Source: a virus (taxonomy: Duplodnaviria; Caudoviricetes). Taken from it: a DNA stretch of 64,000 bases. Under the pieces are notes generated by a model. That model did not search any database. It had not been told where the DNA came from and was given only the letters and a program-made list of their open reading frames with translations. The stretch spans positions 1,175-65,174 of the IMG/VR virus record IMGVR_UViG_3300035698_017721; one strand, given 5' to 3'. This document shows, one piece after another, positions 1 to 64,000 of the stretch (positions are counted from its first letter, which is position 1; each line of letters opens with the position of its first letter). Position numbers and translations under genes: made by a program.

Positions 1-767
1 CGTTTCATCTCAGGTTTAGCATTCAACAAGTAGTTGTGATAACCTGCAGCACGAACATGAATTGGTGGAGCTTTGGCACATTCAAATTTGTCTGTGTCGT
101 TCAGAATAAACTTAGAGTAGTTATTGATAGATCGACCTTGTGAAAGTGTCTCAGGATCAGCCACACGGAATTCCTCTTTAATTCCTCTTAAGATCTGAGT
201 GAATTCCTTTTTGTCCAAGCTTTTCTTCTTGGTTAGAACATGCTTCATCAGTTCATCTAATTTCTTACGGGCGAACATTGGTGTAGAACTTTGGGCAAGC
301 TCAATACCTTTGTAGACGACCTCAGTTAGTGGATCAATATCGATACCATCTTCCCAGACCTTATCAAGGATGTATTTCTTCTTAGCTAACCATGTACCAG
401 TTGCTGAGATAGTTTCCATCTCAAAATCTTGTTGGTTCTTGGTTTCCCACTTCTTTGCATAAATATCGAATTGCTCCTGAAGATATGGTTTAACTCTAGC
501 CATGTTAATAGCCAGGATAAGTTCCTTAGGTGTTGTAAAGTCAATTCTGTGAGTCTCTCCATCCTTCTCGTACTCGTAATGTTTGCCCTGCCAGTCACAC
601 GAATTAGCAACATCTTCAAATCGGATGTAGCAGGAATTGTGTACTAATATATCATTAGCGATAAATGTATGACTATCATCATACATTTCAAGATCATATA
701 CATAATCATCTTCAAAATAACCTATTTCTTCAACGGATTCTATTTCTTCGTATTTATACGTTCGCAT
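1..767 (-). CDS. polB: DNA polymerase B C-terminal part, preceded by a 44-aa C-intein (IntC); runs off the window start; absent from the ORF track
   Basis: Manual translation from ATG 767: MRTYKYEEIESVEEIGYFEDDYVYDLEMYDDSHTFIANDILVHN|SCYIRFED...WLAKKKYILDK...YKGIELAQSSTP...PIHVRAAGYHN. VYDLE and HN|S are intein blocks F/G; KKKY and KGIE..SSTP are PolB motifs. Confidence 0.93.
   Translation of the reverse strand, partial: MRTYKYEEIESVEEIGYFEDDYVYDLEMYDDSHTFIANDILVHNSCYIRFEDVANSCDWQGKHYEYEKDGETHRIDFTTPKELILAINMARVKPYLQEQFDIYAKKWETKNQQDFEMETISATGTWLAKKKYILDKVWEDGIDIDPLTEVVYKGIELAQSSTPMFARKKLDELMKHVLTKKKSLDKKEFTQILRGIKEEFRVADPETLSQGRSINNYSKFILNDTDKFECAKAPPIHVRAAGYHNYLLNAKPEMK
636..767 (-). mobile_element. 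Split intein, C-terminal half (44 aa, ends His-Asn, +1 residue Ser)
   Basis: VYDLEM..SHTFIANDILVHN followed by SCY extein. Confidence 0.92.
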
Positions 768-1942
768 ATTATATTTTTAAGTGATTCGTTAATGCTACCT
801 GGATCTACTCTATAATCATTCTCCCATATTACAATGGTTTCAATATTATGTTTCGATAATAATGAATCATATCTCCATTTATCCTTTGCCCATAATTGTT
901 CCGATGTCATTTTTTTATTATACACATTAGGTCTATCATTATATTTAAACATAGATGGATTTGCATGAAATATGTCACCATTAAATTCTATACATAATTG
1001 AATACTAGGAATATAAAAATCTAACTTAACATAGGTATTATGTCCTAATTGTTTTCCATATTCACAGTTTTTAGTAGCATAGTATTTTTTTTCATTTGGA
1101 AAAAAATCGTCTAATTTATCGAATAGTACTTGCGATATTTTAGAATATCCGGTATATTTATTATTAAGGTATTGTTTATACTTGTTTTTCCCCTCAGCGC
1201 CATATTTTTTTATAAAATTTTCTAATATTAGTCTCTTTGATTCATTAAGATCCTTATATTTTAATGTACCCTTATTTATACCATATTTTTCTATAAAATA
1301 TTCTATTGAACATCCTGCATATGCTTGTCTCTTGACATACTTATCCCATTTATCCTTCCCTATTTTTTCTCCATGACGTCTTATTAAATTATCTAATGTT
1401 GTTGATCTATCTTTATTATACACAGAAAAATCAGTTACTGACCAACCATATTTTGTTTTTTTATACTCATATGTATTTGTATATGCTTGTCTCTTGACAT
1501 ACTTATCCCATTTATCCTTTCCTATTTTTTCTCCATGACGTCTTATTAAATTATCTAATGTTGTTGATCTATCTTTATTACTTAAATTTTTAGCGGCTAG
1601 CGGAATATTAAACGCAAAACATGTTATTTCCGATGAAACATTAAATATGCGTCCTTTATTCTTTGATATACCATAATCTGAATGTTCTATCATACAATCT
1701 TCACAAACAGATAAATAATATTTTACACCTGCTATCTCCTTATATGTAAATTCGCTTTTTGAGTTTAAATCTTTAACTATTATTTTATTTCTATTAAATT
1801 TAAAAAAACTATTATAATAAAAAATACTATCATTACAAATTCTGCATTTCTTTGCTTTAGGAAAAAAATTAGATTCTATTTCCTTATATAGTTTCTTACA
1901 TTTTCTGTTTCTTTGCGTCTTTATTAGCGTTTGTACATTCAT
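740..1942 (-). CDS. Free-standing homing endonuclease (Vsr/DUF559-like C-terminus) between the split-intein halves
   Basis: 400 aa, very AT-rich, Lys-rich repeats (RRHGEKIGKDKW), C-terminal KLDFYIP..CIEFNGDIFHANP..IVIWEND. Confidence 0.8.
   Translation of the reverse strand: MNVQTLIKTQRNRKCKKLYKEIESNFFPKAKKCRICNDSIFYYNSFFKFNRNKIIVKDLNSKSEFTYKEIAGVKYYLSVCEDCMIEHSDYGISKNKGRIFNVSSEITCFAFNIPLAAKNLSNKDRSTTLDNLIRRHGEKIGKDKWDKYVKRQAYTNTYEYKKTKYGWSVTDFSVYNKDRSTTLDNLIRRHGEKIGKDKWDKYVKRQAYAGCSIEYFIEKYGINKGTLKYKDLNESKRLILENFIKKYGAEGKNKYKQYLNNKYTGYSKISQVLFDKLDDFFPNEKKYYATKNCEYGKQLGHNTYVKLDFYIPSIQLCIEFNGDIFHANPSMFKYNDRPNVYNKKMTSEQLWAKDKWRYDSLLSKHNIETIVIWENDYRVDPGSINESLKNIICERINTKK
1319..1580. repeat. 100-bp near-perfect direct repeat (1319-1418 and 1481-1580) inside the endonuclease gene
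   Basis: Encodes duplicated NKDRSTTLDNLIRRHGEKIGKDKWDKYVKRQAY; one synonymous mismatch seen. Confidence 0.9.
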
Positions 1943-1953
1943 CTGTATACATG

Positions 1954-2322
1954 TTATTTTTCATTATATATACAGACAAGTAAATCTTTTTTTGTATTTA
2001 TTTCAGAAGCTTTGACCTTTATCTTCTTTCCATCTCTAATAACTATTAAAGAATGATCATCCGTTACTATTATTTCCTTGCCACTTTTTGAGCGCATTCT
2101 ATATTTCTTTTTTCGTACTTTGTGTCGTATGATACGTTTAACATTAGACCATTTCACATCACCATCCCAATTCTCTACAGATACATTACCTTCTGGTAGT
2201 AATACTAATTCATTACCCCGTTCATCACTAGTATAGCCATGCTTTGCATACAAATTCCAAAAATCTTCTATTGATATAGCACCAAGTGATTTATCCATTA
2301 TCATCGATGATCGATCTACGGA
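1954..2322 (-). mobile_element. Split intein, N-terminal half (122 aa)
   Basis: Begins SVDRSSMI immediately after YSDTD; block B GKEIIVTDDHSLIV; ends at a stop with no C-terminal HN. Confidence 0.9.
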
Positions 2323-2676
2323 ATCAGTATCCGAGTAGATATTAACTGGTCTAGTAACTTCAGTAACTTTTGTAAGTCCAAGCTTCTCATGTAATTCGGT
2401 ATCTAAGTGCCAGAATCGGTTGAAGTAAGCATTGATCACTCGCTCAGCAAACTTAATAAGATCCTGACCTTGAAGTGTAACAGTCTCAGCAACTTTAGAA
2501 TTGAAACACACCAACCACTTATTACCCATGGCTCCATAGATCGAGTTAATCGTAAGCTTAATTGCTTGCTCCTCGTTCTTCCATTCGTTGGACTGGTACT
2601 TCATTCTAACGAGCTCAGATTCGATCTCTGCTCGAGTGCATGTTGCCAGATCTATGTTTGTGTATTGTAATTCCAT
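1954..2676 (-). CDS. polB: DNA polymerase B middle part (fingers/motif B to YSDTD) fused to N-intein
   Basis: EQAIKLTINSIYGAMGN (motif B), VAETVTLQGQ, IYSDTD, then intein sequence up to the stop. Confidence 0.93.
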   Translation of the reverse strand: MELQYTNIDLATCTRAEIESELVRMKYQSNEWKNEEQAIKLTINSIYGAMGNKWLVCFNSKVAETVTLQGQDLIKFAERVINAYFNRFWHLDTELHEKLGLTKVTEVTRPVNIYSDTDSVDRSSMIMDKSLGAISIEDFWNLYAKHGYTSDERGNELVLLPEGNVSVENWDGDVKWSNVKRIIRHKVRKKKYRMRSKSGKEIIVTDDHSLIVIRDGKKIKVKASEINTKKDLLVCIYNEK

Positions 2677-2691
2677 TCTATTCTTTGTTAA

Positions 2692-2895
2692 TCATTTACC
2701 GCTTATTATTGCAGCTAGTAGTATTCCCAGCAATCCGAAAATTGCCAGCCCTATTGCGAAAGCCCACATCCACCAAAAAGGAAGCGTCACCCAGAACCAA
2801 GACCAATCAATAACATCATTCAGTTTAAGTATCACAAAAAGGATACCTAAAAGGAAAGACACAGAGATTGTTTTGCCTTGATGTCGTCTGCTCAT
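2692..2895 (-). CDS. Small two-TM membrane protein
   Basis: ILFVILKLNDVIDWSWFWVTLPFW hydrophobic motif typical of small phage membrane proteins. Confidence 0.6.
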   Translation of the reverse strand: MSRRHQGKTISVSFLLGILFVILKLNDVIDWSWFWVTLPFWWMWAFAIGLAIFGLLGILLAAIISGK

Positions 2896-3161
2896 GGCTT
2901 CACGATTTGCCAGTGATAAACTGCAATATCAGAATGCCTAGTCATTCGTTTACCAATGCTTTCAACAAGACCTAATTTCTCTAGTTCGTTCCTTCGACCA
3001 GTTACCCGGTTAATGGTCCACTCCAGATATTCAGCGATGTCAACATCACAACAAGTTTTCAATTTCTTGATTGCTCCATAAACATCTCTCCTTTTTTCAG
3101 GAAGGCTCTTGATGATTTTCTTGTAAGCCTTTTTGCTTGTGTCTTTCACGTTAGTTTTCAT
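2892..3161 (-). CDS. Winged-HTH DNA-binding protein
   Basis: DIAEYLEWTINRVTGRRNELEKLGLV. Confidence 0.65.
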   Translation of the reverse strand: MKTNVKDTSKKAYKKIIKSLPEKRRDVYGAIKKLKTCCDVDIAEYLEWTINRVTGRRNELEKLGLVESIGKRMTRHSDIAVYHWQIVKP

Positions 3162-3415
3162 GCGTCTGTTTTTGTGTAGTCGTAATTGTCCTTGATGTGA
3201 TTGATAAAGTACTGACCATGCGAAGTGGCATGAAGCAATCCAAGAAATACCATTTCTGGAACATCTTCAAATGTATACTTGACACCATTTTGAAATGACA
3301 TGTCTAATACACCTGTTCTCTTCGTAGGATCAATGGCAAACTGAGTGCTCTCGATAACTTGAGATTCAAGTTCTGCTCCGTACTTTACTAATTTTGTGTG
3401 TGTTGTTGTACTCAT
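3158..3415 (-). CDS. KTSC-domain protein
   Basis: F.NGVKYTFEDVP...LLHATSHGQYFINHIKDNY. Confidence 0.8.
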   Translation of the reverse strand: MSTTTHTKLVKYGAELESQVIESTQFAIDPTKRTGVLDMSFQNGVKYTFEDVPEMVFLGLLHATSHGQYFINHIKDNYDYTKTDA

Positions 3416-4111
3416 AATAATTGGGTTGGTTTACTTAGGATACCCGTTAGGAATGTCTTACGATGCCACTTGGTAATTCCTGCTTTCTTTATACCCTCGA
3501 TATGGGCCTTTGTTCCATATCCTGCGTTAGTTTCCCAACTATAATCCGGATATTTTTCCGCTAAAACCGTCATGAATTTATCTCGCTCAACTTTGGCAAT
3601 AACAGAGGCCGCAGCAATCGAAGCGAACTTATCATCACCTTTGATAATACACTTGTGAGGTACAGTTTCAAAATCCAAGAAATTTTCACCTTGTCTACCG
3701 TATGATTCAAAATAATTCCCATCAACCAAAACAAATTCAACGATTGACGAAACTGAACCTTCTTCTGCAAACCCAGACCGATCCACAACGCCTATGGCTT
3801 GATGCATGGCCATCATTGTTGCTCGGAGTATATTTTGCTGATCTATAATTTCCGGACTCACCTGGCTCACCGAATAAGACACGGCATTTTCCTTGATATG
3901 CTCAGCAACTTCTTCACGAAGTTTCTTAGACATCTTCTTAGAGTCCCTTAACTTTGGATGGTGATAATCTTTGGGAAGGATAACTGCAGCGGCAACAACT
4001 GGTCCAGCCAGACAACCACGACCAAATTCAGCCCACCTCATCTACACCGACAATAAATTCTAGTTCGGTAAGATGAGGTGGACAACGCTTTAAAAAATTA
4101 GTATCAATCAC
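3412..4111 (-). CDS. rnhB: Ribonuclease HII, interrupted by a 10-nt stop-containing gap in the DExGRG motif
   Basis: 5' part from GTG 4111: VIDTNFLKRCPPHLTELEFIVGVDEVG*; 3' frame: (G)RGCLAGPVVAAAVIL, RDSKK, VDGN, KGD, SIAAASVIAKVERD, GYGT. Confidence 0.88.
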
Positions 4112-4206
4112 ATTTTTTATACGTATATCAGTGTTTTAGTTTCATATATTTTTCCGTATTAACGAACTAGGTATATTTTTTATAGCAGGACCTAGATATA
4201 TACAAT

Positions 4207-5067
4207 ATGAAAGATGTAAAAAGTGGGTATTGTAATTGTGGATGTAATGAAGAAACTAATATTTATAGGGGCAAACCAAGAAAATTTATAGCAGGACATC
4301 AAGCCCGTGGTGCTTGTAATTCGAGATATAATGTCGAATTATCAGAGGAAACCAAGAAAAAAATATCAGATAAGAAAAAAGGAAAATTCATTGGATCTAA
4401 TAATCCGTTTTTTGGAAAAACACATACAAATGAAGTGAAAAAAATCATTAGTGAAAAAAATCAAAACCGAATTCGACATTTATCAGGGCTAACTAAAACA
4501 TGCTTTAACCCTATATGTAATAAACCCTTTTATGTACCATTGTCCCGTGGTAATGCTTCGTATTGTAGTCGAGACTGTAAAGATCAAGATAACGCTAGGA
4601 GATTTTCGGGCGAAAATAATCCGTTTTTTGGTAAATTTCACTCTGATGAAGTTAAAGAAATAATAAGGAATCATACGTTATTACAACGTTCGCAAAATAT
4701 TTTTGGACCTACCAAACCGGAATTACTAATACAGAATTTACTTACCAAGTTAAATATCAAATTTATTACAGAACATCTTATTAAGAATAAATTTTGTGTT
4801 GATATTTTTATACCAGATTATAATCTAATTATATTTATTGATGGTTGTTATTGGCATGCTTGTGAAGAGCATTGCCCAACAGCAAAAAAACCGAAAACTG
4901 ATAATGCTCGTATTCCGTATCTCACAAAGTGTGGATATAACGTAGAAATTATATGGGAACATGATATTACAAAGAATAAAAAATTTCCTGATGCAAAGCC
5001 AGAAAAAATATTAAATGACCTACTTCAAAAATATGTAATAAACACGACTAAATCTGGGTTTAGATAG
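4207..5067 (+). CDS. Homing endonuclease (NUMOD3 repeats + Vsr-like domain)
   Basis: NNPFFGKTHT and NNPFFGKFHS repeats; VDIFIP..IFIDGCYWH..GYNVEIIWEHD. Confidence 0.8.
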   Translation: MKDVKSGYCNCGCNEETNIYRGKPRKFIAGHQARGACNSRYNVELSEETKKKISDKKKGKFIGSNNPFFGKTHTNEVKKIISEKNQNRIRHLSGLTKTCFNPICNKPFYVPLSRGNASYCSRDCKDQDNARRFSGENNPFFGKFHSDEVKEIIRNHTLLQRSQNIFGPTKPELLIQNLLTKLNIKFITEHLIKNKFCVDIFIPDYNLIIFIDGCYWHACEEHCPTAKKPKTDNARIPYLTKCGYNVEIIWEHDITKNKKFPDAKPEKILNDLLQKYVINTTKSGFR

Positions 5068-5077
5068 GCTGGTAAAC

Positions 5078-5803
5078 TCATTGTGGGAAGCGATGAACAT
5101 TACCATCTGATACGCCTTCTTGATTTGAAAAATATCTTGATACGTTAATTGCCGTTGCATTACCTTGAATCACATCAGCAGCATTTACACGGACCTGTAT
5201 GTCACCTAATAATGGTACAGACTCATCAGCAGAAATAACCGGAACTGATCCATAAATAAAATCAAGAATAGTATCAAGTTTTTCTTCTAATCCTTCCAGG
5301 ATTTGTGGCCTGACAATGCTCTTCCATTCTTCTTTAGATCGGTGAACATAATTTTGAAGTTCGCCTTTAGCTGTGAGCAACGTAACAGCTTTCTTAGCAT
5401 ACAACTCTGCACTATCCATTGATAAAATAATAGACTGCACAGATCTCATATCATTAACCGGGATAACACTAGGTAAAATGTGTGACCCAGTTTTTGGCAT
5501 ACTTCTACTTGGATAAAACCTTAGCATACCAAATTTGATCTGCATAAATCTGATCGGTCCTTCTCTATCTGGATTTGGAATCATGTTCGCCAGATTTCCG
5601 ATCACATATTTCTCGAGCATATTACCATCCTCATCCATCGGGTGAAAATCCGTATAAGACTGAGATAACCACGGGCAATCATACATTTCTTCCAGGACAG
5701 GAGAAAACTTATCTAGCTCTTCTTTTTCAGCTATGATCTTGATGCCCATACTAGCATCCCAGTCACCATAAATTTCAATGGCCTTTTTGTATAATCTATC
5801 CAT
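5078..5803 (-). CDS. Hypothetical protein
   Basis: 241-aa ORF co-oriented with its neighbours. Confidence 0.6.
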   Translation of the reverse strand: MDRLYKKAIEIYGDWDASMGIKIIAEKEELDKFSPVLEEMYDCPWLSQSYTDFHPMDEDGNMLEKYVIGNLANMIPNPDREGPIRFMQIKFGMLRFYPSRSMPKTGSHILPSVIPVNDMRSVQSIILSMDSAELYAKKAVTLLTAKGELQNYVHRSKEEWKSIVRPQILEGLEEKLDTILDFIYGSVPVISADESVPLLGDIQVRVNAADVIQGNATAINVSRYFSNQEGVSDGNVHRFPQ

Positions 5804-5968
5804 AACTTAATACTATTGTGGCTAAAATTATCGAGGACGCAACCAATACGGTCACTACTGTTGACAACAATAAAGCTTGACGACTTTCCAGAGTTTCAAC
5901 ACGATCAACTAATCTGTTGAACTTCTCTGGGAATTCCGTTGTAGTTTCAAACTCTTCAATCTTGTTGC

Positions 5969-6736
5969 TCATTCGATTCTTCCTACTATGATTAGTGTAT
6001 CAGACTCTTGAGACTTAACAAGCATCCTAGAATCACCCAACAAGAATGTTGAGATCTCAGGCTCGATCAATACAAAGTGTTCGTTGTAGAATGTGAATTC
6101 TGCTGTGGTACCTGTTTGACCATCCCCAACCTGATAATCGAAAGACTTACCTTTCATCATGATCTTGCTATCTGCAACATTCATCTGGAGAAAATCCTTT
6201 GCAGTATCCAATGAGCAAAGACTATTCACTCTGGCGAATGCCTCTTTTGGGAATGGAAATTCTGCTTTCTTCTCAGCTTGTACTGATTCAATCAGTTTCT
6301 TCAACATCTCACCAGAAACATACTGGAAGAATGTGGTATCTGCTGTGAATATTTTGATCTTCAGTGTTGGGCTCTGGAACAACAATTCCGTTGCGATCGC
6401 TTCACCACCAACATTTTCATACTTCACATTCATGAAGATCTCATCTGCTTCACTGAAATGGTTGAAAACATTGATTACCTTCTTGATCTCGTGTATTCCG
6501 ACCTTGATCATATCTACCGGCATACTGCCTTCTAATACATCGACCATCGGCATCTTGGAATACTTAATCACTGATCTATCGACCGAGTGACTTTTAGCTT
6601 TAATGTTATCTTGATGGATCTCTAATAAAAGACCATCTCGAATTCCGCTAAACCGTTTAAGAAATGCGATGAAATTTTCGGGGCTCTTAATTTTAAGCTT
6701 TGCCGCCGTTGGAGTTTTCGTTGTTAATGTTGCCAT
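5969..6736 (-). CDS. Probable DNA polymerase sliding clamp (gp45-like)
   Basis: 255 aa; VGIHEIKKVINVFNHF resembles gp45 GIYDL.EFL; replication context. Confidence 0.55.
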   Translation of the reverse strand: MATLTTKTPTAAKLKIKSPENFIAFLKRFSGIRDGLLLEIHQDNIKAKSHSVDRSVIKYSKMPMVDVLEGSMPVDMIKVGIHEIKKVINVFNHFSEADEIFMNVKYENVGGEAIATELLFQSPTLKIKIFTADTTFFQYVSGEMLKKLIESVQAEKKAEFPFPKEAFARVNSLCSLDTAKDFLQMNVADSKIMMKGKSFDYQVGDGQTGTTAEFTFYNEHFVLIEPEISTFLLGDSRMLVKSQESDTLIIVGRIE

Positions 6737-6829
6737 ATCTATAGTGTTTTCTTTTACTATAGACTATATGTAAAAAGGGCCCCATTGTTCCCAATGAAGC
6801 CCTCGTTATTTCCGTAATATTTGCTTAAC

Positions 6830-7189
6830 TCACTTGCTCGTTTTTGTTCGGACAATGAATTCCTCAATGAATGTTTGCCGTTCCAAATTCAAAGCCAGGT
6901 GACGTTCGGCTTTTACTTTTTCTTTCGGATCATCTTCTGTCCATACAATAACTTCACGATTATTCTTAATCGCTCCAACCAAACGCTTCTGTTCCTTTCT
7001 AGCAAGGTGTTTGACCATCTTAATGTTCTCCTTATATTCCTTCTTGGAAGTATACGGCTCTATCTCCCTATCTCCTCCACCAACTTCAACTTTGACTTTC
7101 TCCTTTATCAGATCATAAGTCCAGTAAGTATATTGATCGAAATGTCCTGTGTTGGAGGAATAGGTTAACGGGTAACTTTTCATTTTCAT
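6830..7189 (-). CDS. Hypothetical protein
   Basis: ORF in the minus-strand run. Confidence 0.5.
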   Translation of the reverse strand: MKMKSYPLTYSSNTGHFDQYTYWTYDLIKEKVKVEVGGGDREIEPYTSKKEYKENIKMVKHLARKEQKRLVGAIKNNREVIVWTEDDPKEKVKAERHLALNLERQTFIEEFIVRTKTSK

Positions 7190-7196
7190 TTTTTTA

Positions 7197-7901
7197 TCAT
7201 TTGAAATAACCCTTTCTTTTAAAACTTGCGAATAATCGTTTCTCTGCTTCTTTCTTCGTATCTACTGGAGATTGGCTTCCTTCTAAACAAAAGAATTCAC
7301 ACCTCTTGTCCCATGTAAATCTACCATCATAATCACGATCGGGCATCGTCTTCTCTTTGGTGACCCAATAAAGATAATCCGTTCCACCAGAAATCGCGTT
7401 TTCAGATTCTACCATGAATATATCTTCCTTAGTACAACCTTCATATACTTGAAGTTTGTTTGCTTTTCGTTGATCTACAAACTTATCAAGAATACGATTA
7501 GATTGACCAACATGATCACGTGTGACTTCATCAGTCATATCTTGGATCTTATTGGTATTGAAGAACGATATGAAGACGGTAAACTTGTTCCAGGTGAGAC
7601 TCCAGATTACCCAACCTTCCGGTAAGTCAAACTGTATTGCTGTTGGTTCGTACGATGGAATACCTTTCTTAAGAAAAAAAGATTGATTTGGTTCTAAATA
7701 AACCATTCGACTATCTACATCGTCCAATCCAAATCCTTTGGCCAATGCATCACCATTCTTGGTTTTCAGTTCTAACGCAACATTGAGATGTGTATAGCTT
7801 GAATTAACGAGTTTGGCAGATAAACCGCTCAACTCCGGTGCACCTTGTTTGATTACCTTGAATGGTAACTTCTTATACTCCATGTCTTCAAAAGTAAGCA
7901 T
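7197..7901 (-). CDS. Hypothetical protein
   Basis: 234-aa ORF abutting the upstream gene. Confidence 0.55.
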   Translation of the reverse strand: MLTFEDMEYKKLPFKVIKQGAPELSGLSAKLVNSSYTHLNVALELKTKNGDALAKGFGLDDVDSRMVYLEPNQSFFLKKGIPSYEPTAIQFDLPEGWVIWSLTWNKFTVFISFFNTNKIQDMTDEVTRDHVGQSNRILDKFVDQRKANKLQVYEGCTKEDIFMVESENAISGGTDYLYWVTKEKTMPDRDYDGRFTWDKRCEFFCLEGSQSPVDTKKEAEKRLFASFKRKGYFK

Positions 7902-8537
7902 TTAAAGTCTCGTTGTATGATGATCAAACAAAACAACCTCTCTTTTATCCATGATTGCTTTGATCTCATCAAAGTGATAAGGTCTGAATTCTGGATGAGT
8001 ATCTATCCCAATGTCCATCGTCTTACGAGAAAAGTATAGAACGTCCAATGCTGCTTTGAACTTCGGATCGTCACACTTGTTCAATGAATCATGACAATGA
8101 CCGTGTAAATGCCAAACACCGTGATGATGATTGTCCCACACTAGTTCTGGAAAGTGATTGAATACTATAGGTTGACCTAGAATCTTTTTGTATCCCTTAC
8201 TCTTAACTCCATTAAATAGAGGTCTTAGAGGGCTTGTACTGGATTCAAGATAATGATCGTGATTTCCTGTGAATACCCAAATGTTTTTACAATTGACTCG
8301 TTCACGAAATTCTATGATGTTCTTCTCCTTGTGACCAAATGCAATATCACCTCCATGATAAAAGTGATCATTAGGTTTCACCACCTTATTGATATTCTCA
8401 ATGATGGTATCATTCATCTCTTCAAGTGTATCGAAATCTCGGCACATGGTTTTATCGTCCCATGTACTTATTCCTCGAACAAGATTAGCGTGTCCATAAT
8501 GAGTATCGGCACCGATCCATACATCTACGTTATTCAT
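7902..8537 (-). CDS. Calcineurin-like metallophosphoesterase
   Basis: DTHYGH, GGD, GNHD, HLHGHCH motifs. Confidence 0.88.
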   Translation of the reverse strand: MNNVDVWIGADTHYGHANLVRGISTWDDKTMCRDFDTLEEMNDTIIENINKVVKPNDHFYHGGDIAFGHKEKNIIEFRERVNCKNIWVFTGNHDHYLESSTSPLRPLFNGVKSKGYKKILGQPIVFNHFPELVWDNHHHGVWHLHGHCHDSLNKCDDPKFKAALDVLYFSRKTMDIGIDTHPEFRPYHFDEIKAIMDKREVVLFDHHTTRL

Positions 8538-9374
8538 CGTATTTGTGTAGAATAAATGAATGTTTTATCAATCGAATATCCTTTGTTTAGTTCTTTTTTA
8601 AATACACTTTGCATATAATTGGATAACTCATTTTTTCCCGTCTTAATTACGGTTTCAATGCTTTCACTGTTCTTAACAGCTACGTGCCCAAAGAATTTTG
8701 ATAGTCTTCCTGTTGGGGTTCTTAACCAACAAATAACCATTGCTGCATTTTTATGATAACTCTGGTTTTCTCTATCGAAATTTGAGTTCATAATTGGCGA
8801 ATACAAGTATGGATTTGGATAACCGCTCGGTATGTTTCGTTCTGTTTTCATTAGTTTGAGATGTCAAACAATAAACAATTAACAATTGGATTTCTTTTTC
8901 TTTTTGGTAGATGTAGATTTTACTAAACCTGCCTTTACGTTGGCAAATTCTCCACCATATTCCGCACTTCCGTTTAGATCATAAGCATATCCATCGTTAC
9001 AAAGAATTACGACGTCCATCTCTCCAGATGGATCTAGCTCTTGAAGTCTTTTTATTATATCTCCTGATTCCATGACGTAAAGATAAGAATAACTTATGAC
9101 AAATAAAAATCAATCCATCGGTTGATCCAATTCATATCGTTCATCATCACCAGGCCACCAATTACAATGGCAAGTGAATTCGCCTCTATGATTAACCCGG
9201 TACAAGTTATTCTGAATCACATCAGAGAATAGTTTACGATCAACTTGTAGGTATTCACCAGTCACAACGGACCAGTTACCATTATCATCTCGCTGGGGTT
9301 CGTCAGTGTAAAGCGTTAACCGATTACCCTTCCAATTTATAGCAAGCCACGTCCATCTAGAATTCAAATTCACA

Positions 9375-10778
9375 TTAAGTGTCGTCATCTTCATCTTCGG
9401 TTAATACTTCATCTTCGTCAACTGCATCTTCCTCAGCAAAAACATCAATCCCATCTAACTGATATGGATTCTCGTCTTCAAACAGTTGAACACTTAGACT
9501 TACCTTACCTTTACCCTTAAATTTCTTCTCGCCTGCTTTACATTTCACGAGCTGAACTTTAGAGGACTTCTCTTGAACTTTGATCAGTGCGATCATTTCC
9601 TTTATCAATTGTTCTACAACCTTAACTGTCTCTGGAGACAAAGCCGTTAACTTGATTGCATCAAGTCGACGTCGGATCGTTGGAACGTACTTTGAGATGA
9701 ATTTCTTGATCTCTGCGGCCTTCCGTTTGGTGACCATCATATATATCAAGAATTCTTTTTTTGCCCGCAGATATTCCAGCTCATTATTTGACACCCGAAG
9801 ATCATACATCATTTTCATGTGTATCACTCTTTCACGATGTATTCTGAACTCATCCAGATAGTCATGGATCTTATCATAGACAACAACATTACCATTCTTA
9901 ACGAAGGTCAATTGTTCGATCACTGCACACTTGGTGAGCTTCTCAACAGTAGTCTTTGCTTCTTGCCAAGTCGCTTTGTTTCTCCACTTAATTGAGATGT
10001 CTACAATCTTCTTAGAATTATTGGTGACCTTGAAATTACCTTCAATAGTATCGAGCTTGTACATCAACTTCGTAATGAATGATGTGTACTTAACCATCGG
10101 TGGAAGATCTCCAATAGTCATTGTCATTGAATCATTGTCGAAAGCAAACTCTCCTTCGATAATCCAACCACGTTCACGATCAGGATACTTCTTGACCTTA
10201 CCATTGAACCCGGCAAAGACCGGATGTAATTTCTTTGCAGAACCATTTAAGTATGCTTCAACATCTTCCATCTTCCGAGGTAGGATGTTTGACTTATATC
10301 CAACTGCAATACCCACTGTGTGAGTACATAGTGAGATAGGAAGATCCACATGAATCCAATCATAGTTCCCTTCAGAATTCCGAGAGTTCAATGCTGAGTA
10401 CTGTGAGACAAGAGCTTTCGTCTTTGGATCACTCTTGATCTTCGTATACCTGGACGATGATGGTTTCGGTGTAACTGGTGAACCAAAGAAACCATCACCC
10501 TGAAGCATCTTCCGGGAACAGCTGAAAGGTTTGGTCATCTTGTTGATCGCTTTGGTCAATGACATATCTCCATGATGATAGAGACCGGTTGCCATTACTT
10601 GACCAACAAGACCAACAGTTGCAGAGAATTTATCTGGTGCATACTGAAGTACCAATCGTTGGACCGGTGTCAGAGCATCGTAAAAATTCGGGATTCCACG
10701 AGACTGAATGACATACATCGAGTATGTCTTGAAATCTGTGTTGATGTGTTCCTTAATGTCAACTATCTCAATCTTCAT
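9375..10778 (-). CDS. DNA topoisomerase II subunit A (gp52-like)
   Basis: RGIPNFYDALTPVQR, YHHGDMS, GFFGS, SSRYT catalytic Tyr, GIAVGY; ATG 10778 preferred as start. Confidence 0.9.
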   Translation of the reverse strand: MKIEIVDIKEHINTDFKTYSMYVIQSRGIPNFYDALTPVQRLVLQYAPDKFSATVGLVGQVMATGLYHHGDMSLTKAINKMTKPFSCSRKMLQGDGFFGSPVTPKPSSSRYTKIKSDPKTKALVSQYSALNSRNSEGNYDWIHVDLPISLCTHTVGIAVGYKSNILPRKMEDVEAYLNGSAKKLHPVFAGFNGKVKKYPDRERGWIIEGEFAFDNDSMTMTIGDLPPMVKYTSFITKLMYKLDTIEGNFKVTNNSKKIVDISIKWRNKATWQEAKTTVEKLTKCAVIEQLTFVKNGNVVVYDKIHDYLDEFRIHRERVIHMKMMYDLRVSNNELEYLRAKKEFLIYMMVTKRKAAEIKKFISKYVPTIRRRLDAIKLTALSPETVKVVEQLIKEMIALIKVQEKSSKVQLVKCKAGEKKFKGKGKVSLSVQLFEDENPYQLDGIDVFAEEDAVDEDEVLTEDEDDDT

Positions 10779-11736
10779 CCTTTGTATTACCAGCTGGCTC
10801 ATCAATATGGATTTCTTCTTTATAGTTTGCCATCATTGATTTCAGAGCTTCTTTGGCTTTCTCTGGATCCGTCGTGATTTCAGAGGTCGTGATTTCAGGT
10901 GCTTGCTTAACATCTTTAAAAAACAGATTAACTAACCACAAAGTAAAACGGTTAGGATTCTTTAAAGTGATAGTCCAAATATCAGTAAATGGGACCCCAT
11001 TATTAGTTGGTCCAAATATGTAATCTTTTTGATACGGGATTTCTGGCTTCTCTCCCAAGTTGATTTTCTCATATGACTGATTGGTGTTAAGCTTTGTATT
11101 AAACTCTTCATCAGTAAAGAACTTAACTCTCATCCGATAAACAGCTTTCATTTTTGGTGGCAATTCACCCAGTTCAGCAATTGTAAACCATGCGAATTGT
11201 CCAAGATCATATATAACTGCTGTGTCAAATTTTGTATTTTCTATTTTAGAATTCAATTCATCAATGATATGTTTCATCAAGCGTTCCTCATAGATCTCTT
11301 CTATATTGGTATTCATCTTCGCTGTATCAAATACTAAACCGGCTGGGAATTCATATACAACTTCAAGACTTTTAGCTTCACCAAATACCATTGTATCATC
11401 AACCAGAAGTTCAAATACTGGTTCTGGTGTAACAAATAAACGTTTGTCCTTAAAATTATCTTGTATCCCTGCGAAAATTCTAATAGCTCGTGGTAATGTT
11501 GAAGGTTCAACGTTCGGTACAGTTTGACCATATACAGGCATTCCTGGATTGATCATATGTAATGAAAGTTGGCTAACTTTCATTGACATTTCATTCAAAT
11601 TATGATAAAATGCATATTCTGTAATGAAATCTGCAAAAACTTTAGATACACCAGAATGTTGTATCACAGGCCACCAATCCTCATATATCGCAGATAATGG
11701 TTTGGGGGGGTTGGATTTAATTAAATCTACTTTCAT
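10768..11736 (-). CDS. Hypothetical protein
   Basis: 322-aa ORF with overlapping start/stop. Confidence 0.55.
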   Translation of the reverse strand: MKVDLIKSNPPKPLSAIYEDWWPVIQHSGVSKVFADFITEYAFYHNLNEMSMKVSQLSLHMINPGMPVYGQTVPNVEPSTLPRAIRIFAGIQDNFKDKRLFVTPEPVFELLVDDTMVFGEAKSLEVVYEFPAGLVFDTAKMNTNIEEIYEERLMKHIIDELNSKIENTKFDTAVIYDLGQFAWFTIAELGELPPKMKAVYRMRVKFFTDEEFNTKLNTNQSYEKINLGEKPEIPYQKDYIFGPTNNGVPFTDIWTITLKNPNRFTLWLVNLFFKDVKQAPEITTSEITTDPEKAKEALKSMMANYKEEIHIDEPAGNTKDED

Positions 11737-12176
11737 TTCCCGATTTTTAATATTTCGCTACCTACAGCTTCAACCTTTTGGACGATCTTAAGTAAGTTCA
11801 CTTCTACCGATCTTGGATTGTTGCCTTCATTTAATAGCTTCATACACAATTCAACATGCTTTGCTTTGATTTCAGAAACTAAAGTCATTACAACTTTAGG
11901 TTGAACACCCAATAATAAAGAAGTATCCAAAATTTTCTGTGCAGTCTTATAGAATTTAGACTCTAAACCATCCAATATTTCTTGAGCAGTACGTTCTTTA
12001 TCTCGTGTGTTTGCAGCAGGTTCATAATTTTGCTCTCTTACGAACTTAGTCTTTTGGTCTATGAGAACCTTAATATCCGCAGTCATGCGAATTAACTCAG
12101 GCAAATCAAGAAGTAAATTCTTGGCCTGCTTGTTAAGTTTCTTCGTCTGTTTCTTTATTAGATCGTCTCTAAGCAT
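11733..12176 (-). CDS. Hypothetical protein with UVR-like coiled-coil motif
   Basis: FVREQNYEPAANTRDKE resembles the UvrB/C motif. Confidence 0.45.
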   Translation of the reverse strand: MLRDDLIKKQTKKLNKQAKNLLLDLPELIRMTADIKVLIDQKTKFVREQNYEPAANTRDKERTAQEILDGLESKFYKTAQKILDTSLLLGVQPKVVMTLVSEIKAKHVELCMKLLNEGNNPRSVEVNLLKIVQKVEAVGSEILKIGK

Positions 12177-12600
12177 CTATTAAAACTTTTTTGTCCTTTA
12201 GGAAATTTACAATGTTTGCTGTTGGGTAAGATTGTCTCAGCTCTCCTCCCGGTAAAATCATCTCTACACTAAAATTATTGTGCTCACCCATCCAAGCTCG
12301 TACACCTTGAACCGCCATTTCATATACTTCCCAATGAGCTTTTAAATTCTCTAATGCGTTAGTATCAATTTTTTGTTTTTTAACTGTTTTCTCTTGTGCC
12401 ATTATTATATCGTTTGCACATTATACGAAGAAAGACAAGAAAGTTCCCTAAAATCGGTTAAAGAGACGTTTAATCCACGCCTTGAATCTTTCCCACCGAG
12501 TAGGAATGTGCATAAGATCATAACTAAGAATTTTTTCCAAATGTACTTGGCCATTCATCCACACGACCTTGTGCTCTGGAGGCGATATAAAATTTCTTGT

Positions 12601-13521
12601 TCATAATAAGACGATCGCAGTTTCAGCTTTCTGAAGCTCGATGAATGTAGTGATTTTCTTATCTAGTTCAACACAATAATCACGACCAAATGGACCGTTC
12701 TCTAATGTACCGAATAAATCACTGCTATTCAAGTCCTTTTTGATATGTGGGCATAGACTTGCTATTCCCATTGCCAAAGCTGCTACGGAGTCCACATCGC
12801 CTCCAAATGCTACGGAGTTGATAAGTACTTCTTTATAGTTATTGGATCGAGTGACGACGTCCACAACAGCACCTACGGTCGCATAAGAGTCACAAGGAAT
12901 GCCATTAGGAAAATCCTTGTACTTGGAGATCATTGCATGCTTTGATGTAAACTGACATTGCTTTAGAGCCCAAGCGAAATGTTTGGTGAAGGAATACTTC
13001 TCATCATTGTAAATCAATGAATGAACAAGCAACGAAAGAACTCTCGCTGAATCCATTGCTTCATGATGTATATGTGTTGTGAGACATTGTGAGACCGCAG
13101 CATTCTGAACCTGAACGGGATCACCAAGAAGTCCACATGGAAGAACCCGCATGATTGCTCCGTTAGAAGACTGATGAGGTTCGGCAATATTCATGAACTC
13201 AATTCCTGACATTGAATTGGTGAGTGCTAAACGAACTCTTGAACCATAACCTGTTCGGTAAGGGAACTCACGTTTGTAAGCATTCAAGAAACTGGCTGCG
13301 AATTGAACCGGTCTGTAATCGTTTGGGTTGCTTAAGATCAACTCAGCAACACCCAAAGACATTTGAGTGTCATCGGTGTATTCTCCGTTACCTCTCACAT
13401 TCCCATGTTTCGATACTCTCGAATGAAAACGTTTGCCATCGTTGTTCTCGTCAATAAATTCTTTGGGAGCAAATTCAAACGGACAGCCATAGGCATCCCC
13501 CAGACAAAGTTCTAAAATCAT
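12601..13521 (-). CDS. ADP-ribosylglycohydrolase (ARH/DraG family)
   Basis: GDAYG, YTDDTQM, SNGAIMR, TTH, GGDVDS. Confidence 0.9.
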   Translation of the reverse strand: MILELCLGDAYGCPFEFAPKEFIDENNDGKRFHSRVSKHGNVRGNGEYTDDTQMSLGVAELILSNPNDYRPVQFAASFLNAYKREFPYRTGYGSRVRLALTNSMSGIEFMNIAEPHQSSNGAIMRVLPCGLLGDPVQVQNAAVSQCLTTHIHHEAMDSARVLSLLVHSLIYNDEKYSFTKHFAWALKQCQFTSKHAMISKYKDFPNGIPCDSYATVGAVVDVVTRSNNYKEVLINSVAFGGDVDSVAALAMGIASLCPHIKKDLNSSDLFGTLENGPFGRDYCVELDKKITTFIELQKAETAIVLL

Positions 13522-13580
13522 ATAAATTCAATTGAGGTTCAGATATATATAGTATTGAATTTCAAATTTAAACATAAATA

Positions 13581-14159
13581 ATGATGAATAAAAGAAAAAC
13601 AACATTTGATCACTTAGATATAGTTGGTAATAAATATGGAATGACTACAGTTAATAAATTTTCGCATGACAATAAAAGTAAACGGCCTTGGAAGTATTAT
13701 TATTCATGTAGTTGTGAATGCGGTACAACAAATAAAATCATAAATCGAGTCAATTTAATTTCTAATCATGCACAATCTTGTGGATGTTTACGAAAACGTA
13801 AAGGTAAACAATCTAAAAGTTGGGGTGGTTATGAAAAAATCAGCGGCCGATTTTTTGGTAGTATTGTTAGACATGCAAAATCGCGAGGCTTAGAATTTAA
13901 TATAACTATTGAAGATGCATGGAAACAGTTTAAAAACCAAAACGAAAAATGTGCATTGACTGGTCTATTACTGAAAATGGATGCGTTCAAAAATGATTAC
14001 ACAAATAAAACTGCTTCGTTAGATCGTATCGATTCAACAAAGGGTTATGAACTTGACAACATCCAATGGATACACAAAGACATCAATTACATTAAAATGA
14101 ATGTTCCTAATGATCGTTTTATTGAACTTTGTAAAATGGTTAGTGACTATTCATGTTAA
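13581..14159 (+). CDS. HNH-type homing endonuclease
   Basis: CSCECG, SCGCL, KCALTG, ASLDRIDSTKGYELDNIQWIHKDIN. Confidence 0.75.
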   Translation: MMNKRKTTFDHLDIVGNKYGMTTVNKFSHDNKSKRPWKYYYSCSCECGTTNKIINRVNLISNHAQSCGCLRKRKGKQSKSWGGYEKISGRFFGSIVRHAKSRGLEFNITIEDAWKQFKNQNEKCALTGLLLKMDAFKNDYTNKTASLDRIDSTKGYELDNIQWIHKDINYIKMNVPNDRFIELCKMVSDYSC

Positions 14160-14177
14160 TTTTCTTATCTTTACAAC

Positions 14178-14483
14178 ATGGAAAAATATAAAATTAGAAT
14201 CTGTATTGAAGGTAATAAGGACCTATGTCCAGTATATGGTGCCGTATATGTAGATGTGGAATGTCCAATGATTCCGCGTTTAGGTGAACGGGTTTTATTA
14301 CCAGATGGCGCCCAGGATACGCTTGAAGAAAAAGCTGTTAATTTTCCTGATGAATATAATGTACATACACTACCTGAAGGTGTGAAACCTTATGTGTGTT
14401 TTGATGATTATCAATGGGTACGAGAAGTAGTATATAATTTACACTATGATGAACCAGTAGTTGAAGTGATTTTAGGAATGTGA
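14178..14483 (+). CDS. Hypothetical protein
   Basis: Preceded by TATCTTTA promoter-like box. Confidence 0.5.
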   Translation: MEKYKIRICIEGNKDLCPVYGAVYVDVECPMIPRLGERVLLPDGAQDTLEEKAVNFPDEYNVHTLPEGVKPYVCFDDYQWVREVVYNLHYDEPVVEVILGM

Positions 14484-14684
14484 TCTCTATATAATTGTTC
14501 ATGCATTTCACAACCTTCAACGATACACAATATTCCACTTCCGCCACCAATGTAACTGACCAAAATATTATGCGGATCAATACATTCGTTAATTGTACAA
14601 CGTAGGCCTTCATCATCTTTGATGATCATGCCATCAGAAAGGTCTTCAAATTTTAGTTCTTCTTTCATTCGTCGGGGCTCTTGC

Positions 14685-15608
14685 TTAATCCATATTAAAA
14701 AGTTCAGACCTGTGTAAATGACGAGTCTTTTTCTTTTTCTTTTTCTTCTTTGCAGAAATCTGATCGGTGACAGCAACAAGACTTGTTTTTTGATTCTCGA
14801 TTTGTTGAGCGAGCTCAAGTTCTAGTCTTTGTAATTTATCAGGTGACGGTGATCTATATCCTGACTGTCCTAACACATGGAAATCAGGTGCAGGAACTAT
14901 GTCTATTCCATGTACCCGAGCTGCAATAGTTTCAGCATAGGTGCTGAGAGAAGGATTAGGTGCTAATTTTGGCGCATGACCTGAATACCCAGAAATGCCC
15001 AGAACATTCTTGCGATTATATGCATCCAGATATTCTGCGAATGTTGTAGGTACGGTATTAGAAACATGACAATCTCTGACATAATCAGAATATGTCAACT
15101 CAGCATTCCTAAGATTATCAGCATCATGATCCAACTGATCTTGCTTAGCATCCTTTTTAGCAAGTTTAACTGCTTGTGTTGCTTGATTCGCGCCCTTTCT
15201 ATCAGACACAATTTCAGCACATTGAGAATCACTAACAGGCATAAATTTATGTGAGCCCTTCCTCTTTCCTGAATCGTAAACAGCTTCGTTATTTTCAAGA
15301 TCCCAAATCAATAATACGTGATCTTCATATCCTTCATTGGAATTCTCTTCCGTGTAAAGCATAACGGAAGGTCCGACATTATCTTCGTAGAAACTAGGAC
15401 TGATTGACATGTGACCTGAAAAAGAACTGATCACCATATAACGATCCCTTGGACCTGCCTTCGGAATACTATCTTGTACTCGGTCCCAAAGATGATCGAT
15501 ACTTCCCACCTCAACATTACGTCCAGCATATCCTGATACACTGGGTTGTGGGTTTTTAGGCTGTTCTTTTTCACCTATAAAAGATGCGAAGTTTTTAAAT
15601 GCTCTCAT
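14685..15608 (-). CDS. Hypothetical protein with CTS-like N-terminus
   Basis: MRAFKNFASFIGE start; Lys-rich C-terminus. Confidence 0.5.
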   Translation of the reverse strand: MRAFKNFASFIGEKEQPKNPQPSVSGYAGRNVEVGSIDHLWDRVQDSIPKAGPRDRYMVISSFSGHMSISPSFYEDNVGPSVMLYTEENSNEGYEDHVLLIWDLENNEAVYDSGKRKGSHKFMPVSDSQCAEIVSDRKGANQATQAVKLAKKDAKQDQLDHDADNLRNAELTYSDYVRDCHVSNTVPTTFAEYLDAYNRKNVLGISGYSGHAPKLAPNPSLSTYAETIAARVHGIDIVPAPDFHVLGQSGYRSPSPDKLQRLELELAQQIENQKTSLVAVTDQISAKKKKKKKKTRHLHRSELFNMD

Positions 15609-15940
15609 TCTGGGCATGATTCGTTCTTACACCATTCAACACCTTCCTGGTATTCTTTCAGGGTCACCGTTTTTACATCATGACCTGATGCGACCAACTT
15701 ATTGATCTCTTTCTGTACGTCTTTAGTAATCATATGTACAACGGATGCTTGAACAATCTTTTGACATTCCGGACATATACACAATTTGATTCTTACGTCT
15801 TTATCTTCCATATTGAAAAATTTACTTCCATTAACATCCGTCATAATCATTAGACCGGTTTCTTTTGCTAACCGTCTTAGATTTTCTGCTTGATGTTTGA
15901 TTTTTTCGTACTTGTTCATTTCGTCCTCAGCATTCTTCAT
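15605..15940 (-). CDS. Hypothetical protein with CxxC
   Basis: ICPEC. Confidence 0.45.
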   Translation of the reverse strand: MKNAEDEMNKYEKIKHQAENLRRLAKETGLMIMTDVNGSKFFNMEDKDVRIKLCICPECQKIVQASVVHMITKDVQKEINKLVASGHDVKTVTLKEYQEGVEWCKNESCPE

Positions 15941-16275
15941 TTTTTAAACCCACTAAAGGGGATAGTCTTTCCTATCAGTCAGTCTTTAGCAACCTTATCT
16001 GGTATGTATTACGTATCCAGATTTGCCCATCTACGATCGTTGCATGTAGGTAAATACCGATCTGTAGTAGAGAGGAAGCCCGTATTCTTAGAGTCCAAGA
16101 CCTTGGTTCACTAGTTTAACACACAACCTACAACCACGAGTGCCACAAAGCACACGTATTATTTTTTCTTGATAAATACCTGTTGTTCACGGGTAATCGC
16201 CAATATATGAATCTAACGATTTTAGAGACTCTATGGTCACTTCTTCTTGTACTTTCTTCCGGTGCATTTGTTCTA

Positions 16276-18078
16276 TTATTTGAATTCACCTCTCAACCAA
16301 AGTTTCCTCGGCATCGAATCTTTTCCGAATGCCATATCTAGATACCGTTTGGCATCCTTATCGTTCTTCAGTTGTTGAAGTTGTTTGTTATTCATTATTA
16401 CTTCCCAATCTTCTTCCGCTAAAGATCCAAGACCTTTTAAGAATCGAATTGAAGATGGTTTTCTTTTACCTTTCAACCAATCGTCGAAGTCAGCTTTATC
16501 AAAGAAGTATTCTCGCTTCTTCCCGTCACCGATCGACAACAATGGTATACGCAATCTAAACAGTCTACCTACTTCAATGATGTAAGGAAACCACTTAAAG
16601 AACAGGTTTACTAACAGTGAGGCAATGTGTCCACCATCTTCATCAGCATCGGCCGCAATAATAACCCTCTTATAACTGAAGTTTCGTTTAGTTCGATCTA
16701 GATCTAGATCTAGAATTTGCATCAGTTCTACGACCTCTTGATTGCTGGATAGATCTGATACAGAACGAACATTCTTGATCTTACCTTTCAATCGGTAAAC
16801 ACCATCAAGTTTGGTATTCCTTTTCTGTAGGATAGATCCCATTGCCGATTCTCCCTCAACGATAAACAAGTTCTCTATTCTCCCAGATGGTGGGAAGTAT
16901 TTAGATGAATTTCGTATATCAACTTTCTTCTTGATCTTCCGAAGTTTCTTGATCTCCGTTTCCATCTTTCGTTCCTCTACTTTCTCAAATAAAGTTTTGA
17001 ATAGATCGGTCGTGTAGAATTTTCTGAATGCTTCTCTGAGGTTATCCTTTATGGTTCCTTCAATCTCACCTCTAGTAGAATCCAACCTGGTTTTATTTTG
17101 GTCACGGAAACGTACAAGTCTTGGTGGTAAATTGAACACCAGGAAAGTCTCATAGAAATGATGTCCTAATTGATCATCCAATTTCGCATTTATAGTCTCG
17201 TTAACGATCCTCTGATGCATCCCAGTACACATGGCTGAGTTGATAGCTGAAAGAGATCCGGAATGGTCGTAGCTCTCATGTATAACGACCGGTCCAATCT
17301 TCGTATCGGCAATGAATGCACCTTTAGGAAAGAACTCTTGATCTAAATCAAATTTCTCGCCATCGAATGTTACATCAAACTTCAATTTCTTAAGAACTGG
17401 ATCACGGCTAAGAATGAACTTCTTAATCACCATCTCGGTTAGTAGGATCTCACGATTCCATTTAGCCTTCTTAAACAAGGTTGATCTAGGTATGAAAGAA
17501 ACAGTCGTTCCGGTAATAGTTTGTTTTTCCCGTTTTATTACAGTTTTTTTATTAGGTATGAATTTATCCCATTCTTTATAAAAAAACGAATTATCATTTC
17601 TAGTTTCTATACTAAAAAAAGAAGAACATATATTAACCAAACTTACACCAAAGCCATTTGTCCCAATAACAGTTTCATCAATATTATCATTGTCAAAATT
17701 TGAACCTGCTCGTAAACAACTGACAGCAGTTTCTATATTAGACAAACCAGAAGACTTGTTTTTCTGTACACCTTTATAAAAACCTGTACCGGTATCTGAT
17801 ACGACTACCTTATTATTTGCTGTATCAAAATCAACAGTAATAGATTTCATTTTACCTTTCATGCGCTTGGCACAATCTATAGCATTATCTAATACTTCGT
17901 GAAATAATTTATAAAACCCGATTGACAAATCGTGGCGTTCCATTACTATTTTACCATTACGAATAATAGGTACTAATTCCTCTGATAAAGTTGTAGAACC
18001 AATATAAACCGAACTTCGTTTTAATACATGTTCCCAATCTTTTAAAACTACAATTTCGTTTTTATCCAATTTTTTCAT
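16276..18078 (-). CDS. DNA topoisomerase II subunit B (gp39+gp60 equivalent, uninterrupted)
   Basis: EHVLKR..YIGS, EVLDNAID, AGSNF, GTNGFG, EGESA, DADEDG, KGLGS. Confidence 0.92.
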   Translation of the reverse strand: MKKLDKNEIVVLKDWEHVLKRSSVYIGSTTLSEELVPIIRNGKIVMERHDLSIGFYKLFHEVLDNAIDCAKRMKGKMKSITVDFDTANNKVVVSDTGTGFYKGVQKNKSSGLSNIETAVSCLRAGSNFDNDNIDETVIGTNGFGVSLVNICSSFFSIETRNDNSFFYKEWDKFIPNKKTVIKREKQTITGTTVSFIPRSTLFKKAKWNREILLTEMVIKKFILSRDPVLKKLKFDVTFDGEKFDLDQEFFPKGAFIADTKIGPVVIHESYDHSGSLSAINSAMCTGMHQRIVNETINAKLDDQLGHHFYETFLVFNLPPRLVRFRDQNKTRLDSTRGEIEGTIKDNLREAFRKFYTTDLFKTLFEKVEERKMETEIKKLRKIKKKVDIRNSSKYFPPSGRIENLFIVEGESAMGSILQKRNTKLDGVYRLKGKIKNVRSVSDLSSNQEVVELMQILDLDLDRTKRNFSYKRVIIAADADEDGGHIASLLVNLFFKWFPYIIEVGRLFRLRIPLLSIGDGKKREYFFDKADFDDWLKGKRKPSSIRFLKGLGSLAEEDWEVIMNNKQLQQLKNDKDAKRYLDMAFGKDSMPRKLWLRGEFK

Positions 18079-18127
18079 AAGCACTAATGGTATATACATT
18101 ATATACAAAAATTAACCGTTAGTTGCA

Positions 18128-19261
18128 ATGAACAAATTTGAAGTCGAAATAAATTCCGAAAACTTTAATCCGATATTAAAACAGAAGTTACTTGATTTAC
18201 TGACTAGTATTGATAAATTATCACGATATAAAGCCATACTAGTAAAATTTAAACAGAATCATAATTTTAAAGCATGTGGCCGTTTCACTTCAGCCTATTG
18301 GATACAACGTGGGTGGTCTAAGGATGAAGCAATAATCAAGAAGGCGAAATATAAACGGAAATTAAAGCCTGGTCCAATGGAAATTTCTTTCTGGCTAGAA
18401 AAAATAAATCCAAACACTAATTTATTTTATACCGAAGATGAAGCTAAACATAAAATAAAAACTCAGAGACCAGTCAATAAAGAATATTGGTTGGCCAAAG
18501 GTCTAACCAAAGAAGAAGCCGTAACTAAAGTAAAAGAACTCCAAACAAAAAATGGAGATATTTGGGTTAAGAAAAATAAAAAATCACGGCAGAAAGACCG
18601 AACACAGACTCAAATATTATATTGGAAAAATAAACATAATATGACTTTAGTAGAAGCAAAAGCAAAAATTAAGGACGTACAAAATAATATAAGTTTAGAT
18701 GTACTAATGGTAAAATACGGTAATATAGAAGGTAAAATACGATATGATAAAATTTGTACCAAATTATCATTTGCTGGTACTGTGGATGGATATATTAGTC
18801 GCTATGGTCCGAAATTGGGTCCGAAATTACACAAAGAAAAAACCATTAAATCATGTACGAATAATAGAATTTCTAAAGAATCAATAGTATTTTTCAAAAA
18901 AATATATAAATTTTTTCGGGAAAATGGTATTAAATCAAATGAAATATATTGGGGAATTACTGGATCGAAAGAATATTTCTTACATGAAAAAATTAGTAAT
19001 AAAATTTTCTGGTATGACTTTACAATACCACACTTAAAAATAATTATTGAATTTCATGGCGTCCGGTTTCATCCTAATCCAAAATGGGACAAAAAACGTT
19101 GGGACAAATGGGATTTATTTGGTATGAAAGCAAACGAAAAATATGAATTTGATACATTTAAGAAAACCTTGGCTTCTAGTCATGGTTATGATTTAATAGA
19201 AATATGGTCTGATGAAAAACAACAATTTAACATAATTGATCTTAAAAAGTATTTAAAATAA
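18128..19261 (+). CDS. Homing endonuclease (Vsr/DUF559-like, same family as 740-1942)
   Basis: YW..G...EA repeats; WYDFTIP..IIEFHGVRFHPNP..GYDLIEIWSD. Confidence 0.75.
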   Translation: MNKFEVEINSENFNPILKQKLLDLLTSIDKLSRYKAILVKFKQNHNFKACGRFTSAYWIQRGWSKDEAIIKKAKYKRKLKPGPMEISFWLEKINPNTNLFYTEDEAKHKIKTQRPVNKEYWLAKGLTKEEAVTKVKELQTKNGDIWVKKNKKSRQKDRTQTQILYWKNKHNMTLVEAKAKIKDVQNNISLDVLMVKYGNIEGKIRYDKICTKLSFAGTVDGYISRYGPKLGPKLHKEKTIKSCTNNRISKESIVFFKKIYKFFRENGIKSNEIYWGITGSKEYFLHEKISNKIFWYDFTIPHLKIIIEFHGVRFHPNPKWDKKRWDKWDLFGMKANEKYEFDTFKKTLASSHGYDLIEIWSDEKQQFNIIDLKKYLK

Positions 19262-19309
19262 GAAGGGCCCAGAAAATTCTGATTCCCTTTAAAAACTTAT
19301 TTGATTTTA

Positions 19310-19639
19310 TTATTTTCTGGCTTGCAGAATCTTTCCCATACATTCTCTATATCCAGGGAAATCTGTTGGATTTAATAACAATTTTTTCGGGTCATTTGTC
19401 ATTTTCAAAATTTCAAATGTTGGCGTGATTTGCACCAATTGCTCGTTCAAAACTTTATTACACGAGAACATAACCAATGTTATGGTCTCGCCTATACTGA
19501 GATCTTGAATTGGCTGTTGTAAAAAAGCAGATAAGTGATCTGGACCAGCATCAGAACATCCGGATAGTGCAAATAAAACGAACACTATTATGATCGCAAT
19601 GATCAGGAACTTATTTTCTTTAATCTTTTTCATCTTCAA
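19310..19639 (-). CDS. Putative lipoprotein, paralog of 22243-22443
   Basis: MKKIKENKF, hydrophobic stretch, LSGC lipobox. Confidence 0.55.
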   Translation of the reverse strand: MKMKKIKENKFLIIAIIIVFVLFALSGCSDAGPDHLSAFLQQPIQDLSIGETITLVMFSCNKVLNEQLVQITPTFEILKMTNDPKKLLLNPTDFPGYRECMGKILQARK

Positions 19640-19701
19640 AATATAAGAAGCCCCCTGTAACCGAAATTACAGGGGACCAATAAATCAAATCAGTTGATCA
19701 A

Positions 19702-20076
19702 TTACTTGATCAATTGCTTCTCAAGATCTTTAACACTCAGAGACGCAAGATCGGAATCTTTCTTCTGCTGGATAAGACCAAGAATTTTTTGATTGTGTGC
19801 TCTAACGTCAGCACTTTTAGTTGCAACCTCAGCAGCCTCAACTTTATCCGTAAGGATGTCAAGAACAATATCAAATCGCAATTTGATGTCCTTATCCTTT
19901 GTGGTTTTCTTGGCCACGAAAGACTTACCCTTAGAATTTTTGTGATCTTCTTCAAGACCAACTGCCAAAGTGTCTAACTCTGCGATCGAAAGATCCCATA
20001 ATTGCTCAGGAGAAAGTGAACCTCTTGAGGTTTGAATTCTCAACTTTTGTTTTGTTGCTTGTTTATACATTTCCAT
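19702..20076 (-). CDS. Conserved phage coiled-coil protein
   Basis: RGSLSPEQLWDL...KSFV...LRFDIVLDI pattern recalled from large phages. Confidence 0.6.
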   Translation of the reverse strand: MEMYKQATKQKLRIQTSRGSLSPEQLWDLSIAELDTLAVGLEEDHKNSKGKSFVAKKTTKDKDIKLRFDIVLDILTDKVEAAEVATKSADVRAHNQKILGLIQQKKDSDLASLSVKDLEKQLIK

Positions 20077-20095
20077 TTTACTTATTGATTACTAT

Positions 20096-22250
20096 TTAAA
20101 ATTTGATTTTTACTACTCTTTTGAAACTACCACTTAACCTAACGATTAACTCGTCTTGTACAGTAGCATTGAAGCCAAGACCCGACAACTGATCTCCATC
20201 AGGCTCAATCATATTGGTAGCTCCTAAGACCTCCAATACTTTTCTATGCTCCAACAACTCTGGAATCAAGTTCTCATTATGGAACCCTCTGATCTTGCTT
20301 GGAGTTCTACATCCATCAAGACCGAAGATATAATGAGAGTTACCAATCTTATTCTTTCCCCAGTGGTTAGGAGATAGACATACCAGATTCACCTTGTGAA
20401 ACTCATTGGTGTCAAGATTCCACAACTCTTGTGTCGTAACGCCAGAAGTCTCCAATGAATGCTTGATTGAGAATACACCATTCTTCAAACTTACAGTTGC
20501 AACATCTATTTTACCCGAAACCGGACGATCATACGTATAAGAGTATAGTTCACCGTTAAATTCGATCTCTGCGTGGAAACCTTTTGAGTTTCTACCGTTG
20601 AATTGGTGGACTAGAAATTTATACGAACCATCTTTCATTTTACTGAGTGACGGATACGTGATATTCTCAACAACATCATGACCATTGTTCTTATGATTCT
20701 GTGGTTGTGTAATGTCGATGTCAAGATTACCTCCAGTTGCATAACTTACTTTATGGCTGTAATAGATAGTATTACCGCCTGGTTCAACACAATGTGCATC
20801 AAGATCTGAGTTGTCTACAGTATCTTCTGCCCACATGATAGAGAAACGTAAAACACCATCAACTTTACCACCTTGTGACTTAACCGCTTCCTTGATCTGG
20901 GACTTACCAGCCAGGTTACCATTGAAGTTCCAAGAATAGTTGTTATCCCACTTGAAGATAGGCTTGCTATCAACATGCTTCGATGTTGTCAACGTCACCA
21001 AGTTACCTTGCTGCTTGTTCTCCAAGAATGCTTCGACCATTGTACACTTAGGAAGAATGTCCTTCATGAATTTTGCAATTGAAACTTCTTCGATTGTGTC
21101 GAAAGTAGATCTCTTATGTCTAGTAGGAGCCGCTGACTTGACACTATCAAACATCGATGCATTCTTAACCTCACCAGAAGTTGCAATGTGCTTGATCTCA
21201 GATACGTTAATATCCTTGATAGTTGCAGCTCTTCGTTCAAAGGATTCGACATATCCATTTTCTTCAACGAATTTCTGAGCAGCTTCAATCTGACGCTTAG
21301 TAATAGGTGCAACAGCCTTATGATAGTTTGCAGGATCAACTCGCTTATTCCAGCTCTCGCAAGCCTTGTTCAACTCTTCTCCTTCAGCTAACTCGGTACA
21401 CAATACACCGATCAACGAATTTTTGAATTTCGCAGTCCGATCATTCATTGTGTAAGTATTCAGCCAACACCAAACGTCTTTGTCCATTTTGGTATCATCA
21501 TAGCTAGTCTTCAAAACAATCGCTTCATCAATGACATGTACATGTGCTGGACCGTCTAAAAGACTTCCCTGCTCAATTAGATCTTTAACAAGATTCAATG
21601 TATCAAGACTGATCTCTGACATTGCTCGTTTGAATACTGAATACTTATCACGGTATACACCACGGATCGATTCAACAGAATTTCCAGTAGTATCAACGAA
21701 CTTCTTATCAACCACAACATTCATGTGATTGAACGTACGGATCTCTTTAGCTTTAACAACGCCATAAAGTTCAGCTTCCTCCTTAGTATACTGCTTATGA
21801 TTTAGTGTCATACCAAGCTGAAAGGTCTCATGACTTTTCTTACATACTTCGTAAGGAAGACTGTTCAATTCCGCGAAAGTCTCGAAGAACACATCTTGAA
21901 CCACACTTGATTTAAGAAGTGCATCCATTGCTTCGGCAACAACTTTCTTTATATGGAGCTTCAACATCTACTGAGCTAAACATGGTTATCATGTTTCCAT
22001 CTGCATCAAAGGCAATTACATTACCATATCTACGGATGAAGTTGTTGCAGTTGTTGCAATTATGTGTTGTGCTTTCAGGATCACGAAATACTACGTCAGT
22101 ACCCTCTTCAAAGGATGCTAAATAACATTTGTACAATTCTCTACCTGTAACGCTAGAAACAAACAATTTGTTTGTCTTAGACATCGCAGCAAATGATTCC
22201 TGAATTTTCTTTGTAAACTTTTCCATTTTTTCTATTTTCGTTTCATCCAT
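20096..22250 (-). CDS. Large phage protein (about 710 aa) split by a +1 frameshift near 21945
   Basis: 5' ORF (HNCNNCNNFIRRYG) and 3' ORF (RFSIMW, DLDAHC, LDID, VENI) overlap; joining gives ...VEAPYK(K)VVAEAMD. Confidence 0.65.
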
Positions 22251-22443
22251 TCAACACATTAGCACCCACACAACTAATAAGAACTAGAAGCATCATATCA
22301 CCGATACTCAAATCTCGAACCGGTTGTTCTAATGCCTCAACCAACTTACTAGATTCTTCATTTGAACAACCTGAAGCAAATATAATAAGTAGTATCACTA
22401 CTATGGCTAATAACGTAAATTTATTTTCCTTAATTTTTTTCAT
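22243..22443 (-). CDS. Small putative lipoprotein
   Basis: ASGC lipobox. Confidence 0.55.
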   Translation of the reverse strand: MKKIKENKFTLLAIVVILLIIFASGCSNEESSKLVEALEQPVRDLSIGDMMLLVLISCVGANVLNG

Positions 22444-23698
22444 CCGTATTTTTCTTGAATGTAGGATTCAATTTGTGAAATATCAGTTAAAGTTTTTACT
22501 TGATCATTTCCGTAAACATAAGCGACCTCATAAAATTCTTGAATATTATTTTTGACTTTAATATCAAGATGGCAATCATAATCGTAAGAACTTTCAACGT
22601 GATAAATCCCGAAATGTATTATGTCTTCTTTGTACCAACCATGACCTTTTTCAATCTCGAAAAAATCATATATCACATTGCGTGCTTCAAGTTCTGTTAA
22701 TAGTTGCCTGATAACATCACGAGTCATTTAATGAATATTTTCAAAGTCCTATTTTCATCCTGTAAAGATGGTTCCACCGTTTCACAAGACATGTTTACAT
22801 AAGCTCGCCCGGTTTTATCTATCACCTCTACTCTTGTACAATGTACGAAACGTGATTGAAAATACTCTTCTGTCCACTCACCAATTTTCCAATTTTTTGA
22901 TGCATAAACCCCATGTTTCTCGAAATGTTCATCCTGTTTAGCCTGGATGAAATGCATAGCAGAATAATCTTTCCACGACAATCGATTTCTAAATTTTTCT
23001 TGATACTCGGGCGATTGATCAGAAAAAAACAAGTGTCTAGTCACATCAAAAACTTTTGGACATATGTCACCGTTCACTAATTTGAATTCACCATCAACTT
23101 CATATTCTAACAATATATCGTTTTCGACAGCACAAAGAATATCGCCCGTGTGTGAGAACGCATAACTTTCAAATTTACCATGAGCTACATCGTCTGAAGT
23201 TTTCACGATAAGTATTTGCCCTGGTTCCATGTCTGAATCAGTCATTAGTCTAATACTGGTTTCTGTGAATACTTAATTGGTGGTAACGAAGCCTTTGGTG
23301 GTAATTGCGATTTAGAAAATTCACCGAATACTTCGAGAACTTTGACAGCAACATATTCCGGTAACTGGGTTTTTGCATTAAGTGAGTCTTCGCCCCAAGC
23401 TGGATCATAATCAATCCACTCTTTAAGTTGATTGAAATGATACCCATTATCAAATATTGGATTAGAACTTGCCTTCTTCCAATACTCAGGTGGATACGTT
23501 TCCAAAGCCTTCTTCAGAATGTTGTATAATTCAATCTTCGTGAACTTATGATATTGTGCTAATTGCTCAGCTTCCTGTGTTGTCATTGAAATGATCTTCT
23601 ATAATTATCAATTGCTTCTTTAAGTTCTGTTCCTAACATGACCATAGAACCAGCAGCATCTAACTCAGCCAAACGATCAATCTTTTTTAAATGTTGTT

Positions 23699-24205
23699 CT
23701 ATTTCCATTCGGATCTTAATTGGGTTCGGATCTTATTAGCCTTATGTAATTCGATACTAACGTGTAACATCTCATCTAAGGTCTCTACAAGGAATACGTT
23801 AGATAGATTCCACTTTCGGATATGTGCCAATTGAAGTGCTCGCATTCGGCAAGATTCTTTATACAATGGATTCTCCATCCCGTTGTCAAGAGGTTTTAAA
23901 CTTTCATCATGGAACTTATCAATTAGAAATACAAAGTCTCTACGATCATCGTATCTCATTGCCTGAGCGATAGAAAACCCTATTTCACCAAGGCTACCAA
24001 GACCCCATGTTTCAGCAAGAACAGGAAATAGGATAATTTGGTCAGTTGCAAGATGGTCGGCTTCGACCTCTGCATCTTCTGGTTTCCAATCGTCTACTTG
24101 AGGATTGAAATATTCGATACCAAGAACATCATACTGAGCGATAAATTTATCTCGCCATACTGATCCGCCACATGTACCGAATAACCCTACTACTAATTTA
24201 TTCAT
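23699..24205 (-). CDS. Nucleoside 2-deoxyribosyltransferase-like protein
   Basis: GLFGTCGGSVWR, YFNPQVDDW, SLGEIG. Confidence 0.7.
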   Translation of the reverse strand: MNKLVVGLFGTCGGSVWRDKFIAQYDVLGIEYFNPQVDDWKPEDAEVEADHLATDQIILFPVLAETWGLGSLGEIGFSIAQAMRYDDRRDFVFLIDKFHDESLKPLDNGMENPLYKESCRMRALQLAHIRKWNLSNVFLVETLDEMLHVSIELHKANKIRTQLRSEWK

Positions 24206-25141
24206 AGAGCCAAGATAGAATTAAACTATGAAAAGCTGCAGGTTTTATGGAAGTTTACCAGTTATCTTTTCCGTCTTCGTAACGTTCGGTATTCTCTTCC
24301 TTGTATGGTCCACAGAATCTCCAAACTTGCTTACCAAACTTTGTATAGTATTCAATCATTTCATATGATAAAAGATACTTACGAATCTTATTCTGTTCAA
24401 TCCAGTTACTATTACCTAATTTTTCACCATTAGGCTTAATGTAAACACGGCCACTACCAAAAATATATTTACCACCAGTGTCTTTAAATCGTTCTGTACG
24501 TTCTCGTCCCCCAAAAAGTCGTTCAAAGAAAATTGGATAAAATGTAACGATATAAATACTAAGATCCTTATCGTCATTTACTATGTGTGTGATCTTGCTC
24601 ATACAAGAAGTTTACATATTGGCGCCTGAATAAAACCGCTTGATATACTTCTACCTGTAGGTTCAACCACTTTGGCCTTAATCAAGGTAGACAACATTCC
24701 TTCGTTTTCTGACCAATTTTTGATTACAACTTCATCGTCTGCTAATGGTTCATCAGGAAAGTCAACAGTTGCCACAGCAACTCTAAGTCCGTCCATAACA
24801 TCATTTAAAACGAGAGCAGGTCTTCCACTACGATAGCTCTTAATTTCAAGCCTACACGAGTATTGATTGAACTGTATTTCGATTGTCTTCATCTTCGGTA
24901 AAGGTTATATGCTTCTTCATCACATGGAACGAGTAATCTGATACTCTTTTCCATTGTCAGTTTATCACCACTTCTTTCAATGAAACCCCACGATTGATGG
25001 GCATGATGGTAATAGATACACCAATCATGAACCCTACCCCTCTTTGCGATCCATCTTACAGGACCGTCAAAGATTTGGGGTAGGGTTATTTCACCTCTAG
25101 CAAATACCGTTTCTTCCGGCATCGCTTTAAGTTGTGCTAGA

Positions 25142-25819
25142 TCAAGCATCTAACGTAATTCCTTCAGCTTCAGCAGCTTTAAGGATGTTAGGGAAGTTGT
25201 CTCTAGAGATCTGATTTGTCACACAGATCTTTGTACCGCAACCAAGTGTGATGATGTCAGCAGCTCTACCGAAATAGCGTTGCTTACCATTCTGATTGAT
25301 CTTTCTTGCTTCATTATTCTTCTTGAACAATCCAGAGGTGCGAACCAATGTATCAGGAAAAATGGCTTTCAACTGAGCATAAGTAATGTCAGGTCGTTGA
25401 TCAACCAATTTGGCAACAAGAGCCAAAGAACATTTACCCTTGCGATACTCTTTACCATCCAAGATCACCTTCGTGAAATCACGGCCGAAGTTTTTTCCAA
25501 GTGCTTCTTCATCTACGGTTTCTGTAACAGTCTCAGGAACTTCTGGTTTTGTAACAACGGCTTTCGACTTGGTTACAACAGCAACCTTTGGTGCAACTTT
25601 CTTCACTTTCTTTGCAGAAGGAACATCAACCAACGAATATTGTTTGTTGCTCAATTCTACATGTCCACTTTTACGAAGACGCTCATTGGCATTGTATGCT
25701 ACAATGAATTTAAGTCCTGTTGCTTTTGCAATGACTTGAGTTGTTGAACCAGGGTTCTTGGTTACAAATGCTAGAACTGTTTTGTTGTCCTGCTCTTGTT
25801 TTGGTGTTAATGCTTTCAT
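25142..25819 (-). CDS. DNA-binding protein (N-terminal HTH, K/V-rich linker)
   Basis: NPGSTTQVIAKATGL; C-terminal RYF...ICVTNQ. Confidence 0.5.
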   Translation of the reverse strand: MKALTPKQEQDNKTVLAFVTKNPGSTTQVIAKATGLKFIVAYNANERLRKSGHVELSNKQYSLVDVPSAKKVKKVAPKVAVVTKSKAVVTKPEVPETVTETVDEEALGKNFGRDFTKVILDGKEYRKGKCSLALVAKLVDQRPDITYAQLKAIFPDTLVRTSGLFKKNNEARKINQNGKQRYFGRAADIITLGCGTKICVTNQISRDNFPNILKAAEAEGITLDA

Positions 25820-25884
25820 ATTTGTTTGTTATTGATTTTTGTTTGTGTAAAGATAAGGAAAAAAATGATATGTGGAAATCAGGT

Positions 25885-26760
25885 TTATAGTGTAAATCCA
25901 ACCATGAAATAAACCGGACTGGCAATTACACCGGTGGGTCCTAAATTATTACCGCTCGAATCCTCGCCATATTCTGTCCAAGCATTACGAAAATTTGGAT
26001 TTACGATAAACGAAGCTGTAACAGGAATAACTAAAGTCTTACCAATATGTATGTCTTTATGACCATTAACAGCAACCGTTGTAACACCACCACGATCATA
26101 AAAATTCAAACCACTTGCTCCGGTTAATCCTGCCAATGTGAATGATAAGAATGGCCAAGGTTGACCTGTTGCTTCAAAATAAACACCTTCGGTTAAATCA
26201 CCTCGTTTTTTATAAATTGGATAACCTGCAACAATTTCAAAGTAATCTTTATATTCCCAGCCTAAACGTAATTCTAAGATGTGATTAGTAGTTGCCGACC
26301 AGTTTCCATAATCGCCATAATTATCTACAACTTGATCTTTGGTGAAAAAATAATAATCATCTAAAGTTAAGGAAAATCCTGCAGGTATATGGAAAGTCGT
26401 ATAGATTTCTATCCAGGTACCATATCCGCCACGATTACCATTAAGTGTTGTAGTCCCCATAAGACCAAGATCCCAATATTCAGAACCTAACCACATATCC
26501 AAATAAACAGATGGTGATTGTCCATAACTAAGACCACGCCAAATGTTTCTTGTTGATAAGCCTACAGTATAATCAACCTCAAACTTATATCTGTTTGTGT
26601 CTTTAGTCGATACAATCGGGTGTATATTGATTGCCTTGGGTGACAACTCCAGCGGAATTGGATCAACAACTTCATTGGGGTTCATATTCTGGGTTGAATC
26701 AGTCTGTCCAAAGGACAAGAAAGAAATTGACAGTAATAGAATTGTAAATAAATGCTTCAT
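25885..26760 (-). CDS. Outer-membrane beta-barrel protein (Bacteroidota-type)
   Basis: Signal peptide, RNIWRG, alternating aromatic strands, C-terminal VYFMVGFTL. Confidence 0.7.
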   Translation of the reverse strand: MKHLFTILLLSISFLSFGQTDSTQNMNPNEVVDPIPLELSPKAINIHPIVSTKDTNRYKFEVDYTVGLSTRNIWRGLSYGQSPSVYLDMWLGSEYWDLGLMGTTTLNGNRGGYGTWIEIYTTFHIPAGFSLTLDDYYFFTKDQVVDNYGDYGNWSATTNHILELRLGWEYKDYFEIVAGYPIYKKRGDLTEGVYFEATGQPWPFLSFTLAGLTGASGLNFYDRGGVTTVAVNGHKDIHIGKTLVIPVTASFIVNPNFRNAWTEYGEDSSGNNLGPTGVIASPVYFMVGFTL

Positions 26761-26826
26761 GTTTTTGGGTTTATTGTTTTTGTTGATTGTAAAATTAAGG
26801 AAAAGAATTGAACTATGGAAATTCTG

Positions 26827-27885
26827 CTAAGAATTTTCCACAGTTTCTGTTAATTGATTTAGGAACTCGAGGTGTTTTGGTCCAAATTCTTCCCAAGCGA
26901 GTCCCATTGCTTTGAGGTCGTAATGCTTCACTATTGTAGCACAATCAATGTAATCTTCTCTCGATATGATTGCCCCTAATTCAGTATTGGATTTTAACCA
27001 CTCTTCATTTGTTGATGGATCATATGCTTTACCGAATAGGTTTTTGATAAAACCTCTTTCAGCAGACAATGCCTCTTTACCTACTGATACAAGAGCAGAC
27101 AGTTTCAATCGTAGAGAATCAGCTTTCAACTTTGCTGGCAAGTACCCTATCACATAGCTGCTATCGGCAAGTTCAACTGCCAATTTCATATCATGTGTTG
27201 AGAAGATGATTGTGTTCAACTCATGCTCATTTTGGTATAGATCAAATGATGCTTTACAGCTTTTGATATTACCTACATCCAATCCTGAGAATGGTTCATC
27301 AAATGCCATGAAATGACCAGCTGAAAGAATCTGCTCAATGATCGCTGTTCGTTGACGTTGACCACCAGACAATTCACAAGGATATTGATCTTTCTGTTCG
27401 TTCAATCCCCAAGTCTCAAGATATTTGTATGCAACGGTTTCCTTCTCATCAGTCGACAAGTCGGTTCGTCTCTGTGCAGACATCAATATGTTGAACACCG
27501 TTTTGTTACGGAACAGTGTATATTTTTGATCAACATATCCTATGTCACCTTCATGAACAATCTTTGCATCAGTTAGATCATCAGGTGTAGATAGATCCGT
27601 TAGAAGTACGTTACCTGTTCTTGGCGTAACCAATCCGGTTAGTGCTTTGAACAACGTAGATTTACCTCTTCCTGATCTTCCAACAATTGCAATGGTCTGA
27701 CCTGTAATAACACCAGCTCGAACCGTATCACGTTCCAACATGTTAATGTTCTTCAGAACAGGTAGGTAGTCTTTACCATAACCATATCCACACTCAACAT
27801 CTTTGAGCGAAATGATTGGTTCGGTCTCTTCGTATTTTTTTATTTCTGTATCCATTTCCTTAGAGTTTTGAATATCTGAATGCAA
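26827..27885 (-). CDS. ABC transporter ATPase (TauB/NrtD-like)
   Basis: GRSGRGKST, LSGGQRQR, FDEPFSGLD, STHD. Confidence 0.9.
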   Translation of the reverse strand: MHSDIQNSKEMDTEIKKYEETEPIISLKDVECGYGYGKDYLPVLKNINMLERDTVRAGVITGQTIAIVGRSGRGKSTLFKALTGLVTPRTGNVLLTDLSTPDDLTDAKIVHEGDIGYVDQKYTLFRNKTVFNILMSAQRRTDLSTDEKETVAYKYLETWGLNEQKDQYPCELSGGQRQRTAIIEQILSAGHFMAFDEPFSGLDVGNIKSCKASFDLYQNEHELNTIIFSTHDMKLAVELADSSYVIGYLPAKLKADSLRLKLSALVSVGKEALSAERGFIKNLFGKAYDPSTNEEWLKSNTELGAIISREDYIDCATIVKHYDLKAMGLAWEEFGPKHLEFLNQLTETVENS

Positions 27886-28645
27886 TTCGTCTTGACTTGT
27901 CTAGGAAGAAGTCTAAACTCAGTCCGAGAAGCAATATAATGATCTGTAAGGCAACGATTCTACCGTGGTTTGCCATCTTATCAGAATTCTTAATTAAGAA
28001 CCCTAGACCTCCGTTTGCTGCTACAATAGATTCAACTGTTACAAGCATCATCCAAGCGATCGCAAGGTTCTGACGAATGATCTCAATTACATAATCCATT
28101 CGACCTTTAATAACGACTTCCCAAAGCACTTCCCATCGATTATAACCGAGGGTCTGTGCATGATCGAATTCCTCTTGTGAGATCTCCTTAATCATTGCCA
28201 TCAAACTAGTGGTCAAAAATGTTGAAACGAATGTTACTAGAACTAGAATTTGAATAACACTTCCTTTATCAAAGAACAAAGTAATGTAAAACGATATTCC
28301 GGTTAGTGGTAAGTATCTGAACTTACTAATAAATGTGGTGATCGGTTTGAATAATGGTATTACAGAAAGATAAGCGAAGATCAATGATATAACTGTTGCT
28401 ATTCCGATTGCTTTACCACACAATGCCAAAGACCTTCCAACATGTGTCATTAACCCACCTTTGTAAAGACCCTGAAGACCAGCTAAAACTTGTGGTCCAG
28501 TAGGAAAGATATGGGTTCCTTCTGTTAGACTATAAATAGTCCAGTAACCTAATGCACCTAGAATCCAGATGGCTGTTACCATGATCATCGATGGGGCTCT
28601 TAGAGTTCCGAACGGTGTCACTATTTGAGTTAATTCTTGTTTCAT
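27860..28645 (-). CDS. ABC transporter permease
   Basis: Multiple TM helices; EAA-like FDHAQTLG; AWMMLVTVE..GGLG. Confidence 0.88.
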   Translation of the reverse strand: MKQELTQIVTPFGTLRAPSMIMVTAIWILGALGYWTIYSLTEGTHIFPTGPQVLAGLQGLYKGGLMTHVGRSLALCGKAIGIATVISLIFAYLSVIPLFKPITTFISKFRYLPLTGISFYITLFFDKGSVIQILVLVTFVSTFLTTSLMAMIKEISQEEFDHAQTLGYNRWEVLWEVVIKGRMDYVIEIIRQNLAIAWMMLVTVESIVAANGGLGFLIKNSDKMANHGRIVALQIIILLLGLSLDFFLDKSRRIAFRYSKL

Positions 28646-28662
28646 CGATGTTAGATTAGGGC

Positions 28663-28690
28663 AAAAAAAAGGGGGCCGAAACCCCCTTTT
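28663..28690 (-). terminator. Intrinsic terminator between the SBP-OmpA gene and the permease gene
   Basis: GGGGG-tttcgg-CCCCC followed by T8 on the minus strand. Confidence 0.75.
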
Positions 28691-28705
28691 AAATACCTCA
28701 GTGAA

Positions 28706-30541
28706 TTACTGCAGAATTGTGATTGTCACTCTTCTGTTTGCTTTACGGGCAGCGAATGAATCGTTGTCCGCATTTGGGTCAAGTGGTTCAGCAGAACCTT
28801 TACCATCAACCTCTTGGAATCTCTTTACAGTTATTCCTTTTGCAAGCAATGCTTCGGCAACCGAGTTGGCTCTATCAGCAGATAGTTTGTTGTTGACTGA
28901 TGCTGATCCAGTGTTATCCGTGTGACCGATGATCGCAACTTTAGTCTGTTCAGCTTGAACTAATAGACTAGTGATGGTCTGAATGTCATCGAATGACGTT
29001 GGTTGGATATTTGCATTACCAATTGCGAAGTTAATGTTCCATTGACCTTCAGCAAGTTTTGTAGTTTTTGCCTTAGAGTAATCAATCGTTACTTCTTCAG
29101 TTGAGATTGCTCCCTTAACTGCTTTCAAGTATGTAAGATCTACTGCTTCAGCATAAGGTACAACACGTGGAACTGAAGAGTTGAAGTCGAATGGATTAAG
29201 ATCTACAAGGTATCCACCAACTTGGTTGTAAACTGCTTGGTATCTATCGATTCCATCAGATCCAAGTCCGTAGTATTGTTTTACATCAGCGTGATTTTTA
29301 GCTCTTGTTCCACCCATGTTGTAAGATAGACCACCTTTTGAAGCAGTCTGACCTTGGAACATATCGTACCAGTAGTCTCCACCTTTGTCCATACCGAAAG
29401 TAGCATCAACTAAGTCTCCACCTGTTCGTCCCCATTCTTCATACAACTTGATCTGATTAGCTGCTGTAAGAGAAGCCTGAAGTACACCAGTAACTTTTTC
29501 TGGGTTCTGCTCTGCCCATTCCTTAACCATGATAAGTGTTGTCCACATTTGGTTTGGAAAGTCTGCAGTAGAAGCTACATCAGTATATCCAGTAACTGCT
29601 TCAAATACCATTACATCACCAGGTGTCCATGTTGCACAACCATCGATTTTCTTGTCAATGGTTTCATTAGACACTGTTCCATCAGGATTCTTCACTTTAA
29701 GTGTAACAGTAAATCCTGCAGATTCAGATGAGATAAGTTCCTTAGCTGACATGATATAATCATCATCCGCTGATGGGAATATATTCACTGCATTTGGATC
29801 GTATGTAGTAAAGTCAGAGTTAACGGCCATTCCATTTGCGAAACAGAAGTTCACTAACGTTACCCAGTCACCATCTCCAGGAACAACTGAGATTAAAGAT
29901 CCTAGCATAGTCTGAGGATTCTTTTTCCAGCTTGCTGGACCAATTACTTTGTCCTCACCGAAAGATGCTCCACCAACACAACCTACATTAACAACATGGT
30001 ATTTACCCTCACCGAATTTCTCATCGATTGCTGCTTGTAATGTACTGATATACCAAGGTGCTCCATCACCCATTATCATCACACCTGCTGCGGCTTCTGA
30101 TGATGAAGGGAATGCTTCACCACTATCGAACTGCTCGATAAACTTCAGTTGCATTGCTTTAAGTTGACCAACCATATCCTGACGTTTGATCGTCAAGTTA
30201 ACACCATTCAGTTCCATTAAAGAACCTTTAGTGGTTACTGCTCCACCATTTGCTGTGATAATGGCTGTCTCACCATTCCAAGCATAACCCGCTATTGTCC
30301 ACGCTGGGTAATTCGTGTTTGCCGTGATTGAAGCCATGTCTGTTGGCAAAGGCAATAGATCTGTTGGAAGTGCATTGTCCAACGTTTTTTGGTTAAGCGT
30401 AAGAGCTTCACCAGTGATAGATTCACCTACCATAATTCCCGGAGCAAACACTACTGCGATTGCAACGAGTACCGCGATACCAAGAGCAACTACTACTCCC
30501 TCATAACCGGTCTTCAAATTTGTTTTTAGAATTCTTCCCAT
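28706..30541 (-). CDS. Membrane-anchored substrate-binding protein fused to OmpA-like peptidoglycan-binding domain
   Basis: N-terminal TM, ATWTP, C-terminal GHTDNTG..NNKLSADRANSV..NRRV. Confidence 0.85.
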   Translation of the reverse strand: MGRILKTNLKTGYEGVVVALGIAVLVAIAVVFAPGIMVGESITGEALTLNQKTLDNALPTDLLPLPTDMASITANTNYPAWTIAGYAWNGETAIITANGGAVTTKGSLMELNGVNLTIKRQDMVGQLKAMQLKFIEQFDSGEAFPSSSEAAAGVMIMGDGAPWYISTLQAAIDEKFGEGKYHVVNVGCVGGASFGEDKVIGPASWKKNPQTMLGSLISVVPGDGDWVTLVNFCFANGMAVNSDFTTYDPNAVNIFPSADDDYIMSAKELISSESAGFTVTLKVKNPDGTVSNETIDKKIDGCATWTPGDVMVFEAVTGYTDVASTADFPNQMWTTLIMVKEWAEQNPEKVTGVLQASLTAANQIKLYEEWGRTGGDLVDATFGMDKGGDYWYDMFQGQTASKGGLSYNMGGTRAKNHADVKQYYGLGSDGIDRYQAVYNQVGGYLVDLNPFDFNSSVPRVVPYAEAVDLTYLKAVKGAISTEEVTIDYSKAKTTKLAEGQWNINFAIGNANIQPTSFDDIQTITSLLVQAEQTKVAIIGHTDNTGSASVNNKLSADRANSVAEALLAKGITVKRFQEVDGKGSAEPLDPNADNDSFAARKANRRVTITILQ

Positions 30542-30609
30542 AATTTTGATTTTTACTGTTTTTGTTTAACTGTTAATTGATTGATTTACTGTTTTGATTA
30601 CTGTTTTGA

Positions 30610-31746
30610 TTAGTCGAAAATGTCACCGAAACCACCTGACTTAACTTTATCGTCTTCGGTTAAACGATAGTCATGACGTTGATAGATTGCTGCATCAGGT
30701 GTCTCATGCTTACCTGTATCGATATTGTCGGCAAGTTCAGCAAGATTTGCAAAGGCATCATCACTATTAAAGTCGAAGTTCGCTGTTAACGTTTCAATGT
30801 CTTTAAAGTTACCTGCTGTCTTAGCAATGTCATTTGCAATGGTAGTTGATACGGCAGTAAGAGCCAATTCAAGTTCCCAAGATTCATCGAACATCATTGC
30901 AGCTTTGGCATGTTCAGTTGCTGCGGCAGATTTCTGACCAAAGTCATAATCTCTTTTAAGTATCTCAATGGTAGCGTCAAAGTCAAGAACTTTTTCGTCC
31001 ATCGCTGCATTCACCATAGTGAGTTTGTGACCCATCTTTTTCATGACTGCTGCACGAGATCCATACTTCTTAACGAAGTCTTCTGCTTGACTAAGAGTTG
31101 CTGCATGACGTTGAGCAGACATTAACAATTTGAAAAGTTCAGCATTGTCATTTACCCAGTTGTCGTCACCTTTAGCGGCTTCTTTACCAATCTTAGCTTC
31201 GATAGCAGACATACTTGCTTTCAACTTGTCAGCTTGTCTCTTATCACTCGAGATTTGCTTCTTCAGTTTATCTGCACGATCCTCGTTATCTTGAGATTCT
31301 TTTTGCATATCACGTTCCAAAGTTTTGATTTGTTGTTTGGAATTACGTGCTTGAGTTTGGTTCTCTCTGATCAACAATTTTTGTTTTTCAAACTGTCGGA
31401 ATGGATCAGCAATAATTGCTGACTTGTGCCATTGTCTCGCTTTATTACCAGCCCATGTAAAGAATGCTGGAAGAGAAAGAACACCAAGGATACTTGCACC
31501 GATAACTGCGGCAACGGCTCCAATCTGTCCGAGTGTTGTGAAGATTATTGGAAGTGCATATACCCAAGAGAAATACCCAAGTGTTCCAACTACCGCCAAT
31601 TTAAAGAGTAAGGATAAAGCCTTGTACTTATCTTGTCCTGCGTCTTCAATCGTTGACAATCCATCTTTAAAGTGTCTTGCGATTGGAAGTTTTGACATCT
31701 GAGAATTCAGATGTGTCATGTCTACTGCTTTTGCTTGTTCGCTCAT
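30610..31746 (-). CDS. Two-TM long coiled-coil protein (PspA-like)
   Basis: TM pair followed by heptad-rich region. Confidence 0.55.
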   Translation of the reverse strand: MSEQAKAVDMTHLNSQMSKLPIARHFKDGLSTIEDAGQDKYKALSLLFKLAVVGTLGYFSWVYALPIIFTTLGQIGAVAAVIGASILGVLSLPAFFTWAGNKARQWHKSAIIADPFRQFEKQKLLIRENQTQARNSKQQIKTLERDMQKESQDNEDRADKLKKQISSDKRQADKLKASMSAIEAKIGKEAAKGDDNWVNDNAELFKLLMSAQRHAATLSQAEDFVKKYGSRAAVMKKMGHKLTMVNAAMDEKVLDFDATIEILKRDYDFGQKSAAATEHAKAAMMFDESWELELALTAVSTTIANDIAKTAGNFKDIETLTANFDFNSDDAFANLAELADNIDTGKHETPDAAIYQRHDYRLTEDDKVKSGGFGDIFD

Positions 31747-31771
31747 TTTGCGTCCTTGTTATTGGGTTTGA

Positions 31772-32464
31772 TTAAATGTTAACTGTAATGCCGTTCACAA
31801 CCTTTGCAATTGGCTCTTGGATACGTTGACGAGCAACATTGTTGGCGGCAAGTTTACATCCAATCTCTTCAATCTCTGGTGCATACTTACTATCAATTTT
31901 TTGAAGAGCGGTTGTCTTACCATCAATTTGATTTTGTACAGATCTCAATTGCTCTTCCAATAGACTTAGATCAGTCCGAAGTTTTCCATCCTCAGCACGT
32001 TTGGCATTTTCCAATCCAGCGATCTTATTATTTCCTGCCGCTTCGTAAGTTGCATGAACTTTGTCGATCTCCACAACATAATGTTGGGACTTTTCTAACA
32101 AGATTTCTTTGGTTAGGGTTTCATCCATTCCCTTAAGCATATTAAATGCCATTTTGTATGCTTCAGGCTTGTCGAATCCAACACCTGCCACTGACTTGAA
32201 GAACTCGTAGAAATCCACGCCTGGTAGATTAAGACCTTCAAACCCTTCTTCATATTTGGCCATCACTGATGCCATGTGGGGTTCACAATTTGTTTGTCCT
32301 ACTGATATAGGTGGAGTGTCTACAACCACATTAGTTGGGAACTTCAATGCTCCAGTTTCTGTCTTTCCAGTAGTCGTTGCCGTGGGCAATACAACTGACT
32401 CTTGTGCGGCAATCGCTGCCTTCTCTTCGTCAGACTTTTCTAAAAAAATATCCTTCCAGCTCAT
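31772..32464 (-). CDS. Coiled-coil protein, first gene of the ABC/OmpA module
   Basis: NLPGVDFYEF motif followed by coiled coil. Confidence 0.55.
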   Translation of the reverse strand: MSWKDIFLEKSDEEKAAIAAQESVVLPTATTTGKTETGALKFPTNVVVDTPPISVGQTNCEPHMASVMAKYEEGFEGLNLPGVDFYEFFKSVAGVGFDKPEAYKMAFNMLKGMDETLTKEILLEKSQHYVVEIDKVHATYEAAGNNKIAGLENAKRAEDGKLRTDLSLLEEQLRSVQNQIDGKTTALQKIDSKYAPEIEEIGCKLAANNVARQRIQEPIAKVVNGITVNI

Positions 32465-32631
32465 TCGTTATTTGTTACGTTGTTTTGATTTGATTGTAAA
32501 GTTAAGATAAAATTACAAACGGGGAAGTATGTTTCCAAAGGTTTTTCCGCACGGATGAATTTTTCCGAATACAAAAACGCTTGATCCCTACTGGAACCAA
32601 GCGATTCAAATAATTGTGTTTAAATCAATCC

Positions 32632-33099
32632 TTAAATCGAAAGAGGATCGTTTTTATCAAGAACCTTAGATTCGGTCTCAATCGGGAAGATGTCAAGGAT
32701 AGGAGAAACAACCACAGAGACTACTTCATAGTCAACTTGTAAAGACTCTAGACCTTCTTTTAGACGAGTATCAACAGTCTTCACTGAGTTACCTGCTACA
32801 AGATAGTTCTCTGTAGCATACTTCGGCTTCAACTCCGTTCCCATGTTATACTTGATTTTACACTTGTGCCATTTGTTGTCTACTGCTCCAACAATGTCGA
32901 AGGTGGCATCAAGGTTTGTCTTACTTAGAGAAGCAACTTCAAATTCTCCACGAATCATTGTTCCTATCTCTTTGTGTACTCTCTGCTCTGCGTCAGTGAA
33001 ATTAACGGCATCAAATAGATATGCCTCGTTTACCTTTTTGATCTTTCCATCTTCAAGGGTTTTTGTGTACTTTACTTTTACTGTGAACCAAGTTTTCAT
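32632..33099 (-). CDS. DUF4494 protein (Bacteroidota family)
   Basis: WFTVKVKYTKTLEDGKIKKVNEAYLFDAVNFTDAE...SPILDIF. Confidence 0.8.
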   Translation of the reverse strand: MKTWFTVKVKYTKTLEDGKIKKVNEAYLFDAVNFTDAEQRVHKEIGTMIRGEFEVASLSKTNLDATFDIVGAVDNKWHKCKIKYNMGTELKPKYATENYLVAGNSVKTVDTRLKEGLESLQVDYEVVSVVVSPILDIFPIETESKVLDKNDPLSI

Positions 33100-33317
33100 T
33101 ACTTATTTATTTTTGGGTGTTGTTTAAAATTCTTTCTGTATTTCTGATGTATCTAAATGATCCAAAATAACAGGTTCACTTCGCACATAATACGTTGCTG
33201 GTGTCGGCTTCTTAAACCAAGACGTTATTAAATTTTTCATTACTTATATTATTAAAAATAAATCGATTTGTTTCATTTTTAATCTAAGGGTATAGATATA
33301 TAAAGTAAAACATTCCA

Positions 33318-34388
33318 ATGGATTACATATCAATTATCAAAGATTATCACGAATCAAATAAATCTAACCGTAACTGGAATAGTGAACTTAGCAAAATATT
33401 AAGAGATTCATCTAACTATGATGAGTTTAAAACAGAAACATTTCCTTTTTTAGATCAACCTCTAGACAAACAAATAATATGGCATGTGTTAAATGATGAT
33501 TATGTAGAACATATATGTAGAAATTGTAATACCGTATTGGTTTTTCATCGCCAAGTAGACTATCCTAAGTTCTGCTCGAAACAATGTACTGCTAAATATA
33601 CGGCAGATCATATGACCGATGAAGAAAAATGTTTGATGGTAAAAAATCGTAAAAAAACATGCCTTCAAAAGTATGGGTTCATATCAGCGTCACAAAACGA
33701 TACAGTGAAAGTAAAAAAAGAAAAAACTAGTTTAAAGAAATACGGAGTGAAAAATGCAATGCAAAATAAGACAATTAGAACAAAACAATTAAAGTCTATG
33801 CAAAAAACTAATATGGAACGTTATGGCACAAAATCCACATTAGGTTTGGATTCAACCCGAGAAAAATACAAAGAAACCATGTTAGAATTGTATGGCGTTG
33901 ATCATCCCACTAAAAATTCAATGATTAGAGATAAAGTAAAACAGACAATGATAGATCGGTATGGAGTTGAATATTACGCACAATCAAAAGATTGGTATAA
34001 AAGATATAAGAATCATGAATGGGGTAATAAGTACAAAGATTATATTACGCCAAGTGGTATAGTCTTAAGAATACAAGGTTATGAAAATTTCGCATTAGAT
34101 AAACTGTTTGCATCATATCAAGAAGATGACATAATCACAACCAAGATACATAACGTCACAGGAAAAATACGATACTCGTTTGACAAGAAAACAAAAACGT
34201 ACACGCCAGATATTTATATCAAATCTGAAAACAAAATTATTGAAGTAAAATCGCAATTCACATATGATGTACAAATTAACAAAAACGAATTGAAAGCCCA
34301 AGCATGCGTTGACTTAGGATTTCAATTCGAATTTTGGATCATTGATAGAAAAGGACGTATTACAGAGCGTTTTGTAAATGTCTCTTAA
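33318..34388 (+). CDS. Homing endonuclease (KxT..KYG repeats + PD-(D/E)xK domain)
   Basis: Repeats KKTCLQKYG, KTSLKKYG, ETMLELYG; YTPDIYIKSENKIIEVKS; overlaps the 3' end of the polymerase exonuclease gene. Confidence 0.75.
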   Translation: MDYISIIKDYHESNKSNRNWNSELSKILRDSSNYDEFKTETFPFLDQPLDKQIIWHVLNDDYVEHICRNCNTVLVFHRQVDYPKFCSKQCTAKYTADHMTDEEKCLMVKNRKKTCLQKYGFISASQNDTVKVKKEKTSLKKYGVKNAMQNKTIRTKQLKSMQKTNMERYGTKSTLGLDSTREKYKETMLELYGVDHPTKNSMIRDKVKQTMIDRYGVEYYAQSKDWYKRYKNHEWGNKYKDYITPSGIVLRIQGYENFALDKLFASYQEDDIITTKIHNVTGKIRYSFDKKTKTYTPDIYIKSENKIIEVKSQFTYDVQINKNELKAQACVDLGFQFEFWIIDRKGRITERFVNVS

Positions 34389-35781
34389 GATAATCCATTT
34401 CTTTGTTTATATCAAGCATTTTGCCCTTTGTATCTTTCCTTTGTCCGTAAAGATCTTGTAAAATAGTCCGTAAAACAGAATCTTGTGTGTCATCGAAAAG
34501 GCTACCATTAGCACAAACAACTTGACCTTCTCCTGCAAGACCTGTTGGGCTATTTCCTTGGTAAGCCTCTGGTGAAATGTTCCATTGCATCATGACATTT
34601 GGATACAAACTTGAGAAGTCATAACAAGACACCCACTCATGCATACCTGTAACGGGTTCTTTCACATAAGCACCAACGAAGTGGGCTTGTTGAATAAGAT
34701 CCTTATCCGTATCAATAAATACTTTACCTCTCTTGTAAAATTCACGACACATAAGGGCTTCTTGAACCCATACAGGTGAGAATGCTCGATTGATTTCTAC
34801 CTGAGCAACATCCGCCAATTTGAAGAACGTTGTCATAGTATTCAGTGCCTGATCAATATAGTGGACCAGAACAGCATCAACAGCATTATAGAAAATGAAC
34901 TTCGTGAAGTCTTTCTCGTATAGGTCCTTCAATGTTCCAGGATACTTGATCTTACCAATACCAGTTGCTCGTTCACCAATGTAATCGAGTTGGTGGTTTT
35001 CCTTGATTTTAATAACCCTATCCCACTTCTTAACAATATCCAGGTAGTCAATGATCAACTTGTGCTGAGGAATTCTTGCTTTACCTTTCAATGGACCTGC
35101 CATAGCTGGATTGATTTTCAAACGATCTGCTCTGTTCACCAGATACTTCCAATCAAAGTCCAAGAAGAACCAACCTGTAATACATGGCATCTTGTCCATG
35201 AGCTTACCGAAGAATGTATAGAGCATATCATACTCAGATTCAAACTTCACATATCGGAACGTCCACTTATCTTCTGGGTATTTGTCGAAGTGCTTATCAA
35301 GGTCTGCTTGGATCTTATCATGATCATAATCAGTCATATCCTTAAGACCAAGAACCGTAACTTTCTTATCAGTACAGTTTGCAATGGCAATGGATGTAAC
35401 CATGTTCAATGCATGTTCAGGGTCAGGGAAGCCATCAGTAATCTCAGTCTCAATATCAATTGAGAACTTGTTAGGGATGTTGAACTCAAGGGCTTTTGCA
35501 ATCTCATCTTTACGACGGATCAAAATCTCTTCAATGGTATACTTGTTGATCCTAGAAGTACGAACTTTCTTTACTGGCTTACCATCCCAAGATTCAAACT
35601 CATCTGATGGTTTATCCAATCTACCTTGTGCATACTCCCAGATATATCCATCTTCATCTTGATCTAAAGGAACCGCCAAATAAGCCGTGTTACCTTCTTT
35701 ATCAAAATAGGATATGTTCAGTTCTTCTAACTGACCAGATCTTGGGTCACCGTTTCTTCTTACTTCTATATCTACAATCAT
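34360..35781 (-). CDS. polB: DNA polymerase B N-terminal subunit (3'-5' exonuclease + motif A; gp43A-like)
   Basis: SIDIET, GW..FDWKY, YNAVD, GAYVKEP, YDFSSLYPNVMMQWNISPE; ends within the fingers helix (LYGQRK..K). Confidence 0.92.
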   Translation of the reverse strand: MIVDIEVRRNGDPRSGQLEELNISYFDKEGNTAYLAVPLDQDEDGYIWEYAQGRLDKPSDEFESWDGKPVKKVRTSRINKYTIEEILIRRKDEIAKALEFNIPNKFSIDIETEITDGFPDPEHALNMVTSIAIANCTDKKVTVLGLKDMTDYDHDKIQADLDKHFDKYPEDKWTFRYVKFESEYDMLYTFFGKLMDKMPCITGWFFLDFDWKYLVNRADRLKINPAMAGPLKGKARIPQHKLIIDYLDIVKKWDRVIKIKENHQLDYIGERATGIGKIKYPGTLKDLYEKDFTKFIFYNAVDAVLVHYIDQALNTMTTFFKLADVAQVEINRAFSPVWVQEALMCREFYKRGKVFIDTDKDLIQQAHFVGAYVKEPVTGMHEWVSCYDFSSLYPNVMMQWNISPEAYQGNSPTGLAGEGQVVCANGSLFDDTQDSVLRTILQDLYGQRKDTKGKMLDINKEMDYLKRHLQNAL

Positions 35782-36365
35782 ATTTCTTCTGTTTCTTCTG
35801 ATTCATCAACATCACCATTTTCTGAACAAATAATGTGGCTAATCTCATCTGTTATAGTACTAAGGACCATTCTGATATTTGTACATCCATACATATCAAA
35901 CCAGCATTCATTGATCCAAGCATCCCAATTTGCATCAAGCAAATCAATGAACGCTTGTGGACTACCTCTTTCTTTATACCGATCCAGGTAATCTTGTTTC
36001 TCTCTTTCTCGTGGATAAATCAAATAATAGTGCAAACAATTTTCCTTCAAAGCATCTCTGACCGCAGAATGAGATGAGACAAAAATAAATTCTGCCTTTC
36101 CAATGTTCTCTTTGATGTGATCAATGTAGTTCTGTGGAAAGTCTGGGTTGCGTTCTTTCGTGTTCTTCCCATCCTTGTCTTTTACCCAACTAAACTCGCT
36201 AGAGTCTGAATCAAGACAAGTGTCCTGATTGTTGTTGTAGTAATAGCTCTTACCCGTTCCTGGAAATGCTGAAATTATTCTTGTTCTCATTCTTTTTGGT
36301 TTTAATTCTATTTCATCGAGACATCTTGTTTTGCGAAAAATCCTTGTTGACTCATTTTTTAACAA
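35778..36365 (-). CDS. P-loop kinase-like protein
   Basis: IISAFPGTGKS. Confidence 0.7.
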   Translation of the reverse strand: MLKNESTRIFRKTRCLDEIELKPKRMRTRIISAFPGTGKSYYYNNNQDTCLDSDSSEFSWVKDKDGKNTKERNPDFPQNYIDHIKENIGKAEFIFVSSHSAVRDALKENCLHYYLIYPREREKQDYLDRYKERGSPQAFIDLLDANWDAWINECWFDMYGCTNIRMVLSTITDEISHIICSENGDVDESEETEEI

Positions 36366-36798
36366 ATTTTGATTGGGGCGTACATCTGAGGTAGCAATAA
36401 AGTTTCCGTTCCTTTTTGTTTATACTTGGTCTGATTGTATAAATTCCAATCTCTTTTAAGTCCGATAAACTTTCAACCACCATATTCTGTACCAGATTTA
36501 GTAATTCTGTCTCTATGTCGCCAGAGAATAGTTCATGAGGAACAGTTACCTCCCACCTCATAGTCTCTGGAATACCCGGTTTATCGTATCTATAAATTTC
36601 GATTCCGGCTTCTTCAATCTTGCTTAAAAGACGACCAACAAAAATTGGAACTAGTAGTACTTCATCAAGACTTTCATAATCACTATATACGGTACTCAAT
36701 GCCGTATCCATATGATTCTGTATGGTCTGTTCAAATACTTCTTGTGCCACGGATGACATTGGATATTGACCACTCACCAACTCTGCTAACCTTCCCAT
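36352..36798 (-). CDS. Hypothetical protein
   Basis: ORF within the operon. Confidence 0.5.
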   Translation of the reverse strand: MGRLAELVSGQYPMSSVAQEVFEQTIQNHMDTALSTVYSDYESLDEVLLVPIFVGRLLSKIEEAGIEIYRYDKPGIPETMRWEVTVPHELFSGDIETELLNLVQNMVVESLSDLKEIGIYTIRPSINKKERKLYCYLRCTPQSKFVKK

Positions 36799-36831
36799 AT
36801 TCCTTTTATTTTATGTATTTGTAAATTGCTT

Positions 36832-37467
36832 TCAAATTATCTCATCGATCATTCCGTACTTCAAACAAGTCTTCGCATCCCACCAAATATCTTTCTTAAG
36901 GATCTGGTCGATCTCTTTCATAGGAACTTTGGTATGCTCTTTGTAGATGTTCTTAATGGTCAACATCAAGACGTCAAGATTCACCATCTCATCCTTCATG
37001 TCATTGTACTTACCGAACATTCCTGCACTCAACTGATGGATCATCATGTATGAACTAGCTCTCATCTGACGATGTGAACCAACAACAGATAAAAAAGTCG
37101 CTGCCGAAGCTGCACAACCATCAACCAATGTATTGACCGGAATAGATTGTCTTGCTTCAAGAATCGTATCCATTCCAGATAGACCTGCAAAAACAGAACC
37201 ACCATATGATTGAACATGTATTATAGCCTTACCAGAATCCACTAAAGGCATTTCATTCTCAGCTGAATGAATTCTTGCTTTGACTACCAAAGCTTGAATA
37301 TGCTTATTCAATGACAAGATTGTATTGTCATCAACTCCACTGTAGAAATAGATCTTATTATGAACTCGATCGACTTTACTCAAATCAAGATTCAACATGT
37401 CATCCATCCCTTTCGGCATAGTCATTTCAGACTCACCTGTTTTCTTATTACCCCAGTACATCTTCAT
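36832..37467 (-). CDS. clpP: ClpP-like protease subunit
   Basis: SYGGSVFAG, GCAASAAT, MMIHQ, KYGMIDEII. Confidence 0.85.
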   Translation of the reverse strand: MKMYWGNKKTGESEMTMPKGMDDMLNLDLSKVDRVHNKIYFYSGVDDNTILSLNKHIQALVVKARIHSAENEMPLVDSGKAIIHVQSYGGSVFAGLSGMDTILEARQSIPVNTLVDGCAASAATFLSVVGSHRQMRASSYMMIHQLSAGMFGKYNDMKDEMVNLDVLMLTIKNIYKEHTKVPMKEIDQILKKDIWWDAKTCLKYGMIDEII

Positions 37468-37468
37468 C

Positions 37469-37921
37469 TTAAACTGTTACAGATTTATCTCCAGTAGAAC
37501 CGAATGCACCTTCGCCACGTTCGGTTTCAGTATCAATACTATCACTTTCTTCAAGTTCACCCATCCAAACTGGACGCATAACTAATTGAGATATTTTATC
37601 TCCTTGTTTAATGTATACGTCTGTATCAGAGTTGTTAAATAAATGTATGTGTACAGTACCTCGATAATCACTATCTATTAGTTCTGCGCCCTTAGTTAAT
37701 TTTTTCTTTGATGCCATACCTGATTTATTGTATACAGCCAAGTCCCAACCAAATGGAATATCAAATCGAATGTCTAACGGTATCATACCATCGCCACGAG
37801 CTGGAATTGTTATATCAATTGGAGAAAATACATCAAGTCCTGACGAACCTTTAGTCCCACGGATTGGTGCGATTGCATTTTTTGAAAGCAGTTGAAATTT
37901 TAATTTTGGTACGTCTATCAT
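37469..37921 (-). CDS. dut: dUTPase (trimeric type)
   Basis: GSSGLD, KSG, IDSDYRG, GDKISQL, RGEGAFGSTG. Confidence 0.95.
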   Translation of the reverse strand: MIDVPKLKFQLLSKNAIAPIRGTKGSSGLDVFSPIDITIPARGDGMIPLDIRFDIPFGWDLAVYNKSGMASKKKLTKGAELIDSDYRGTVHIHLFNNSDTDVYIKQGDKISQLVMRPVWMGELEESDSIDTETERGEGAFGSTGDKSVTV

Positions 37922-38020
37922 GAGTATTTTTATTTCTCATAATATGAATCTCAATGTCTAATGTTTCAAGACGTTTTGAATTCCCCTTGATAAATTTCCT
38001 GATAGAGTGATATATAGAAT

Positions 38021-38632
38021 ATGATAATCTATATCACAACAAATAAAATAAATGGAAAGCAATATATTGGTCAAGACTCAACCAATAATCCTAATTATTT
38101 TGGATCGGGTACAATCATTAAAAAGGCCATCAAGAAGTATAGTGTTTCAAACTTCGAAAAGACGATTTTAGAAACTTTACCAACTTATTCTAACAAGGAT
38201 GACTTAAATGAAAGGGAGCAGTATTATATCCAGAAATTTAATGCGGTTAAAGATTCGAATTTCTATAATATAGCAGAAGGTGGGGGTGGATGTATCGGAT
38301 ATAAGCATACCAAAGAACATATACAAAAATTTAAGACCATAGAACGCACGCCTGAATGGTGCATGAAAATTTCAAAGTCTTTACAAGGTGTTCCACATTC
38401 AAAAGAACGAAAAAGGAAAAATTCAGAATCGCAAATAGGGTTACAGGCAGGAAATAAAAATCCGCGGGCCCGACGATATGTTATTACAGATCCTAATGGA
38501 GAACTTTATGAAGTATATGGAGAACTCAAAAAATTTTGTAAATCTAAAAATCTTTCTCACGGATGTATGATGAAGGTCGCAAAAGGTAACCAGAAGCACC
38601 ATAAAAATTGGGTAATAAAATATAACGATTAG
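38021..38632 (+). CDS. GIY-YIG homing endonuclease (Seg-like)
   Basis: IIYITTNKINGKQYIG, YFGSG, FYNIAEGG. Confidence 0.85.
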   Translation: MIIYITTNKINGKQYIGQDSTNNPNYFGSGTIIKKAIKKYSVSNFEKTILETLPTYSNKDDLNEREQYYIQKFNAVKDSNFYNIAEGGGGCIGYKHTKEHIQKFKTIERTPEWCMKISKSLQGVPHSKERKRKNSESQIGLQAGNKNPRARRYVITDPNGELYEVYGELKKFCKSKNLSHGCMMKVAKGNQKHHKNWVIKYND

Positions 38633-38721
38633 TCTATTTTTTCCACATAAAAAGGAAACGGACAACACTTATTTCCAAAGTGCTGCCCGTTTCAATAGGG
38701 ATTATTTAAGCGACTAATTTC

Positions 38722-39163
38722 TTAGTTCTTGCTGTTACCATGAATGTTGGTATTGTTCTCAACTAGACGAGAGATTTTACCCTCCAATGGAGATCCTTTC
38801 ACAAGTTCAGTAAGACCGGCAAATCCTCCTTCAAAGATGGTACCGAAACCGTTATTCTGGTGTTGAAGATTCTTAGCAAGAGTCTCAGCAAACATGTTGT
38901 CTGACATCGCAAGAATTGCATTGATAAGTCCTGGCTGAATAGAAGCCATTCTTGCTTCATGCTCAGCTGTACGAATCTCTGAAGATTTCTCTTCAGCAAG
39001 CAACCTGAATTCCGATTTGTTTTTCTCACGAGTCAACTTAGACGTTTCAACAACATCGATGAATTCCTGGATGGCCTTCTCATTCTCATGTCGCTTAGTT
39101 TCCAAATCCTGCTCATTTGTGAGTTCTGCATCACGCTTCAAGTTTCTCTCTAGTATTTTCCAT
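38722..39163 (-). CDS. Coiled-coil protein resembling the C-terminus of bacterial major-vault/SPFH proteins; 5' end frameshifted or truncated
   Basis: ATG 39163 is out of frame by 1 with the body; IQPGLINAILAMSDNMFAETLAKNL..LVKGSPLE. Confidence 0.4.
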
Positions 39164-39164
39164 C

Positions 39165-40493
39165 TTACGTTGTGATTTCGATTAGGTACTTGATAGTCGT
39201 CTGATTCGTGTGGTAAGTAATGAACTCATTGTTTCGGAGATCAGCACCACCTTTGGCGAATACTGAATCATATCCTTCGCTGTTCATCTTCGCTTGGTTC
39301 AATTGACTATGACTTGAACTCCAGTTCGTAATTTGTTTTTGACGTCCTTGGTGAATCTCATACAAGGCGAGCATTGCGGTATTCTTACCACCTGATGCCC
39401 AATAAGAACCTCTTAGAGAAGTATAACCAATTGACTTCTGAGCCTTGTCAGCGAAGTAAACACCATGACCAAACATTGATCCTGTGAGAACCGCATTTGA
39501 AGGTCTAATCATAAGTCCTTGTTGGAAGATACTCCACCAGTTCTCATTACGAGATCCGTGCCATAGAAGATCAGTTTTGGTATTCTTGGCATTCTTAAGA
39601 AACAACTTCATGTTTCGTTCAGTCACCTTATTTCTTACTCGAACGGCATTCACGAATTGACGAGCGTTAGAACCCATTTTCGCTTTGATCATTTTGATCT
39701 CATCAGCAGTACAAGGGAATGCATCAAGTCCAACATTACGAAGCATGTCATACTCCTTAGTCTTCTTGACTTTCGTATCGTCACCCTCTTTTACTTCTGG
39801 TTTGGTATTCATTGCAACCTGACCAGCCATAACGTCCAATGCATCTTGTTCCTTTGAGAACATTGCTTTGGCATCAGAAAGGGAGTTCTTGTTAAGTGCT
39901 TTGTCTTTAACTTCTTCTTCACCTTGAATAAGGTGAAACTGAACTTTCTTCATTTTCCTTGGGATCACTTGATAAAGTGAAAGGAGTTGATCGTTAATAT
40001 CCTTGATCGTTCCACCAACTTTCAGATCCAGTGAGATTTTGTTCAGAATTGATTGGGCTTCATCTACCTGAGCTTGAGTTACTGCTTTGGCTGAGATAGT
40101 ATAGTTTCTTTCAACAGAGGCTTGGGCTAGTTTTAGAAGATTCTCAATGAACCTACAAACATCTTGTGGTCGTTCAGAATGAAACAAAGATCCTTTTGGA
40201 TTGCCGTTTGTATCATCATCATCTTGTGTGACACTTGCTTCAGCAACCAAATGGGTTACATCAGTATAAGGATGTGGTTTCTTACTTGCTTTGGTTTTAC
40301 TCTTAATAGTAGAGTCCCATTTTGACATGGCGTAAACTCTTTCAGAAGGTTTACCGCCTTCAACTCGTCCATATTCTGCACGGAATTCAGATGCATTGAT
40401 CTGAGTCAAATTATAAAATTTATTGTTGTTGTCCCCGGATACACACATTAAGCGTACAACCTTCATCCCTTGATCATCTAATACTTCAGCCAT
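39165..40493 (-). CDS. WGR-domain poly(ADP-ribose) polymerase-like protein
   Basis: NNNKFY..YGRV (WGR), LYQVIPRKM (regulatory domain), LWHGS, GSMFGHGVYFADKAQKSIGY, RNNEFITY (H-Y-E triad). Confidence 0.9.
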   Translation of the reverse strand: MAEVLDDQGMKVVRLMCVSGDNNNKFYNLTQINASEFRAEYGRVEGGKPSERVYAMSKWDSTIKSKTKASKKPHPYTDVTHLVAEASVTQDDDDTNGNPKGSLFHSERPQDVCRFIENLLKLAQASVERNYTISAKAVTQAQVDEAQSILNKISLDLKVGGTIKDINDQLLSLYQVIPRKMKKVQFHLIQGEEEVKDKALNKNSLSDAKAMFSKEQDALDVMAGQVAMNTKPEVKEGDDTKVKKTKEYDMLRNVGLDAFPCTADEIKMIKAKMGSNARQFVNAVRVRNKVTERNMKLFLKNAKNTKTDLLWHGSRNENWWSIFQQGLMIRPSNAVLTGSMFGHGVYFADKAQKSIGYTSLRGSYWASGGKNTAMLALYEIHQGRQKQITNWSSSHSQLNQAKMNSEGYDSVFAKGGADLRNNEFITYHTNQTTIKYLIEITT

Positions 40494-40494
40494 G

Positions 40495-40555
40495 TTTTGT
40501 TTCTTACGTAAAGATAAGTAATTTTTGTTTCTTACGTAAAGATAAGTAATTTTTG
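40495..40555. repeat. 28-bp tandem duplication containing the PARP promoter box
   Basis: ttttgtttcttacgtaaagataagtaat x2; the minus strand reads TATCTTTA in each copy. Confidence 0.9.
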
Positions 40556-40691
40556 GTTAATGTAAACGTTTATAGGATTAGATCCAGTAATAATACGAGT
40601 CAGGGAAAATATATCTAAAAACCAAGCATGTACCACTGAAATATTACTCATTGAATCTATAGGTAAACTTAAAGACGGTCCTTTAGTTAAC

Positions 40692-40973
40692 ATGACTATT
40701 AGTGGTGAAACCTCTGAACGTCAAGGAAAACCTTGGACCAAAGAACAACGTAGAAAGTTGATGGCCATACGAGAAATAAAACAACCTAGAGATGGCATGA
40801 CAAATTCTCCTGAAATGCGAAAGAAACAAAGCCAGGCAAAATTGGGTAAAAAATTTACGGAGAGTCACAAGAAAAATTTAGCAAAGGCAAAAAATAAAGC
40901 TGTAAACGAAATACAAAATGGTGAGATAATAAATCGTTATGCTAGTGTTGCTTTTACTGATGGCGGATCATAA
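40692..40973 (+). pseudogene. Degenerate homing endonuclease remnant (NUMOD3/NUMOD1-like)
   Basis: SPEMRKKQSQAKLGKKFTESHKKNLAKAK..INRYASV; no nuclease domain. Confidence 0.55.
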
Positions 40974-41075
40974 TTTTTCGAACGTAATTTATAAGTACAT
41001 TAAAACTGAAACACCATATAAAGGTTCGATATATAAATATGTTATTGCTTCCAAGTAGTATTCTAATATTTTCTA

Positions 41076-41882
41076 CTATTGATGTTTTCTACCTATTGAT
41101 GCTTGTATCATTTTATGTCTTTTATCTTTAGTCATTTTGTGAAAAAAATGACTGAACTCTGTGAACATTTCTTCAATATTATTAAACTCTAGAACCGGAC
41201 GATTGGAATTTATTGCCTTTTGCATTGAGGTCTCAAAAGTCTCTGCAGTAAATGAAGGAACTTCTCCAGTCGAAGAGATATTAACAAAACCAAAGTGATA
41301 GTTACCTCTGAAGTTTCGTTCACCATTATTATGACCTGTAACAAATCGTCCCAGTCTACTTAAGACCATAATGGATTTCCCAGTCGTGTAGGCATAAGTT
41401 TTTTTCTGACGAAGACCTTGTGGAGCTGTAACGTGTTTTCCAGAAGTAGAAAACTTCACACACTTAAAACATTCAACAAATGTACCATCGTCAAATTCGA
41501 AGGCTGGTTTGTTTGTCCAATTAGATCCAGGAACAAATGGTGCAACACTTTTAACAGTTGCAACATATGCACCAGACTTGAATGGTCTACCACTTGTTTT
41601 AACAATTCGTCTACCGACCCATTCACTATTGGCATGGTTAATATCGAAGGCGAAGTCGGGATCATCAATTGTTCTGTTCTCTTTAACGATCAACGATGTT
41701 TTTTCTCCAGTGGTTAGATATACATTTCCTTTCCAAGTGAAATAAGCATAACCTAATTCTCTTGTCAATCTCTGAGTACCTAGTTTAGCTTCTTGTCCTA
41801 AACCATTGATCACATCCTTCCAAGATAAATATGGTGGAAAGAATCTGCTTTGTTTATTTTTCATAGGTATTGCTTTTTTCAT
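41076..41882 (-). CDS. Hypothetical protein
   Basis: 268-aa ORF. Confidence 0.55.
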   Translation of the reverse strand: MKKAIPMKNKQSRFFPPYLSWKDVINGLGQEAKLGTQRLTRELGYAYFTWKGNVYLTTGEKTSLIVKENRTIDDPDFAFDINHANSEWVGRRIVKTSGRPFKSGAYVATVKSVAPFVPGSNWTNKPAFEFDDGTFVECFKCVKFSTSGKHVTAPQGLRQKKTYAYTTGKSIMVLSRLGRFVTGHNNGERNFRGNYHFGFVNISSTGEVPSFTAETFETSMQKAINSNRPVLEFNNIEEMFTEFSHFFHKMTKDKRHKMIQASIGRKHQ

Positions 41883-42115
41883 TATTACAAGTCAGACACA
41901 TCGGTGTGTAATTGTCAAAATGGTTTGCACCGCCTTTTGATTTTGGATGAATGTGATCTTTTGTCATCATTACTTCTGTACCATCTGGACGATAACCATC
42001 CTGTTATCCTTCCACTATCATGTCGACCCCAGAATGACCAAGACATAACGTTGTGTCTTGATGCATCTGTATAAAGGGTAACAAAATTCTTAGGATATAC
42101 TTTCTCATCACTCAA
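41854..42115 (-). pseudogene. Fused fragments: RNase H-like N-terminus and out-of-frame HNH C-terminus
   Basis: VTLYTDAS..WSFWG; second frame 41997-41854 reads GTEVMMTKDHIHPKSKGGANHFDNYTPMCLTCNNEKSN. Confidence 0.55.
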
Positions 42116-42130
42116 AATTGGACTCCCATA

Positions 42131-42805
42131 TTAGTACAAATAATTTTTTGTCGGTTTTCTAATCTTCATCATCCAATTAGAGTTGTTCTTTTCGCTTCGA
42201 CCCATTTCCAGTTTGGCATCAAGTCTCTTGATAACAAATCCTTCGAACATATCAATCTTAACAATATCTTTCCAGATTACATTGAAGCAATCGTAGAATG
42301 TCTTCACTCGATAAACATTCTCAACATCAGTGATGTATAAGAAATCATGTTTACGAATTCCATCAGGCATGATCTCTTTGTCTTCTTGACCATACAATCT
42401 ATCAAGTAGTTGAACTCTTTCGTCAAAGGTCTTTCCAATTAGTTGAACACCATCGAAAACCATGATGTCAAAGATCACGAAATTACCATTGAAGTTTTCA
42501 GTCCACTCATTAAGTTTACTCTTGGTCATATTCTCACCAGAAAGAACCATCCACTTATTACCTGTTCCAGTTTCTCGGTGAAGATTTAGGAACCGCTCAG
42601 TATTAGGAATGTTTTTCTTGAAATGCTTATTGTGACGATCATATACATGGACCTCAAGACCATTGGTGAAAACCACCATACAATCTCCATTCAGTTTTGG
42701 TTGCCCACCATAAGTACCATTGTCATACTTGACAAGTTCATCCAATGGAATTGGATTCTGTGGTCGAGGTGGATAAACGTAACGAAATTTTGGATAAGGG
42801 ATCAT
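42131..42805 (-). CDS. ATP-dependent ligase, adenylation domain only
   Basis: QPKLNG, SGE, FDIM, EGFVIKR, WMMKIRK. Confidence 0.8.
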   Translation of the reverse strand: MIPYPKFRYVYPPRPQNPIPLDELVKYDNGTYGGQPKLNGDCMVVFTNGLEVHVYDRHNKHFKKNIPNTERFLNLHRETGTGNKWMVLSGENMTKSKLNEWTENFNGNFVIFDIMVFDGVQLIGKTFDERVQLLDRLYGQEDKEIMPDGIRKHDFLYITDVENVYRVKTFYDCFNVIWKDIVKIDMFEGFVIKRLDAKLEMGRSEKNNSNWMMKIRKPTKNYLY

Positions 42806-43597
42806 AGAAATTCGATTCGGTTTGAAGTTGTGGCAAAGGTCAATCCTTTGTATCCACGTTGACGATACTCATACTTATGAGACAAGACATCACTATCAAC
42901 AATATCGGTGACCCATACATTTGCATAGTAATCTACTCCATCTGATGTGGTCTCTCTGACCCGTGCTGCTCGTTTCATATTGTAAAGATAAGAATTAAAA
43001 ACGACATATCAAATTCTTCTTTTACTTTCAGTAAAGAAAAGATTAGGAGGCGTAGTACCTAATTCTGTTGCATGTCTTGACATTATTTCTTGTATCTAAG
43101 GATTAGTATGAAGGCAATCAACATCTAGAACACTTTGAATAGCCTCTATTAACTCTTCTACGGAGACAACATTGACACCAAGTCTTATCACCTACCCGAA
43201 GATCCAAAGCCTCTTGTGTGAGCTTCTTATTAAGGTTCTGCTTTCTGTGGGTGATCTTGTTGAACTTAGGTTTATGAAGTTTGATCAATCTGAATTCTTC
43301 ATCCAACATCTCATCTTCAGTATTATGCTTTGACAATACCTCGAAGTTGAAATTCTTCTTGTTTGCTTTGTGCCATCTGAAACGATAGAAGCCCTTAGTT
43401 TGGACTCCTTGGACTTTCTTAGCATCCGTGAATATATTGAAACCTCCCATACCAACAATGACCCAATGAAGGGTCTTGTTGTTTTGGATTAAGAGATCGG
43501 AAAATTTCCTTGAACCATTTAGGTAGGTTCTGGCATCCTTTTAAGCCGACTAGGAAACGATCAGTTTTGTCACTACCCTGTCCAACCTCTTAAAGTC

Positions 43598-44221
43598 TTA
43601 CTTCTTAGGAGCAGGAGCAGACTTCAAAGCCTGAACTGGAAGGATCTCAGTGAACAATGTTGAGATTGAAGTTTTGAACTTCTTAGCAAGCATTGGAAGA
43701 ATACCGATTGTTCCTTTGGCGATTGAGTGAGTAACTGTCTGAGAGATGCCATTAGCGAAAGCATCTTTAACTTCTTGCTTCAATTTAGAAGCGGCAATGG
43801 CTTCAGAGATTGCTTGACCATGCTCGTTAATCATTGCAGAGTCCAAAGTGAAAGTTACGGTTTCGTCAATCAAGTCTTCACCATAAGTCTCAGTCAAATA
43901 TTCAACGCCACCTTCAGGAAGTTTGATGTAACGATCTTGTGCCATATAAAGAAGTGAATCTCCAGCAGCACTTGAAAGAATGAAACTTTCAGGTTGACGT
44001 CCTGTTGCTTCATATGCCTTAACATATTGTTCTGCAGCATATGGCTTTAGAATTCCTTCAGCTTGTTTCAATTTTGCTGTTGCTGTTGCAGCGGCTTTCT
44101 TTGCAGCAGTATAATCTGCAAGAGCTTGAACCTGAACTGGGTCAGTACAAACGTGATTTTCTTTGTCTGCAGTTGAAGCGGTTGCTTTCTTAACTGTCTT
44201 AGCTTGGGCGAACATGTTCAT
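43598..44221 (-). CDS. Hypothetical Ala/Lys-rich protein
   Basis: 207 aa; upstream TATCTTTA box. Confidence 0.6.
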   Translation of the reverse strand: MNMFAQAKTVKKATASTADKENHVCTDPVQVQALADYTAAKKAAATATAKLKQAEGILKPYAAEQYVKAYEATGRQPESFILSSAAGDSLLYMAQDRYIKLPEGGVEYLTETYGEDLIDETVTFTLDSAMINEHGQAISEAIAASKLKQEVKDAFANGISQTVTHSIAKGTIGILPMLAKKFKTSISTLFTEILPVQALKSAPAPKK

Positions 44222-44406
44222 TTTTAGTTGTCTTTAGTTGTTGTGACTTGATTACATTGTAAAGATACGAATAATATCGACATACGGAAGTGTTTCCGCA
44301 AATCTTTTTTCTTCTTTTTTACAAAGGCTTGATTTCCAACACATTGAAAATAAACTATTTTCGGCTGATATATAATAAGGGAAGAATTGATCTAAAAGCA
44401 AGGAAG

Positions 44407-45129
44407 ATGATAGAAAATAATATAGTGCCATTTGTACTTACTTTTCTACCTGCCCTCGTGTATGCTATCATATTATATGCATCGTTTCCAAGGAAGACCG
44501 TTAGTTTAAAGATCTCATTTCTTCATTTTTTGATGGGTGCTATCAGTACAACGGCGGTCCTTGCCTTCCAATGGATCTTTCCTGAATTTCAAAATCCGGT
44601 ATCTAGGAACTTCATATTTGCCATGTTCTCGATGGCATTCTTACAAGTAGCATTCTTAGAAGAGTCAATGAAACTCTTGTTCTATAAGTTTACTGAGATG
44701 TATCGAGGAGTCATTCCAAGTATGTATTCGGTGATGTTCTATGCTATGTCGGTCTCAATGGGATTTGCCGTTGTTGAGAATATGAGATATGCCGGAAGAT
44801 ATGGTGATGAGGTATTGATCGCCCGGGCAACTACTGCCGTTGTATTACATATGCTTACAGGTTTGATGATGGGATATTTCATATCTCTAGGCATCTGGAA
44901 AAAGAAGAAACACTTATATAAGATACTCGGATTAGGTGCAGCAACGTTCATACATGGATTGTATGACTTCAATCTAATGATTTCAGAACAATGGAGATGG
45001 CCAGGTCTAATGATTAAGACCGGTTTTGGTATTGATACAAAATGGATATTGGGTGCAGGAATGGTTTGTACCGCTTTGATGTTTTATCACATTGGGATAC
45101 TAAGAGCACGACGATTCAGAAAAAAGTGA
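44407..45129 (+). CDS. PrsW-family intramembrane protease
   Basis: EESMK, GFAVVEN, RA..AVVLH, HGLYD. Confidence 0.85.
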   Translation: MIENNIVPFVLTFLPALVYAIILYASFPRKTVSLKISFLHFLMGAISTTAVLAFQWIFPEFQNPVSRNFIFAMFSMAFLQVAFLEESMKLLFYKFTEMYRGVIPSMYSVMFYAMSVSMGFAVVENMRYAGRYGDEVLIARATTAVVLHMLTGLMMGYFISLGIWKKKKHLYKILGLGAATFIHGLYDFNLMISEQWRWPGLMIKTGFGIDTKWILGAGMVCTALMFYHIGILRARRFRKK

Positions 45130-45879
45130 TCTTATCTATGTCCACCTGCTGAAGGTGCAGAAGACTTCATATTCTCTGGAAAATTCGTAAACTTCCCATG
45201 AACGAAGTAAGGTACTTTTTCACAAGATGTACAAGTCAATATAGGAATCTCGATCTCTCGATCCTCTGCTTGAGCAGTTTGAATTTTAGATGCGAATTTA
45301 ACCATAACGGATGGAGTAAATACTTTACCACCACATTCGCAGTTTATCCAAGGTAAATCGTTGATACTAATTTTCGGTAATTCCATTATTTTCTTCTAGG
45401 TAAGGATTAAGTATGAGGTCTATGAAATATACAAAATCATCCGGATCATGTTCGCCAGTACAAATATAATGACCAAACCATTCAGATTGAAAACGTGCCG
45501 CATCTTCTGCTTTAAGATGTGGCTTAACGTCTTTCCAAAGTTTTTCTGCTTTGTGTTGATTGTCTTCTCTCCTACACATACATTGACTAATGAACTCTTT
45601 TAAATCCCTTTGGAATTTTTTCTTAATCTGAAACTGTTGTCGGATTCATATGTGCTTGACTTTAACAAGAACTAGAATGAGGGCGTCGCTATTGATAATA
45701 TCGTTCTGCATAAACGAGCAGTGTCTTTCAACCGTACCAAAGCTAAGCCCTCACTTAGTCTCCTCCTTGCGGGAGTAGTCTTTTTTATTTCTCAAACCTG
45801 GAAACGCTCTATTGAGAATTACGCTTCTTCATTATGGTCACTTGCGGACGGGAAAAGATTATAAAAACGCCGCACTACG

Positions 45880-45975
45880 TGGTGGTTCTTGTAGGATTTG
45901 AACCTACGATCCTCCAGATCGTTTTTCAACTATCTGGTGCTCTGCAATAAATTGCCCAACTGAGCTTTAAGAACC
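45880..45975 (-). tRNA. tRNA-like RNA with no standard anticodon loop (extended stem capped by GAAA) and a D-loop insertion
   Basis: GGTTCTT/AAGAACC-A-CCA, T-arm GTAGG-TTCAAAT-CCTAC, CCAGAT-A-GTT-GAAA-AAC-G-ATCTGG. Confidence 0.7.
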
Positions 45976-46014
45976 TTAAATTGATCCCCTGTTTCCGAGG
46001 CAGTAGGAACGTGC

Positions 46015-46206
46015 TTTAGAGACACGGCCGATTTACACAAATTACATCTTAAGTTAAAGAAGCAAGGTAAGATTGTTACGCTCTTTCATGAGCCAGACAT
46101 TGACAACCAAGCAACATCTTTATGTATTTACGGAACTACTGAAGTTCGTAGATCACTTAGTCATTTGCCATTATCACTTAAAACAGCGATCAATGAAAAT
46201 GTCTAA
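46015..46206 (+). pseudogene. C-terminal half of a Pth2-like peptidyl-tRNA hydrolase; no start codon
   Basis: RDTADLHKLHLKLKKQGKIVTLFHEPDIDNQATSLCIYG...LSHLPL. Confidence 0.6.
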
Positions 46207-46768
46207 GCTAATAAATGACATGTCTAATTGTGAACAGACACAAGGCATGTCGGTACTTGAGCACGGAGAATCAGTGCTTCGGTATTACGAAGATCTCATT
46301 AACCATTTACAGAATGATACTCCATTACAATTAGAATGGAAACTCCCTGAATGGATTTATGATCACAAAGATTACATCCTAGAAAACTTAATGTCCGATG
46401 ATATTATCAAGGACTATCAGATCTTCCATGATTGTGGTAAGCCATATTGTCGAACAGTAGATGAGAACGGACGTCAACACTTCCCGGACCATGCAAAGGT
46501 TTCTGAGCAGACTTGGTTAGATGCCAGTGGAGATACACAGGTTGGTAAGTTGATCGGAATGGATATGGACATTCACTTATTAAAGGATGTGGGTGTTGCA
46601 GAGTTTGCTAAAAGACCAGAAGCGATGACATTATTGTTGACGGGACTCAGTGAAATTCATTCTAATTGTGCTATGTTTGGTGGTATAGATTCTACATCAT
46701 TCAAGATCAAGTGGAAACAAATAAATAAGCGTGGTAACGCCATCTTTAAAGAACTTCTTGTAAGATGA
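46193..46768 (+). CDS. HD-domain phosphohydrolase
   Basis: SVLEHG...FHDCGKPYC..HFPDHA. Confidence 0.75.
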   Translation: MKMSKLINDMSNCEQTQGMSVLEHGESVLRYYEDLINHLQNDTPLQLEWKLPEWIYDHKDYILENLMSDDIIKDYQIFHDCGKPYCRTVDENGRQHFPDHAKVSEQTWLDASGDTQVGKLIGMDMDIHLLKDVGVAEFAKRPEAMTLLLTGLSEIHSNCAMFGGIDSTSFKIKWKQINKRGNAIFKELLVR

Positions 46769-46777
46769 AAAACACAA

Positions 46778-46897
46778 GGCACATCGTGAATATGAATGCG
46801 AGGAACAACTGCAGAAAGTACTCGTTGGATTATAGGCTCACGGAGGTTGGAAGTAGCCCTTCCACACACCTTGGGGGTTCGATCCCTTCATGTGCTG
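46778..46897 (+). ncRNA. About 120-nt tRNA-like RNA (acceptor and T-arm, with an enlarged interior)
   Basis: GGCACAT/ATGTGCT, GGGGG-TTCGATC-CCTTC, internal stems CGTGA/TCACG and TGGAAG/CTTCCA. Confidence 0.5.
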
Positions 46898-46900
46898 CAA

Positions 46901-46980
46901 GTCAGAATAGCTCAGTTGGTAGAGCACTTGATTACTTCGGTAATCTTGAGGTCGGTGGTTCGAACCCATCTTCTGACACA
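46901..46980 (+). tRNA. tRNA-like RNA with the anticodon loop replaced by a C(UUCG)G hairpin
   Basis: GTCAGAA/TTCTGAC; normal D and T arms; GATTAC-TTCG-GTAATC. Confidence 0.7.
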
Positions 46981-46983
46981 ATT

Positions 46984-47059
46984 GCCTGGATAGCTCAGTT
47001 GGTTAGAGCGTTGGAGCTTCGGGCTCTGAAGGTCGTGGGTTCGAACTACTCCGGGCACA
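46984..47059 (+). tRNA. tRNA-like RNA with a UUCG-type anticodon arm and a short T-stem
   Basis: GCCTGGA/TCCGGGC; TTGGAGC-TTCGG-GCTCTGA. Confidence 0.6.
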
Positions 47060-47065
47060 ACAAAT

Positions 47066-47139
47066 GGGGCTGTAGTTCAGCTGGTAAGAACGCCGATCTC
47101 TAAAATCGGATGTCGCGGGTTCGAGCCCCGTCAGCCTCG
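47066..47139 (+). tRNA. Amber suppressor tRNA (anticodon CTA)
   Basis: CCGAT-CTCTAAA-ATCGG; complete cloverleaf; G73. Confidence 0.85.
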
Positions 47140-47144
47140 CAAAT

Positions 47145-47219
47145 GGGAATATAGCTCAGTCCGGTTAGAGCGGGAGTCTCTAAAACTCTTCGTCGTGGGT
47201 TCGAATCCCACTATTCCTT
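47145..47219 (+). tRNA. Amber suppressor tRNA (anticodon CTA)
   Basis: GGAGT-CTCTAAA-ACTCT; complete cloverleaf. Confidence 0.85.
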
Positions 47220-47248
47220 CTACATTTATTAACCCTAAAAACAAAGCC

Positions 47249-47275
47249 ATGAAATAGGTAAGCAGAGGACCATAA
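47249..47275 (+). promoter_or_regulatory. Mini-uORF M-K-(TAG)-V-S-R-G-P-stop
   Basis: ATG AAA TAG GTA AGC AGA GGA CCA TAA after an A-rich leader. Confidence 0.45.
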
Positions 47276-47337
47276 TTTGAATCGAGTGAATCGAAGAGTA
47301 CAAACAATTCAAACAACAAAATTCAAAAACAATAGTC

Positions 47338-47739
47338 ATGAACGACACAACAGTTAAAGCAGAAAAAATAATCGTAGAAGCAACACCAGAAAACGTGCAA
47401 ATGGTTCTCGATAAAATCAAGGAATTCACAACAGAGAAGGGATACCAGATCAAAGGTGATTTCAAGTTCAACGGAAAACTCGAGTTTCCAAGTCGTAACC
47501 AAGAAAAGGTTCTTCGTAGATACCTCACCAGATTAAACTGGAAGGTAACAATGTCGCAAGCAAACCGATTCTTACACGCTCTCAAGAGATACACCGATTT
47601 TGAAGGTCGTATCGAAATCTCAGAACGTGAAAAAGGAATCCAGAAAGCTCGTAAGGACTGGAAGTATGCAAGAGAACGTCAAGAACTTTTGCTCAAGTCT
47701 TACAAAGAAACCAAAGCAGGTTTCTACCCAAGTCTGTAA
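47338..47739 (+). CDS. Hypothetical basic protein
   Basis: 133 aa, A-rich leader, followed by a terminator. Confidence 0.65.
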   Translation: MNDTTVKAEKIIVEATPENVQMVLDKIKEFTTEKGYQIKGDFKFNGKLEFPSRNQEKVLRRYLTRLNWKVTMSQANRFLHALKRYTDFEGRIEISEREKGIQKARKDWKYARERQELLLKSYKETKAGFYPSL

Positions 47740-47758
47740 GCACATCTTCATAATAATG

Positions 47759-47785
47759 AAAAGGGCCTCGAAAGAGGCCCTTTTT
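47759..47785 (+). terminator. Intrinsic terminator
   Basis: AAAAGGGCCTC-GAAA-GAGGCCCTTTTT. Confidence 0.85.
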
Positions 47786-47811
47786 CGTTTAACCAAAACG
47801 ATATATAAGAT

Positions 47812-48306
47812 ATGGAACATCTTAAAAAATGGGAGAGCTTCAACGAAGCGTACGATTATGATAATAATTCTGGGGAAGAATTCTGGGGAGATGCTGGAGC
47901 AGGTGTTTTACCTATCTGTAAAGGTACCGGTAGAATATTACTTGGCCTAAGATCTGGACTTGTTAACGAACCGTATACCTGGGCCGGGTTCGGCGGTATG
48001 ATTGACGACGATGAAGAATTAGCAAACCCAGAGCTTGCGGCCAGAAGGGAGTTTGAAGAAGAAGCTCATTATATGGGGAAGGTAGACATGATTGAGTGTG
48101 AACAATTTACCAGTGATGGAGGAGGATTCAAATATTACAATTTTATAGGTGTGATCGATGAAGAGTTTACTCCTGTATTATCTGATGAATCAGACGATTA
48201 TCAATGGGTTACTCTGACGGAATTACACGATCAGGATAATAAACACTTTGGACTAGTTGATGTAATGAAAAAGAACATGAACATAATTAAGAAGTACGCA
48301 AAATGA
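47812..48306 (+). CDS. NUDIX hydrolase
   Basis: GFGG....NPELAARREFEEEA. Confidence 0.85.
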   Translation: MEHLKKWESFNEAYDYDNNSGEEFWGDAGAGVLPICKGTGRILLGLRSGLVNEPYTWAGFGGMIDDDEELANPELAARREFEEEAHYMGKVDMIECEQFTSDGGGFKYYNFIGVIDEEFTPVLSDESDDYQWVTLTELHDQDNKHFGLVDVMKKNMNIIKKYAK

Positions 48307-49058
48307 AGCATTTAAAAAAATTTATATCTATGTTTGAATCGGAGAAGATTCTCGATCTGGATGAGTCAATTGCCGATGAACAAATACACAAAGCCATCTT
48401 TATGATTGGTGGTGCAGGGTCCGGTAAGTCGACAGCAGCCAAGAAAATGTTTGAAGGTACTTTGAAGTTCGTTGACTCTGACAAATTCGTACAGTTCCTT
48501 TTGAAGAAGAAAGGTCTATCCCTGGTTTTCGATAAATCAAAGCCTGAAGAATATGCAGCAAAAACTAAATTCCGTCGCCAAGCAAAAGAATTAGAGACTT
48601 CCAAATTTGGACATTTGGTAGATGGCTTACATAGTATCGTATTAGATGGTACTGGTAGAAACCGCGATAAGATCAACCGTCAGTATGATGCGTTACTTGG
48701 ACTAGGCTACGACTGTTACATGATTTATATCAACACGGATGTTGAAGTTGCAGTAGAACGAAATGCCAAGCGAGAACGTGTAGTTCCCGAGGATATTGTA
48801 AGAGCACAGTATCATGATTTACAAGCTAATATTCCGGATTATAAAAAAAAGTTTGGTGCTAATTTCTTTGAATATAAAACTGGTGAGACTGATAAAACGC
48901 TGAATAAAATCTCAAATAAGATATTACAAGCACCTTATGAAAATGAAGCTGGATTTGTATTAAGAGATCTTATGAAGGAAAATCATTTGAAATATCTACA
49001 TGAACTGAATGTGCAACAGTTAGGAACGTTAATGCGGAACATTAGATTAACGGATTAA
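48303..49058 (+). CDS. Zeta-toxin/AAA_33-like P-loop kinase
   Basis: GGAGSGKST, VDSD, VLDGTG, ERNAKRERVVP. Confidence 0.75.
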   Translation: MKHLKKFISMFESEKILDLDESIADEQIHKAIFMIGGAGSGKSTAAKKMFEGTLKFVDSDKFVQFLLKKKGLSLVFDKSKPEEYAAKTKFRRQAKELETSKFGHLVDGLHSIVLDGTGRNRDKINRQYDALLGLGYDCYMIYINTDVEVAVERNAKRERVVPEDIVRAQYHDLQANIPDYKKKFGANFFEYKTGETDKTLNKISNKILQAPYENEAGFVLRDLMKENHLKYLHELNVQQLGTLMRNIRLTD

Positions 49059-49100
49059 CTGCGTATGATTTGGATATATAAAGAGAAATATAATGAAAGA

Positions 49101-49469
49101 AGGATGAAGTCAGTGCTGTTGGTAATGTTAGTATTTTTAAGTACTTCGGTAAACGCTCAAGTAGATCCACCCGATAGTGCAGATGAATTTGGTTGGTTAC
49201 GTTGGGCCGTAATATTACTTTTAGGTTTTGTTGGTACCGGTGGTGCAACATTCTTTGCTTTTGTAAAAGGAGCACATGAAAGTCGAATTAAAGATAAGGA
49301 TGCAGAAATTAAAAGACTTGCAACAAGAGCAACTGAACAGCAACATGCTTTAGAACGTCTACAGACTGATAAAGATGCCTTGAACAAGGATATGCAAGAG
49401 AAAGTTATTCCAGCTCTAACGAGCGCAAGCGACCTTATTAGAACCTTCTTAAATAGCAGTAAGAAATGA
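49101..49469 (+). CDS. Signal peptide + TM + coiled-coil protein
   Basis: MKSVLLVMLVFLSTSVNA, TM helix, heptads. Confidence 0.55.
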   Translation, partial: RMKSVLLVMLVFLSTSVNAQVDPPDSADEFGWLRWAVILLLGFVGTGGATFFAFVKGAHESRIKDKDAEIKRLATRATEQQHALERLQTDKDALNKDMQEKVIPALTSASDLIRTFLNSSKK

Positions 49470-49885
49470 GAGGTCAAACAGAAGATATTAGACATCAGCT
49501 TGATGTCGCTTGTAAAGAACTAACTAGCTGCGTTCATGATTTCAAGATCCAATGTGGTCTTGATGATTGGAAAGAGAAAGTTGTGTCGATCACAGATCAG
49601 TTTACAGAGATCTTTCCAGACGTTATGGCCAAGGTTGCATTTCCAGAGAAAGCAAAAGGTAGTCGTACGATCATTATAAAGGCTAAAGCGGGATCTAAGT
49701 TAGATCCACACAAGATGATTCCTCTTCGCTTTGTTTATGTTGTCCACGGGGACCAGAGAGATGAAAGAGGTGTAATAGTTTTGAATGAGGATGAGGGAAT
49801 GTCTATTCAACCATTTGTTGAATCATCCATGTATTTTAAAGTGGATACGAAGTTGATCATGGAGATTGAAGATGAAACCATATAA
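49466..49885 (+). CDS. Cupin-like protein
   Basis: KAGSKLDPH...FVYVVHG...LNEDEGMSIQP. Confidence 0.5.
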   Translation: MRGQTEDIRHQLDVACKELTSCVHDFKIQCGLDDWKEKVVSITDQFTEIFPDVMAKVAFPEKAKGSRTIIIKAKAGSKLDPHKMIPLRFVYVVHGDQRDERGVIVLNEDEGMSIQPFVESSMYFKVDTKLIMEIEDETI

Positions 49886-49887
49886 TT

Positions 49888-50313
49888 ATGAATGAAGTAC
49901 AACAAAAGGTTCAAGTCGAAGTAGATCACCTTACAGGTTTAATAAGTGAACTACAACAGGTAAATCTGTTTCTAACATTATTAGAAAATCCTGATTGTCC
50001 CATGTTCGTTGCCTATGTTCACCCGGATGGTCATTTTCGTTACGTCAATAAAGTGTTTGCTAATGCCCTTGGATATTCTAAGGAAGAAATTTATAGTAAA
50101 CATTGGGCCGAATTCATGAAGCCTGCGGAATCTGCTCGAGTACGAGCAGATTATCTTGCATCGAGTGATTCTAAGACACCATTTCTAAATTACGATACAA
50201 TGTACCAAACCAAAGACGGTAAGGATCTACCTTTAAGATGGTACACAAGTCCAATGCATAATCACAGTAACGAAGAGAATGTTACGATTTGTTTTTCAAT
50301 GATAATTGATTAA
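49888..50313 (+). CDS. Stand-alone PAS-domain protein
   Basis: DGHFRYVNKVFANALGYSKEEI...TKDGKDLPLRW. Confidence 0.8.
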   Translation: MNEVQQKVQVEVDHLTGLISELQQVNLFLTLLENPDCPMFVAYVHPDGHFRYVNKVFANALGYSKEEIYSKHWAEFMKPAESARVRADYLASSDSKTPFLNYDTMYQTKDGKDLPLRWYTSPMHNHSNEENVTICFSMIID

Positions 50314-50885
50314 AGCTTAATCCAAGCGCAATATTTGCCTTGTCTCTTATAATCTTCTGCCATCCAGATTACGTTTTTTCTGTATAATACAGGATCAAAT
50401 TCTACAACGATACCGTTTTTAGTAGATGAAGTGAACATATCACCTTTCATCAAATTCCAAATAATATTACGACCTGGTGAGTTATTACCGGTCACTGGTA
50501 GGTTCTCAAGAAGATACTTACGAAACTCTGGAGTAGCTTTAACCATATAATATTGGTCAATTGTATAAATGGAAGCATTAAAGAAATAGTAACTATTATC
50601 TGGTCTGAATCGTTTTAAACTTGACTCTGATACAAAATCAGTGCCCTTAACATCAATATAGCATTTCACTCCATCTAAATTGATAAACCAAAGGTCACCA
50701 TCAACAGCATTTGCTTCCACTTGCCGATTCCATTCTTCCGACCATTTTTCAATGTCTTTGTCAACGGTTGGTCCTATACCATATCCCAAGTTCGGTATAA
50801 TTCCTTCTTTTAAAGCTCGTAATACAGACTCTTCCCCAAACAGTCCGAAATAAAATCGTTCGTCAAATGTTGTTAGTGCTTCCAT
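50310..50885 (-). CDS. Putative PD-(D/E)xK nuclease
   Basis: GEE...DGDLW...YIDVKG. Confidence 0.45.
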   Translation of the reverse strand: MEALTTFDERFYFGLFGEESVLRALKEGIIPNLGYGIGPTVDKDIEKWSEEWNRQVEANAVDGDLWFINLDGVKCYIDVKGTDFVSESSLKRFRPDNSYYFFNASIYTIDQYYMVKATPEFRKYLLENLPVTGNNSPGRNIIWNLMKGDMFTSSTKNGIVVEFDPVLYRKNVIWMAEDYKRQGKYCAWIKL

Positions 50886-50949
50886 GTTACCTTATATCAA
50901 CGGAAAAAGGAAATGTTTCCGGATATATAAATAAACGTATCCTATTAAG

Positions 50950-51243
50950 ATGAAATTGAAACGATTTTCAGACTACGGTCAAAGTAGTCAACATACAATA
51001 AAACCAATCGTAGAAGACGCATTGGATGACTTCGAACCTGGTGAAGATGACGAGGATATTGAAGAGGTTAAAGTACAACCTAATGAATGGTCAGAGCGCG
51101 AAATTGAAAATCCTGAACCACAAGATCCATGTTCAGAATATATCACCAACAAGATTGGTCGACTAACCGAAGAAGGATACGATGATGTTCAAGCAAAGAA
51201 TATTGCTGAACGTATGGCCAAGCGAAGAGGCTTCAAAATATAA
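50950..51243 (+). CDS. Small acidic protein with CTS-like N-terminus
   Basis: MKLKRFSDY; GATATATA upstream. Confidence 0.55.
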   Translation: MKLKRFSDYGQSSQHTIKPIVEDALDDFEPGEDDEDIEEVKVQPNEWSEREIENPEPQDPCSEYITNKIGRLTEEGYDDVQAKNIAERMAKRRGFKI

Positions 51244-51253
51244 AGAATACACA

Positions 51254-51511
51254 ATGAAATTAAAACGATTTAACAACCTCAATGAAGGTGAAGGAGGATT
51301 CGGTATAGGTGACGATGGATGGGACGAGGATGACTTGTCAGATCTTATTGAATTAGCAGCTGAAGTTCAAGGCATGCATTATGAACTTACAAATAGTGTG
51401 AGAGATTCTGGTGGCGTTTCTGGAGATACTATAGAGGATCTTGCATCCGATTTAGAAGATTATGCCGAACGTTTTATGTATATTGTAAATGAATTAAGAG
51501 AGCGATCATGA
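51254..51511 (+). CDS. Small acidic protein with CTS-like N-terminus
   Basis: MKLKRFNNLNE. Confidence 0.55.
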   Translation: MKLKRFNNLNEGEGGFGIGDDGWDEDDLSDLIELAAEVQGMHYELTNSVRDSGGVSGDTIEDLASDLEDYAERFMYIVNELRERS

Positions 51512-51864
51512 AACTAAAAAGATTCAAAGACATCAACGAGGAACAAACTTACGTTGAAAAGTATAAGCCGAAACCAATGAAAGACTGGGATGGTAAATCT
51601 GCAGATATTCCGATGGGTAAAGTCGGGAAATTTGAGTTGATTTATCAAATTTACAGTGATGTAATGTGGGGTAACGGTATTCAAGGTTCAATTAGAACGA
51701 TTCCAACTAATTATTATGTTGCTTCTGTAGATGTAGATGGTTCATTAGAATGGGAAGACATGGAAGGTCAGACTAAAGACCTACGTACTAATCATAAAGA
51801 TGAAATCACAGCATTATATGATAAGGTCAAGAAAACACCACAATCTGATTCAGCAGGAATATGA
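51508..51864 (+). CDS. Small protein with CTS-like N-terminus
   Basis: MKLKRFKDINE. Confidence 0.55.
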   Translation: MKLKRFKDINEEQTYVEKYKPKPMKDWDGKSADIPMGKVGKFELIYQIYSDVMWGNGIQGSIRTIPTNYYVASVDVDGSLEWEDMEGQTKDLRTNHKDEITALYDKVKKTPQSDSAGI

Positions 51865-52347
51865 AACACTTACAACTATTCGAAAATTACGGCATGATTG
51901 AAAAACTAGCCACAACGGTCAATCCTTTGCTGTGGGTGATGAAGAAGATCTAAAACCTATTTATAGGAATATAGATACAACTCATGTACGTGTAGTAGGT
52001 GATGATAGTGATGCTATCCTAGCAAAAATTCAACAAGCACTTGAGGCTAAGGAAAACCTTATAATCGGAGATGCTGAAAATTTAGATGACCATCCTGAAG
52101 TAATGCAAACTGTAAAAGCTGCTCTTGATGCCAAAGAAACTTTGATCATTTTGGTAGGCTTGAAATTGAATCAAGCGATTAAAGACAGAGTTTATGTCAT
52201 TGAATAAAACAGAAATAATGAATTTAGGTCAGATAAAAGATGACGTTGCTGCTTTAGCACCTGATGATTATAATGAAGTTATTGATGCTATTATTGGATT
52301 ATTGGAAGAATCCAAAGATTAAATAGTACCAGTATCAAAAGTATTAC

Positions 52348-52387
52348 TATCTTTGTACGGTAGAAACGAAACAAACGTTGATATATA
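52348..52387 (+). promoter_or_regulatory. Tandem promoter elements: Bacteroidota -7 box TATCTTTG (52348) and phage GATATATA box (52380)
   Basis: Exact motifs; the same pair occurs at 61086 and 61112. Confidence 0.65.
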
Positions 52388-52400
52388 GAATAAGAATAAC

Positions 52401-52475
52401 ATGAGAATCGAGATCAACATACATGGAAACCATTGGCATCAGGCAACTGAAAGCTCGTGTAATCCTGTACTCTGA
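52401..52475 (+). CDS. Putative attenuator leader peptide MRIEINIHGNHWHQATESSCNPVL
   Basis: Ile x3 (including ATA), His x3 and Trp clustered in the first 13 codons; lies between promoter and terminator. Confidence 0.7.
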   Translation: MRIEINIHGNHWHQATESSCNPVL

Positions 52476-52493
52476 TTTAGAATTTCAAAATAA

Positions 52494-52535
52494 GAGAAAG
52501 GCCCGAGCATTAAATTGTTCGGGCCTTTCTCGTTT
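52494..52535 (+). terminator. Terminator hairpin of the His/Trp/Ile attenuator
   Basis: GAGAAAGGCCCGAGCA-ttaaat-TGTTCGGGCCTTTCTC-GTTT, ending just before the first tRNA. Confidence 0.75.
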
Positions 52536-52537
52536 AT

Positions 52538-52613
52538 GCACTATAGACCATCTGGCGAGTGGTAATGGCTTCCAAACCCATTAGCTGCGGGTTCAAATCC
52601 TGCATGGTGCCCA
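52538..52613 (+). tRNA. tRNA-Trp (CCA), atypical
   Basis: GCACTAT/ATGGTGC; loop TTCCAAA; C-C mismatch in anticodon stem. Confidence 0.6.
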
Positions 52614-52641
52614 AGGTTGATAGACCTTAAAACTATCAAAC

Positions 52642-52715
52642 GCGTTCGTAGCTCAGTTGATTAGAGCACTGCTCTCCAAAAGCAGGTGTCGCAGGTTTGA
52701 GTCCTGCCGGGCGTG
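52642..52715 (+). tRNA. tRNA-Trp (CCA)
   Basis: CTGCT-CTCCAAA-AGCAG; G73. Confidence 0.85.
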
Positions 52716-52771
52716 CCGCAGCTTTTTCGTACCTGAGTTAGATATATACTTTAAATCTAACCAAGTATGGA

Positions 52772-53650
52772 ATGCCAAGAAAGGAAAAAGAGTACCACGT
52801 CATTTATAAAACGACGTGTAAATTGAACGGGAAGTATTATGTAGGAATGCATTCTACGGATGATTTGAAGGACGGATATTTAGGATCTGGAACATATCTT
52901 AGAAAATCTATACGGAAGCATGGAAAAGAGAATTTCGAATATGAAATTTTAGGGTTCTTTGAAAATAGAAAAGCGTTAATTGATCGTGAGATTGAATTAG
53001 TTAATGAAGATCTGATACAAGATTCAATGTGTATGAATCTTAAACCGGGAGGTAAAGGTGGTTTAGGCGGTATGAAAACAGTTAGAGACAAAAATGGTTT
53101 TTGCTTTAATGTATTCAAAGATGATCCACGTTTAAAAACGGGTGAGGTTGTCAGTGTAATGAAAGGATTGATTATTGTAGTTGATGAATTCGGTAAAAAA
53201 CATGCGGTTAAAAAAACAGATGCACGATATTTATCCGGCGATTTAGTATCTCCATTAAAAGGTAAATTGATGGCAAGAGATAAAAATGGTAAAGTTAGCA
53301 TATTATCAACAGATGATCTTCGTTTAAAAACCGGTGAATTTGTACAGCAAACAACAGGATTTGTGACGGTTAAAGATAAAAAAGGAAAAATATTACATGT
53401 GTCTATTAACGATAAGAGATATTTGTCCGGTGAATTAGTAAGTATATGGAAAGATCGTAAACATTCAGAAGAGACAAAGAAAAAAATAGGATTAAAGAAT
53501 TCAATAGCTCAACAAGGTAATAAGAATTCGCAATTTGGTAAGATTTGGATCTATAATGTTGAGGAACAAAGGTCAAAGAAAATATCATCGGATGAATTAA
53601 GGGAACATTTGGATCTTGATTGGATAAAAGGTAGAAAAATAAACTTTTGA
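52772..53650 (+). CDS. GIY-YIG homing endonuclease within the tRNA array
   Basis: VIYKTTCKLNGKYYVGMHST..YLGSG; D.RL(K)TGE and D.RYLSG repeats. Confidence 0.85.
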   Translation: MPRKEKEYHVIYKTTCKLNGKYYVGMHSTDDLKDGYLGSGTYLRKSIRKHGKENFEYEILGFFENRKALIDREIELVNEDLIQDSMCMNLKPGGKGGLGGMKTVRDKNGFCFNVFKDDPRLKTGEVVSVMKGLIIVVDEFGKKHAVKKTDARYLSGDLVSPLKGKLMARDKNGKVSILSTDDLRLKTGEFVQQTTGFVTVKDKKGKILHVSINDKRYLSGELVSIWKDRKHSEETKKKIGLKNSIAQQGNKNSQFGKIWIYNVEEQRSKKISSDELREHLDLDWIKGRKINF

Positions 53651-53930
53651 TTTCGAAACTTTTTGTGATATGTATGATACATAGTGTATAAACATAACAA
53701 TACACAAAATGGAATTATCAGAAGTAAACAGTAATGCAACAATAGACGTAGAATCTTTAGATGGGTGGGAAGATGGAGAAATATCTATTAAGTCAACAAG
53801 GAAATTGCGAAGTTTTCTTGAAACATATTTAGGAAATAGCCAGTTGAAATTGGATAACATATCTGTCAAATCACTAGGTAGATATGGTAATTTTCAGAGT
53901 TTTTGTGATTGTAGTGATGATTTTTAATAT

Positions 53931-54007
53931 GGTGGTTGTAGTTCAGTTGGTTAGAACGCCTGGTTGTGGTCCAGGAGGTCGTCGGTTCGAGCCCGATTTT
54001 CCACCCA
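53931..54007 (+). tRNA. tRNA-His (GTG), G-1:C73
   Basis: CCTGG-TTGTGGT-CCAGG; two T-T mismatches in acceptor stem. Confidence 0.8.
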
Positions 54008-54125
54008 AAAGACGAACGGTCTAATTCTTAAGTAGCGGCGAGCGAATAAGAATGTGACACGAATTCAGCAAGTCTTACAAACCGTTTCAGATCGTACGAT
54101 TTTCGGAGCGTGAATGGCTATTTAT

Positions 54126-54204
54126 GGTGCATGTAGCTTAGTTGGTCTAAAGCGCTAGTTTGTGGAACTAGAGATCGTGGGTTCGAGACCCATCTTGCAC
54201 ACCA
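54126..54204 (+). tRNA. tRNA-His (GTG), G-1 with A73 and encoded CCA
   Basis: CTAGT-TTGTGGA-ACTAG; GTGCATG/CTTGCAC-A-CCA. Confidence 0.85.
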
Positions 54205-54216
54205 AAATAAAAGGTT

Positions 54217-54690
54217 ATGGAAATTGAAATTGTTGAAGAAGAATCTTACGAAGGTGAAATTGCTCGATTAAGGTTTGAGGAACGCCGAGAGGATTTCCTT
54301 AAGAATGGTAATGATTTTGTAAGGAATGCGTCAATTTATGATGATGCTTTATCATATACATATGGTTTAGCAGAGGAACATTCGGAAACCGTTGGTATTC
54401 CTGTTCTTCGTTTAGCACGCCTAATGGCTTTAGTAGTCATGCGATCTAAACTTGGAATGGATATTGTAGATCTGAATTTACCACCAACCTTTAATTCCAC
54501 AAGGGTTGTTAAGAAAAATACTGGTCGTATTGCTCCAACTGTTGCGATTCTTGACAAGCTGGAGAAGGTTGCATATTTGATCAACACATCAGATGAAGTG
54601 TTTTACTTCAGTAGTGTGAAAGGATATAAAGATTTTAGAAGGGTATATGCTCCCCTCGTTAAAGAAGCATATTGTAAATATAAAGACTGA
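54217..54690 (+). CDS. Hypothetical protein
   Basis: 157-aa ORF between tRNA-His and HisRS. Confidence 0.55.
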   Translation: MEIEIVEEESYEGEIARLRFEERREDFLKNGNDFVRNASIYDDALSYTYGLAEEHSETVGIPVLRLARLMALVVMRSKLGMDIVDLNLPPTFNSTRVVKKNTGRIAPTVAILDKLEKVAYLINTSDEVFYFSSVKGYKDFRRVYAPLVKEAYCKYKD

Positions 54691-54695
54691 AAGTC

Positions 54696-55317
54696 ATGGT
54701 TAGAGGAACAAGAGTACTTATTGGAAACGAGGCTATAAACTACGTTAAGGCGATAGATTCGATACGCTCATGTCTTCATCGCAGCAGGCTATCAAGAAAT
54801 CATTTTACCTAATCTGTGGGAACAGAAGACGTTCACAGATAAGGCTGGTCCAGAGATCCTGGGTCAGATGTATACATTCAATGATAAGAAGGGTCGGGAG
54901 ATCTGTTTATTGCCAGAGGCTACGGCCGTTGTCCAAGAGCTATTCAAAACTCAATGGCAGAATGCAATGAAGAAACCGGTCCGAGTGTTCTACACTCAGA
55001 AATGTTATAGGTACGAAAGGCCACAGAAAGGACGATACAGGGAATTTACCCAGATCGGATTGGAAAGGCTCGGAGGCACTGATGGCAAGGAAGAGGTAAT
55101 AGGACTCCTTAGAAGCTGTCTAAACAGCTTTAATATTGATTATAAGCTCAACGATACGGTCAAACGTGGTCTAGACTATTATGTCGAAGACGGGTTTGAA
55201 GTAGAGGTGGAATCCCTTGGTGCACAAAAGCAGATCGCCGGTGGTGGTCGTTACGATTGTGGAATTGGGTGGGCCATCGGTTTGGATCGGATTTTACTTC
55301 TACTTAATCAAAAATAA
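54696..55317 (+). CDS. hisS: Minimal histidyl-tRNA synthetase catalytic core (about 206 aa) with a +1 frameshift near 54768
   Basis: MVRGTR; GYQEIILPNLW..MYTFNDKKGREICLLPEAT; YRYERPQKGRYREFTQIGLE; RGLDYY; GGGRYD; GWAIGLDRI. Confidence 0.8.
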
Positions 55318-55380
55318 ATCAATATTTCTGGTCTATTAAGCCCAATAGCAAATTGTTTTTAGATATATAAAATAAAAACA

Positions 55381-56076
55381 ATGGAAAGTGGAATATACAA
55401 AATAACAAATTTGCTAAACGGTAAAATTTATATTGGAAGCACAAGTAATTTTGATTATCGAAAATATAGTCATGAAAACAAAGAAAATAACACCGTTATA
55501 TCACGGGCCATTATTAAATATGGTTGGTCTAATTTTTCCTTTGATATATTAGAATATTGTAAACCAGAATTTCTTGCTGAAAGAGAAAATTATTATTTTG
55601 ATTTATTACAACCATTTGTTGAAAATAACGGATATAACATATTAAGAACTGCAACAAGTAATGGGTGGTTGGGTCATAAACACACTGAGGAATCTAAAAA
55701 GAAAATGTCAATTAGTCGTTTAGGCTTAATACCGTGGAACAAAGGTAAGAACGGGTTACAAAAAATGAGTAATGAAGAACGGATAGCAAGATCTAAAAAA
55801 TATAAAGGAACCGGTAATCCCTTCTATGGAAAAACTCATACAGAGGAAACAAAGAAAAAATTAAGTGAACATGCTAAAGTAAGAGATATGTCACATTGTA
55901 ATAAAAAGGTTATACAAATTGACAAAAAAAATCTAAGCGAAATTAAAATTTGGGATAGTATTTCAGATGCCAGTGAAGAAATATTTGGTGATCGAAAACG
56001 TAGCAACATAACAGCAGCATGTAATGGCAGAGTAAAATCAGCCGGTGGATTCTATTGGTCGTACTTGGGCAATTAG
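55381..56076 (+). CDS. GIY-YIG homing endonuclease (NUMOD3/NUMOD1)
   Basis: GIYKITNLLNGKIYIGST, GYNI, NPFYGKTHTEE, SAGGFYW. Confidence 0.88.
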   Translation: MESGIYKITNLLNGKIYIGSTSNFDYRKYSHENKENNTVISRAIIKYGWSNFSFDILEYCKPEFLAERENYYFDLLQPFVENNGYNILRTATSNGWLGHKHTEESKKKMSISRLGLIPWNKGKNGLQKMSNEERIARSKKYKGTGNPFYGKTHTEETKKKLSEHAKVRDMSHCNKKVIQIDKKNLSEIKIWDSISDASEEIFGDRKRSNITAACNGRVKSAGGFYWSYLGN

Positions 56077-56138
56077 TAGATGGGTTAGCACGCAAAGCTT
56101 ATATCTTTGTAAATCAGGTTCAAGTCCTGGACTGCCTA
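56067..56138 (+). tRNA. tRNA-Ile (TAT), overlapping the endonuclease stop codon
   Basis: CAAAG-CTTATAT-CTTTG; T-arm TCAGG-TTCAAGT-CCTGG; weak D-stem. Confidence 0.55.
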
Positions 56139-56144
56139 CAAAAC

Positions 56145-56179
56145 AAAAAAGCGGAGTCCTTAATTGGATTCCGCTTTTT
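56145..56179. terminator. Bidirectional terminator closing the Trp/His/Ile unit
   Basis: AAAAAAGCGGAGTCC-ttaatt-GGATTCCGCTTTTT. Confidence 0.75.
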
Positions 56180-56468
56180 CATTTGATCTATTTTCTCGAT
56201 CAAACTTTACGATCTGTCTTCTAAGAAGTTCCACCTCAAGTGCATCTTTGGTGAGATTTACTACATGTAAACCACCTTGTGAACTGCTACCATAAAATAT
56301 ACCATATACCATGCCATCAGCTCGTTTGGTATCATACAGAACACAATTGTCACCGCCTTGGTCTTCACAACTAACGTTGGCACTATAAGCTCCAACATCT
56401 CGAGGTTCAATTTTTACATCACAACTCATGATTGTGAACATTACGATAATCGCTATAAGTCTTTTCAT
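56160..56468 (-). CDS. Putative lipoprotein
   Basis: MKRLIAIIVMFTIMSC. Confidence 0.55.
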   Translation of the reverse strand: MKRLIAIIVMFTIMSCDVKIEPRDVGAYSANVSCEDQGGDNCVLYDTKRADGMVYGIFYGSSSQGGLHVVNLTKDALEVELLRRQIVKFDRENRSNEKAESN

Positions 56469-56488
56469 CGTACAAAAGTACGAATTTT

Positions 56489-57571
56489 TTAAATCACAAC
56501 GTTATTCAAAGAGAAGCTCACATCTCCTAATACGGCTTCAGATTCATTATCGTTACTTGCTTCAAGATCTGCTGAAGCAATTCCAAACATTGCTATTTCA
56601 TGATTGGGTACTATCTGTGGATCATTCCAGAAAACGCCTGCAACGTGAAAAGATGGGTAAAGATCAATATTGTGGTAATATGTCTTTGGTGAGCCAGTGG
56701 CAATGGTGAATTGACCAAGAACGTTTAGGTCTATTGCGTTGTCATATATCCAAATGTCTACTGGACCACCTACAAATGCACCGGTCCATACTAATTGAAC
56801 CGGTATTCCTGGATTTAAAGCTTCTATATCTTCGCATCTACCAAGGATTGTAGTTACACTCCATCCCTCAGCAACCTCAGTTGGTCCTGGTGGCAAAGTA
56901 TTCTTATCCAGCCAAGGAATTTCTACTATACCAATTTCATCTATTTCAATTTCCCATCCAGTTTCTATCCAGACAAAGCCCCCGAATCCGAATATCCACA
57001 TATCAGGAATTCCATCTGTGTTAGTATCGAAAAAGCCAAGTGCTAGTTCCGAAGGATTATATCCTTCTTGAGTTACAGTCATACAATAATATGGTAATAC
57101 AGTAGCTCTACCACATGCTGTTGAATGTATAGTTAGTGCTTCGACTACTCCTACATCTGACCATTCGGCAGAAATTAAGTCAGGCGATGTAAATGTTATT
57201 ACATTGCCTCCTCCAAAATCTATTATAAGATTCCAAAGTCCATCAATTTTATTAACGGTCATTGGAAACGAAAAATTTTCTAACTGGAATACTGGATTAT
57301 TTTCTAAATCAGTTGTAATATATTCTAATCTGAATAGGAATTCTCCTCCGTCTGCATCGGGAAATGATAACCAGACATCTAAACCAGTTTCAAAATCACA
57401 TCCCGCAAGAGCACTTGCATTTCCACCACCTGGAGCACCTATTAGTTGCTTTGCTGCATACATCCTCATAGCCTCAAAGAGTTCTCTGTCTCGTTCAGCT
57501 TTTAACTTCTGCATTTTCTGAGCTTCGGATAAATGCTTGTTATCTGGTCTGTTTCTAAATTGATCGTTCAT
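56489..57571 (-). CDS. Hypothetical acidic beta-rich protein (possibly a virion protein)
   Basis: 360 aa; GATATATA box immediately upstream. Confidence 0.55.
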   Translation of the reverse strand: MNDQFRNRPDNKHLSEAQKMQKLKAERDRELFEAMRMYAAKQLIGAPGGGNASALAGCDFETGLDVWLSFPDADGGEFLFRLEYITTDLENNPVFQLENFSFPMTVNKIDGLWNLIIDFGGGNVITFTSPDLISAEWSDVGVVEALTIHSTACGRATVLPYYCMTVTQEGYNPSELALGFFDTNTDGIPDMWIFGFGGFVWIETGWEIEIDEIGIVEIPWLDKNTLPPGPTEVAEGWSVTTILGRCEDIEALNPGIPVQLVWTGAFVGGPVDIWIYDNAIDLNVLGQFTIATGSPKTYYHNIDLYPSFHVAGVFWNDPQIVPNHEIAMFGIASADLEASNDNESEAVLGDVSFSLNNVVI

Positions 57572-58349
57572 GCTTTATATATCCCTTACATAAAAAAAAG
57601 GGACCTAAAAAGGTCCCCTCTCAATTTTAAATGTCATAAAGTTTACCGTTCGTAAGAACGACATTCCTCATAATAGGTACTAATACCCATTTGTCAGGGA
57701 AATCTGCCAATCGACAAGATTCCTTTGCCAAGCGTAAGGCTTGGGCTTCAGCTTTCCACATTCTAACTTCATCAGTCGTAATAAATGTGGAGGGAGCGTG
57801 ATAACCATTTACATGGATAACATCTACTCGCCAGTAACGTAGTTTACGTTTCATTTGAACCAAAGGCTCAAATAGGCGGTGATGTATTCTGCGGTAGTAT
57901 TTTTATCATCATCGTATATATCTCAAATGTAAACGTTAAATTCGATTATTATGAAAGAGATTCTCCTATTACTTATTGAGTCCGGTGCTGAGTTCAATAA
58001 AAACAAAACACACAATGGTGATTTGTGGAAGATCGAAAATGTTAGAGACGGTGTTGACATTTATTGTTCTCTCGACGGAAAGTTTAAATACATGTGCCCA
58101 TCTGAAAAACATTGGTCAAGAAAAAAATAATGAAATGACTGTAATAAAATGTAAATCAGGAGTTGTCTTTTCGGCTTGTGTAACCAAGCATATTGATGCA
58201 AGATGGAAACTACAAGAGCTCTATTATAAGGACCAAGGCTGTACTGTTGAAACACAAGAAAGCGTAACATTTGGCGATTGTAATTGTGAACATTGTAATA
58301 CGTTAAATCACGAGTACGAAGAACTTATTGAATCCGTAATAAAAGAATC

Positions 58350-59576
58350 ATGGACGTAAAAAGAAAAATCATAATGGACATCAATAAAAGAAACGACATG
58401 GGCGTAGAAAGAAAAATCATAATGGGTGGAGGTACATTCCAGCCGATAGCAAATCATTTATCCTTATCGGCTCCGGCCTTTGGTAATACAGCCAAACAAC
58501 TTTATGAATGGATGAAGGATATTCCTGGAACAGAATTGGCTCTTACCAAAATGGCCGATCCTAACAGTAATATGGTTACAAATCAAGACGTGGAAAAATA
58601 TGTCTTGTCTCTATTGAAAGATCCGACTGTTAAATTGATCGTGTGTAGCGTTGCCTTCTGTGACTATGAATACACTGATGTTAATTTCCATGGTGACCGA
58701 TTCAAGGAAGTACATCCTACAGAGAAGATCATTGACCGGATTAGAAGAGTAAGACCCGATATTTTTCTAGTTGGATTTAAGACTACTACGAATGCTACAG
58801 TAGAAGAACAGCATTTGATTGGACTTAAAATGATGAAGAGATCTAAATGTAATTTGGTGTTGGCCAATGATACGATCACACGTAAGAACATCATTATCAC
58901 ACCAGAGGAATCTTATTATGGAGAGCATTACAATAATCGTAATCGTACTTTATATGAGTTGCTCAATATGATTGAGATGCGGATGGATGCGACTTATACC
59001 AGGACAGAATTCATAGAATGTGCTAATACATTTAAGATCAATATACTTTCACCCAATATGAGAAGTGTGCTTCACTATCTTGTAAATCATGGTGGATTCA
59101 TTGAGAACAACGGTAATGGATTTACACCTGGACATTTCTGTACACGATTGCAATCTGATGAGTTTGCATCGTCACAAAGGAAGGCAGACCACAATAAAGT
59201 ATTTACTGAAGGTGTTTCACTGGTCAAAGTGGTAGACGACAGATTCCTGGTTACAGGAACTAGAAAGGCTAGTGTCGGTGCTAAGAGTCAGTGGGAGTTG
59301 CTAAAAGCCTACCCAGAGTATCAGAACATCATTCATACACATAGTCCCATTAGATCCAGTTCATCGATACCTAGAGTATCCCAGAAGCCATATCAATGCG
59401 GTAGTCTCGAATGTGGAATGAACACGCTCAATGGAATGAAAGATTTCGGGGATGGTATTCAAGCAGTTTACCTTGATAAGCATGGACCGAACATCATGTT
59501 CAAGAATGATACCCCAGCTTATATGGTAGTAGAATTCATGCGAGACAATTTCCATATCGGTAGGAAAACGACATGA
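58350..59576 (+). CDS. CoaB/DFP-like ligase domain fused to a class II aldolase domain
   Basis: GGGT..PI, AFCDY, FLVGFKTTT, CNLVLAND; TPGHF, IIHTHSP, DKHG. Confidence 0.7.
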   Translation: MDVKRKIIMDINKRNDMGVERKIIMGGGTFQPIANHLSLSAPAFGNTAKQLYEWMKDIPGTELALTKMADPNSNMVTNQDVEKYVLSLLKDPTVKLIVCSVAFCDYEYTDVNFHGDRFKEVHPTEKIIDRIRRVRPDIFLVGFKTTTNATVEEQHLIGLKMMKRSKCNLVLANDTITRKNIIITPEESYYGEHYNNRNRTLYELLNMIEMRMDATYTRTEFIECANTFKINILSPNMRSVLHYLVNHGGFIENNGNGFTPGHFCTRLQSDEFASSQRKADHNKVFTEGVSLVKVVDDRFLVTGTRKASVGAKSQWELLKAYPEYQNIIHTHSPIRSSSSIPRVSQKPYQCGSLECGMNTLNGMKDFGDGIQAVYLDKHGPNIMFKNDTPAYMVVEFMRDNFHIGRKTT

Positions 59577-59670
59577 GAATAATTTCAAGTTTCGGAAATT
59601 AAACGTAACCTTCTGTATCTGTATACGTATAGTGCTTATCTTTACTAACCATAGATAAAATAGATAATTC

Positions 59671-60246
59671 ATGTTTTATACGTTCGACAAAAAGACCCTA
59701 AAATACACAAAGGTTACCAAACCCATTACTGCTTATCTTTTATTCTACACGATCTTTGTAGTGGGAACTGGTTATATGACTGGTCGAGATATATGTCAGG
59801 ATAATCAAGTGATGGTTGAGTCAGAAGCGATTCCAATTGTTCTTAATGAAGAATTAGAATTCTCTGAAGATGCATTATGGGAATTACTGAATGATCTTAA
59901 TGTACGATACCCACATATAGTGATGGCCCAAGCTCGAGTTGAAACTGGTCATTATAAGAGTAAGATCTTCATGGAGAACAACAATTTGTTCGGAATGAAG
60001 TGTGCAGCACAAAGGTGTACAACCCACAAAGGACCTATGAATGGTCATGCAAAATATGATTCATGGCAAGAGTCGGTTATTGACTATGCTCTATACCAAA
60101 CAAGCTACCTAAGGAAAGCTGACACGGAGGATCAATATATCGAAGCATTGGGTGGTAGTTATGCAGAAGATGGAAACTATATGAAATTAGTTTCTGGTCA
60201 AACAGACTCAGTGTTGGAAAAATATGTTATCTTAGCAAGCGATTAA
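59671..60246 (+). CDS. GH73-like glucosaminidase (peptidoglycan hydrolase) with N-terminal TM
   Basis: AQARVETG, NNLFGMK, YDSWQESVIDY, YAED. Confidence 0.8.
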   Translation: MFYTFDKKTLKYTKVTKPITAYLLFYTIFVVGTGYMTGRDICQDNQVMVESEAIPIVLNEELEFSEDALWELLNDLNVRYPHIVMAQARVETGHYKSKIFMENNNLFGMKCAAQRCTTHKGPMNGHAKYDSWQESVIDYALYQTSYLRKADTEDQYIEALGGSYAEDGNYMKLVSGQTDSVLEKYVILASD

Positions 60247-60449
60247 AATGAATGAAGTAAGAGATTTACAGTTTTTAGGTTTTTAAAAAACAAACCGCTG
60301 AAAAAATGATTTCAAGCGGTATTGATGGTACACAATTAACAGAGGACGATGTTGGTCGTACGGTTGCGTTATCTCCTAATTTAGGAATATAAAGATCTCA
60401 TTGAGAAAGGCTTCGTATACTTTTAAATTCTTCATCCTGTTTTTCTTGT

Positions 60450-61014
60450 TTATTGCCAATATTCATCATCATCCTCATCATATCCATAATCAGGATCTCC
60501 TTTTAAATAATTGAATATCACATTACCATCAGAGTCTTCCTCAAAAAAGAATTCTTTACCCTCTCCAATAGCACCTTCTGCCCATTCACCATTTTCACCA
60601 TCGATCAAATGCATATACACAAAGACCCAATCTGGTGAACCCTTGTCTTTCCAACCAAATTCACCATTCCAAGTTTCTTCTTCCTTTACTTCTTGAAACA
60701 AAACTTTCGGGGCCCAGATTCCATAGCCATATTGATTACTCATACCCGACCATTCAGACTGTGCTTCAATATCATAGTTTTCGTGTACTGGTGCATACAT
60801 CTTTTTTCCGTTTACTTTAACCAGTATATAAACATCAGGACCGTATCGAGAAATTATATTATTCTCCTTTAATTTTTCTGATGCCGCCTTTGCATCTTTT
60901 TCATCATTAAATAAAAAATCCGGGTTTAATTTTTTAAACACCTCGAATAACTTCTTGTGAATATTCAGTAGATTCACTTTCGTTGAGCTGAGTAAATGAT
61001 TTAATGTGTTTCAT
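60450..61014 (-). CDS. Acidic protein with CTS-like N-terminus; +1 frameshift near 60945
   Basis: MKHIKSFTQLNES from ATG 61014 joins the 175-aa ORF if one base is removed. Confidence 0.5.
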
Positions 61015-61085
61015 CTATAAATTGGTTAGTTCACTTTATATATTGAAATTTTTCCACCAAAAACAATCAGATCAAAATATATTTA

Positions 61086-61119
61086 TATCTTTGAAACAAT
61101 TTGAAGCAAGAGATATATA
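61086..61119 (+). promoter_or_regulatory. TATCTTTG (-7 box) and GATATATA promoter pair
   Basis: Same arrangement as 52348-52387. Confidence 0.65.
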
Positions 61120-61133
61120 ACACACAAGAAACA

Positions 61134-61202
61134 ATGTTTACAACAATTATCATAGCCCGCATTATTAGACGCCAGAACAGCGTCCCGGGATTGTATTGTT
61201 GA
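61134..61202 (+). CDS. Putative attenuator leader peptide MFTTIIIARIIRRQNSVPGLYC
   Basis: Ile x5 (ATT, ATC, ATA) and Arg x3 (CGC, AGA, CGC) within codons 5-13. Confidence 0.75.
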   Translation: MFTTIIIARIIRRQNSVPGLYC

Positions 61203-61224
61203 AAATTTAGATAACGATTTTTAA

Positions 61225-61264
61225 ACAAAGGCCTCGGGATTAAGTTCTCGGGCCTTTGTCTTTT
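61225..61264 (+). terminator. Terminator hairpin of the Ile/Arg attenuator
   Basis: ACAAAGGCCTCGGGA...TCTCGGGCCTTTGT-CTTTT, ending just before the first tRNA-like gene. Confidence 0.78.
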
Positions 61265-61266
61265 AT

Positions 61267-61343
61267 TGGCGTGTAACCAGGATGCCTGATACGCATTACT
61301 AAGGTAGCGGTTGAAAACATGAGTTCGAATCTCATTTCGCCAA
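61267..61343 (+). tRNA. Atypical tRNA-Ile(GAT)-like RNA lacking a D-arm
   Basis: TGGCG/CGCCA; GATGC-CTGATAC-GCATT; ATGAG-TTCGAAT-CTCAT. Confidence 0.5.
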
Positions 61344-61390
61344 CTTTTCTGAACCTATATCAGATATATAAATAAATAAAATTATATATT

Positions 61391-61954
61391 ATGGCTAAAG
61401 GTTTAAAAATACCAATTTTGGAATTACGAGAATTGGGTCTATCATATAAAGAAATATGCAAAGAATTAAATTGTACGATCGGTGTGGTATCTTATCATTG
61501 TAGTGGTGACGGTAAAATAGTAACAGATAACCAAAAAATATCGGAAATTATACAAGCACAAATAAAGGAATATTGTAAAAATCATACTGATAAAGAAGCA
61601 ATTAAACATTTTGGATTATGTAGAAGCACAATTAAAAAATACAGAGATGATAAAGTAAAAACAATATTAACAAAAGAAGAAAAAATATCAAAAAACAGAA
61701 GTAGCGTAAGCAATAGACGGAAAAAATTGAAACAAATGGCTATAGAATATTTAGGTGGATCGTGTAAAATATGTAACTATAATAAATGCGCAAGTGCTTT
61801 AGAATTCCACCATATAGATCCAACACAAAAAGATTTTAATATTTGTAGAGGTACTATAGCATGGCATAAGATGCAAAAAGAATTAGACAAATGTGTTTTA
61901 TTGTGTTGTAGATGTCATAGAGAATTACATGCAGATTTAATTATGGCCCAGTAG
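61391..61954 (+). CDS. HNH homing endonuclease with N-terminal HTH
   Basis: GGSCKICNYNKC..ALEFHHIDP..CVLLCCRCHRELH. Confidence 0.85.
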   Translation: MAKGLKIPILELRELGLSYKEICKELNCTIGVVSYHCSGDGKIVTDNQKISEIIQAQIKEYCKNHTDKEAIKHFGLCRSTIKKYRDDKVKTILTKEEKISKNRSSVSNRRKKLKQMAIEYLGGSCKICNYNKCASALEFHHIDPTQKDFNICRGTIAWHKMQKELDKCVLLCCRCHRELHADLIMAQ

Positions 61955-62016
61955 CTCAACTGGACAGAGCATCGTCAAGGCGAGGGTTGGGGGTTCGAAT
62001 CCCTCCTGGGTCACCA
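61945..62016 (+). tRNA. tRNA-Arg-like body with the anticodon loop deleted
   Basis: Intact acceptor, D and T arms and CCA; anticodon arm TCGTC-AA-GGCGA. Confidence 0.65.
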
Positions 62017-62019
62017 TTT

Positions 62020-62092
62020 GGTCCCGTAGTTCAAATGGAAGAACGGTGTCTTTCTACGGCATTGGTTGGGGGTTCGATTCCCTCCGGGATTA
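62020..62092 (+). tRNA. tRNA-Arg (TCT)
   Basis: GTGTC-TTTCTAC-GGCAT. Confidence 0.8.
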
Positions 62093-62138
62093 CATAAATG
62101 TTATCTTTGGATAACAAACCGAGATATGAAAATATTTC

Positions 62139-62212
62139 GGGCCTATAGCTCAGTTGGTTAGAGCTCTTGACTCATAATCAAGCGGTCGGGGGTTCAAATC
62201 CCTCTGGGCCCA
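62139..62212 (+). tRNA. tRNA with CAT anticodon, probably Ile2 (lysidine type); Met not excluded
   Basis: CTTGA-CTCATAA-TCAAG; GGGCCTA acceptor resembles bacterial Ile2. Confidence 0.8.
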
Positions 62213-62342
62213 CATAAATTTGGAGTTCGATGCCTGGGTGGGCATGTGGCGATCTATAGTAACTCGAGCTATGTATAGATAATCGCGGTATAACTAAGAG
62301 CCACAGTATAACCGCGCCACCCAGGGATCGATCATCAATAAT

Positions 62343-62414
62343 GGTTTCATAGTTCAATGGATAGAACGTTGGTTTCCTAAACTGAAAATCAGGGTTCGAA
62401 TCCCTGTGAGACCA
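62343..62414 (+). tRNA. tRNA-Arg (CCT)
   Basis: TTGGT-TTCCTAA-ACTGA. Confidence 0.8.
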
Positions 62415-62634
62415 CTTAGAATAAGTCGGCAGATTTATCTGTACCTCCCGGTGCGGTAGACAAGCCATCTGATCTAAAAATGTGTACGAGTAAGCTCCGT
62501 ATACAGGCTTAGTGAAGGACCGATTCGGAATGATATGATGAACGTTGGTAGACGTGAAGTATTATTGCAGCAGTCGGGTTAAGGTGCCAGACGGAATTTA
62601 CAGCCGTAGATTGTCACGATTTATTCTTTTTATT

Positions 62635-62708
62635 GGCCTTGTAGCTCAACTGGATAGAGCACCTGATTACGGATCAGGAGGTTCGGGGTTCGAATCCCTG
62701 CTAGGTCA
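62635..62708 (+). tRNA. tRNA-Arg (ACG)
   Basis: CCTGA-TTACGGA-TCAGG. Confidence 0.9.
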
Positions 62709-62722
62709 CTTTGATGATACAT

Positions 62723-62795
62723 GGCTCCGTAGCTCAATGGATAGAGCACCCGGTTTCGGCCCGGACGGTTGTGAGTTCGAATCCCACCGGGGTCA
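62723..62795 (+). tRNA. tRNA-Arg (TCG)
   Basis: CCCGG-TTTCGGC-CCGGA. Confidence 0.8.
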
Positions 62796-62834
62796 CTTTC
62801 GGTCTTCGGATTTTTTATTTCCGAAGACCGATAT

Positions 62835-62884
62835 AGTGCATGAAAATATGTACACATTGCAGGTTCGAATCCTGCTTGCTCAAC
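62835..62884 (+). pseudogene. 3' half of a long-variable-arm tRNA
   Basis: GTGCAT/ATGTAC arm, GCAGG-TTCGAAT-CCTGC; no 5' half; preceded by a 12-bp perfect hairpin at 62799-62831. Confidence 0.45.
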
Positions 62885-63673
62885 AATTTTTATATCTTTA
62901 ACTTAACTAAAATAGGAAAGATGAAAACAACAATGCCAGATGAAGTAATGAGTGAATTATCTGATCGAATAGAAAAGATTCTTGTAAAGAAAGGTATCGT
63001 ATATAATAGAGTTGATGATACCAAATTTCTGGTAAAACAATCCGATTCTACTGCTTTATATACTGCTCAAATGGAAGCAAATGTTGAATTAGTGACTGAA
63101 GGTATCATCACACCTGAAATGATAGCTACTGAAATGAAGCAATTTTAATGATTATCCTTAATGAGGGAGACCGGGTCCGTTACACCGGTGAATATGAATC
63201 TTGCCATAATGTTACGTACATAATTAAAAAGGTCTTTACAATTATGGGCGTATGGTATGATTTAGAGCTTGAGGGTGAATGGATACCAGGACTAGCATAC
63301 AAAGAAATCTTTTCTGCTCGAGGTGAAGATGTTCTAGCAATATTAAAGAAGGCTTCCTGATCAAAGGGGATGGCGACACGAACGAGATCTTAAAAATTCT
63401 AACCCTTTGTAAAGCCGGATTATGTATTCATATCACAACAGAATTAAACAACGTATCGATAATAACGAACTTGAAAGCTACGAATATGTTGAAGCATATA
63501 AAGCAATCAGTCCATGCTTATTACTATACTTTAATACAGAACCTAAAATACGACCAATTCGAGAACATCGATTTGAACAGTATGAAAAACTATTTTCAGA
63601 ATTAGTGAAATAAATTTCCATATGTCAATATTAGTGCTTATCTTTACAACGTAATCAAAACTAGATACGTCCC

Positions 63674-64000
63674 ATGAGAACAGCATTCAATTCAGAAAGT
63701 ACAGGTCAGACAATTTATTACAGAGATGGCCAAGCATATTTATTCTTATACAATCAAAGCGGTGAGGATGTTCTTCCTGCCGATCTTAGTCCTGCAGTAA
63801 ACTTCGTGATCAAGTTAGATCAAAATGAAGTAGTTAAAAATCTCCTTGCAGGTGAACATGAAGATTATCAAGAAGATCAAATGTTTGAAGAGGCAATCTA
63901 CGAAGCGGTCCTTGATCGTTATGGATTCTCTTACAATGTAACGACCGACCGAGACAATGTTCTTGGAGATCCAATGGAATGTCTAGCATTTCTTGTTGAA
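63674..64000 (+). CDS. Hypothetical protein, truncated by the window end
   Basis: ATG 63674 MRTAFNSESTGQTIYYRDG..., after a TATCTTTA box. Confidence 0.5.
   Translation, partial: MRTAFNSESTGQTIYYRDGQAYLFLYNQSGEDVLPADLSPAVNFVIKLDQNEVVKNLLAGEHEDYQEDQMFEEAIYEAVLDRYGFSYNVTTDRDNVLGDPMECLAFLVE

What the first reader, a model, noticed from the sequence alone, without database searches (positions are those of the whole stretch)
52348..62795. Phage tRNA arrays gated by codon-matched leader-peptide attenuators (candidate new system)
Seen: two independent tRNA units (52.4-56.2 kb and 61.1-62.8 kb) share one 5' architecture: TATCTTTG + GATATATA promoter boxes, a 22-24 aa leader ORF, then a GC-rich terminator that ends within a few bases of the first tRNA. 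In each unit the clustered leader codons are those read by the tRNAs downstream (His/Trp/Ile in one, Ile/Arg in the other). Established: this is the layout of his/trp/ilv ribosome-stalling attenuators, which normally control amino-acid biosynthesis genes. Inference: the phage senses shortage of specific charged tRNAs, from starvation or host anticodon nucleases, and transcribes replacement tRNAs on demand. I do not know of this being described for phage tRNA arrays.
Basis: partly seen in the sequence, partly recalled or inferred. Interest (0 to 1): 0.95.

Follow-up and report, generated by a model that had tools for sequence, protein, structure and literature searches.

The report
Leader-peptide attenuators before phage tRNA genes
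Two blocks of tRNA genes in this giant-phage fragment each sit behind a tiny test gene and a switchable transcription stop, so the phage probably makes these tRNAs only when ribosomes run short of them, a control known until now for amino-acid genes.

Summary
Both units have a GATATATA box, a 24- or 22-codon ORF 14 nt later (52401-52475, 61134-61202), a strong terminator (52494-52531, 61225-61259), then tRNA sequence 6-8 nt on.

Within the window the codon match is weak: 4.0% and 14.4% of 395 random short ORFs do as well. Relatives settle it. Jumbo-phage contigs found through a neighbouring HD-domain gene carry clearer cases, such as MKNINTSKSSSSRSSRMSEIRLYS before Arg and three Ser tRNAs, and MNQTPTTRTTTTQRIT... 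before Ile/Thr/Gln tRNAs.
- Over 209 tRNA-upstream gaps, 0 of 500 permutations of tRNA sets reached the observed matching.
- Matched ORFs go with strong terminators: 13 of 25 gaps against 13 of 184.
- Ribosome-masked folding, with E. coli thrL as positive control, shows an antiterminator that forms only while the ribosome sits at or before the matched codons. This includes both window units.

Caveats:
- TATCTTTG is not enriched.
- Most Ile codons are not cognate at codon level.
- The first "tRNA" of unit 2 is a degenerate remnant.
- Homing-endonuclease genes with their own GATATATA boxes lie between the leaders and the distal tRNAs.
- There are no RNA data.

Eight paper searches found no description. 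This scan has reported the same thing before on other DNA. Verdict: reading supported; a new variant of a known mechanism.

The parts
52348..52355 (+). TATCTTTG box of unit 1. It is shared with unit 2, but the 8-mer is not enriched in the window.
   Evidence: 4 found against 4.8 expected
52380..52387 (+). GATATATA promoter-like box of unit 1, 14 nt before the leader ATG.
   Evidence: 17 in the window against 3.5 expected; 13 of 17 precede ORFs of at least 60 aa
52401..52475 (+). Leader ORF 1, 24 codons: MRIEINIHGNHWHQATESSCNPVL. Control cluster ATA, CAT, CAT, TGG, CAT at codons 7-13.
52402..52487 (+). Long imperfect hairpin (segments 1:2) enclosing leader 1. Its 3' arm (52453-52472) is the antiterminator partner of the terminator 5' arm.
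   Evidence: whole unit z = -7.9; antiterminator fold -13.7 kcal/mol; duplex against shuffles p = 0.024, or 0.073 with a wider region
52494..52537 (+). Intrinsic terminator of unit 1: 16-bp stem 52494-52531, then GTTTAT. It ends 6 nt before tRNA-Trp.
52538..52717 (+). Two tRNA-Trp(CCA) genes, the only tRNAs gated directly by leader 1.
52741..53650 (+). GATATATA box and GIY-YIG homing-endonuclease gene (52772-53650) inserted in array 1.
53932..54204 (+). Two tRNA-His(GTG) genes.
55362..56076 (+). GATATATA box and second GIY-YIG/NUMOD3 endonuclease gene (55381-56076). A relative's DNA contig bridges 55287 to 56066 without this gene.
   Evidence: run X3, record 21
56067..56139 (+). tRNA-Ile(TAT), reading ATA. 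It is followed by the terminator 56146-56179 that closes array 1.
61086..61093 (+). TATCTTTG box of unit 2.
61112..61119 (+). GATATATA promoter-like box of unit 2, 14 nt before the leader ATG. The neighbouring upstream gene is divergent, on the minus strand.
61134..61202 (+). Leader ORF 2, 22 codons: MFTTIIIARIIRRQNSVPGLYC. Control cluster at codons 5-13: ATT ATC ATA GCC CGC ATT ATT AGA CGC.
61136..61206 (+). Hairpin (segments 1:2) enclosing leader 2. Its 3' arm (61182-61199) pairs alternatively with the terminator 5' arm.
   Evidence: antiterminator fold -17.5 kcal/mol; duplex against shuffles p = 0.037, or 0.073
61225..61267 (+). Intrinsic terminator of unit 2: stem 61225-61259, then CTTTTATT.
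61268..61343 (+). Degenerate tRNA-like remnant. It has a perfect T-arm and a mismatched acceptor stem, and no tool calls it a tRNA.
61363..61954 (+). GATATATA box and HTH/NUMOD1-type endonuclease-like gene (61391-61954) inserted between leader 2 and the Arg tRNAs.
61945..62796 (+). Array 2: a tRNA-like gene without a normal anticodon arm (61945-62013), then Arg(TCT), tRNA(CAT), Arg(CCT), Arg(ACG) and Arg(TCG).

Best explanation
The two units are ribosome-mediated (leader-peptide) transcription attenuators placed in front of phage tRNA genes.

Proposed mechanism:
1. Transcription starts at the GATATATA-type phage promoter.
2. A ribosome translates the 22-24-codon leader.
3. If it is slowed at the central cluster, it covers segment 1. 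The cluster is His/Trp/(Ile-ATA) in unit 1 and Arg/Ile in unit 2.
4. Segment 2 is then free to pair with the 5' arm of the terminator, forming the antiterminator.
5. RNA polymerase runs on into the tRNA genes that begin 6-8 nt after the terminator.
6. If decoding is fast, the ribosome reaches the stop codon and covers segment 2. The terminator forms and only a leader RNA of about 140 nt is made. Without any translation the 1:2 hairpin forms, with the same result.

The outcome would be negative feedback on the supply of the very tRNAs encoded downstream.

Shown here, in silico:
- all sequence parts;
- the alternative pairings and their register relative to the control codons;
- the same architecture, with much clearer amino-acid matching, in five other jumbo-phage genomes.

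Inferred:
- that the leaders are translated;
- that stalling causes read-through;
- what causes the shortage.

In this phage the units are partly bypassed. Homing-endonuclease genes with their own GATATATA boxes now sit between the leaders and the distal tRNAs. Direct gating therefore covers the two tRNA-Trp genes in unit 1 and only a decayed tRNA remnant in unit 2.
For: Anatomy.

Ribosome-masked folding:
- With the A site at codons 4-14 (unit 1) or 2-13 (unit 2), 12 of 16 or 12-13 of 15 nucleotides of the terminator 5' arm pair upstream, at -13.7 and -17.5 kcal/mol.
- The pairing is lost once the ribosome passes codon 14-15.
- E. coli thrL gives the same profile in the same script.

Register of the switch (17 leaders):
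- The switch point minus the last matched codon has median 0 codons, range -2 to +4.
- Matched residues fall inside/outside the permissive window 134/35, unmatched residues 134/136 (Fisher 3e-10).

Antiterminator duplex against shuffles:
- p<0.05 in 8 of 15 leaders, thrL included; combined 3e-12.
- The window units give 0.073 each, or 0.024 and 0.037 with a narrower segment 2.

Comparative evidence:
- Searches tested 348 and 237 short ORFs upstream of tRNAs. The best cases:
  - L025 12295-12369, p=8e-7, before Arg and Ser x3 (third Ser by Rfam only);
  - L069 MRREHREFDIIERPEGHRD, 16 of 18 matched, before Phe/Asp/Ile/Glu/Glu/Arg/His;
  - L064 MKKSYSYKTYKK.. before Tyr and Lys x5;
  - L058 ..QYQQQQQ.. 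before Gln x2;
  - L038 ..TPTTRTTTTQRIT.. before Ile x2, Thr x3 and Gln x3.
- Permuting tRNA sets among 209 gaps in 49 loci gave 12/7/4 gaps with p<1e-2/1e-3/1e-4, against permuted means of 4.1/0.9/0.3. 0 of 500 permutations reached the observed values.
- A matched ORF (p<0.05) occurs in 13 of 25 gaps with a strong terminator and in 13 of 184 without (Fisher 1.6e-7).

Other points:
- The unit 2 terminator cannot serve an upstream gene, because the neighbouring gene is divergent.
- Earlier agents of this scan reached the same reading on other genomes. This is a lead, not support.
Against: - Within the window alone the codon match is weak. 4.0% and 14.4% of 395 random short ORFs do as well, and unit 1 scores only p=0.04 in the common test.
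- Antiterminator pairing in the two window units is only marginally better than shuffles (p 0.02-0.07).
- Most Ile codons in both leaders (ATC, ATT) have no cognate tRNA in the arrays.
- No codon-level specificity beyond amino-acid identity appears across the class: 140 of 159 readable against 133.7 expected.
- Internal GATATATA boxes at 52741, 55362 and 61363 could drive the His, Ile and Arg tRNAs independently of the leaders.
- The sequence gated directly by unit 2 is not a recognisable tRNA.
- A third array at 46.8-47.2 kb has no leader.
- Among the 45 non-redundant HD-anchored loci, leaders with p<1e-3 were found in only 2.
- No Rfam leader family reaches its threshold. Thr_leader scores 27.7 bits against a gathering score of 55.
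- The permutation test treats gaps as independent although some phages are related.
Confidence: 0.7

Rival explanations
1. Relic attenuators. The units belong to the attenuator class but no longer regulate anything important in this phage. Homing-endonuclease insertions brought their own promoters into both arrays, and the tRNA next to terminator 2 has decayed.
For: - GATATATA boxes lie directly before the GIY-YIG and HTH endonuclease genes, at 52741, 55362 and 61363.
- The remnant at 61268-61343 is not called a tRNA.
- A relative's DNA contig lacks the endonuclease gene 55381-56076, so these genes come and go.
- The codon match is weaker here than in relatives.
Against: - Both leader ORFs, both terminators and both alternative pairings are intact.
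- Unit 1 still directly precedes two good tRNA-Trp genes.
- Read-through from the leaders would still add to any internal promoter activity.
Confidence: 0.1
2. Chance ORFs in structured 5' regions. The hairpin with its U-tract would be an ordinary terminator or a processing or stabilising hairpin next to an RNase P site, and the short ORFs would be untranslated.
For: - Window-only statistics are marginal.
- Many tRNAs in jumbo phages are preceded by hairpins without any matched ORF. 85 candidate hairpins were listed, and 12 of 25 strong terminators have no matched ORF.
- The GC-rich codons CGC x2 of leader 2 lie in stem regions.
Against: - 0 of 500 permutations reproduce the leader-tRNA association in relatives.
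- Matched ORFs concentrate at terminators.
- The end of the matched cluster coincides with the antiterminator switch point in 17 leaders, as it does in thrL.
- The leader ATG sits at the same 14-nt distance from GATATATA in both units, within the range seen for real genes.
Confidence: 0.1
3. Independent small genes. Each would be a small RNA or a 22-24-aa peptide with its own promoter and terminator, acting in trans and only by position next to tRNA arrays. The precedent is the small stable RNAs of the T4 tRNA region (recalled, from no call here).
For: - A promoter, about 140 nt and a strong terminator is the standard layout of a small-RNA gene.
- Both transcripts fold much better than shuffles (z = -7.9 and -4.2).
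Against: - It does not explain why peptide composition follows the downstream tRNA set across phages.
- It does not explain why the tRNA starts 6-12 nt after the terminator, leaving no room for another promoter.
- The two window units share no sequence beyond the boxes and the terminator type.
Confidence: 0.05

Closest known systems
Leader-peptide transcription attenuators of amino-acid operons (E. coli thrL tested here; trpL, hisL, leuL, pheL and the multivalent ilvGMEDA leader recalled from textbook knowledge)
   Same: - A short ORF with a cluster of control codons.
- A 1:2 hairpin, a 2:3 antiterminator and a 3:4 intrinsic terminator.
- The last control codon sits at the point where a stalled ribosome stops favouring the antiterminator. 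thrL and the phage leaders give the same profile in one script.
- Multivalent leaders occur, as in thr and ilv.
   Different: - The regulated genes are tRNAs, not biosynthetic enzymes.
- The element is phage-borne.
- The tRNA starts 6-12 nt after the terminator.
- There is no sequence homology: the Rfam models Thr_leader and His_leader score 27.7 and 28 bits against thresholds of 55 and 49.
pheST-type attenuation of an aminoacyl-tRNA synthetase operon (recalled; not examined here)
   Same: A leader peptide senses the charging of one tRNA species and controls a gene of the translation apparatus rather than a biosynthetic enzyme.
   Different: The output is a synthetase protein in a cellular genome. 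Here the output is the tRNA itself, which gives direct feedback on the sensed molecule.
T-box riboswitches
   Same: They couple the state of a specific tRNA to a terminator/antiterminator choice upstream of translation-related genes.
   Different: - A T-box binds uncharged tRNA directly and needs no ribosome or ORF.
- No T-box match was found in the window at Rfam gathering scores, nor at E<=5 in 52200-63000.
Anabaena long tRNA operon induced under translational stress (PMC8421152, term search and abstract seen; PMC10272220, abstract seen in the listing)
   Same: An accessory tRNA array that is normally silent and is switched on when translation is impaired.
   Different: - According to the abstract of PMC10272220, control is by the protein repressor TrcR.
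- The 2021 paper contains 0 occurrences of 'leader peptide', 'attenuat' or 'terminator'.
T4 tRNA gene region with the segB homing endonuclease (cited within PMC8421152, passage seen; otherwise recalled)
   Same: A T4-like phage tRNA cluster interspersed with GIY-YIG homing-endonuclease genes. The topoisomerase II of this phage is about 30% identical to those of T4-like phages.
   Different: I recall no leader-peptide attenuator described for the T4 tRNA region, and none was found in the searches.

Membership tests
Ribosome-mediated (leader-peptide) transcription attenuators, as a mechanistic class | A short translatable ORF shortly downstream of a promoter. | tested here: met
   ATG-started ORFs of 24 and 22 codons lie 14 nt after an enriched GATATATA box. 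Sequence level only.
Ribosome-mediated (leader-peptide) transcription attenuators, as a mechanistic class | A cluster of control codons for the sensed amino acid or acids. | tested here: met
   H-G-N-H-W-H in unit 1 and I-I-I-A-R-I-I-R-R in unit 2. This is weak alone (4.0% and 14.4% of random ORFs) and strong in relatives.
Ribosome-mediated (leader-peptide) transcription attenuators, as a mechanistic class | An intrinsic terminator between the leader and the regulated genes. | tested here: met
   Stems of about -30 and -21 kcal/mol with U-rich tails, 18-22 nt after the stop codons.
Ribosome-mediated (leader-peptide) transcription attenuators, as a mechanistic class | Mutually exclusive antiterminator pairing, positioned so that a stall at the control codons favours it and a ribosome at the stop codon prevents it. 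| tested here: met
   thrL behaves alike as positive control. Significance against shuffles is marginal for the two window units (p 0.02-0.07).
Ribosome-mediated (leader-peptide) transcription attenuators, as a mechanistic class | Leader translation and stall-dependent read-through demonstrated. | not testable with these tools
   No RNA run holds the stretch. It needs Term-seq, Ribo-seq or reporters.
Rfam leader families (Thr_leader RF00506, His_leader RF00514 and others) | A score at or above the family's gathering threshold. | tested here: not met
   The best score is Thr_leader at 27.7 bits against 55, at 52470-52533. Nothing but tRNA passes at gathering scores.
T-box riboswitch | A match to the T-box covariance model (specifier loop and T-box sequence). 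| tested here: not met
   No match.
Codon-matched leader attenuators of phage tRNA arrays (a class seen here and in earlier notes of this scan) | A leader enriched in the amino acids of the tRNAs behind its terminator, with the tRNA starting within about 6-12 nt of the terminator. | tested here: met
   Unit 1 has p=0.04 in the common test and 6 nt between terminator and tRNA. Unit 2 has 8 of 21 residues Ile or Arg, before an Arg x4 array and about 8 nt to a tRNA remnant.

The most novel reading that the evidence does not exclude
Giant phages run their tRNA arrays as demand-driven, multivalent feedback circuits. Each block of tRNA genes is read only when a ribosome, test-translating a mini-gene spelled in that block's amino acids, detects that one of these tRNAs is missing. 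During infection the natural trigger would be loss of host tRNAs, by host anticodon nucleases or by phage-induced host shut-off. The leaders would then be damage sensors of a counter-defence system, not nutritional sensors.
Probability: 0.25. Interest if true: 0.9.

Novelty: new variant of a known kind. Interest (0 to 1): 0.8.

Why it matters
Phage tRNA genes are usually discussed as constitutive codon-usage patches or as replacements for tRNAs cut by host defences. How their expression is controlled is largely unknown.

A trp/his-style attenuator in front of tRNA genes would have three consequences.
- Phages would measure decoding capacity codon by codon and answer with the matching tRNAs. 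This is the shortest possible feedback loop for the translation apparatus.
- The leaders would give a sequence-only way to predict which tRNAs a phage treats as limiting.
- They would supply compact, portable sensors of the supply of individual tRNAs for synthetic biology.

The idea is directly testable with reporter fusions and Term-seq.

Tried and rejected
Searches that gave nothing:
- Near relatives. Megablast of 44000-64000 against phage records gave no match.
- The search for related loci with the 408-aa protein and with topoisomerase subunit A gave no relatives.
- The search for homologous proteins with ORF 54217-54690 gave no hit.
- The search of earlier findings by place gave nothing.
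- Rfam gave only tRNAs at gathering scores. Below threshold there were only terminator-driven hits: Thr_leader 27.7/55, MicC and ar35.

Expression:
- No RNA holder is listed.
- Read laying used DNA contigs only. One X1 contig is identical over 52053-52586, so there was no variation to test covariation in unit 1.

Tests that came out negative:
- TATCTTTG and TANNTTTG as promoter boxes are not enriched.
- Codon-level specificity beyond amino-acid identity is not shown: 140/159 against 133.7 expected.
- TAG recoding, despite two tRNA(CUA) genes, is not supported. 8 of 79 ORFs of at least 100 aa end in TAG, and reading TAG as sense lengthens ORFs less than doing the same with TGA or TAA.
- The two units are not sequence paralogues beyond the boxes and the terminator type.

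Readings considered and rejected:
- That the terminators belong to upstream genes. For unit 2 the upstream gene is divergent. For unit 1 a promoter box lies between.
- A T-box. There is no match.

Rows dropped before counts:
- Near-identical loci were left out of the scans: L004, L033, L008, L015, L016, L017, L041 and L052; L039 also.
- L001 and L002, copies of the window, were left out.
- Overlapping gaps were removed by identity of the last 120 nt.
- Only ATG-started ORFs of 12-45 aa within 300 nt upstream of a tRNA were tested.
- Only tRNAs within 1.5 kb downstream counted. This understates long multivalent leaders such as L060 4914 and L063 1283.

Choice of genomes:
- G001 and G002 were chosen because their loci had hits.
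- G003 to G005 were chosen as large, tRNA-rich relatives without a hit below p=0.01.

Supplementary files of papers were not consulted (closed). They could hold transcript maps of cultured jumbo phages that bear on the novelty claim.

Full report
WHAT THE WINDOW IS

The window is positions 1175-65174 of a 65-kb IMG/VR virus record that CheckV rates 18% complete. It is therefore a fragment of a phage of several hundred kb.
- It encodes split T4-type topoisomerase II, a split family-B DNA polymerase, a PARP-like protein and a NUDIX protein.
- It carries GIY-YIG and HTH/NUMOD homing endonucleases.
- The closest cultured phages by topoisomerase II are T4-like, at about 30% identity.
- No near relative exists in the phage records.
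- ARAGORN finds 14 tRNA genes and Rfam 16 tRNA matches, in three groups: 46.9-47.2 kb, 52.5-56.1 kb and 61.9-62.8 kb.

THE OBSERVATION

Both units are as described.
- Unit 1: TATCTTTG 52348, GATATATA 52380, ORF 52401-52475 (MRIEINIHGNHWHQATESSCNPVL), terminator 52494-52531 plus GTTTAT, tRNA-Trp from 52538.
- Unit 2: TATCTTTG 61086, GATATATA 61112, ORF 61134-61202 (MFTTIIIARIIRRQNSVPGLYC), terminator 61225-61259 plus CTTTTATT, tRNA-like sequence from about 61268.

The two boxes differ in support.
- GATATATA looks like a real signal of this phage. It occurs 17 times against 3.5 expected, and 0 of 100 shuffles reach 17.
- All 17 copies point towards a nearby ATG.
- 13 of the 17 lie within 45 nt of the start of an ORF of at least 60 aa, against 13.6% of random positions.
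- In both leaders the ATG is 14 nt after the box.
- TATCTTTG is not enriched: 4 against 4.8 expected. Nor is TANNTTTG: 52 against 72.8.

Each unit folds into a long hairpin that encloses the ORF, followed by the terminator. The z-scores are -7.9 and -4.2.

IS THE CODON MATCH MORE THAN CHANCE?

Inside the window, only weakly.
- Leader 1 has 5 of 23 codons readable by the array's anticodons (ATA, CAT x3, TGG).
- Leader 2 has 4 of 21 (CGC x2, AGA, and ATA only if the CAU tRNA is an Ile2).
- Swapping the arrays gives 2 and 1.
- Of 395 random short ORFs in the window, 4.0% and 14.4% reach these counts.
- The ATC and ATT Ile codons have no cognate tRNA in the arrays.

On this evidence alone I rated the attenuator reading at about one in four.

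STRUCTURE TEST

I masked the footprint of a ribosome, A site -15 to +12, at every codon. I then folded the nascent RNA up to the terminator loop.
- Unit 1: a stall at codons 4-14 lets 12 of 16 nucleotides of the terminator 5' arm pair with 52453-52472, at -13.7 kcal/mol or lower.
- Unit 2: a stall at codons 2-13 lets 12-13 of 15 nucleotides pair with 61182-61199, at about -17.5 kcal/mol.
- Beyond codon 14-15 the pairing is lost.
- A ribosome at the stop codon covers segment 2.

This is the 1:2 / 2:3 / 3:4 arrangement of classical attenuators. The His/Trp and Ile/Arg clusters end exactly at the switch point. Against shuffles the 2:3 duplex gives p = 0.024 and 0.037, or 0.073 each with a wider upstream region. 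E. coli thrL, fetched as a positive control, gives the same profile in the same script.

RELATIVES

The HD-domain protein next to the first array (46073-46768, phrog_14850) has 1621 homologues. An alignment of the query with 19 of the 120 listed retrieved 55 loci from viral contigs, mostly from phages of 150-510 kb with tRNA arrays.

I then ran an unbiased scan.
- It covered all ATG ORFs of 12-45 aa within 300 nt upstream of a tRNA.
- Each was scored by a binomial test for residues whose amino acid is carried by the tRNAs in the next 1.5 kb.
- The background was the short-ORF pool of the same locus.

348 ORFs were tested. The best were:
- L025 12295-12369, MKNINTSKSSSSRSSRMSEIRLYS, before Arg(ACG), Ser(TGA), a third type-II tRNA that I read as Ser(GCT) (found by Rfam only) and Ser(GGA); p=8e-7.
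- L025 11182-11277, ..RTHKHFSKSSKWFSLHGF.., before Phe/His/Trp/Lys; p=1.4e-4.
- L025 11801-11845, MKYKKMKTKMKYKR, before Lys x3; p=8e-4.
- L038 18577-18666, MNQTPTTRTTTTQRIT.., before Ile x2, Thr x3 and Gln x3; p=3.6e-4.
- Unit 1 of the window scored p=0.04.

I then fetched the other tRNA regions of five genomes. Two were chosen for these hits and three for size and tRNA number only. 237 more ORFs were tested, which added:
- L069 MRREHREFDIIERPEGHRD, 16 of 18 residues matched, before Phe/Asp/Ile/Glu/Glu/Arg/His.
- L064 MKKSYSYKTYKK.. before Tyr and Lys x5.
- L058 ..QYQQQQQ.. before Gln x2.
- L058 ..ISIAIIAGGAG.. before Ile/Gly/Ala.
- L058 ..YYYEE.. before Glu/Tyr.
- L061 and L065, ..PQ(P/H)QHQPQNL.., before Pro/His/Gln in two different phages.
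- Others.

All five genomes have at least one such leader.

CONTROLS

- Permutation. The tRNA sets were permuted among 209 gaps (523 ORFs, 49 loci). Observed: 12, 7 and 4 gaps with best p below 1e-2, 1e-3 and 1e-4. Permuted means: 4.1, 0.9 and 0.3. 0 of 500 permutations reached any observed value. Related phages make the gaps not fully independent.
- Terminators. A matched ORF (p<0.05) is present in 13 of 25 gaps with a strong terminator within 140 nt of the tRNA, against 13 of 184 without (Fisher 1.6e-7).
- Register. In 17 leaders with a terminator, the two window units included, the switch point lies a median of 0 codons from the last matched codon, range -2 to +4. Matched residues fall inside/outside the permissive window 134/35 and unmatched 134/136.
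- Pairing. Antiterminator duplexes beat shuffles at p<0.05 in 8 of 15 leaders, thrL included; combined 3e-12.
- Spacing. The tRNA typically starts 6-12 nt after the terminator, as in the window.
- Array homology. The G004 array Arg(TCT), Arg(TCT), Arg(CCT), Arg(ACG), Arg(TCG), Ile, Ile, Ile has the same Arg order as array 2 of the window. An ancestral Arg+Ile array would explain the Ile/Arg leader of unit 2.

RESULTS AGAINST THE READING, AND LIMITS

- Matching is at amino-acid level. Codons of matched residues are readable by the downstream anticodons in 140 of 159 cases, against 133.7 expected from codon usage.
- In the 45 non-redundant HD-anchored loci only 2 loci gave leaders with p<1e-3, and 12 of 25 strong terminators have no matched ORF. 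The device is therefore common but not universal.
- The third array of the window has no leader.
- GATATATA boxes before the three endonuclease genes (52741, 55362, 61363) could drive the distal tRNAs independently.
- A relative's DNA contig joins 55287 to 56066 without the second GIY-YIG gene (X3 record 21), so these insertions are mobile and probably recent.
- The element next to terminator 2 is a decayed tRNA.
- No RNA data exist for this phage.

MECHANISM AND COMPARISON

The best reading is a ribosome-mediated attenuator that feeds back on tRNA supply. Confidence is 0.7 for the two window units, and higher for the class.
- It works like thrL, trpL and hisL.
- It is not a sequence member of any Rfam leader family: 27.7 against 55 bits.
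- It is not a T-box.
- It differs from the Anabaena stress-induced tRNA operon. That operon is under a protein repressor according to the abstract of PMC10272220. The 2021 paper on it never mentions leader peptides, attenuation or terminators.

NOVELTY

Eight full-text searches found no description of leader-peptide control of tRNA genes, in phages or cells. I saw listings and abstract starts only, except for the term search in PMC8421152. Subscription-only papers and supplements were not searched.

Within this scan the same phenomenon has already been reported by earlier agents on other genomes: giant phages, phiCbK-like Caulobacter phages and a marine Bacteroidota phage. This window is a further, somewhat eroded, instance. 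The analysis here is an independent replication on other DNA.

I rate it a new variant of a known kind, with interest 0.8.

Noticed in passing
window 46901-47058: The tRNA-like gene 46901-46979 has, in place of an anticodon loop, a 6-bp stem (GATTAC/GTAATC) capped by TTCG. ARAGORN reports '???' with a 2-base anticodon; Rfam scores it 52 bits as tRNA. The next gene, 46984-47058, is called Arg(TCG) but could also close its loop into a C(UUCG)G tetraloop. These may be non-decoding tRNA mimics.
   Followed up: partly
window 47066-47220: Two tandem tRNA genes with the amber-suppressor anticodon CTA. Such genes also occur in many related loci: L021, L022, L023, L038, L046, L047, L050, L053. The window shows no sign of TAG recoding: 8 of 79 ORFs of at least 100 aa end in TAG.
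   Followed up: partly
window 54693-55317: A histidyl-tRNA-synthetase-like catalytic core (Pfam tRNA-synt_His 6.8e-13) with no anticodon-binding domain. It is split over two frames by one apparent frameshift near 54760-54790. It lies directly after the two tRNA-His genes.
   Followed up: partly
window 46073-46768 and P0044, P0052, P0070, P0072, P0113: An HD-domain protein (phrog_14850) beside the tRNA array has 1621 homologues. It is conserved next to tRNA arrays in many jumbo phages. In some relatives it is fused to a peptidyl-tRNA hydrolase domain, PF01981.
   Followed up: partly
window 52772-53650, 55381-56076, 61391-61954: Three homing-endonuclease-type genes (two GIY-YIG/NUMOD3, one HTH/NUMOD1) lie inside the tRNA arrays, each behind its own GATATATA box. 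One metagenome contig of a relative lacks the second (X3 record 21). The stop codon of 61391-61954 lies inside the tRNA-like gene 61945-62013.
   Followed up: partly
window, 17 GATATATA sites: At 7 of the 17 sites the ATG of the longest ORF starting within 45 nt follows the box by only 2-4 nt: 4195, 9747, 38009, 41028, 47800, 57583 and 57922. The ORFs at 41028 and 57922 are only 30 and 14 aa. This suggests leaderless or near-leaderless mRNAs from this promoter type.
   Followed up: no
window 62216-62340 and 62420-62630: Two long spacers of 125 and 210 nt lie between tRNA genes of the Arg array. They have no tRNA or Rfam match. A 12-codon ORF at 62244-62282 (3 of 11 residues Arg, p=0.025) has no terminator after it. 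Their nature is unexplained.
   Followed up: no
window 39165-40493 (-) and 33318-35781: A PARP catalytic-domain protein (Pfam 7e-25). A family-B DNA polymerase gene appears to be split next to a DUF7487 ORF on the opposite strand.
   Followed up: no
L025 12146-12275: A tRNA-shaped gene in G001 is interrupted by about 60 nt after the anticodon region. Rfam matches only its 3' part, 12218-12271. It may be an intron-containing or disrupted tRNA, and it lies just upstream of the Ser/Arg leader.
   Followed up: no
L060 (-) 4914-5036 and L063 (-) 1283-1399: Homologous 38-40-codon leaders in two phages, MSNINRSNWCGNITTSGIITLSFRGSNN.. and MSNISRINWCGSTITGGISTLNFRGSN.. They are spelled almost wholly from the amino acids of long arrays that extend beyond the 1.5-kb limit of my test (Trp, Phe, Thr, Arg, Ile, Ser, Gly, Asn). 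My statistic therefore understates them.
   Followed up: partly

What the first reader, a model, noticed from the sequence alone, without database searches (positions are those of the whole stretch)
52401..52535. His/Trp/Ile attenuator ahead of tRNA-Trp x2, tRNA-His x2, HisRS and tRNA-Ile(TAT)
Leader MRIEINIHGNHWHQ... contains ATA-CAT-GGA-AAC-CAT-TGG-CAT (52419-52439). ATCAG/CTGAT (52438/52472) and CAGG/CCTG could form a protector stem. GCTCG (52453-52457) is complementary to CGAGC (52504-52508) in the terminator 5' arm. A ribosome stalled on the His/Trp codons would cover the protector's 5' side and free GCTCG. The unit ends at a terminator just after tRNA-Ile(TAT), which matches the ATA codon. 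The antiterminator seen by eye is short.
Basis: partly seen in the sequence, partly recalled or inferred. Interest (0 to 1): 0.88.

Follow-up and report, generated by a model that had tools for sequence, protein, structure and literature searches.

The report
Leader-peptide attenuator gating phage tRNA genes
In front of this giant phage's tRNA-Trp, tRNA-His, HisRS and tRNA-Ile genes lies a tiny test gene rich in His, Trp and ATA-Ile codons, wired to a switchable transcription stop, so the phage probably makes these tRNAs only when ribosomes run short of them.

Summary
A 24-codon ORF (52401-52475) has ATA, CAT, CAT, TGG, CAT within codons 7-13. A 16-bp terminator (52494-52531) follows and ends a few bases before tRNA-Trp.

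Constrained folding shows a switch. With a ribosome's A site on codons 3-13, 12 of 16 bases of the terminator's 5' arm pair with 52453-52481 instead. From codon 14 on this fold is lost.
- Fold strength lies in the top 1-2% of shuffles and the top 3% of 146 ordinary terminators.
- It equals or exceeds E. coli thrL, hisL and trpL run through the same pipeline.

A second cassette at 61134-61259 behaves the same way, with Ile and Arg codons ahead of an Arg tRNA array.

Distant relatives carry many such cassettes, including the published 635-kb phage LR745206.1. Their leaders spell out their own downstream tRNA sets (0 of 200,000 permutations).

Weak points: site A's antiterminator is interrupted, no ortholog was found, and there are no RNA data.

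Eight literature searches found no published account. This scan has noted the same design before on other phage DNA. Verdict: a real, probably functional attenuator, a new variant of a known kind.

The parts
52380..52387 (+). Promoter-like 8-nt A/T-alternating motif, 13 nt before the leader ATG
   Evidence: The motif occurs 17 times in the window against 3.5 expected; 0 of 100 shuffles reach 17. Eleven of the 17 lie 2-32 nt before the ATG of an ORF of 97 aa or more, and 2 lie before the two leaders.
52401..52475 (+). Leader ORF, 24 codons plus a TGA stop. The upstream stretch is A-rich with no Shine-Dalgarno, like the phage's real genes.
   Evidence: Only 2 of 50 long ORFs have an SD-like word at -20 to -5, and their upstream is A-rich.
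52419..52439 (+). Regulatory codon cluster: ATA (codon 7), CAT (8), CAT (11), TGG (12), CAT (13)
   Evidence: It is 1 of 622 small ORFs with 5 of 7 such codons.
52402..52487 (+). Hairpin I (regions 1:2, protector and possible pause hairpin). It encloses the whole ORF.
   Evidence: Minimum-energy folds; pair list.
52453..52508 (+). Predicted antiterminator (regions 2:3). Pairs: 52453-57 with 52504-08, 52459 with 52502, 52464-66 with 52499-501, 52470-73 with 52493-96, plus an inner stem.
   Evidence: -13.7 kcal/mol, 12 of 16 bases of the terminator 5' arm paired. It forms only with the A site on codons 3-13.
52494..52537 (+). Intrinsic terminator: 16-bp stem 52494-52509 / 52516-52531 with a U-rich tail. 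It ends 6 nt before tRNA-Trp, and the tail runs up to the tRNA.
   Evidence: (-29.9 kcal/mol alone). The tool's own consensus scan did not list it because of its tail rule.
52538..52717 (+). Two tRNA-Trp(CCA) genes (52538-52612 and 52642-52717)
   Evidence: Rfam 35.3 and 59.3 bits.
52741..53650 (+). Inserted GIY-YIG homing-endonuclease gene (52772-53650) with its own copy of the promoter-like motif (52741-48)
53932..54204 (+). Two tRNA-His(GTG) genes (53932-54006 and 54127-54204)
54696..55317 (+). Short HisRS-like gene (class II core only). The first 24 codons are in one frame and the rest in the +1 frame.
55362..56076 (+). Second GIY-YIG/NUMOD3 endonuclease gene (55381-56076) with its own promoter-like motif (55362-69)
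56146..56179 (+). Terminator closing the unit (14 pairs)
61112..61259 (+). Sister cassette B: motif 61112-19; 22-codon leader 61134-61202 with five Ile and three Arg codons in codons 5-13; terminator 61225-61259. Behind it lie a degenerate tRNA-like RNA and the Arg tRNA array.
   Evidence: antiterminator ddG -8 to -14 kcal/mol for A-site codons 4-13, lost from codon 14. Shuffle fractions 0.008-0.038.

Best explanation
52380-52537 is a ribosome-mediated (leader-peptide) transcription attenuator that gates phage tRNA genes.

Proposed sequence of events:
1. Transcription starts at the phage promoter-like motif, and a ribosome loads on the AUG at 52401.
2. If the ORF is not translated, hairpin I (52402-52487) holds region 2. 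The 16-bp terminator forms and RNA polymerase stops just before tRNA-Trp.
3. If charged tRNA-Ile(UAU), tRNA-His and tRNA-Trp are plentiful, the ribosome runs to the stop codon at 52473-75 and covers region 2. The terminator forms again.
4. If decoding of ATA, CAT or TGG at codons 7-13 is slow, the stalled ribosome covers region 1 only. Region 2 (52453-52481) then pairs with the terminator's 5' arm, and polymerase reads through.
5. Read-through runs into the two tRNA-Trp genes and, together with internal promoters, on to tRNA-His, the HisRS-like gene and tRNA-Ile(TAT).

The output raises the very quantity being sensed, so the circuit is a demand-driven homeostat for the tRNAs the phage supplies.

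Shown: the sequence parts, the alternative folds in silico, and the codon/tRNA match here and in relatives. Inferred: translation of the ORF, termination, pausing, and the response itself.
For: Site A
- Codon match: 5 of 7 consecutive codons are read by the downstream tRNAs, unique among 622 small ORFs.
- Stall scan: antiterminator stabilisation is -11.4 and -11.6 kcal/mol with the A site on codons 7 and 8, and -7.5 to -8.1 on codons 10-13. It is -0.7 at codon 14 and never beyond -2.8 after that. The last permissive codon is the last His codon.
- Controls: 500 dinucleotide shuffles of region 2 reach the observed value in a fraction of 0.010-0.020. Of 146 ordinary terminators in the window and 13 related loci, 3.4% reach -13.4; site A scores -13.4 with 12 of 16 bases paired. 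E. coli leaders in the same pipeline give thrL -10 to -12, hisL -4 to -6 and trpL -5 to -6.

Site B in the same window has the same anatomy, and its switch also falls after codon 13, its last Arg codon.

Relatives
- A rule-based list of 16 non-redundant terminator-before-tRNA cassettes was built. Leaders match their own arrays: 0 of 200,000 permutations reach the observed score, z 4.7 (4.3 without site A). The own array ranks first for 7 of 16 leaders.
- Matched residues make up 186 of 316 before the last permissive codon and 30 of 112 after it, Fisher p 6.6e-9.
- At codon level, 73 of 107 informative codons are decodable by the array's anticodons against 55 expected, z 3.7.
- Complementarity between leader and terminator 5' arm beats shuffles at p<=0.05 in 12 of 20 cassettes, combined p 3e-12.
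- In the published 634,780-bp phage LR745206.1, 3 of 5 array starts fetched have such cassettes.
Against: Site A itself
- The simple one-duplex test is not significant: p 0.21 (site B 0.17). Its antiterminator is an interrupted multi-helix fold of -13.7 kcal/mol, facing a terminator of -27 to -30.
- It has only five regulatory codons, and they are interspersed.
- No ortholog was found, so there is no covariation at this site.
- At codon level the site has no power: 1 of 3 informative codons against 0.9 expected.

Context
- Promoter-like motifs at 52741 and 55362 could transcribe tRNA-His, the HisRS-like gene and tRNA-Ile independently.
- Several relatives carry a conserved promoter-like motif between terminator and first tRNA.
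- Six of the 16 rule-picked cassettes show little or no match. Two of them also fail the duplex test and are probably not attenuators.
- Host and transcribing polymerase are unknown.
- The tool's own consensus terminator scan did not list the hairpin.
Confidence: 0.72

Rival explanations
1. An ordinary, possibly bidirectional, intrinsic terminator that closes the upstream gene block (ORFs ending at 52207 and 52322), with a chance mini-ORF in the spacer. The tRNAs are made by leaky read-through.
For: The terminator is very strong, and A- and U-rich stretches flank it on both sides. No other terminator was seen between 52322 and 52494. Site A fails the simple duplex test, p 0.21.
Against: A promoter-like motif lies upstream of the terminator, not downstream. 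The codon cluster is unique among 622 small ORFs. The same layout recurs at 61.1 kb and in relatives, with leaders matched to their arrays. The constrained-fold score lies in the top 1-3% of controls.
Confidence: 0.1
2. A free-standing small gene (micropeptide or small RNA) with its own promoter and terminator, functionally unrelated to the tRNAs behind it.
For: Promoter motif, ORF and terminator form a complete unit of about 150 nt. Phage genomes hold many tiny ORFs.
Against: The leaders of different cassettes share no sequence. They share only the property of spelling the amino acids of their own array. The match stops at the codon where the antiterminator is lost. The terminator tail abuts the tRNA, leaving no room for a separate tRNA promoter at sites A and B.
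Confidence: 0.07
3. A translation-independent RNA element: two stable hairpins that serve processing or stability of the tRNA precursor (for example entry sites for RNase III or RNase P, or a 5' protective structure). Alternatively, a switch read by a protein or by tRNA directly.
For: Strong structure: z -9.1 at site A and -3.9 at site B. The hairpin abuts the tRNA 5' end, where RNase P cuts.
Against: Open reading frames with start and stop are kept in every cassette, and the match is at amino-acid and codon level. There is no T-box or other Rfam hit; the best is Thr_leader at 27.7 bits against a gathering score of 55.
Confidence: 0.06
4. The leader does sense decoding speed, but the output is not intrinsic-terminator read-through. 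It could be Rho-type polarity or cleavage of the stalled mRNA, possibly with the opposite sign.
For: Nothing here measures termination, and the polymerase that uses the promoter-like motif is unknown.
Against: The covarying complement of the terminator's 5' arm (12 of 20 cassettes) and its placement just beyond the footprint of the last matched codon are what the classical mechanism predicts. The other outputs do not need them.
Confidence: 0.05

Closest known systems
Leader-peptide attenuators of amino-acid operons (E. coli trpL, hisL, thrL; the multivalent thr and ilvGMEDA leaders, the latter recalled)
   Same: A short ORF with regulatory codons; a 1:2 hairpin, a 2:3 antiterminator and a 3:4 terminator; a stop codon inside region 2. 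The same stall-scan pipeline gives the same type of profile for thrL, hisL and trpL. Several amino acids are sensed at once, as in thr and ilv.
   Different: The regulated genes are tRNAs (plus a synthetase), not biosynthetic enzymes, so the output acts directly on the sensed pool. The element is viral. Relatives' leaders list up to about 16 amino acids. There is no sequence or Rfam membership.
Leader-peptide control of synthetase genes: His leader before hisS paralogues and hisZ in bacilli (PMC2965389, passages read); pheM leader of pheST (recalled)
   Same: His codons in a leader ahead of a HisRS-type gene, so translation-apparatus genes are under attenuation.
   Different: There the target is a synthetase only. 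Here the first and main targets are tRNA genes, and the HisRS-like gene lies 2.2 kb downstream behind an inserted endonuclease gene.
T-box riboswitch
   Same: It senses tRNA charging and controls read-through of a terminator ahead of translation-apparatus genes.
   Different: A T-box binds uncharged tRNA directly and has no ORF. No T-box hit appears at E<=1 in 45000-64000.
Silent trn tRNA operon of Anabaena, induced under translational stress (PMC8421152; repressor TrcR, PMC10272220)
   Same: An accessory tRNA array is switched on when translation is impaired.
   Different: Control is by a protein repressor (abstract of PMC10272220). The words attenuat-, leader and terminator occur 0 times in PMC8421152. 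It is cellular, not viral.
Codon-matched leader cassettes noted earlier in this scan on other phage genomes (unpublished AI notes)
   Same: Same layout and same reading.
   Different: Other DNA, not checked by me. Here the cassette is small (five regulatory codons, three amino acids) and includes a synthetase gene.

Membership tests
Ribosome-mediated leader-peptide transcription attenuator (mechanistic class) | Short ORF with start and stop codons between promoter and regulated genes | tested here: met
   ORF 52401-52475, 13 nt behind a motif that precedes real genes.
Ribosome-mediated leader-peptide transcription attenuator (mechanistic class) | Regulatory codons cognate to the regulated product | tested here: met
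   ATA, CAT x3 and TGG face tRNA-Ile(TAT), tRNA-His x2 and tRNA-Trp x2. The cluster is 1 of 622 small ORFs. Across the family, 0 of 200,000 permutations reach the observed match.
Ribosome-mediated leader-peptide transcription attenuator (mechanistic class) | Intrinsic terminator before the first regulated gene | tested here: met
   16-bp stem of -29.9 kcal/mol with a U-rich tail that ends at the tRNA. The tool's consensus scan did not list it.
Ribosome-mediated leader-peptide transcription attenuator (mechanistic class) | An antiterminator exclusive with the terminator, allowed by a stall on the regulatory codons and prevented by a ribosome at the stop codon or by no translation | tested here: met
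   In silico only. Weak by the simple duplex test, p 0.21.
Ribosome-mediated leader-peptide transcription attenuator (mechanistic class) | Read-through responds to the supply of charged cognate tRNA | not testable with these tools
   No RNA holder was listed. The host is uncultured.
Rfam leader families (His_leader, Trp_leader, Thr_leader and others) | Score at or above the family's gathering threshold | tested here: not met
   The only hit is Thr_leader at 52470-52533, 27.7 bits against 55, E 0.14. It covers essentially the terminator.
T-box riboswitch | Match to the T-box covariance model (specifier loop, T-box sequence) | tested here: not met
   No T-box match at E<=1 in 45000-64000.

The most novel reading that the evidence does not exclude
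These cassettes are a viral sensor of the tRNA pool, and each tRNA block has its own gauge. When host tRNAs are depleted, ribosomes stall on the matching leader codons, and that block of replacement tRNAs (here also a HisRS) is switched on. Depletion could come from phage-induced shut-off, a shift in codon demand, or host anticodon nucleases acting as defence. The circuit would be a closed-loop, per-codon counter-defence and economy device spread across giant phages of several lineages.
Probability: 0.3. Interest if true: 0.92.

Novelty: new variant of a known kind. Interest (0 to 1): 0.82.

Why it matters
Phage tRNA genes are usually treated as constitutively expressed cargo. A translated gauge in front of each block would mean that giant phages measure decoding speed codon by codon and make tRNAs, and here a synthetase, on demand.

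This extends the trp/his attenuation logic in three ways:
- to genes whose products are themselves the sensed molecules;
- to viruses;
- to leaders that list many amino acids.

It gives a direct, testable link between phage tRNA arrays and tRNA depletion during infection. It also gives annotators a rule, since the leader predicts which tRNAs belong to one transcription unit. Finally, it offers compact codon-specific sensors for synthetic biology.

Tried and rejected
- Orthologs of site A. Protein-anchored searches with the 91-aa and 157-aa neighbours found no relative: viral contigs, metagenome contigs. An exact 22-nt anchor from tRNA-Trp in metagenome contigs gave 0 hits. No covariation analysis of site A itself was therefore possible.
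- blastn of 52300-56300 against the phage collection gave only tRNA-level and HisRS-level hits.
- Expression. No RNA holder was listed. The contigs laid were DNA only and say nothing about transcripts.
- Pattern scan for relatives. Five of the 7 loci (L003-L006, L009) have no tRNA behind the match and were set aside as chance hits.
- LR745206.1. The 41 kb around its Ro-like gene holds no tRNA. Two of the 5 array starts fetched (L039, L042) have no leader-terminator cassette.
- Rule-picked cassettes L020:14029 and L032:10214 fail both the match test and the duplex test. I regard them as false positives, but they were kept in every count.
- Site B was left out of the permutation test, because ARAGORN calls no tRNA directly behind it.
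- Arrays were cut at 2 kb, which truncates several of them.
- Literature. Eight searches gave no paper on leader-peptide control of tRNA genes. What I saw of each paper:
  - PMC9723777, PMC2965389, PMC8421152: passages only.
  - PMC10272220: abstract and outline only.
  - Supplements were not seen.
  - The library lacks most subscription journals, so a publication could have been missed.

Full report
What is there. The window is 64 kb of a 65,174-base IMG/VR virus record that CheckV rates 18% complete, so it is a fragment of a phage of several hundred kb. At 52401-52475 lies a 24-codon ORF. Codons 7-13 read ATA, CAT, GGA, AAC, CAT, TGG, CAT. A 16-bp hairpin (52494-52509 with 52516-52531, -29.9 kcal/mol alone) with a U-rich tail follows. 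tRNA-Trp starts at 52538. Downstream on the same strand lie, in order:
- a second tRNA-Trp;
- a GIY-YIG endonuclease gene;
- two tRNA-His;
- a 157-aa ORF;
- a short HisRS-type gene;
- a second GIY-YIG gene;
- tRNA-Ile(TAT);
- a 14-bp terminator at 56146-56179.
Only the protector pairs it named differ. The minimum-energy fold has a longer imperfect hairpin (52402-52487) in another register.

Context. An 8-nt A/T-alternating motif at 52380-52387 lies 13 nt before the ATG. It occurs 17 times in the window against 3.5 expected, and 0 of 100 shuffles reach 17. Eleven of the 17 copies lie 2-32 nt before the ATG of an ORF of 97 aa or more, so it behaves as this phage's promoter or start signal. Long ORFs lack a Shine-Dalgarno (2 of 50) and have A-rich upstream stretches. 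The leader's upstream looks the same. The cassette therefore reads promoter, mini-ORF, terminator, tRNA. That is the reverse of the usual terminator-then-promoter order seen at other genes of the window.

The switch. I folded the nascent transcript up to the terminator loop with 30 nt masked around each possible A-site codon.
- With the A site on codons 3-13, region 2 (52453-52481) pairs with 12 of the 16 bases of the terminator's 5' arm.
- The stabilisation is -11.4 and -11.6 kcal/mol at codons 7 and 8, and -7.5 to -8.1 at codons 10-13.
- It is -0.7 at codon 14 and never beyond -2.8 afterwards, including at the stop codon.
- Without a ribosome, hairpin I holds region 2.
This is the classical four-region logic, and the last permissive codon is the last His codon.

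Controls for the switch:
- Dinucleotide shuffles of region 2 reach the observed value in a fraction of 0.010-0.020 of 500.
- Of 146 ordinary terminators in the window and 13 related loci, given the same 42 free bases, 3.4% reach -13.4. Site A scores -13.4 with 12 of 16 bases paired.
- E. coli thrL, hisL and trpL, fetched from NC_000913.3 and run through the same script, give -10 to -12, -4 to -6 and -5 to -6 at their regulatory codons.
- Against this, a simpler test asking for one duplex between leader and 5' arm is not significant for site A, p 0.21. Its antiterminator is an interrupted, multi-helix fold.

A sister cassette. There the same motif (61112-19) precedes a 22-codon ORF (61134-61202) with five Ile and three Arg codons in codons 5-13. 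A terminator (61225-61259) follows, then a degenerate tRNA-like RNA and an array with four Arg tRNAs and a CAT-anticodon tRNA. The stall scan gives -8 to -14 kcal/mol for codons 4-13 and a loss from codon 14. Codon 13 is again the last regulatory (Arg) codon. Shuffle fractions are 0.008-0.038.

Relatives.
- How they were found. A pattern built from the motif and the two terminator arms found 7 viral contigs. Two of them (L007 and L008, same leader) carry a 29-codon leader with 17 consecutive codons for His, Thr, Ser, Cys, Asp and Glu. It lies in front of an array of Ser, Ser, Thr, Cys, His, Thr and, further on, Ser, Glu and Asp tRNAs. A Ro-like protein next to that array retrieved 25 loci.
- The list. 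ARAGORN plus a terminator scan gave 51 terminator-before-tRNA places. A fixed rule reduced them to 29 records, 16 of them non-redundant.
- Match test. Leaders match their own arrays (tRNAs within 2 kb): 0 of 200,000 permutations of the pairing reach the observed score, z 4.7 (z 4.3 without site A). The own array ranks first for 7 of 16 leaders and first or second for 9. Six leaders show little or no excess.
- Position of the match. Matched residues are 186 of 316 before the last permissive codon and 30 of 112 after it, p 6.6e-9.
- Codon level. 73 of 107 informative codons are readable by the array's anticodons against 55 expected, z 3.7.
- Antiterminator. The leader's complement to the terminator's 5' arm beats shuffles at p<=0.05 in 12 of 20 cassettes and at p<=0.01 in 6, combined p 3e-12.
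- Kinship. The window shares only 10 of 92 ORFs with these loci, so the kinship is distant and the cassettes are not copies of one another.

A published genome. The best named hits of two proteins are the uncultured huge phages LR745206.1 (634,780 bp) and LR756511.1. LR745206.1 has 61 tRNA matches in several arrays. Of 5 array starts fetched, 3 have the cassette:
- one with 13 of 16 codons for His, Lys, Phe, Ser and Trp, before His, Phe, Trp, Lys, Arg and Ser tRNAs;
- one with 23 of 24 codons for Asn, Leu, Met, Thr, Val, Ile and Arg, before exactly those tRNAs;
- one with 8 consecutive Pro, Gln and Asp codons, before Pro, Asp and Gln tRNAs.

What is known. Eight full-text searches found no account of leader-peptide control of tRNA genes. 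The nearest items in print:
- A His leader before hisS paralogues in bacilli (PMC2965389, passages).
- The stress-induced trn operon of Anabaena. It is under a protein repressor (PMC10272220, abstract), and its first description contains none of the words attenuat-, leader or terminator (PMC8421152).
- The paper that discusses LR745206 says nothing on this in the passages I saw (PMC9723777).
Rfam places the element in no leader family and finds no T-box. This scan's notebook lists the same design on at least eight other phage genomes. I did not check those.

Caveats. Nothing here shows translation, termination or a response to tRNA supply. Promoter-like motifs at 52741 and 55362 belong to the two inserted endonuclease genes and could feed tRNA-His, the HisRS-like gene and tRNA-Ile on their own. 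The part most surely under the attenuator is therefore the pair of tRNA-Trp genes. In several relatives a conserved promoter-like motif lies between terminator and first tRNA and also between tRNAs. It is absent near the window's tRNAs. The host is unknown. The lack of Shine-Dalgarno, and -7-box-like words before some relatives' leaders, suggest Bacteroidota, but that is inference.

Verdict. It is a leader-peptide attenuator in mechanism but not a member of any curated family. Its targets are tRNA genes, it sits in a virus, and its relatives sense many amino acids, so it is a new variant of a known kind. I put 0.72 on site A working as described, and more on the class as a whole.

Noticed in passing
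54696-55317: The HisRS-like gene is split over two frames. The first 24 codons (from the ATG at 54696) are in one frame. The rest, with the class II core, is in the +1 frame and has no start codon of its own before 54868. The change lies near 54765-54772. It could be a sequencing error, a pseudogene or programmed frameshifting. The gene also lacks an anticodon-binding domain.
   Followed up: partly
47066-47220: Two tRNAs with anticodon CTA (amber suppressors by ARAGORN) stand in tandem. Genes in the window read through under table 11.
   Followed up: no
61266-61345 and 61945-62013: A degenerate tRNA-like RNA lies directly behind terminator B; it has a good T arm, but neither ARAGORN nor Rfam calls it. 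A tRNA with an irregular anticodon arm (Rfam 50 bits, no ARAGORN call) overlaps the end of the HNH-type ORF 61391-61954.
   Followed up: no
L010, L011, L012, L014-L022, L030, L032 (for example L010:16122, L010:4388): A conserved motif of about 17 nt lies 11-42 nt before many tRNAs and before Y-RNA-like modules in the relatives. It occurs both behind attenuator terminators and between tRNAs. It may be an internal promoter or a processing signal. In the window it occurs only inside coding sequence.
   Followed up: partly
L008:764-2389 and neighbours: The relatives carry a Ro60-like (TROVE/vWA) gene next to tRNA arrays and repeated Y-RNA-like modules. Hits in the phage collection are annotated as Ro-like RNA-binding protein.
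   Followed up: no
52457: A 179-nt contig of a marine metagenome run (X4, depth 2.9) matches 52395-52575 but lacks 2 nt at 52457. That would shift the leader frame after codon 19, beyond the regulatory codons, and shorten region 2. It may be an assembly error.
   Followed up: no
50950-51864: Three consecutive small ORFs (50950, about 51254 within 51182-51511, and 51508) begin with the same six-residue N-terminus. They look like a local paralogue family of unknown function.
   Followed up: no
L039 (LR745206.1 364200-369400): In the huge phage the same promoter-like box that precedes the leaders also stands directly before a tRNA-Met with no leader or terminator. Not all of its arrays are gated.
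   Followed up: no

What the first reader, a model, noticed from the sequence alone, without database searches (positions are those of the whole stretch)
61134..61264. Ile/Arg attenuator ahead of an array covering all Arg codons plus Ile
Leader MFTTIIIARIIRRQ... uses all three Ile codons in a row (ATT ATC ATA) and both Arg codon boxes (CGC, AGA). GACGC/GCGTC (61168/61180) forms a protector overlapping the Arg codons. GTCCCGGG (61182-61189) pairs with CTCGGGAT (61233-61240) in the terminator 5' arm. Downstream are an Ile(GAT)-like RNA, a CAT (Ile2) tRNA and Arg TCT, CCT, ACG and TCG.
Basis: partly seen in the sequence, partly recalled or inferred. Interest (0 to 1): 0.88.

Follow-up and report, generated by a model that had tools for sequence, protein, structure and literature searches.

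The report
Ile/Arg leader attenuator gating phage tRNAs
A giant phage puts a tiny test gene full of isoleucine and arginine codons, wired to a switchable transcription stop, in front of its Ile/Arg tRNA genes, so it probably makes these tRNAs only when ribosomes read those codons slowly.

Summary
A 22-codon ORF (61134-61202) has 8 Ile/Arg codons in a 9-codon run. It is the only one of 600 short ORFs in the contig to reach 8 of 9. A strong intrinsic terminator (61225-61259) follows and ends one base before a tRNA-like RNA with anticodon GAU. Downstream lie a CAU tRNA and four Arg tRNAs.

Nascent-RNA folds give the classical three states. Without a ribosome a 1:2 hairpin forms. With a ribosome on the Ile/Arg codons a 2:3 antiterminator forms. 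With a ribosome at the stop codon the terminator forms.

The leader belongs to a family found at 32 loci of related ~360-kb phages. There a block of Asn/Ile/His/Met/Ser/Trp/Arg codons precedes exactly those tRNAs. The antiterminator helix covaries in that family. This phage has split that operon in two, and each leader kept only the codons of its own cargo.

Nothing is shown experimentally, and I found no RNA data. The same kind of system was noted before by this scan on other phage DNA. My six literature searches on this question found no account of it in print.

The parts
61086..61093 (+). Promoter-like 8-base box, 48 bases ahead of the leader start
   Evidence: The identical 8-mer occurs 4 times in the window, all on the + strand: 52348 (twin leader), 56102, 61086 and 62102. 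It fits the Bacteroidota -7 consensus as I recall it. The degenerate form is not enriched (24 and 28 sites against about 36 expected), so promoter function is inferred.
61134..61202 (+). Leader ORF, 22 codons plus TGA
   Evidence: It aligns with the leader family of related phages: start codon, AGA-CGN Arg pair and Asn-Ser are conserved.
61146..61172 (+). Regulatory codon block: 5 Ile and 3 Arg codons among 9
   Evidence: It is 1 of 600 short ORFs to reach 8 of 9. A footprint placed here frees region 2.
61136..61159 (+). Region 1, the 5' strand of the protector hairpin
   Evidence: Pairs with 61186-61206 in the unconstrained folds.
61182..61207 (+). Region 2, which pairs either with region 1 or with region 3
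   Evidence: Its duplex with its own terminator arm is -13.4 kcal/mol, against a mean of -5.7 with the arms of 21 other family members.
61216..61240 (+). Region 3: spacer plus the terminator's 5' arm, the 3' strand of the antiterminator
   Evidence: antiterminator of -15.1 to -18.3 kcal/mol when the ribosome is placed on Ile/Arg codons, and -0.2 kcal/mol when it is at the stop.
61225..61267 (+). Intrinsic terminator (stem 61225-61239 with 61246-61259) and T-run
   Evidence: (-21.5 kcal/mol).
61267..61343 (+). tRNA-like RNA with anticodon loop GAU (Ile), no D arm, long insertion
   Evidence: Rfam tRNA 29.2 bits. A homologue in a related phage (L028:537-613) keeps it through 6 compensatory pairs.
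61391..61954 (+). Homing-endonuclease-like ORF (187 aa) inside the operon
   Evidence: Its DNA matches genes annotated as HNH endonuclease in other phages. Pfam finds only helix-turn-helix matches.
61945..62013 (+). Second tRNA-like RNA with a shortened anticodon arm
   Evidence: Rfam tRNA 50 bits. ARAGORN calls it only at a lowered threshold, with a 2-base anticodon.
62020..62796 (+). tRNA cargo: Arg-TCT, CAT, Arg-CCT, Arg-ACG, Arg-TCG
   Evidence: A second copy of the promoter-like box at 62102 lies before the CAT tRNA.

Best explanation
This is a ribosome-mediated (leader-peptide) transcription attenuator that gates a phage tRNA operon.

Transcription starts shortly after the box at 61086. 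A ribosome then translates the 22-codon leader.

- If Ile- or Arg-tRNA is short, the ribosome stalls on the block at 61146-61172 and covers region 1. Region 2 (61182-61207) pairs with region 3 (61216-61240). The terminator cannot form, and RNA polymerase runs into the GAU tRNA-like RNA, the CAT tRNA and the four Arg tRNAs.
- If decoding is fast, the ribosome reaches the stop codon and covers region 2. The terminator (61225-61259) forms and transcription ends one base before the first tRNA-like gene.
- Without translation, regions 1 and 2 pair and the terminator also forms.

Because the products are the tRNAs that read the test codons, the circuit is a negative feedback on decoding capacity.

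Shown: the sequence anatomy, the predicted alternative folds, homology to a leader family, covariation of the antiterminator in that family, and the match between leader and cargo across many operons.

Inferred: the promoter, translation of the leader, stalling, and the actual switch.
For: 1. Codon block. 8 of 9 codons are Ile or Arg, unique among 600 short ORFs. Ile plus Arg are 10.8% of codons in the phage's long ORFs.

2. Three-state folds.
- No ribosome: a 1:2 hairpin of about -19 kcal/mol leaves the terminator arm free.
- Footprint on any Ile/Arg codon: an antiterminator of -15.1 to -18.3 kcal/mol takes up 61224-61240.
- Footprint at the stop codon: only -0.2 kcal/mol of structure remains, so the -21.5 kcal/mol terminator is free to form.

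3. Twin module. The module at 52401-52535 in the same phage has the same box, spacing, three states and terminator design. It precedes Trp, Trp, His, His and Ile-TAT tRNAs, and its leader carries His, Trp and Ile codons.

4. Homologous leader family.
- A motif scan found 32 viral loci with 33 leaders.
- All 28 leaders with 747 bases or more of downstream DNA are followed by tRNAs. These are almost only His, Trp, Ser, Asn, Ile-GAT, CAT and Arg.
- Extra tRNAs occur in 5 loci: Thr in 4 and Tyr in 1.
- The window leader aligns to this family.

5. Co-variation of leader and cargo. This phage's two leaders each keep only the codon kinds whose tRNAs lie behind them. Leader B scores 8 in its best 10-codon window with its own cargo and 5 with A's. 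Leader A scores 6 with its own and 4 with B's.

6. Leader-cargo match in general. Across 12 modules of 4 types, the best 10-codon window holds a mean of 8.1 own-cargo codons, against 2.5 for cargo of another type. None of 20000 permutations reached the observed match.

7. Covariation of the antiterminator.
- On an alignment cut before the 3' arm, RNAalifold predicts the helix between region 2 and the 5' arm.
- 88.8% of cells pair, against 65.8 +/- 2.6% in shuffles (0 of 500 reach it). The covariation score is 0.609 against 0.253 (0 of 500). Slid controls pair 15-50%.
- In a swap test, cognate duplexes average -11.7 kcal/mol against -8.19 +/- 0.52 for permuted partners (0 of 5000).

8. Selection on the amino acid or tRNA. 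The Ser codon at the end of the family block switches between the AGY and TCN boxes in 3 members.

9. Terminators. 24 of 24 distinct family members have a terminator about 20-30 bases after the stop codon.

10. Complete relative. In a 368.5-kb relative, 50 of 65 tRNA matches lie behind 4 such leaders (the count is mine).
Against: - No transcript, ribosome or reporter data exist.
- Taken alone, the window's antiterminator is only modestly above chance: 29 of 1000 shuffles do as well. At equilibrium the terminator always wins, so the switch must be kinetic.
- In the family alignment the window is gapped at the covarying columns. Its own helix lies a few bases upstream, so the covariation supports the homologous helix and not these exact pairs.
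- Three family members have weak cognate pairing, with ranks 12, 15 and 16 of 22.
- In most family members there is no 1:2 protector, and region 2 lies about 30 bases before the stop codon. A ribosome at the stop would not cover it. My footprint model masks everything behind the ribosome, which is a simplification.
- A second copy of the promoter-like box at 62102 could express the CAT tRNA and three Arg tRNAs without the attenuator.
- The Ile link rests on a D-armless tRNA-like RNA and on a CAT tRNA of unproven identity. The canonical Ile-TAT tRNA sits in the other operon.
- Asn and Ser codons remain in the leader although no Asn or Ser tRNA follows.
- The host is unknown, so whether its transcription and translation are coupled is unknown too.
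Confidence: 0.78

Rival explanations
1. The leader is translated and senses decoding speed, but the output is not antitermination at this hairpin. It could be Rho-type polarity, or processing or stability of the precursor RNA.
For: In most family members a ribosome at the stop codon would not cover region 2, and there is no 1:2 hairpin. The classical geometry is therefore not general. The terminator abuts a tRNA, where RNase P would cut.
Against: The region 2 / 5' arm pairing covaries. A terminator is present in 24 of 24 family members. The window module has the full classical geometry.
Confidence: 0.08
2. The short ORFs encode micropeptides with a function of their own, and their likeness to the tRNA cargo is incidental.
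For: The type-1 family peptide is very well conserved in order as well as in composition across 33 leaders. The Cys/Val/Leu leaders look like signal peptides.
Against: Four leader types of unrelated composition each match their own cargo, and 0 of 20000 permutations reach the observed match. In this phage the leaders changed composition together with the re-partitioned cargo. Each ORF is followed at a fixed short distance by a terminator whose arm pairs with the ORF's 3' part.
Confidence: 0.05
3. This is a plain promoter-proximal terminator or small RNA, with a chance ORF and no regulation.
For: The antiterminator alone is only modestly significant. The terminator is strong and looks like a terminator on both strands.
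Against: The ORF is 1 of 600 for its Ile/Arg content. It is homologous to a conserved leader family, and a twin module lies in the same phage.
Confidence: 0.04
4. The RNA senses tRNA directly, in the manner of a T-box, without translation.
For: The regulated genes are tRNAs, and the leader displays their codons.
Against: No T-box match is among the 9 Rfam matches at E up to 10. Start and stop codons are conserved in frame. Wobble positions vary synonymously, and a Ser codon switches box. Fourteen different codons in a row are hard to read as specifiers.
Confidence: 0.03

Closest known systems
Multivalent leader-peptide attenuators of enterobacterial amino-acid operons (thr leader for Thr and Ile; ilv leaders for Ile, Leu and Val; also trp, his and phe leaders). 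Names and properties are recalled. The phe leader mechanism was read as passages of PMC3082878.
   Same: A short translated ORF carries a run of test codons. It has 1:2, 2:3 and 3:4 alternative hairpins and an intrinsic terminator. A stalled ribosome selects the antiterminator. More than one amino acid is sensed.
   Different: The cargo is tRNA genes, not biosynthetic enzymes. The product therefore acts directly on the sensed step (decoding), not on amino-acid supply. It is carried by a phage. There is no significant similarity to the Rfam leader models: His_leader scores 18.7 bits against a cut-off of 49.
Leader family of related ~360-kb phages (loci L034-L065), and the twin module at 52401-52535 of this window
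   Same: The start, the AGA-CGN Arg pair and Asn-Ser are homologous. The layout is the same: leader, short spacer, terminator, tRNAs. The logic is the same: the 3' part of the leader pairs with the terminator's 5' arm.
   Different: The family leader lists Asn, Ile, His, Met, Ser, Trp and Arg and gates one long operon. Here that operon is split. This leader has lost the His, Trp and most Ser/Asn positions and gained Ile and Arg. The window modules also have a 1:2 protector and a stop codon next to region 2, which most family members lack.
Attenuator of the pheST operon with its Phe-rich leader (recalled, not looked up)
   Same: A leader-peptide attenuator controls a component of the translation machinery for the same amino acid it senses.
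   Different: Its cargo is a synthetase, not tRNAs. It senses a single amino acid and is bacterial.
T-box riboswitches (recalled)
   Same: They tie expression of translation genes to the state of a specific tRNA through a choice between terminator and antiterminator.
   Different: T-boxes bind tRNA directly and need no translation. No T-box match was found here.
Inducible long tRNA array of Anabaena, repressed by TrcR (PMC8421152 and PMC10272220; abstracts read)
   Same: A supernumerary tRNA operon is kept silent and switched on when translation is impaired.
   Different: Control there is by a protein repressor and is not codon-specific. It is a bacterial megaplasmid array, and the abstracts describe no leader peptide.

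Membership tests
Leader-peptide (ribosome-mediated) transcription attenuator | Short ORF with start and stop codons between the promoter and the regulated genes | tested here: met
   61134-61202, 22 codons. Start and frame are conserved in 22 aligned homologues.
Leader-peptide (ribosome-mediated) transcription attenuator | Cluster of codons cognate to what the operon supplies | tested here: met
   8 of 9 codons are Ile or Arg, 1 of 600 short ORFs. The cargo is a GAU tRNA-like RNA, a CAT tRNA and 4 Arg tRNAs.
Leader-peptide (ribosome-mediated) transcription attenuator | Intrinsic terminator between the leader and the regulated genes | tested here: met
   61225-61259 plus a T-run, -21.5 kcal/mol.
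Leader-peptide (ribosome-mediated) transcription attenuator | Antiterminator that excludes the terminator and is freed by a ribosome on the test codons but blocked by one at the stop codon | tested here: met
   Constrained folds only. The homologous helix covaries in relatives. The window helix alone gives 29 of 1000 shuffles.
Leader-peptide (ribosome-mediated) transcription attenuator | 1:2 hairpin that sequesters region 2 when the leader is not translated | tested here: met
   61136-61159 pairs with 61186-61206. It is absent in most family members.
Leader-peptide (ribosome-mediated) transcription attenuator | Read-through responds to the supply of charged cognate tRNA | not testable with these tools
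   No RNA run holds the stretch.
Rfam leader families (His_leader RF00514, Thr_leader RF00506) | Score at or above the family's gathering threshold | tested here: not met
   His_leader 18.7 bits against 49. Thr_leader 19 bits against 55, and on the minus strand.
T-box riboswitch | Match to the T-box model (specifier loop and T-box sequence) | tested here: not met
   It is not among the 9 matches at E up to 10 in 61050-61400.

The most novel reading that the evidence does not exclude
A clade of ~360-kb phages runs most of its tRNA complement as a modular decoding-capacity homeostat. A few leader 'checklists' together name all 20 amino acids. Each measures ribosome speed on its own codons and opens only its own tRNA operon when decoding slows. 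Such slowing could follow host tRNA depletion or cleavage by anticodon nucleases.

This window shows the system evolving. One ancestral operon was cut in two, and each daughter leader was rewritten to list only its own cargo. That is a natural experiment showing that the codons, and not the peptide, are what is selected.
Probability: 0.65. Interest if true: 0.9.

Novelty: new variant of a known kind. Interest (0 to 1): 0.8.

Why it matters
Leader-peptide attenuation is textbook for amino-acid operons. My six searches on this question found no paper in which it gates tRNA genes or is used by a phage.

If it works as read, phage tRNA supply is demand-driven and specific to each codon family. That bears on a long-standing question: why large phages carry tRNAs, and how they cope with a mismatch to host tRNAs or with host tRNA destruction.

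The module is about 170 bases long. It can be tested directly with a reporter, and could serve as a portable sensor of decoding speed for chosen codons.

This locus adds evolutionary evidence. The split operon with re-tuned leaders ties leader codons to cargo.

Tried and rejected
Searches for close relatives of the window that found nothing:
- The neighbouring 175-aa protein had no relatives in viral contigs or in the protein collection.
- The 408-aa protein as a single query had none in viral contigs.
- A back-translated pattern of the leader peptide gave 0 hits in viral contigs.
- A pattern from the GAU tRNA-like RNA gave 0 hits.
- A blastn search against phage records gave only partial hits to the endonuclease and tRNAs, with at most 13% of the query covered.

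Other steps that led nowhere:
- My first terminator pattern did not even match the window, because I had mis-sized it.
- From the metagenome scan with alignment A1 I examined 38 of the 80 loci (L068-L105). That gave 4 modules, of which only 1 was new (L084, of the Thr/Tyr/Gln/Pro/Lys/Gly type). No close relative of this leader turned up.
- No RNA holder was listed. The DNA contigs laid on the stretch were short, identical pieces and conserved tRNA parts from other organisms, and told nothing about variation or expression.
- Equilibrium folds with a masked ribosome always keep the terminator. I therefore turned to nascent-RNA folds.

A recollection that did not hold: I recalled that the E. coli tRNA-Phe genes pheV and pheU have attenuator-like leaders.
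- The K-12 sequence upstream of pheV shows no such leader.
- For pheU I saw only that the gap is about 106 bases.
- The two old papers I had in mind are not held.
I drop that comparison.

Not resolved: whether the CAT tRNA is Ile2 or Met. Supplementary files of papers were not consulted, and none bears on a claim here.

Full report
WHAT IS THERE. The window is part of a 65-kb virus record. Between a leftward gene (60450-60977) and a rightward block of tRNA genes lies the stretch in question.

An 8-base box at 61086-61093 is identical to the box before the twin leader at 52348 and to one at 62102. This 8-mer occurs four times in the window, always on the + strand. Forty-eight bases further on starts a 22-codon ORF, 61134-61202. 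Its codons 5-13 are five Ile and three Arg codons around one Ala. All three Ile codons occur, and both Arg codon boxes (CGC twice, AGA once).

A hairpin at 61225-61259 (-21.5 kcal/mol) with a T-run follows. It ends one base before a tRNA-like RNA at 61267-61343. That RNA has a GAU anticodon loop, no D arm and an 18-base insertion, and scores 29.2 bits on the Rfam tRNA model against a cut-off of 29.

Next come:
- a homing-endonuclease-like ORF (61391-61954);
- a second odd tRNA-like RNA (61945-62013, 50 bits);
- tRNAs Arg-TCT, CAT, Arg-CCT, Arg-ACG and Arg-TCG.
The four Arg anticodons together read all six Arg codons.

IS IT MORE THAN CHANCE. Among 600 ATG ORFs of 12-45 codons in the contig, this is the only one with 8 Ile/Arg codons in a 9-codon window. 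The next best value is 6. Ile plus Arg are 10.8% of codons in 37 long ORFs of the window. By my own binomial arithmetic, 8 of 9 then has a chance of about 1.5e-7 per window.

The whole leader folds better than shuffles (z -2.85; 2 of 200 shuffles fold as well). The antiterminator alone is only moderately special: -17.5 kcal/mol against -11.0 +/- 2.7, and 29 of 1000 shuffles of region 2 do as well.

THE SWITCH AS PREDICTED. At equilibrium the terminator always wins, as in known attenuators. I therefore folded the RNA that exists before the 3' arm of the terminator is made.
- With no ribosome, 61136-61159 pairs with 61186-61206 (about -19 kcal/mol).
- With a footprint on any Ile or Arg codon, 61182-61207 pairs with 61216-61240 (-15.1 to -18.3 kcal/mol). 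This takes up almost the whole 5' arm.
- With the ribosome at the stop codon, region 2 is covered and nothing competes with the terminator (-0.2 kcal/mol).
The twin module at 52401-52535 behaves in the same way.

RELATIVES. No close relative of this phage was found. A profile of the 408-aa protein at 58350-59576 led to 19 viral loci. Two of them carry tRNA blocks sorted by amino acid.

I then scanned 16 stretches of this window and of five related records. Every main tRNA block turned out to sit behind a short ORF and a terminator. The ORF is written in the amino acids of the tRNAs that follow. There are four types:
- Asn/Ile/His/Met/Ser/Trp/Arg;
- Cys/Val/Leu;
- Phe/Asp/Ala/Glu;
- Lys/Thr/Tyr/Gln/Pro/Gly.
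In 12 modules, the best 10-codon window holds a mean of 8.1 codons of the module's own cargo, against 2.5 for cargo of another type. None of 20000 permutations reached the observed match. ARAGORN misses the odd tRNAs, so the match is probably understated.

THE HOMOLOGOUS LEADER FAMILY. A pattern taken from two first-type leaders hit 32 viral loci holding 33 leaders, on contigs of up to 368 kb. Five of the 33 have 370 bases or fewer of downstream DNA. The other 28 are all followed by tRNAs, almost only His, Trp, Ser, Asn, Ile-GAT, CAT and Arg. A Thr tRNA is present in four loci and a Tyr tRNA in one.

The window leader aligns with this family. The start codon, the AGA-CGN Arg pair and the Asn-Ser behind it are shared. 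The family's His, Met, Ser, Asn and Trp positions are Ile, Ala or Arg here. The twin leader keeps the Ile-Asn-Ile-His part and the Trp.

This phage has therefore cut the ancestral operon in two, and each leader now lists only its own cargo. A micropeptide reading does not predict this.

Wobble positions vary synonymously in the family. In three members the last Ser codon has moved from the AGY box to the TCN box. This points to selection on the amino acid or its tRNA.

COVARIATION OF THE ANTITERMINATOR. All 24 distinct family members have a terminator about 20-30 bases after the stop codon. Their stems differ, and the 3' part of each leader differs with them.
- In a swap test on 22 distinct pairs, cognate duplexes of region 2 with the 5' arm average -11.7 kcal/mol. 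Permuted partners average -8.19 +/- 0.52 (0 of 5000). The window scores -13.4 against a non-cognate mean of -5.7 and ranks 1 of 22. Three members rank only 12, 15 and 16.
- On an alignment cut before the 3' arm, RNAalifold itself predicts the helix. All 6 of its pairs are kept through changes on both sides in some sequences.
- 88.8% of cells pair, against 65.8% in shuffles (0 of 500). The covariation score is 0.609 against 0.253 (0 of 500). Slid controls pair 15-50%.
There are caveats. The sequences are related, so these shuffle counts are not probabilities. MAFFT shifts the register between stem classes. The window is gapped in those very columns, and its own helix lies a few bases upstream.

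LIMITS OF THE MODEL. In most family members the untranslated RNA already forms the antiterminator, and region 2 lies about 30 bases before the stop codon. The block of test codons ends just where a footprint would begin to cover region 2. That fits the model. How a fast ribosome enforces termination there is not settled, though. My footprint model simply masks all RNA behind the ribosome's front. The two window modules have the classical geometry.

A second copy of the box at 62102 may drive the last four tRNAs independently of the attenuator.

No RNA run holds the stretch. The DNA contigs laid on it gave no useful variation.

SCALE. In a relative that CheckV rates complete (368.5 kb), 65 tRNA matches all lie on one strand. 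By my count from those coordinates, 50 of them lie behind four leaders, one of each type. Together the four types name all 20 amino acids.

WHAT IS KNOWN. Six full-text searches found no paper on a leader-peptide attenuator in front of tRNA genes or in a phage. I saw the listings only, apart from passages of PMC3082878 on the phe leader.

The nearest system in print that I saw is the inducible tRNA array of Anabaena, which is held off by the repressor TrcR (PMC8421152 and PMC10272220; abstracts read). That is a different mechanism.

My recollection of attenuator-like leaders before the E. coli tRNA-Phe genes was not borne out by the K-12 sequence.

This scan has noted the same kind of system on other phage genomes, and the twin module of this window was followed up separately. 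I treated those notes as leads and tested the claims here myself.

VERDICT. This is a new variant of a known mechanism: leader-peptide attenuation applied to phage tRNA operons. This locus adds the evidence of a split operon whose leaders were re-tuned to their cargo. My confidence that it works as an attenuator is 0.78.

Noticed in passing
window 61267-61343; L028:537-613: A tRNA-like RNA with a GAU anticodon loop has no D arm and carries an 18-base insertion after the anticodon arm. It is conserved in a related phage, with 6 compensatory pairs in the acceptor, anticodon and T stems. The insertion could pair with the bases that stand where the D stem should be.
   Followed up: partly
window 61945-62013: A tRNA-like RNA (Rfam 50 bits) has a shortened anticodon arm and an encoded CCA end. 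It overlaps the last codons of the endonuclease-like ORF. ARAGORN finds it only at a lowered threshold.
   Followed up: no
window 62214-62342 and 62416-62634: Two long spacers lie between tRNAs of the array, with no Rfam match at E up to 1. Relatives have unassigned tRNA-like calls at comparable places between Arg tRNAs.
   Followed up: no
window 62102-62109: The same 8-base promoter-like box as before both leaders lies 29 bases before the CAT tRNA. It may be an internal promoter that bypasses the attenuator.
   Followed up: partly
record G006 (loci L149-L152): In a complete 368.5-kb relative, four leaders of four types together name all 20 amino acids. They precede 50 of the 65 tRNA matches. 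The other 15 lie in small groups without a leader.
   Followed up: partly
L002 about 12200-12230 and 18060-18090; L020 about 8885-8905: In one relative all three leaders are preceded by the same 5' untranslated stretch, which has a small GC hairpin closed by a four-base loop just before the start codon.
   Followed up: no
window 47066-47220: Two tRNAs with anticodon CTA (amber suppressor type) are present. Relatives carry such tRNAs too (L020, L029, L031, L149).
   Followed up: no
window 54868-55317: An ORF looks, by eye, like a piece of histidyl-tRNA synthetase. It lies inside the Trp/His operon next to endonuclease-like ORFs. I ran no family search on it.
   Followed up: no
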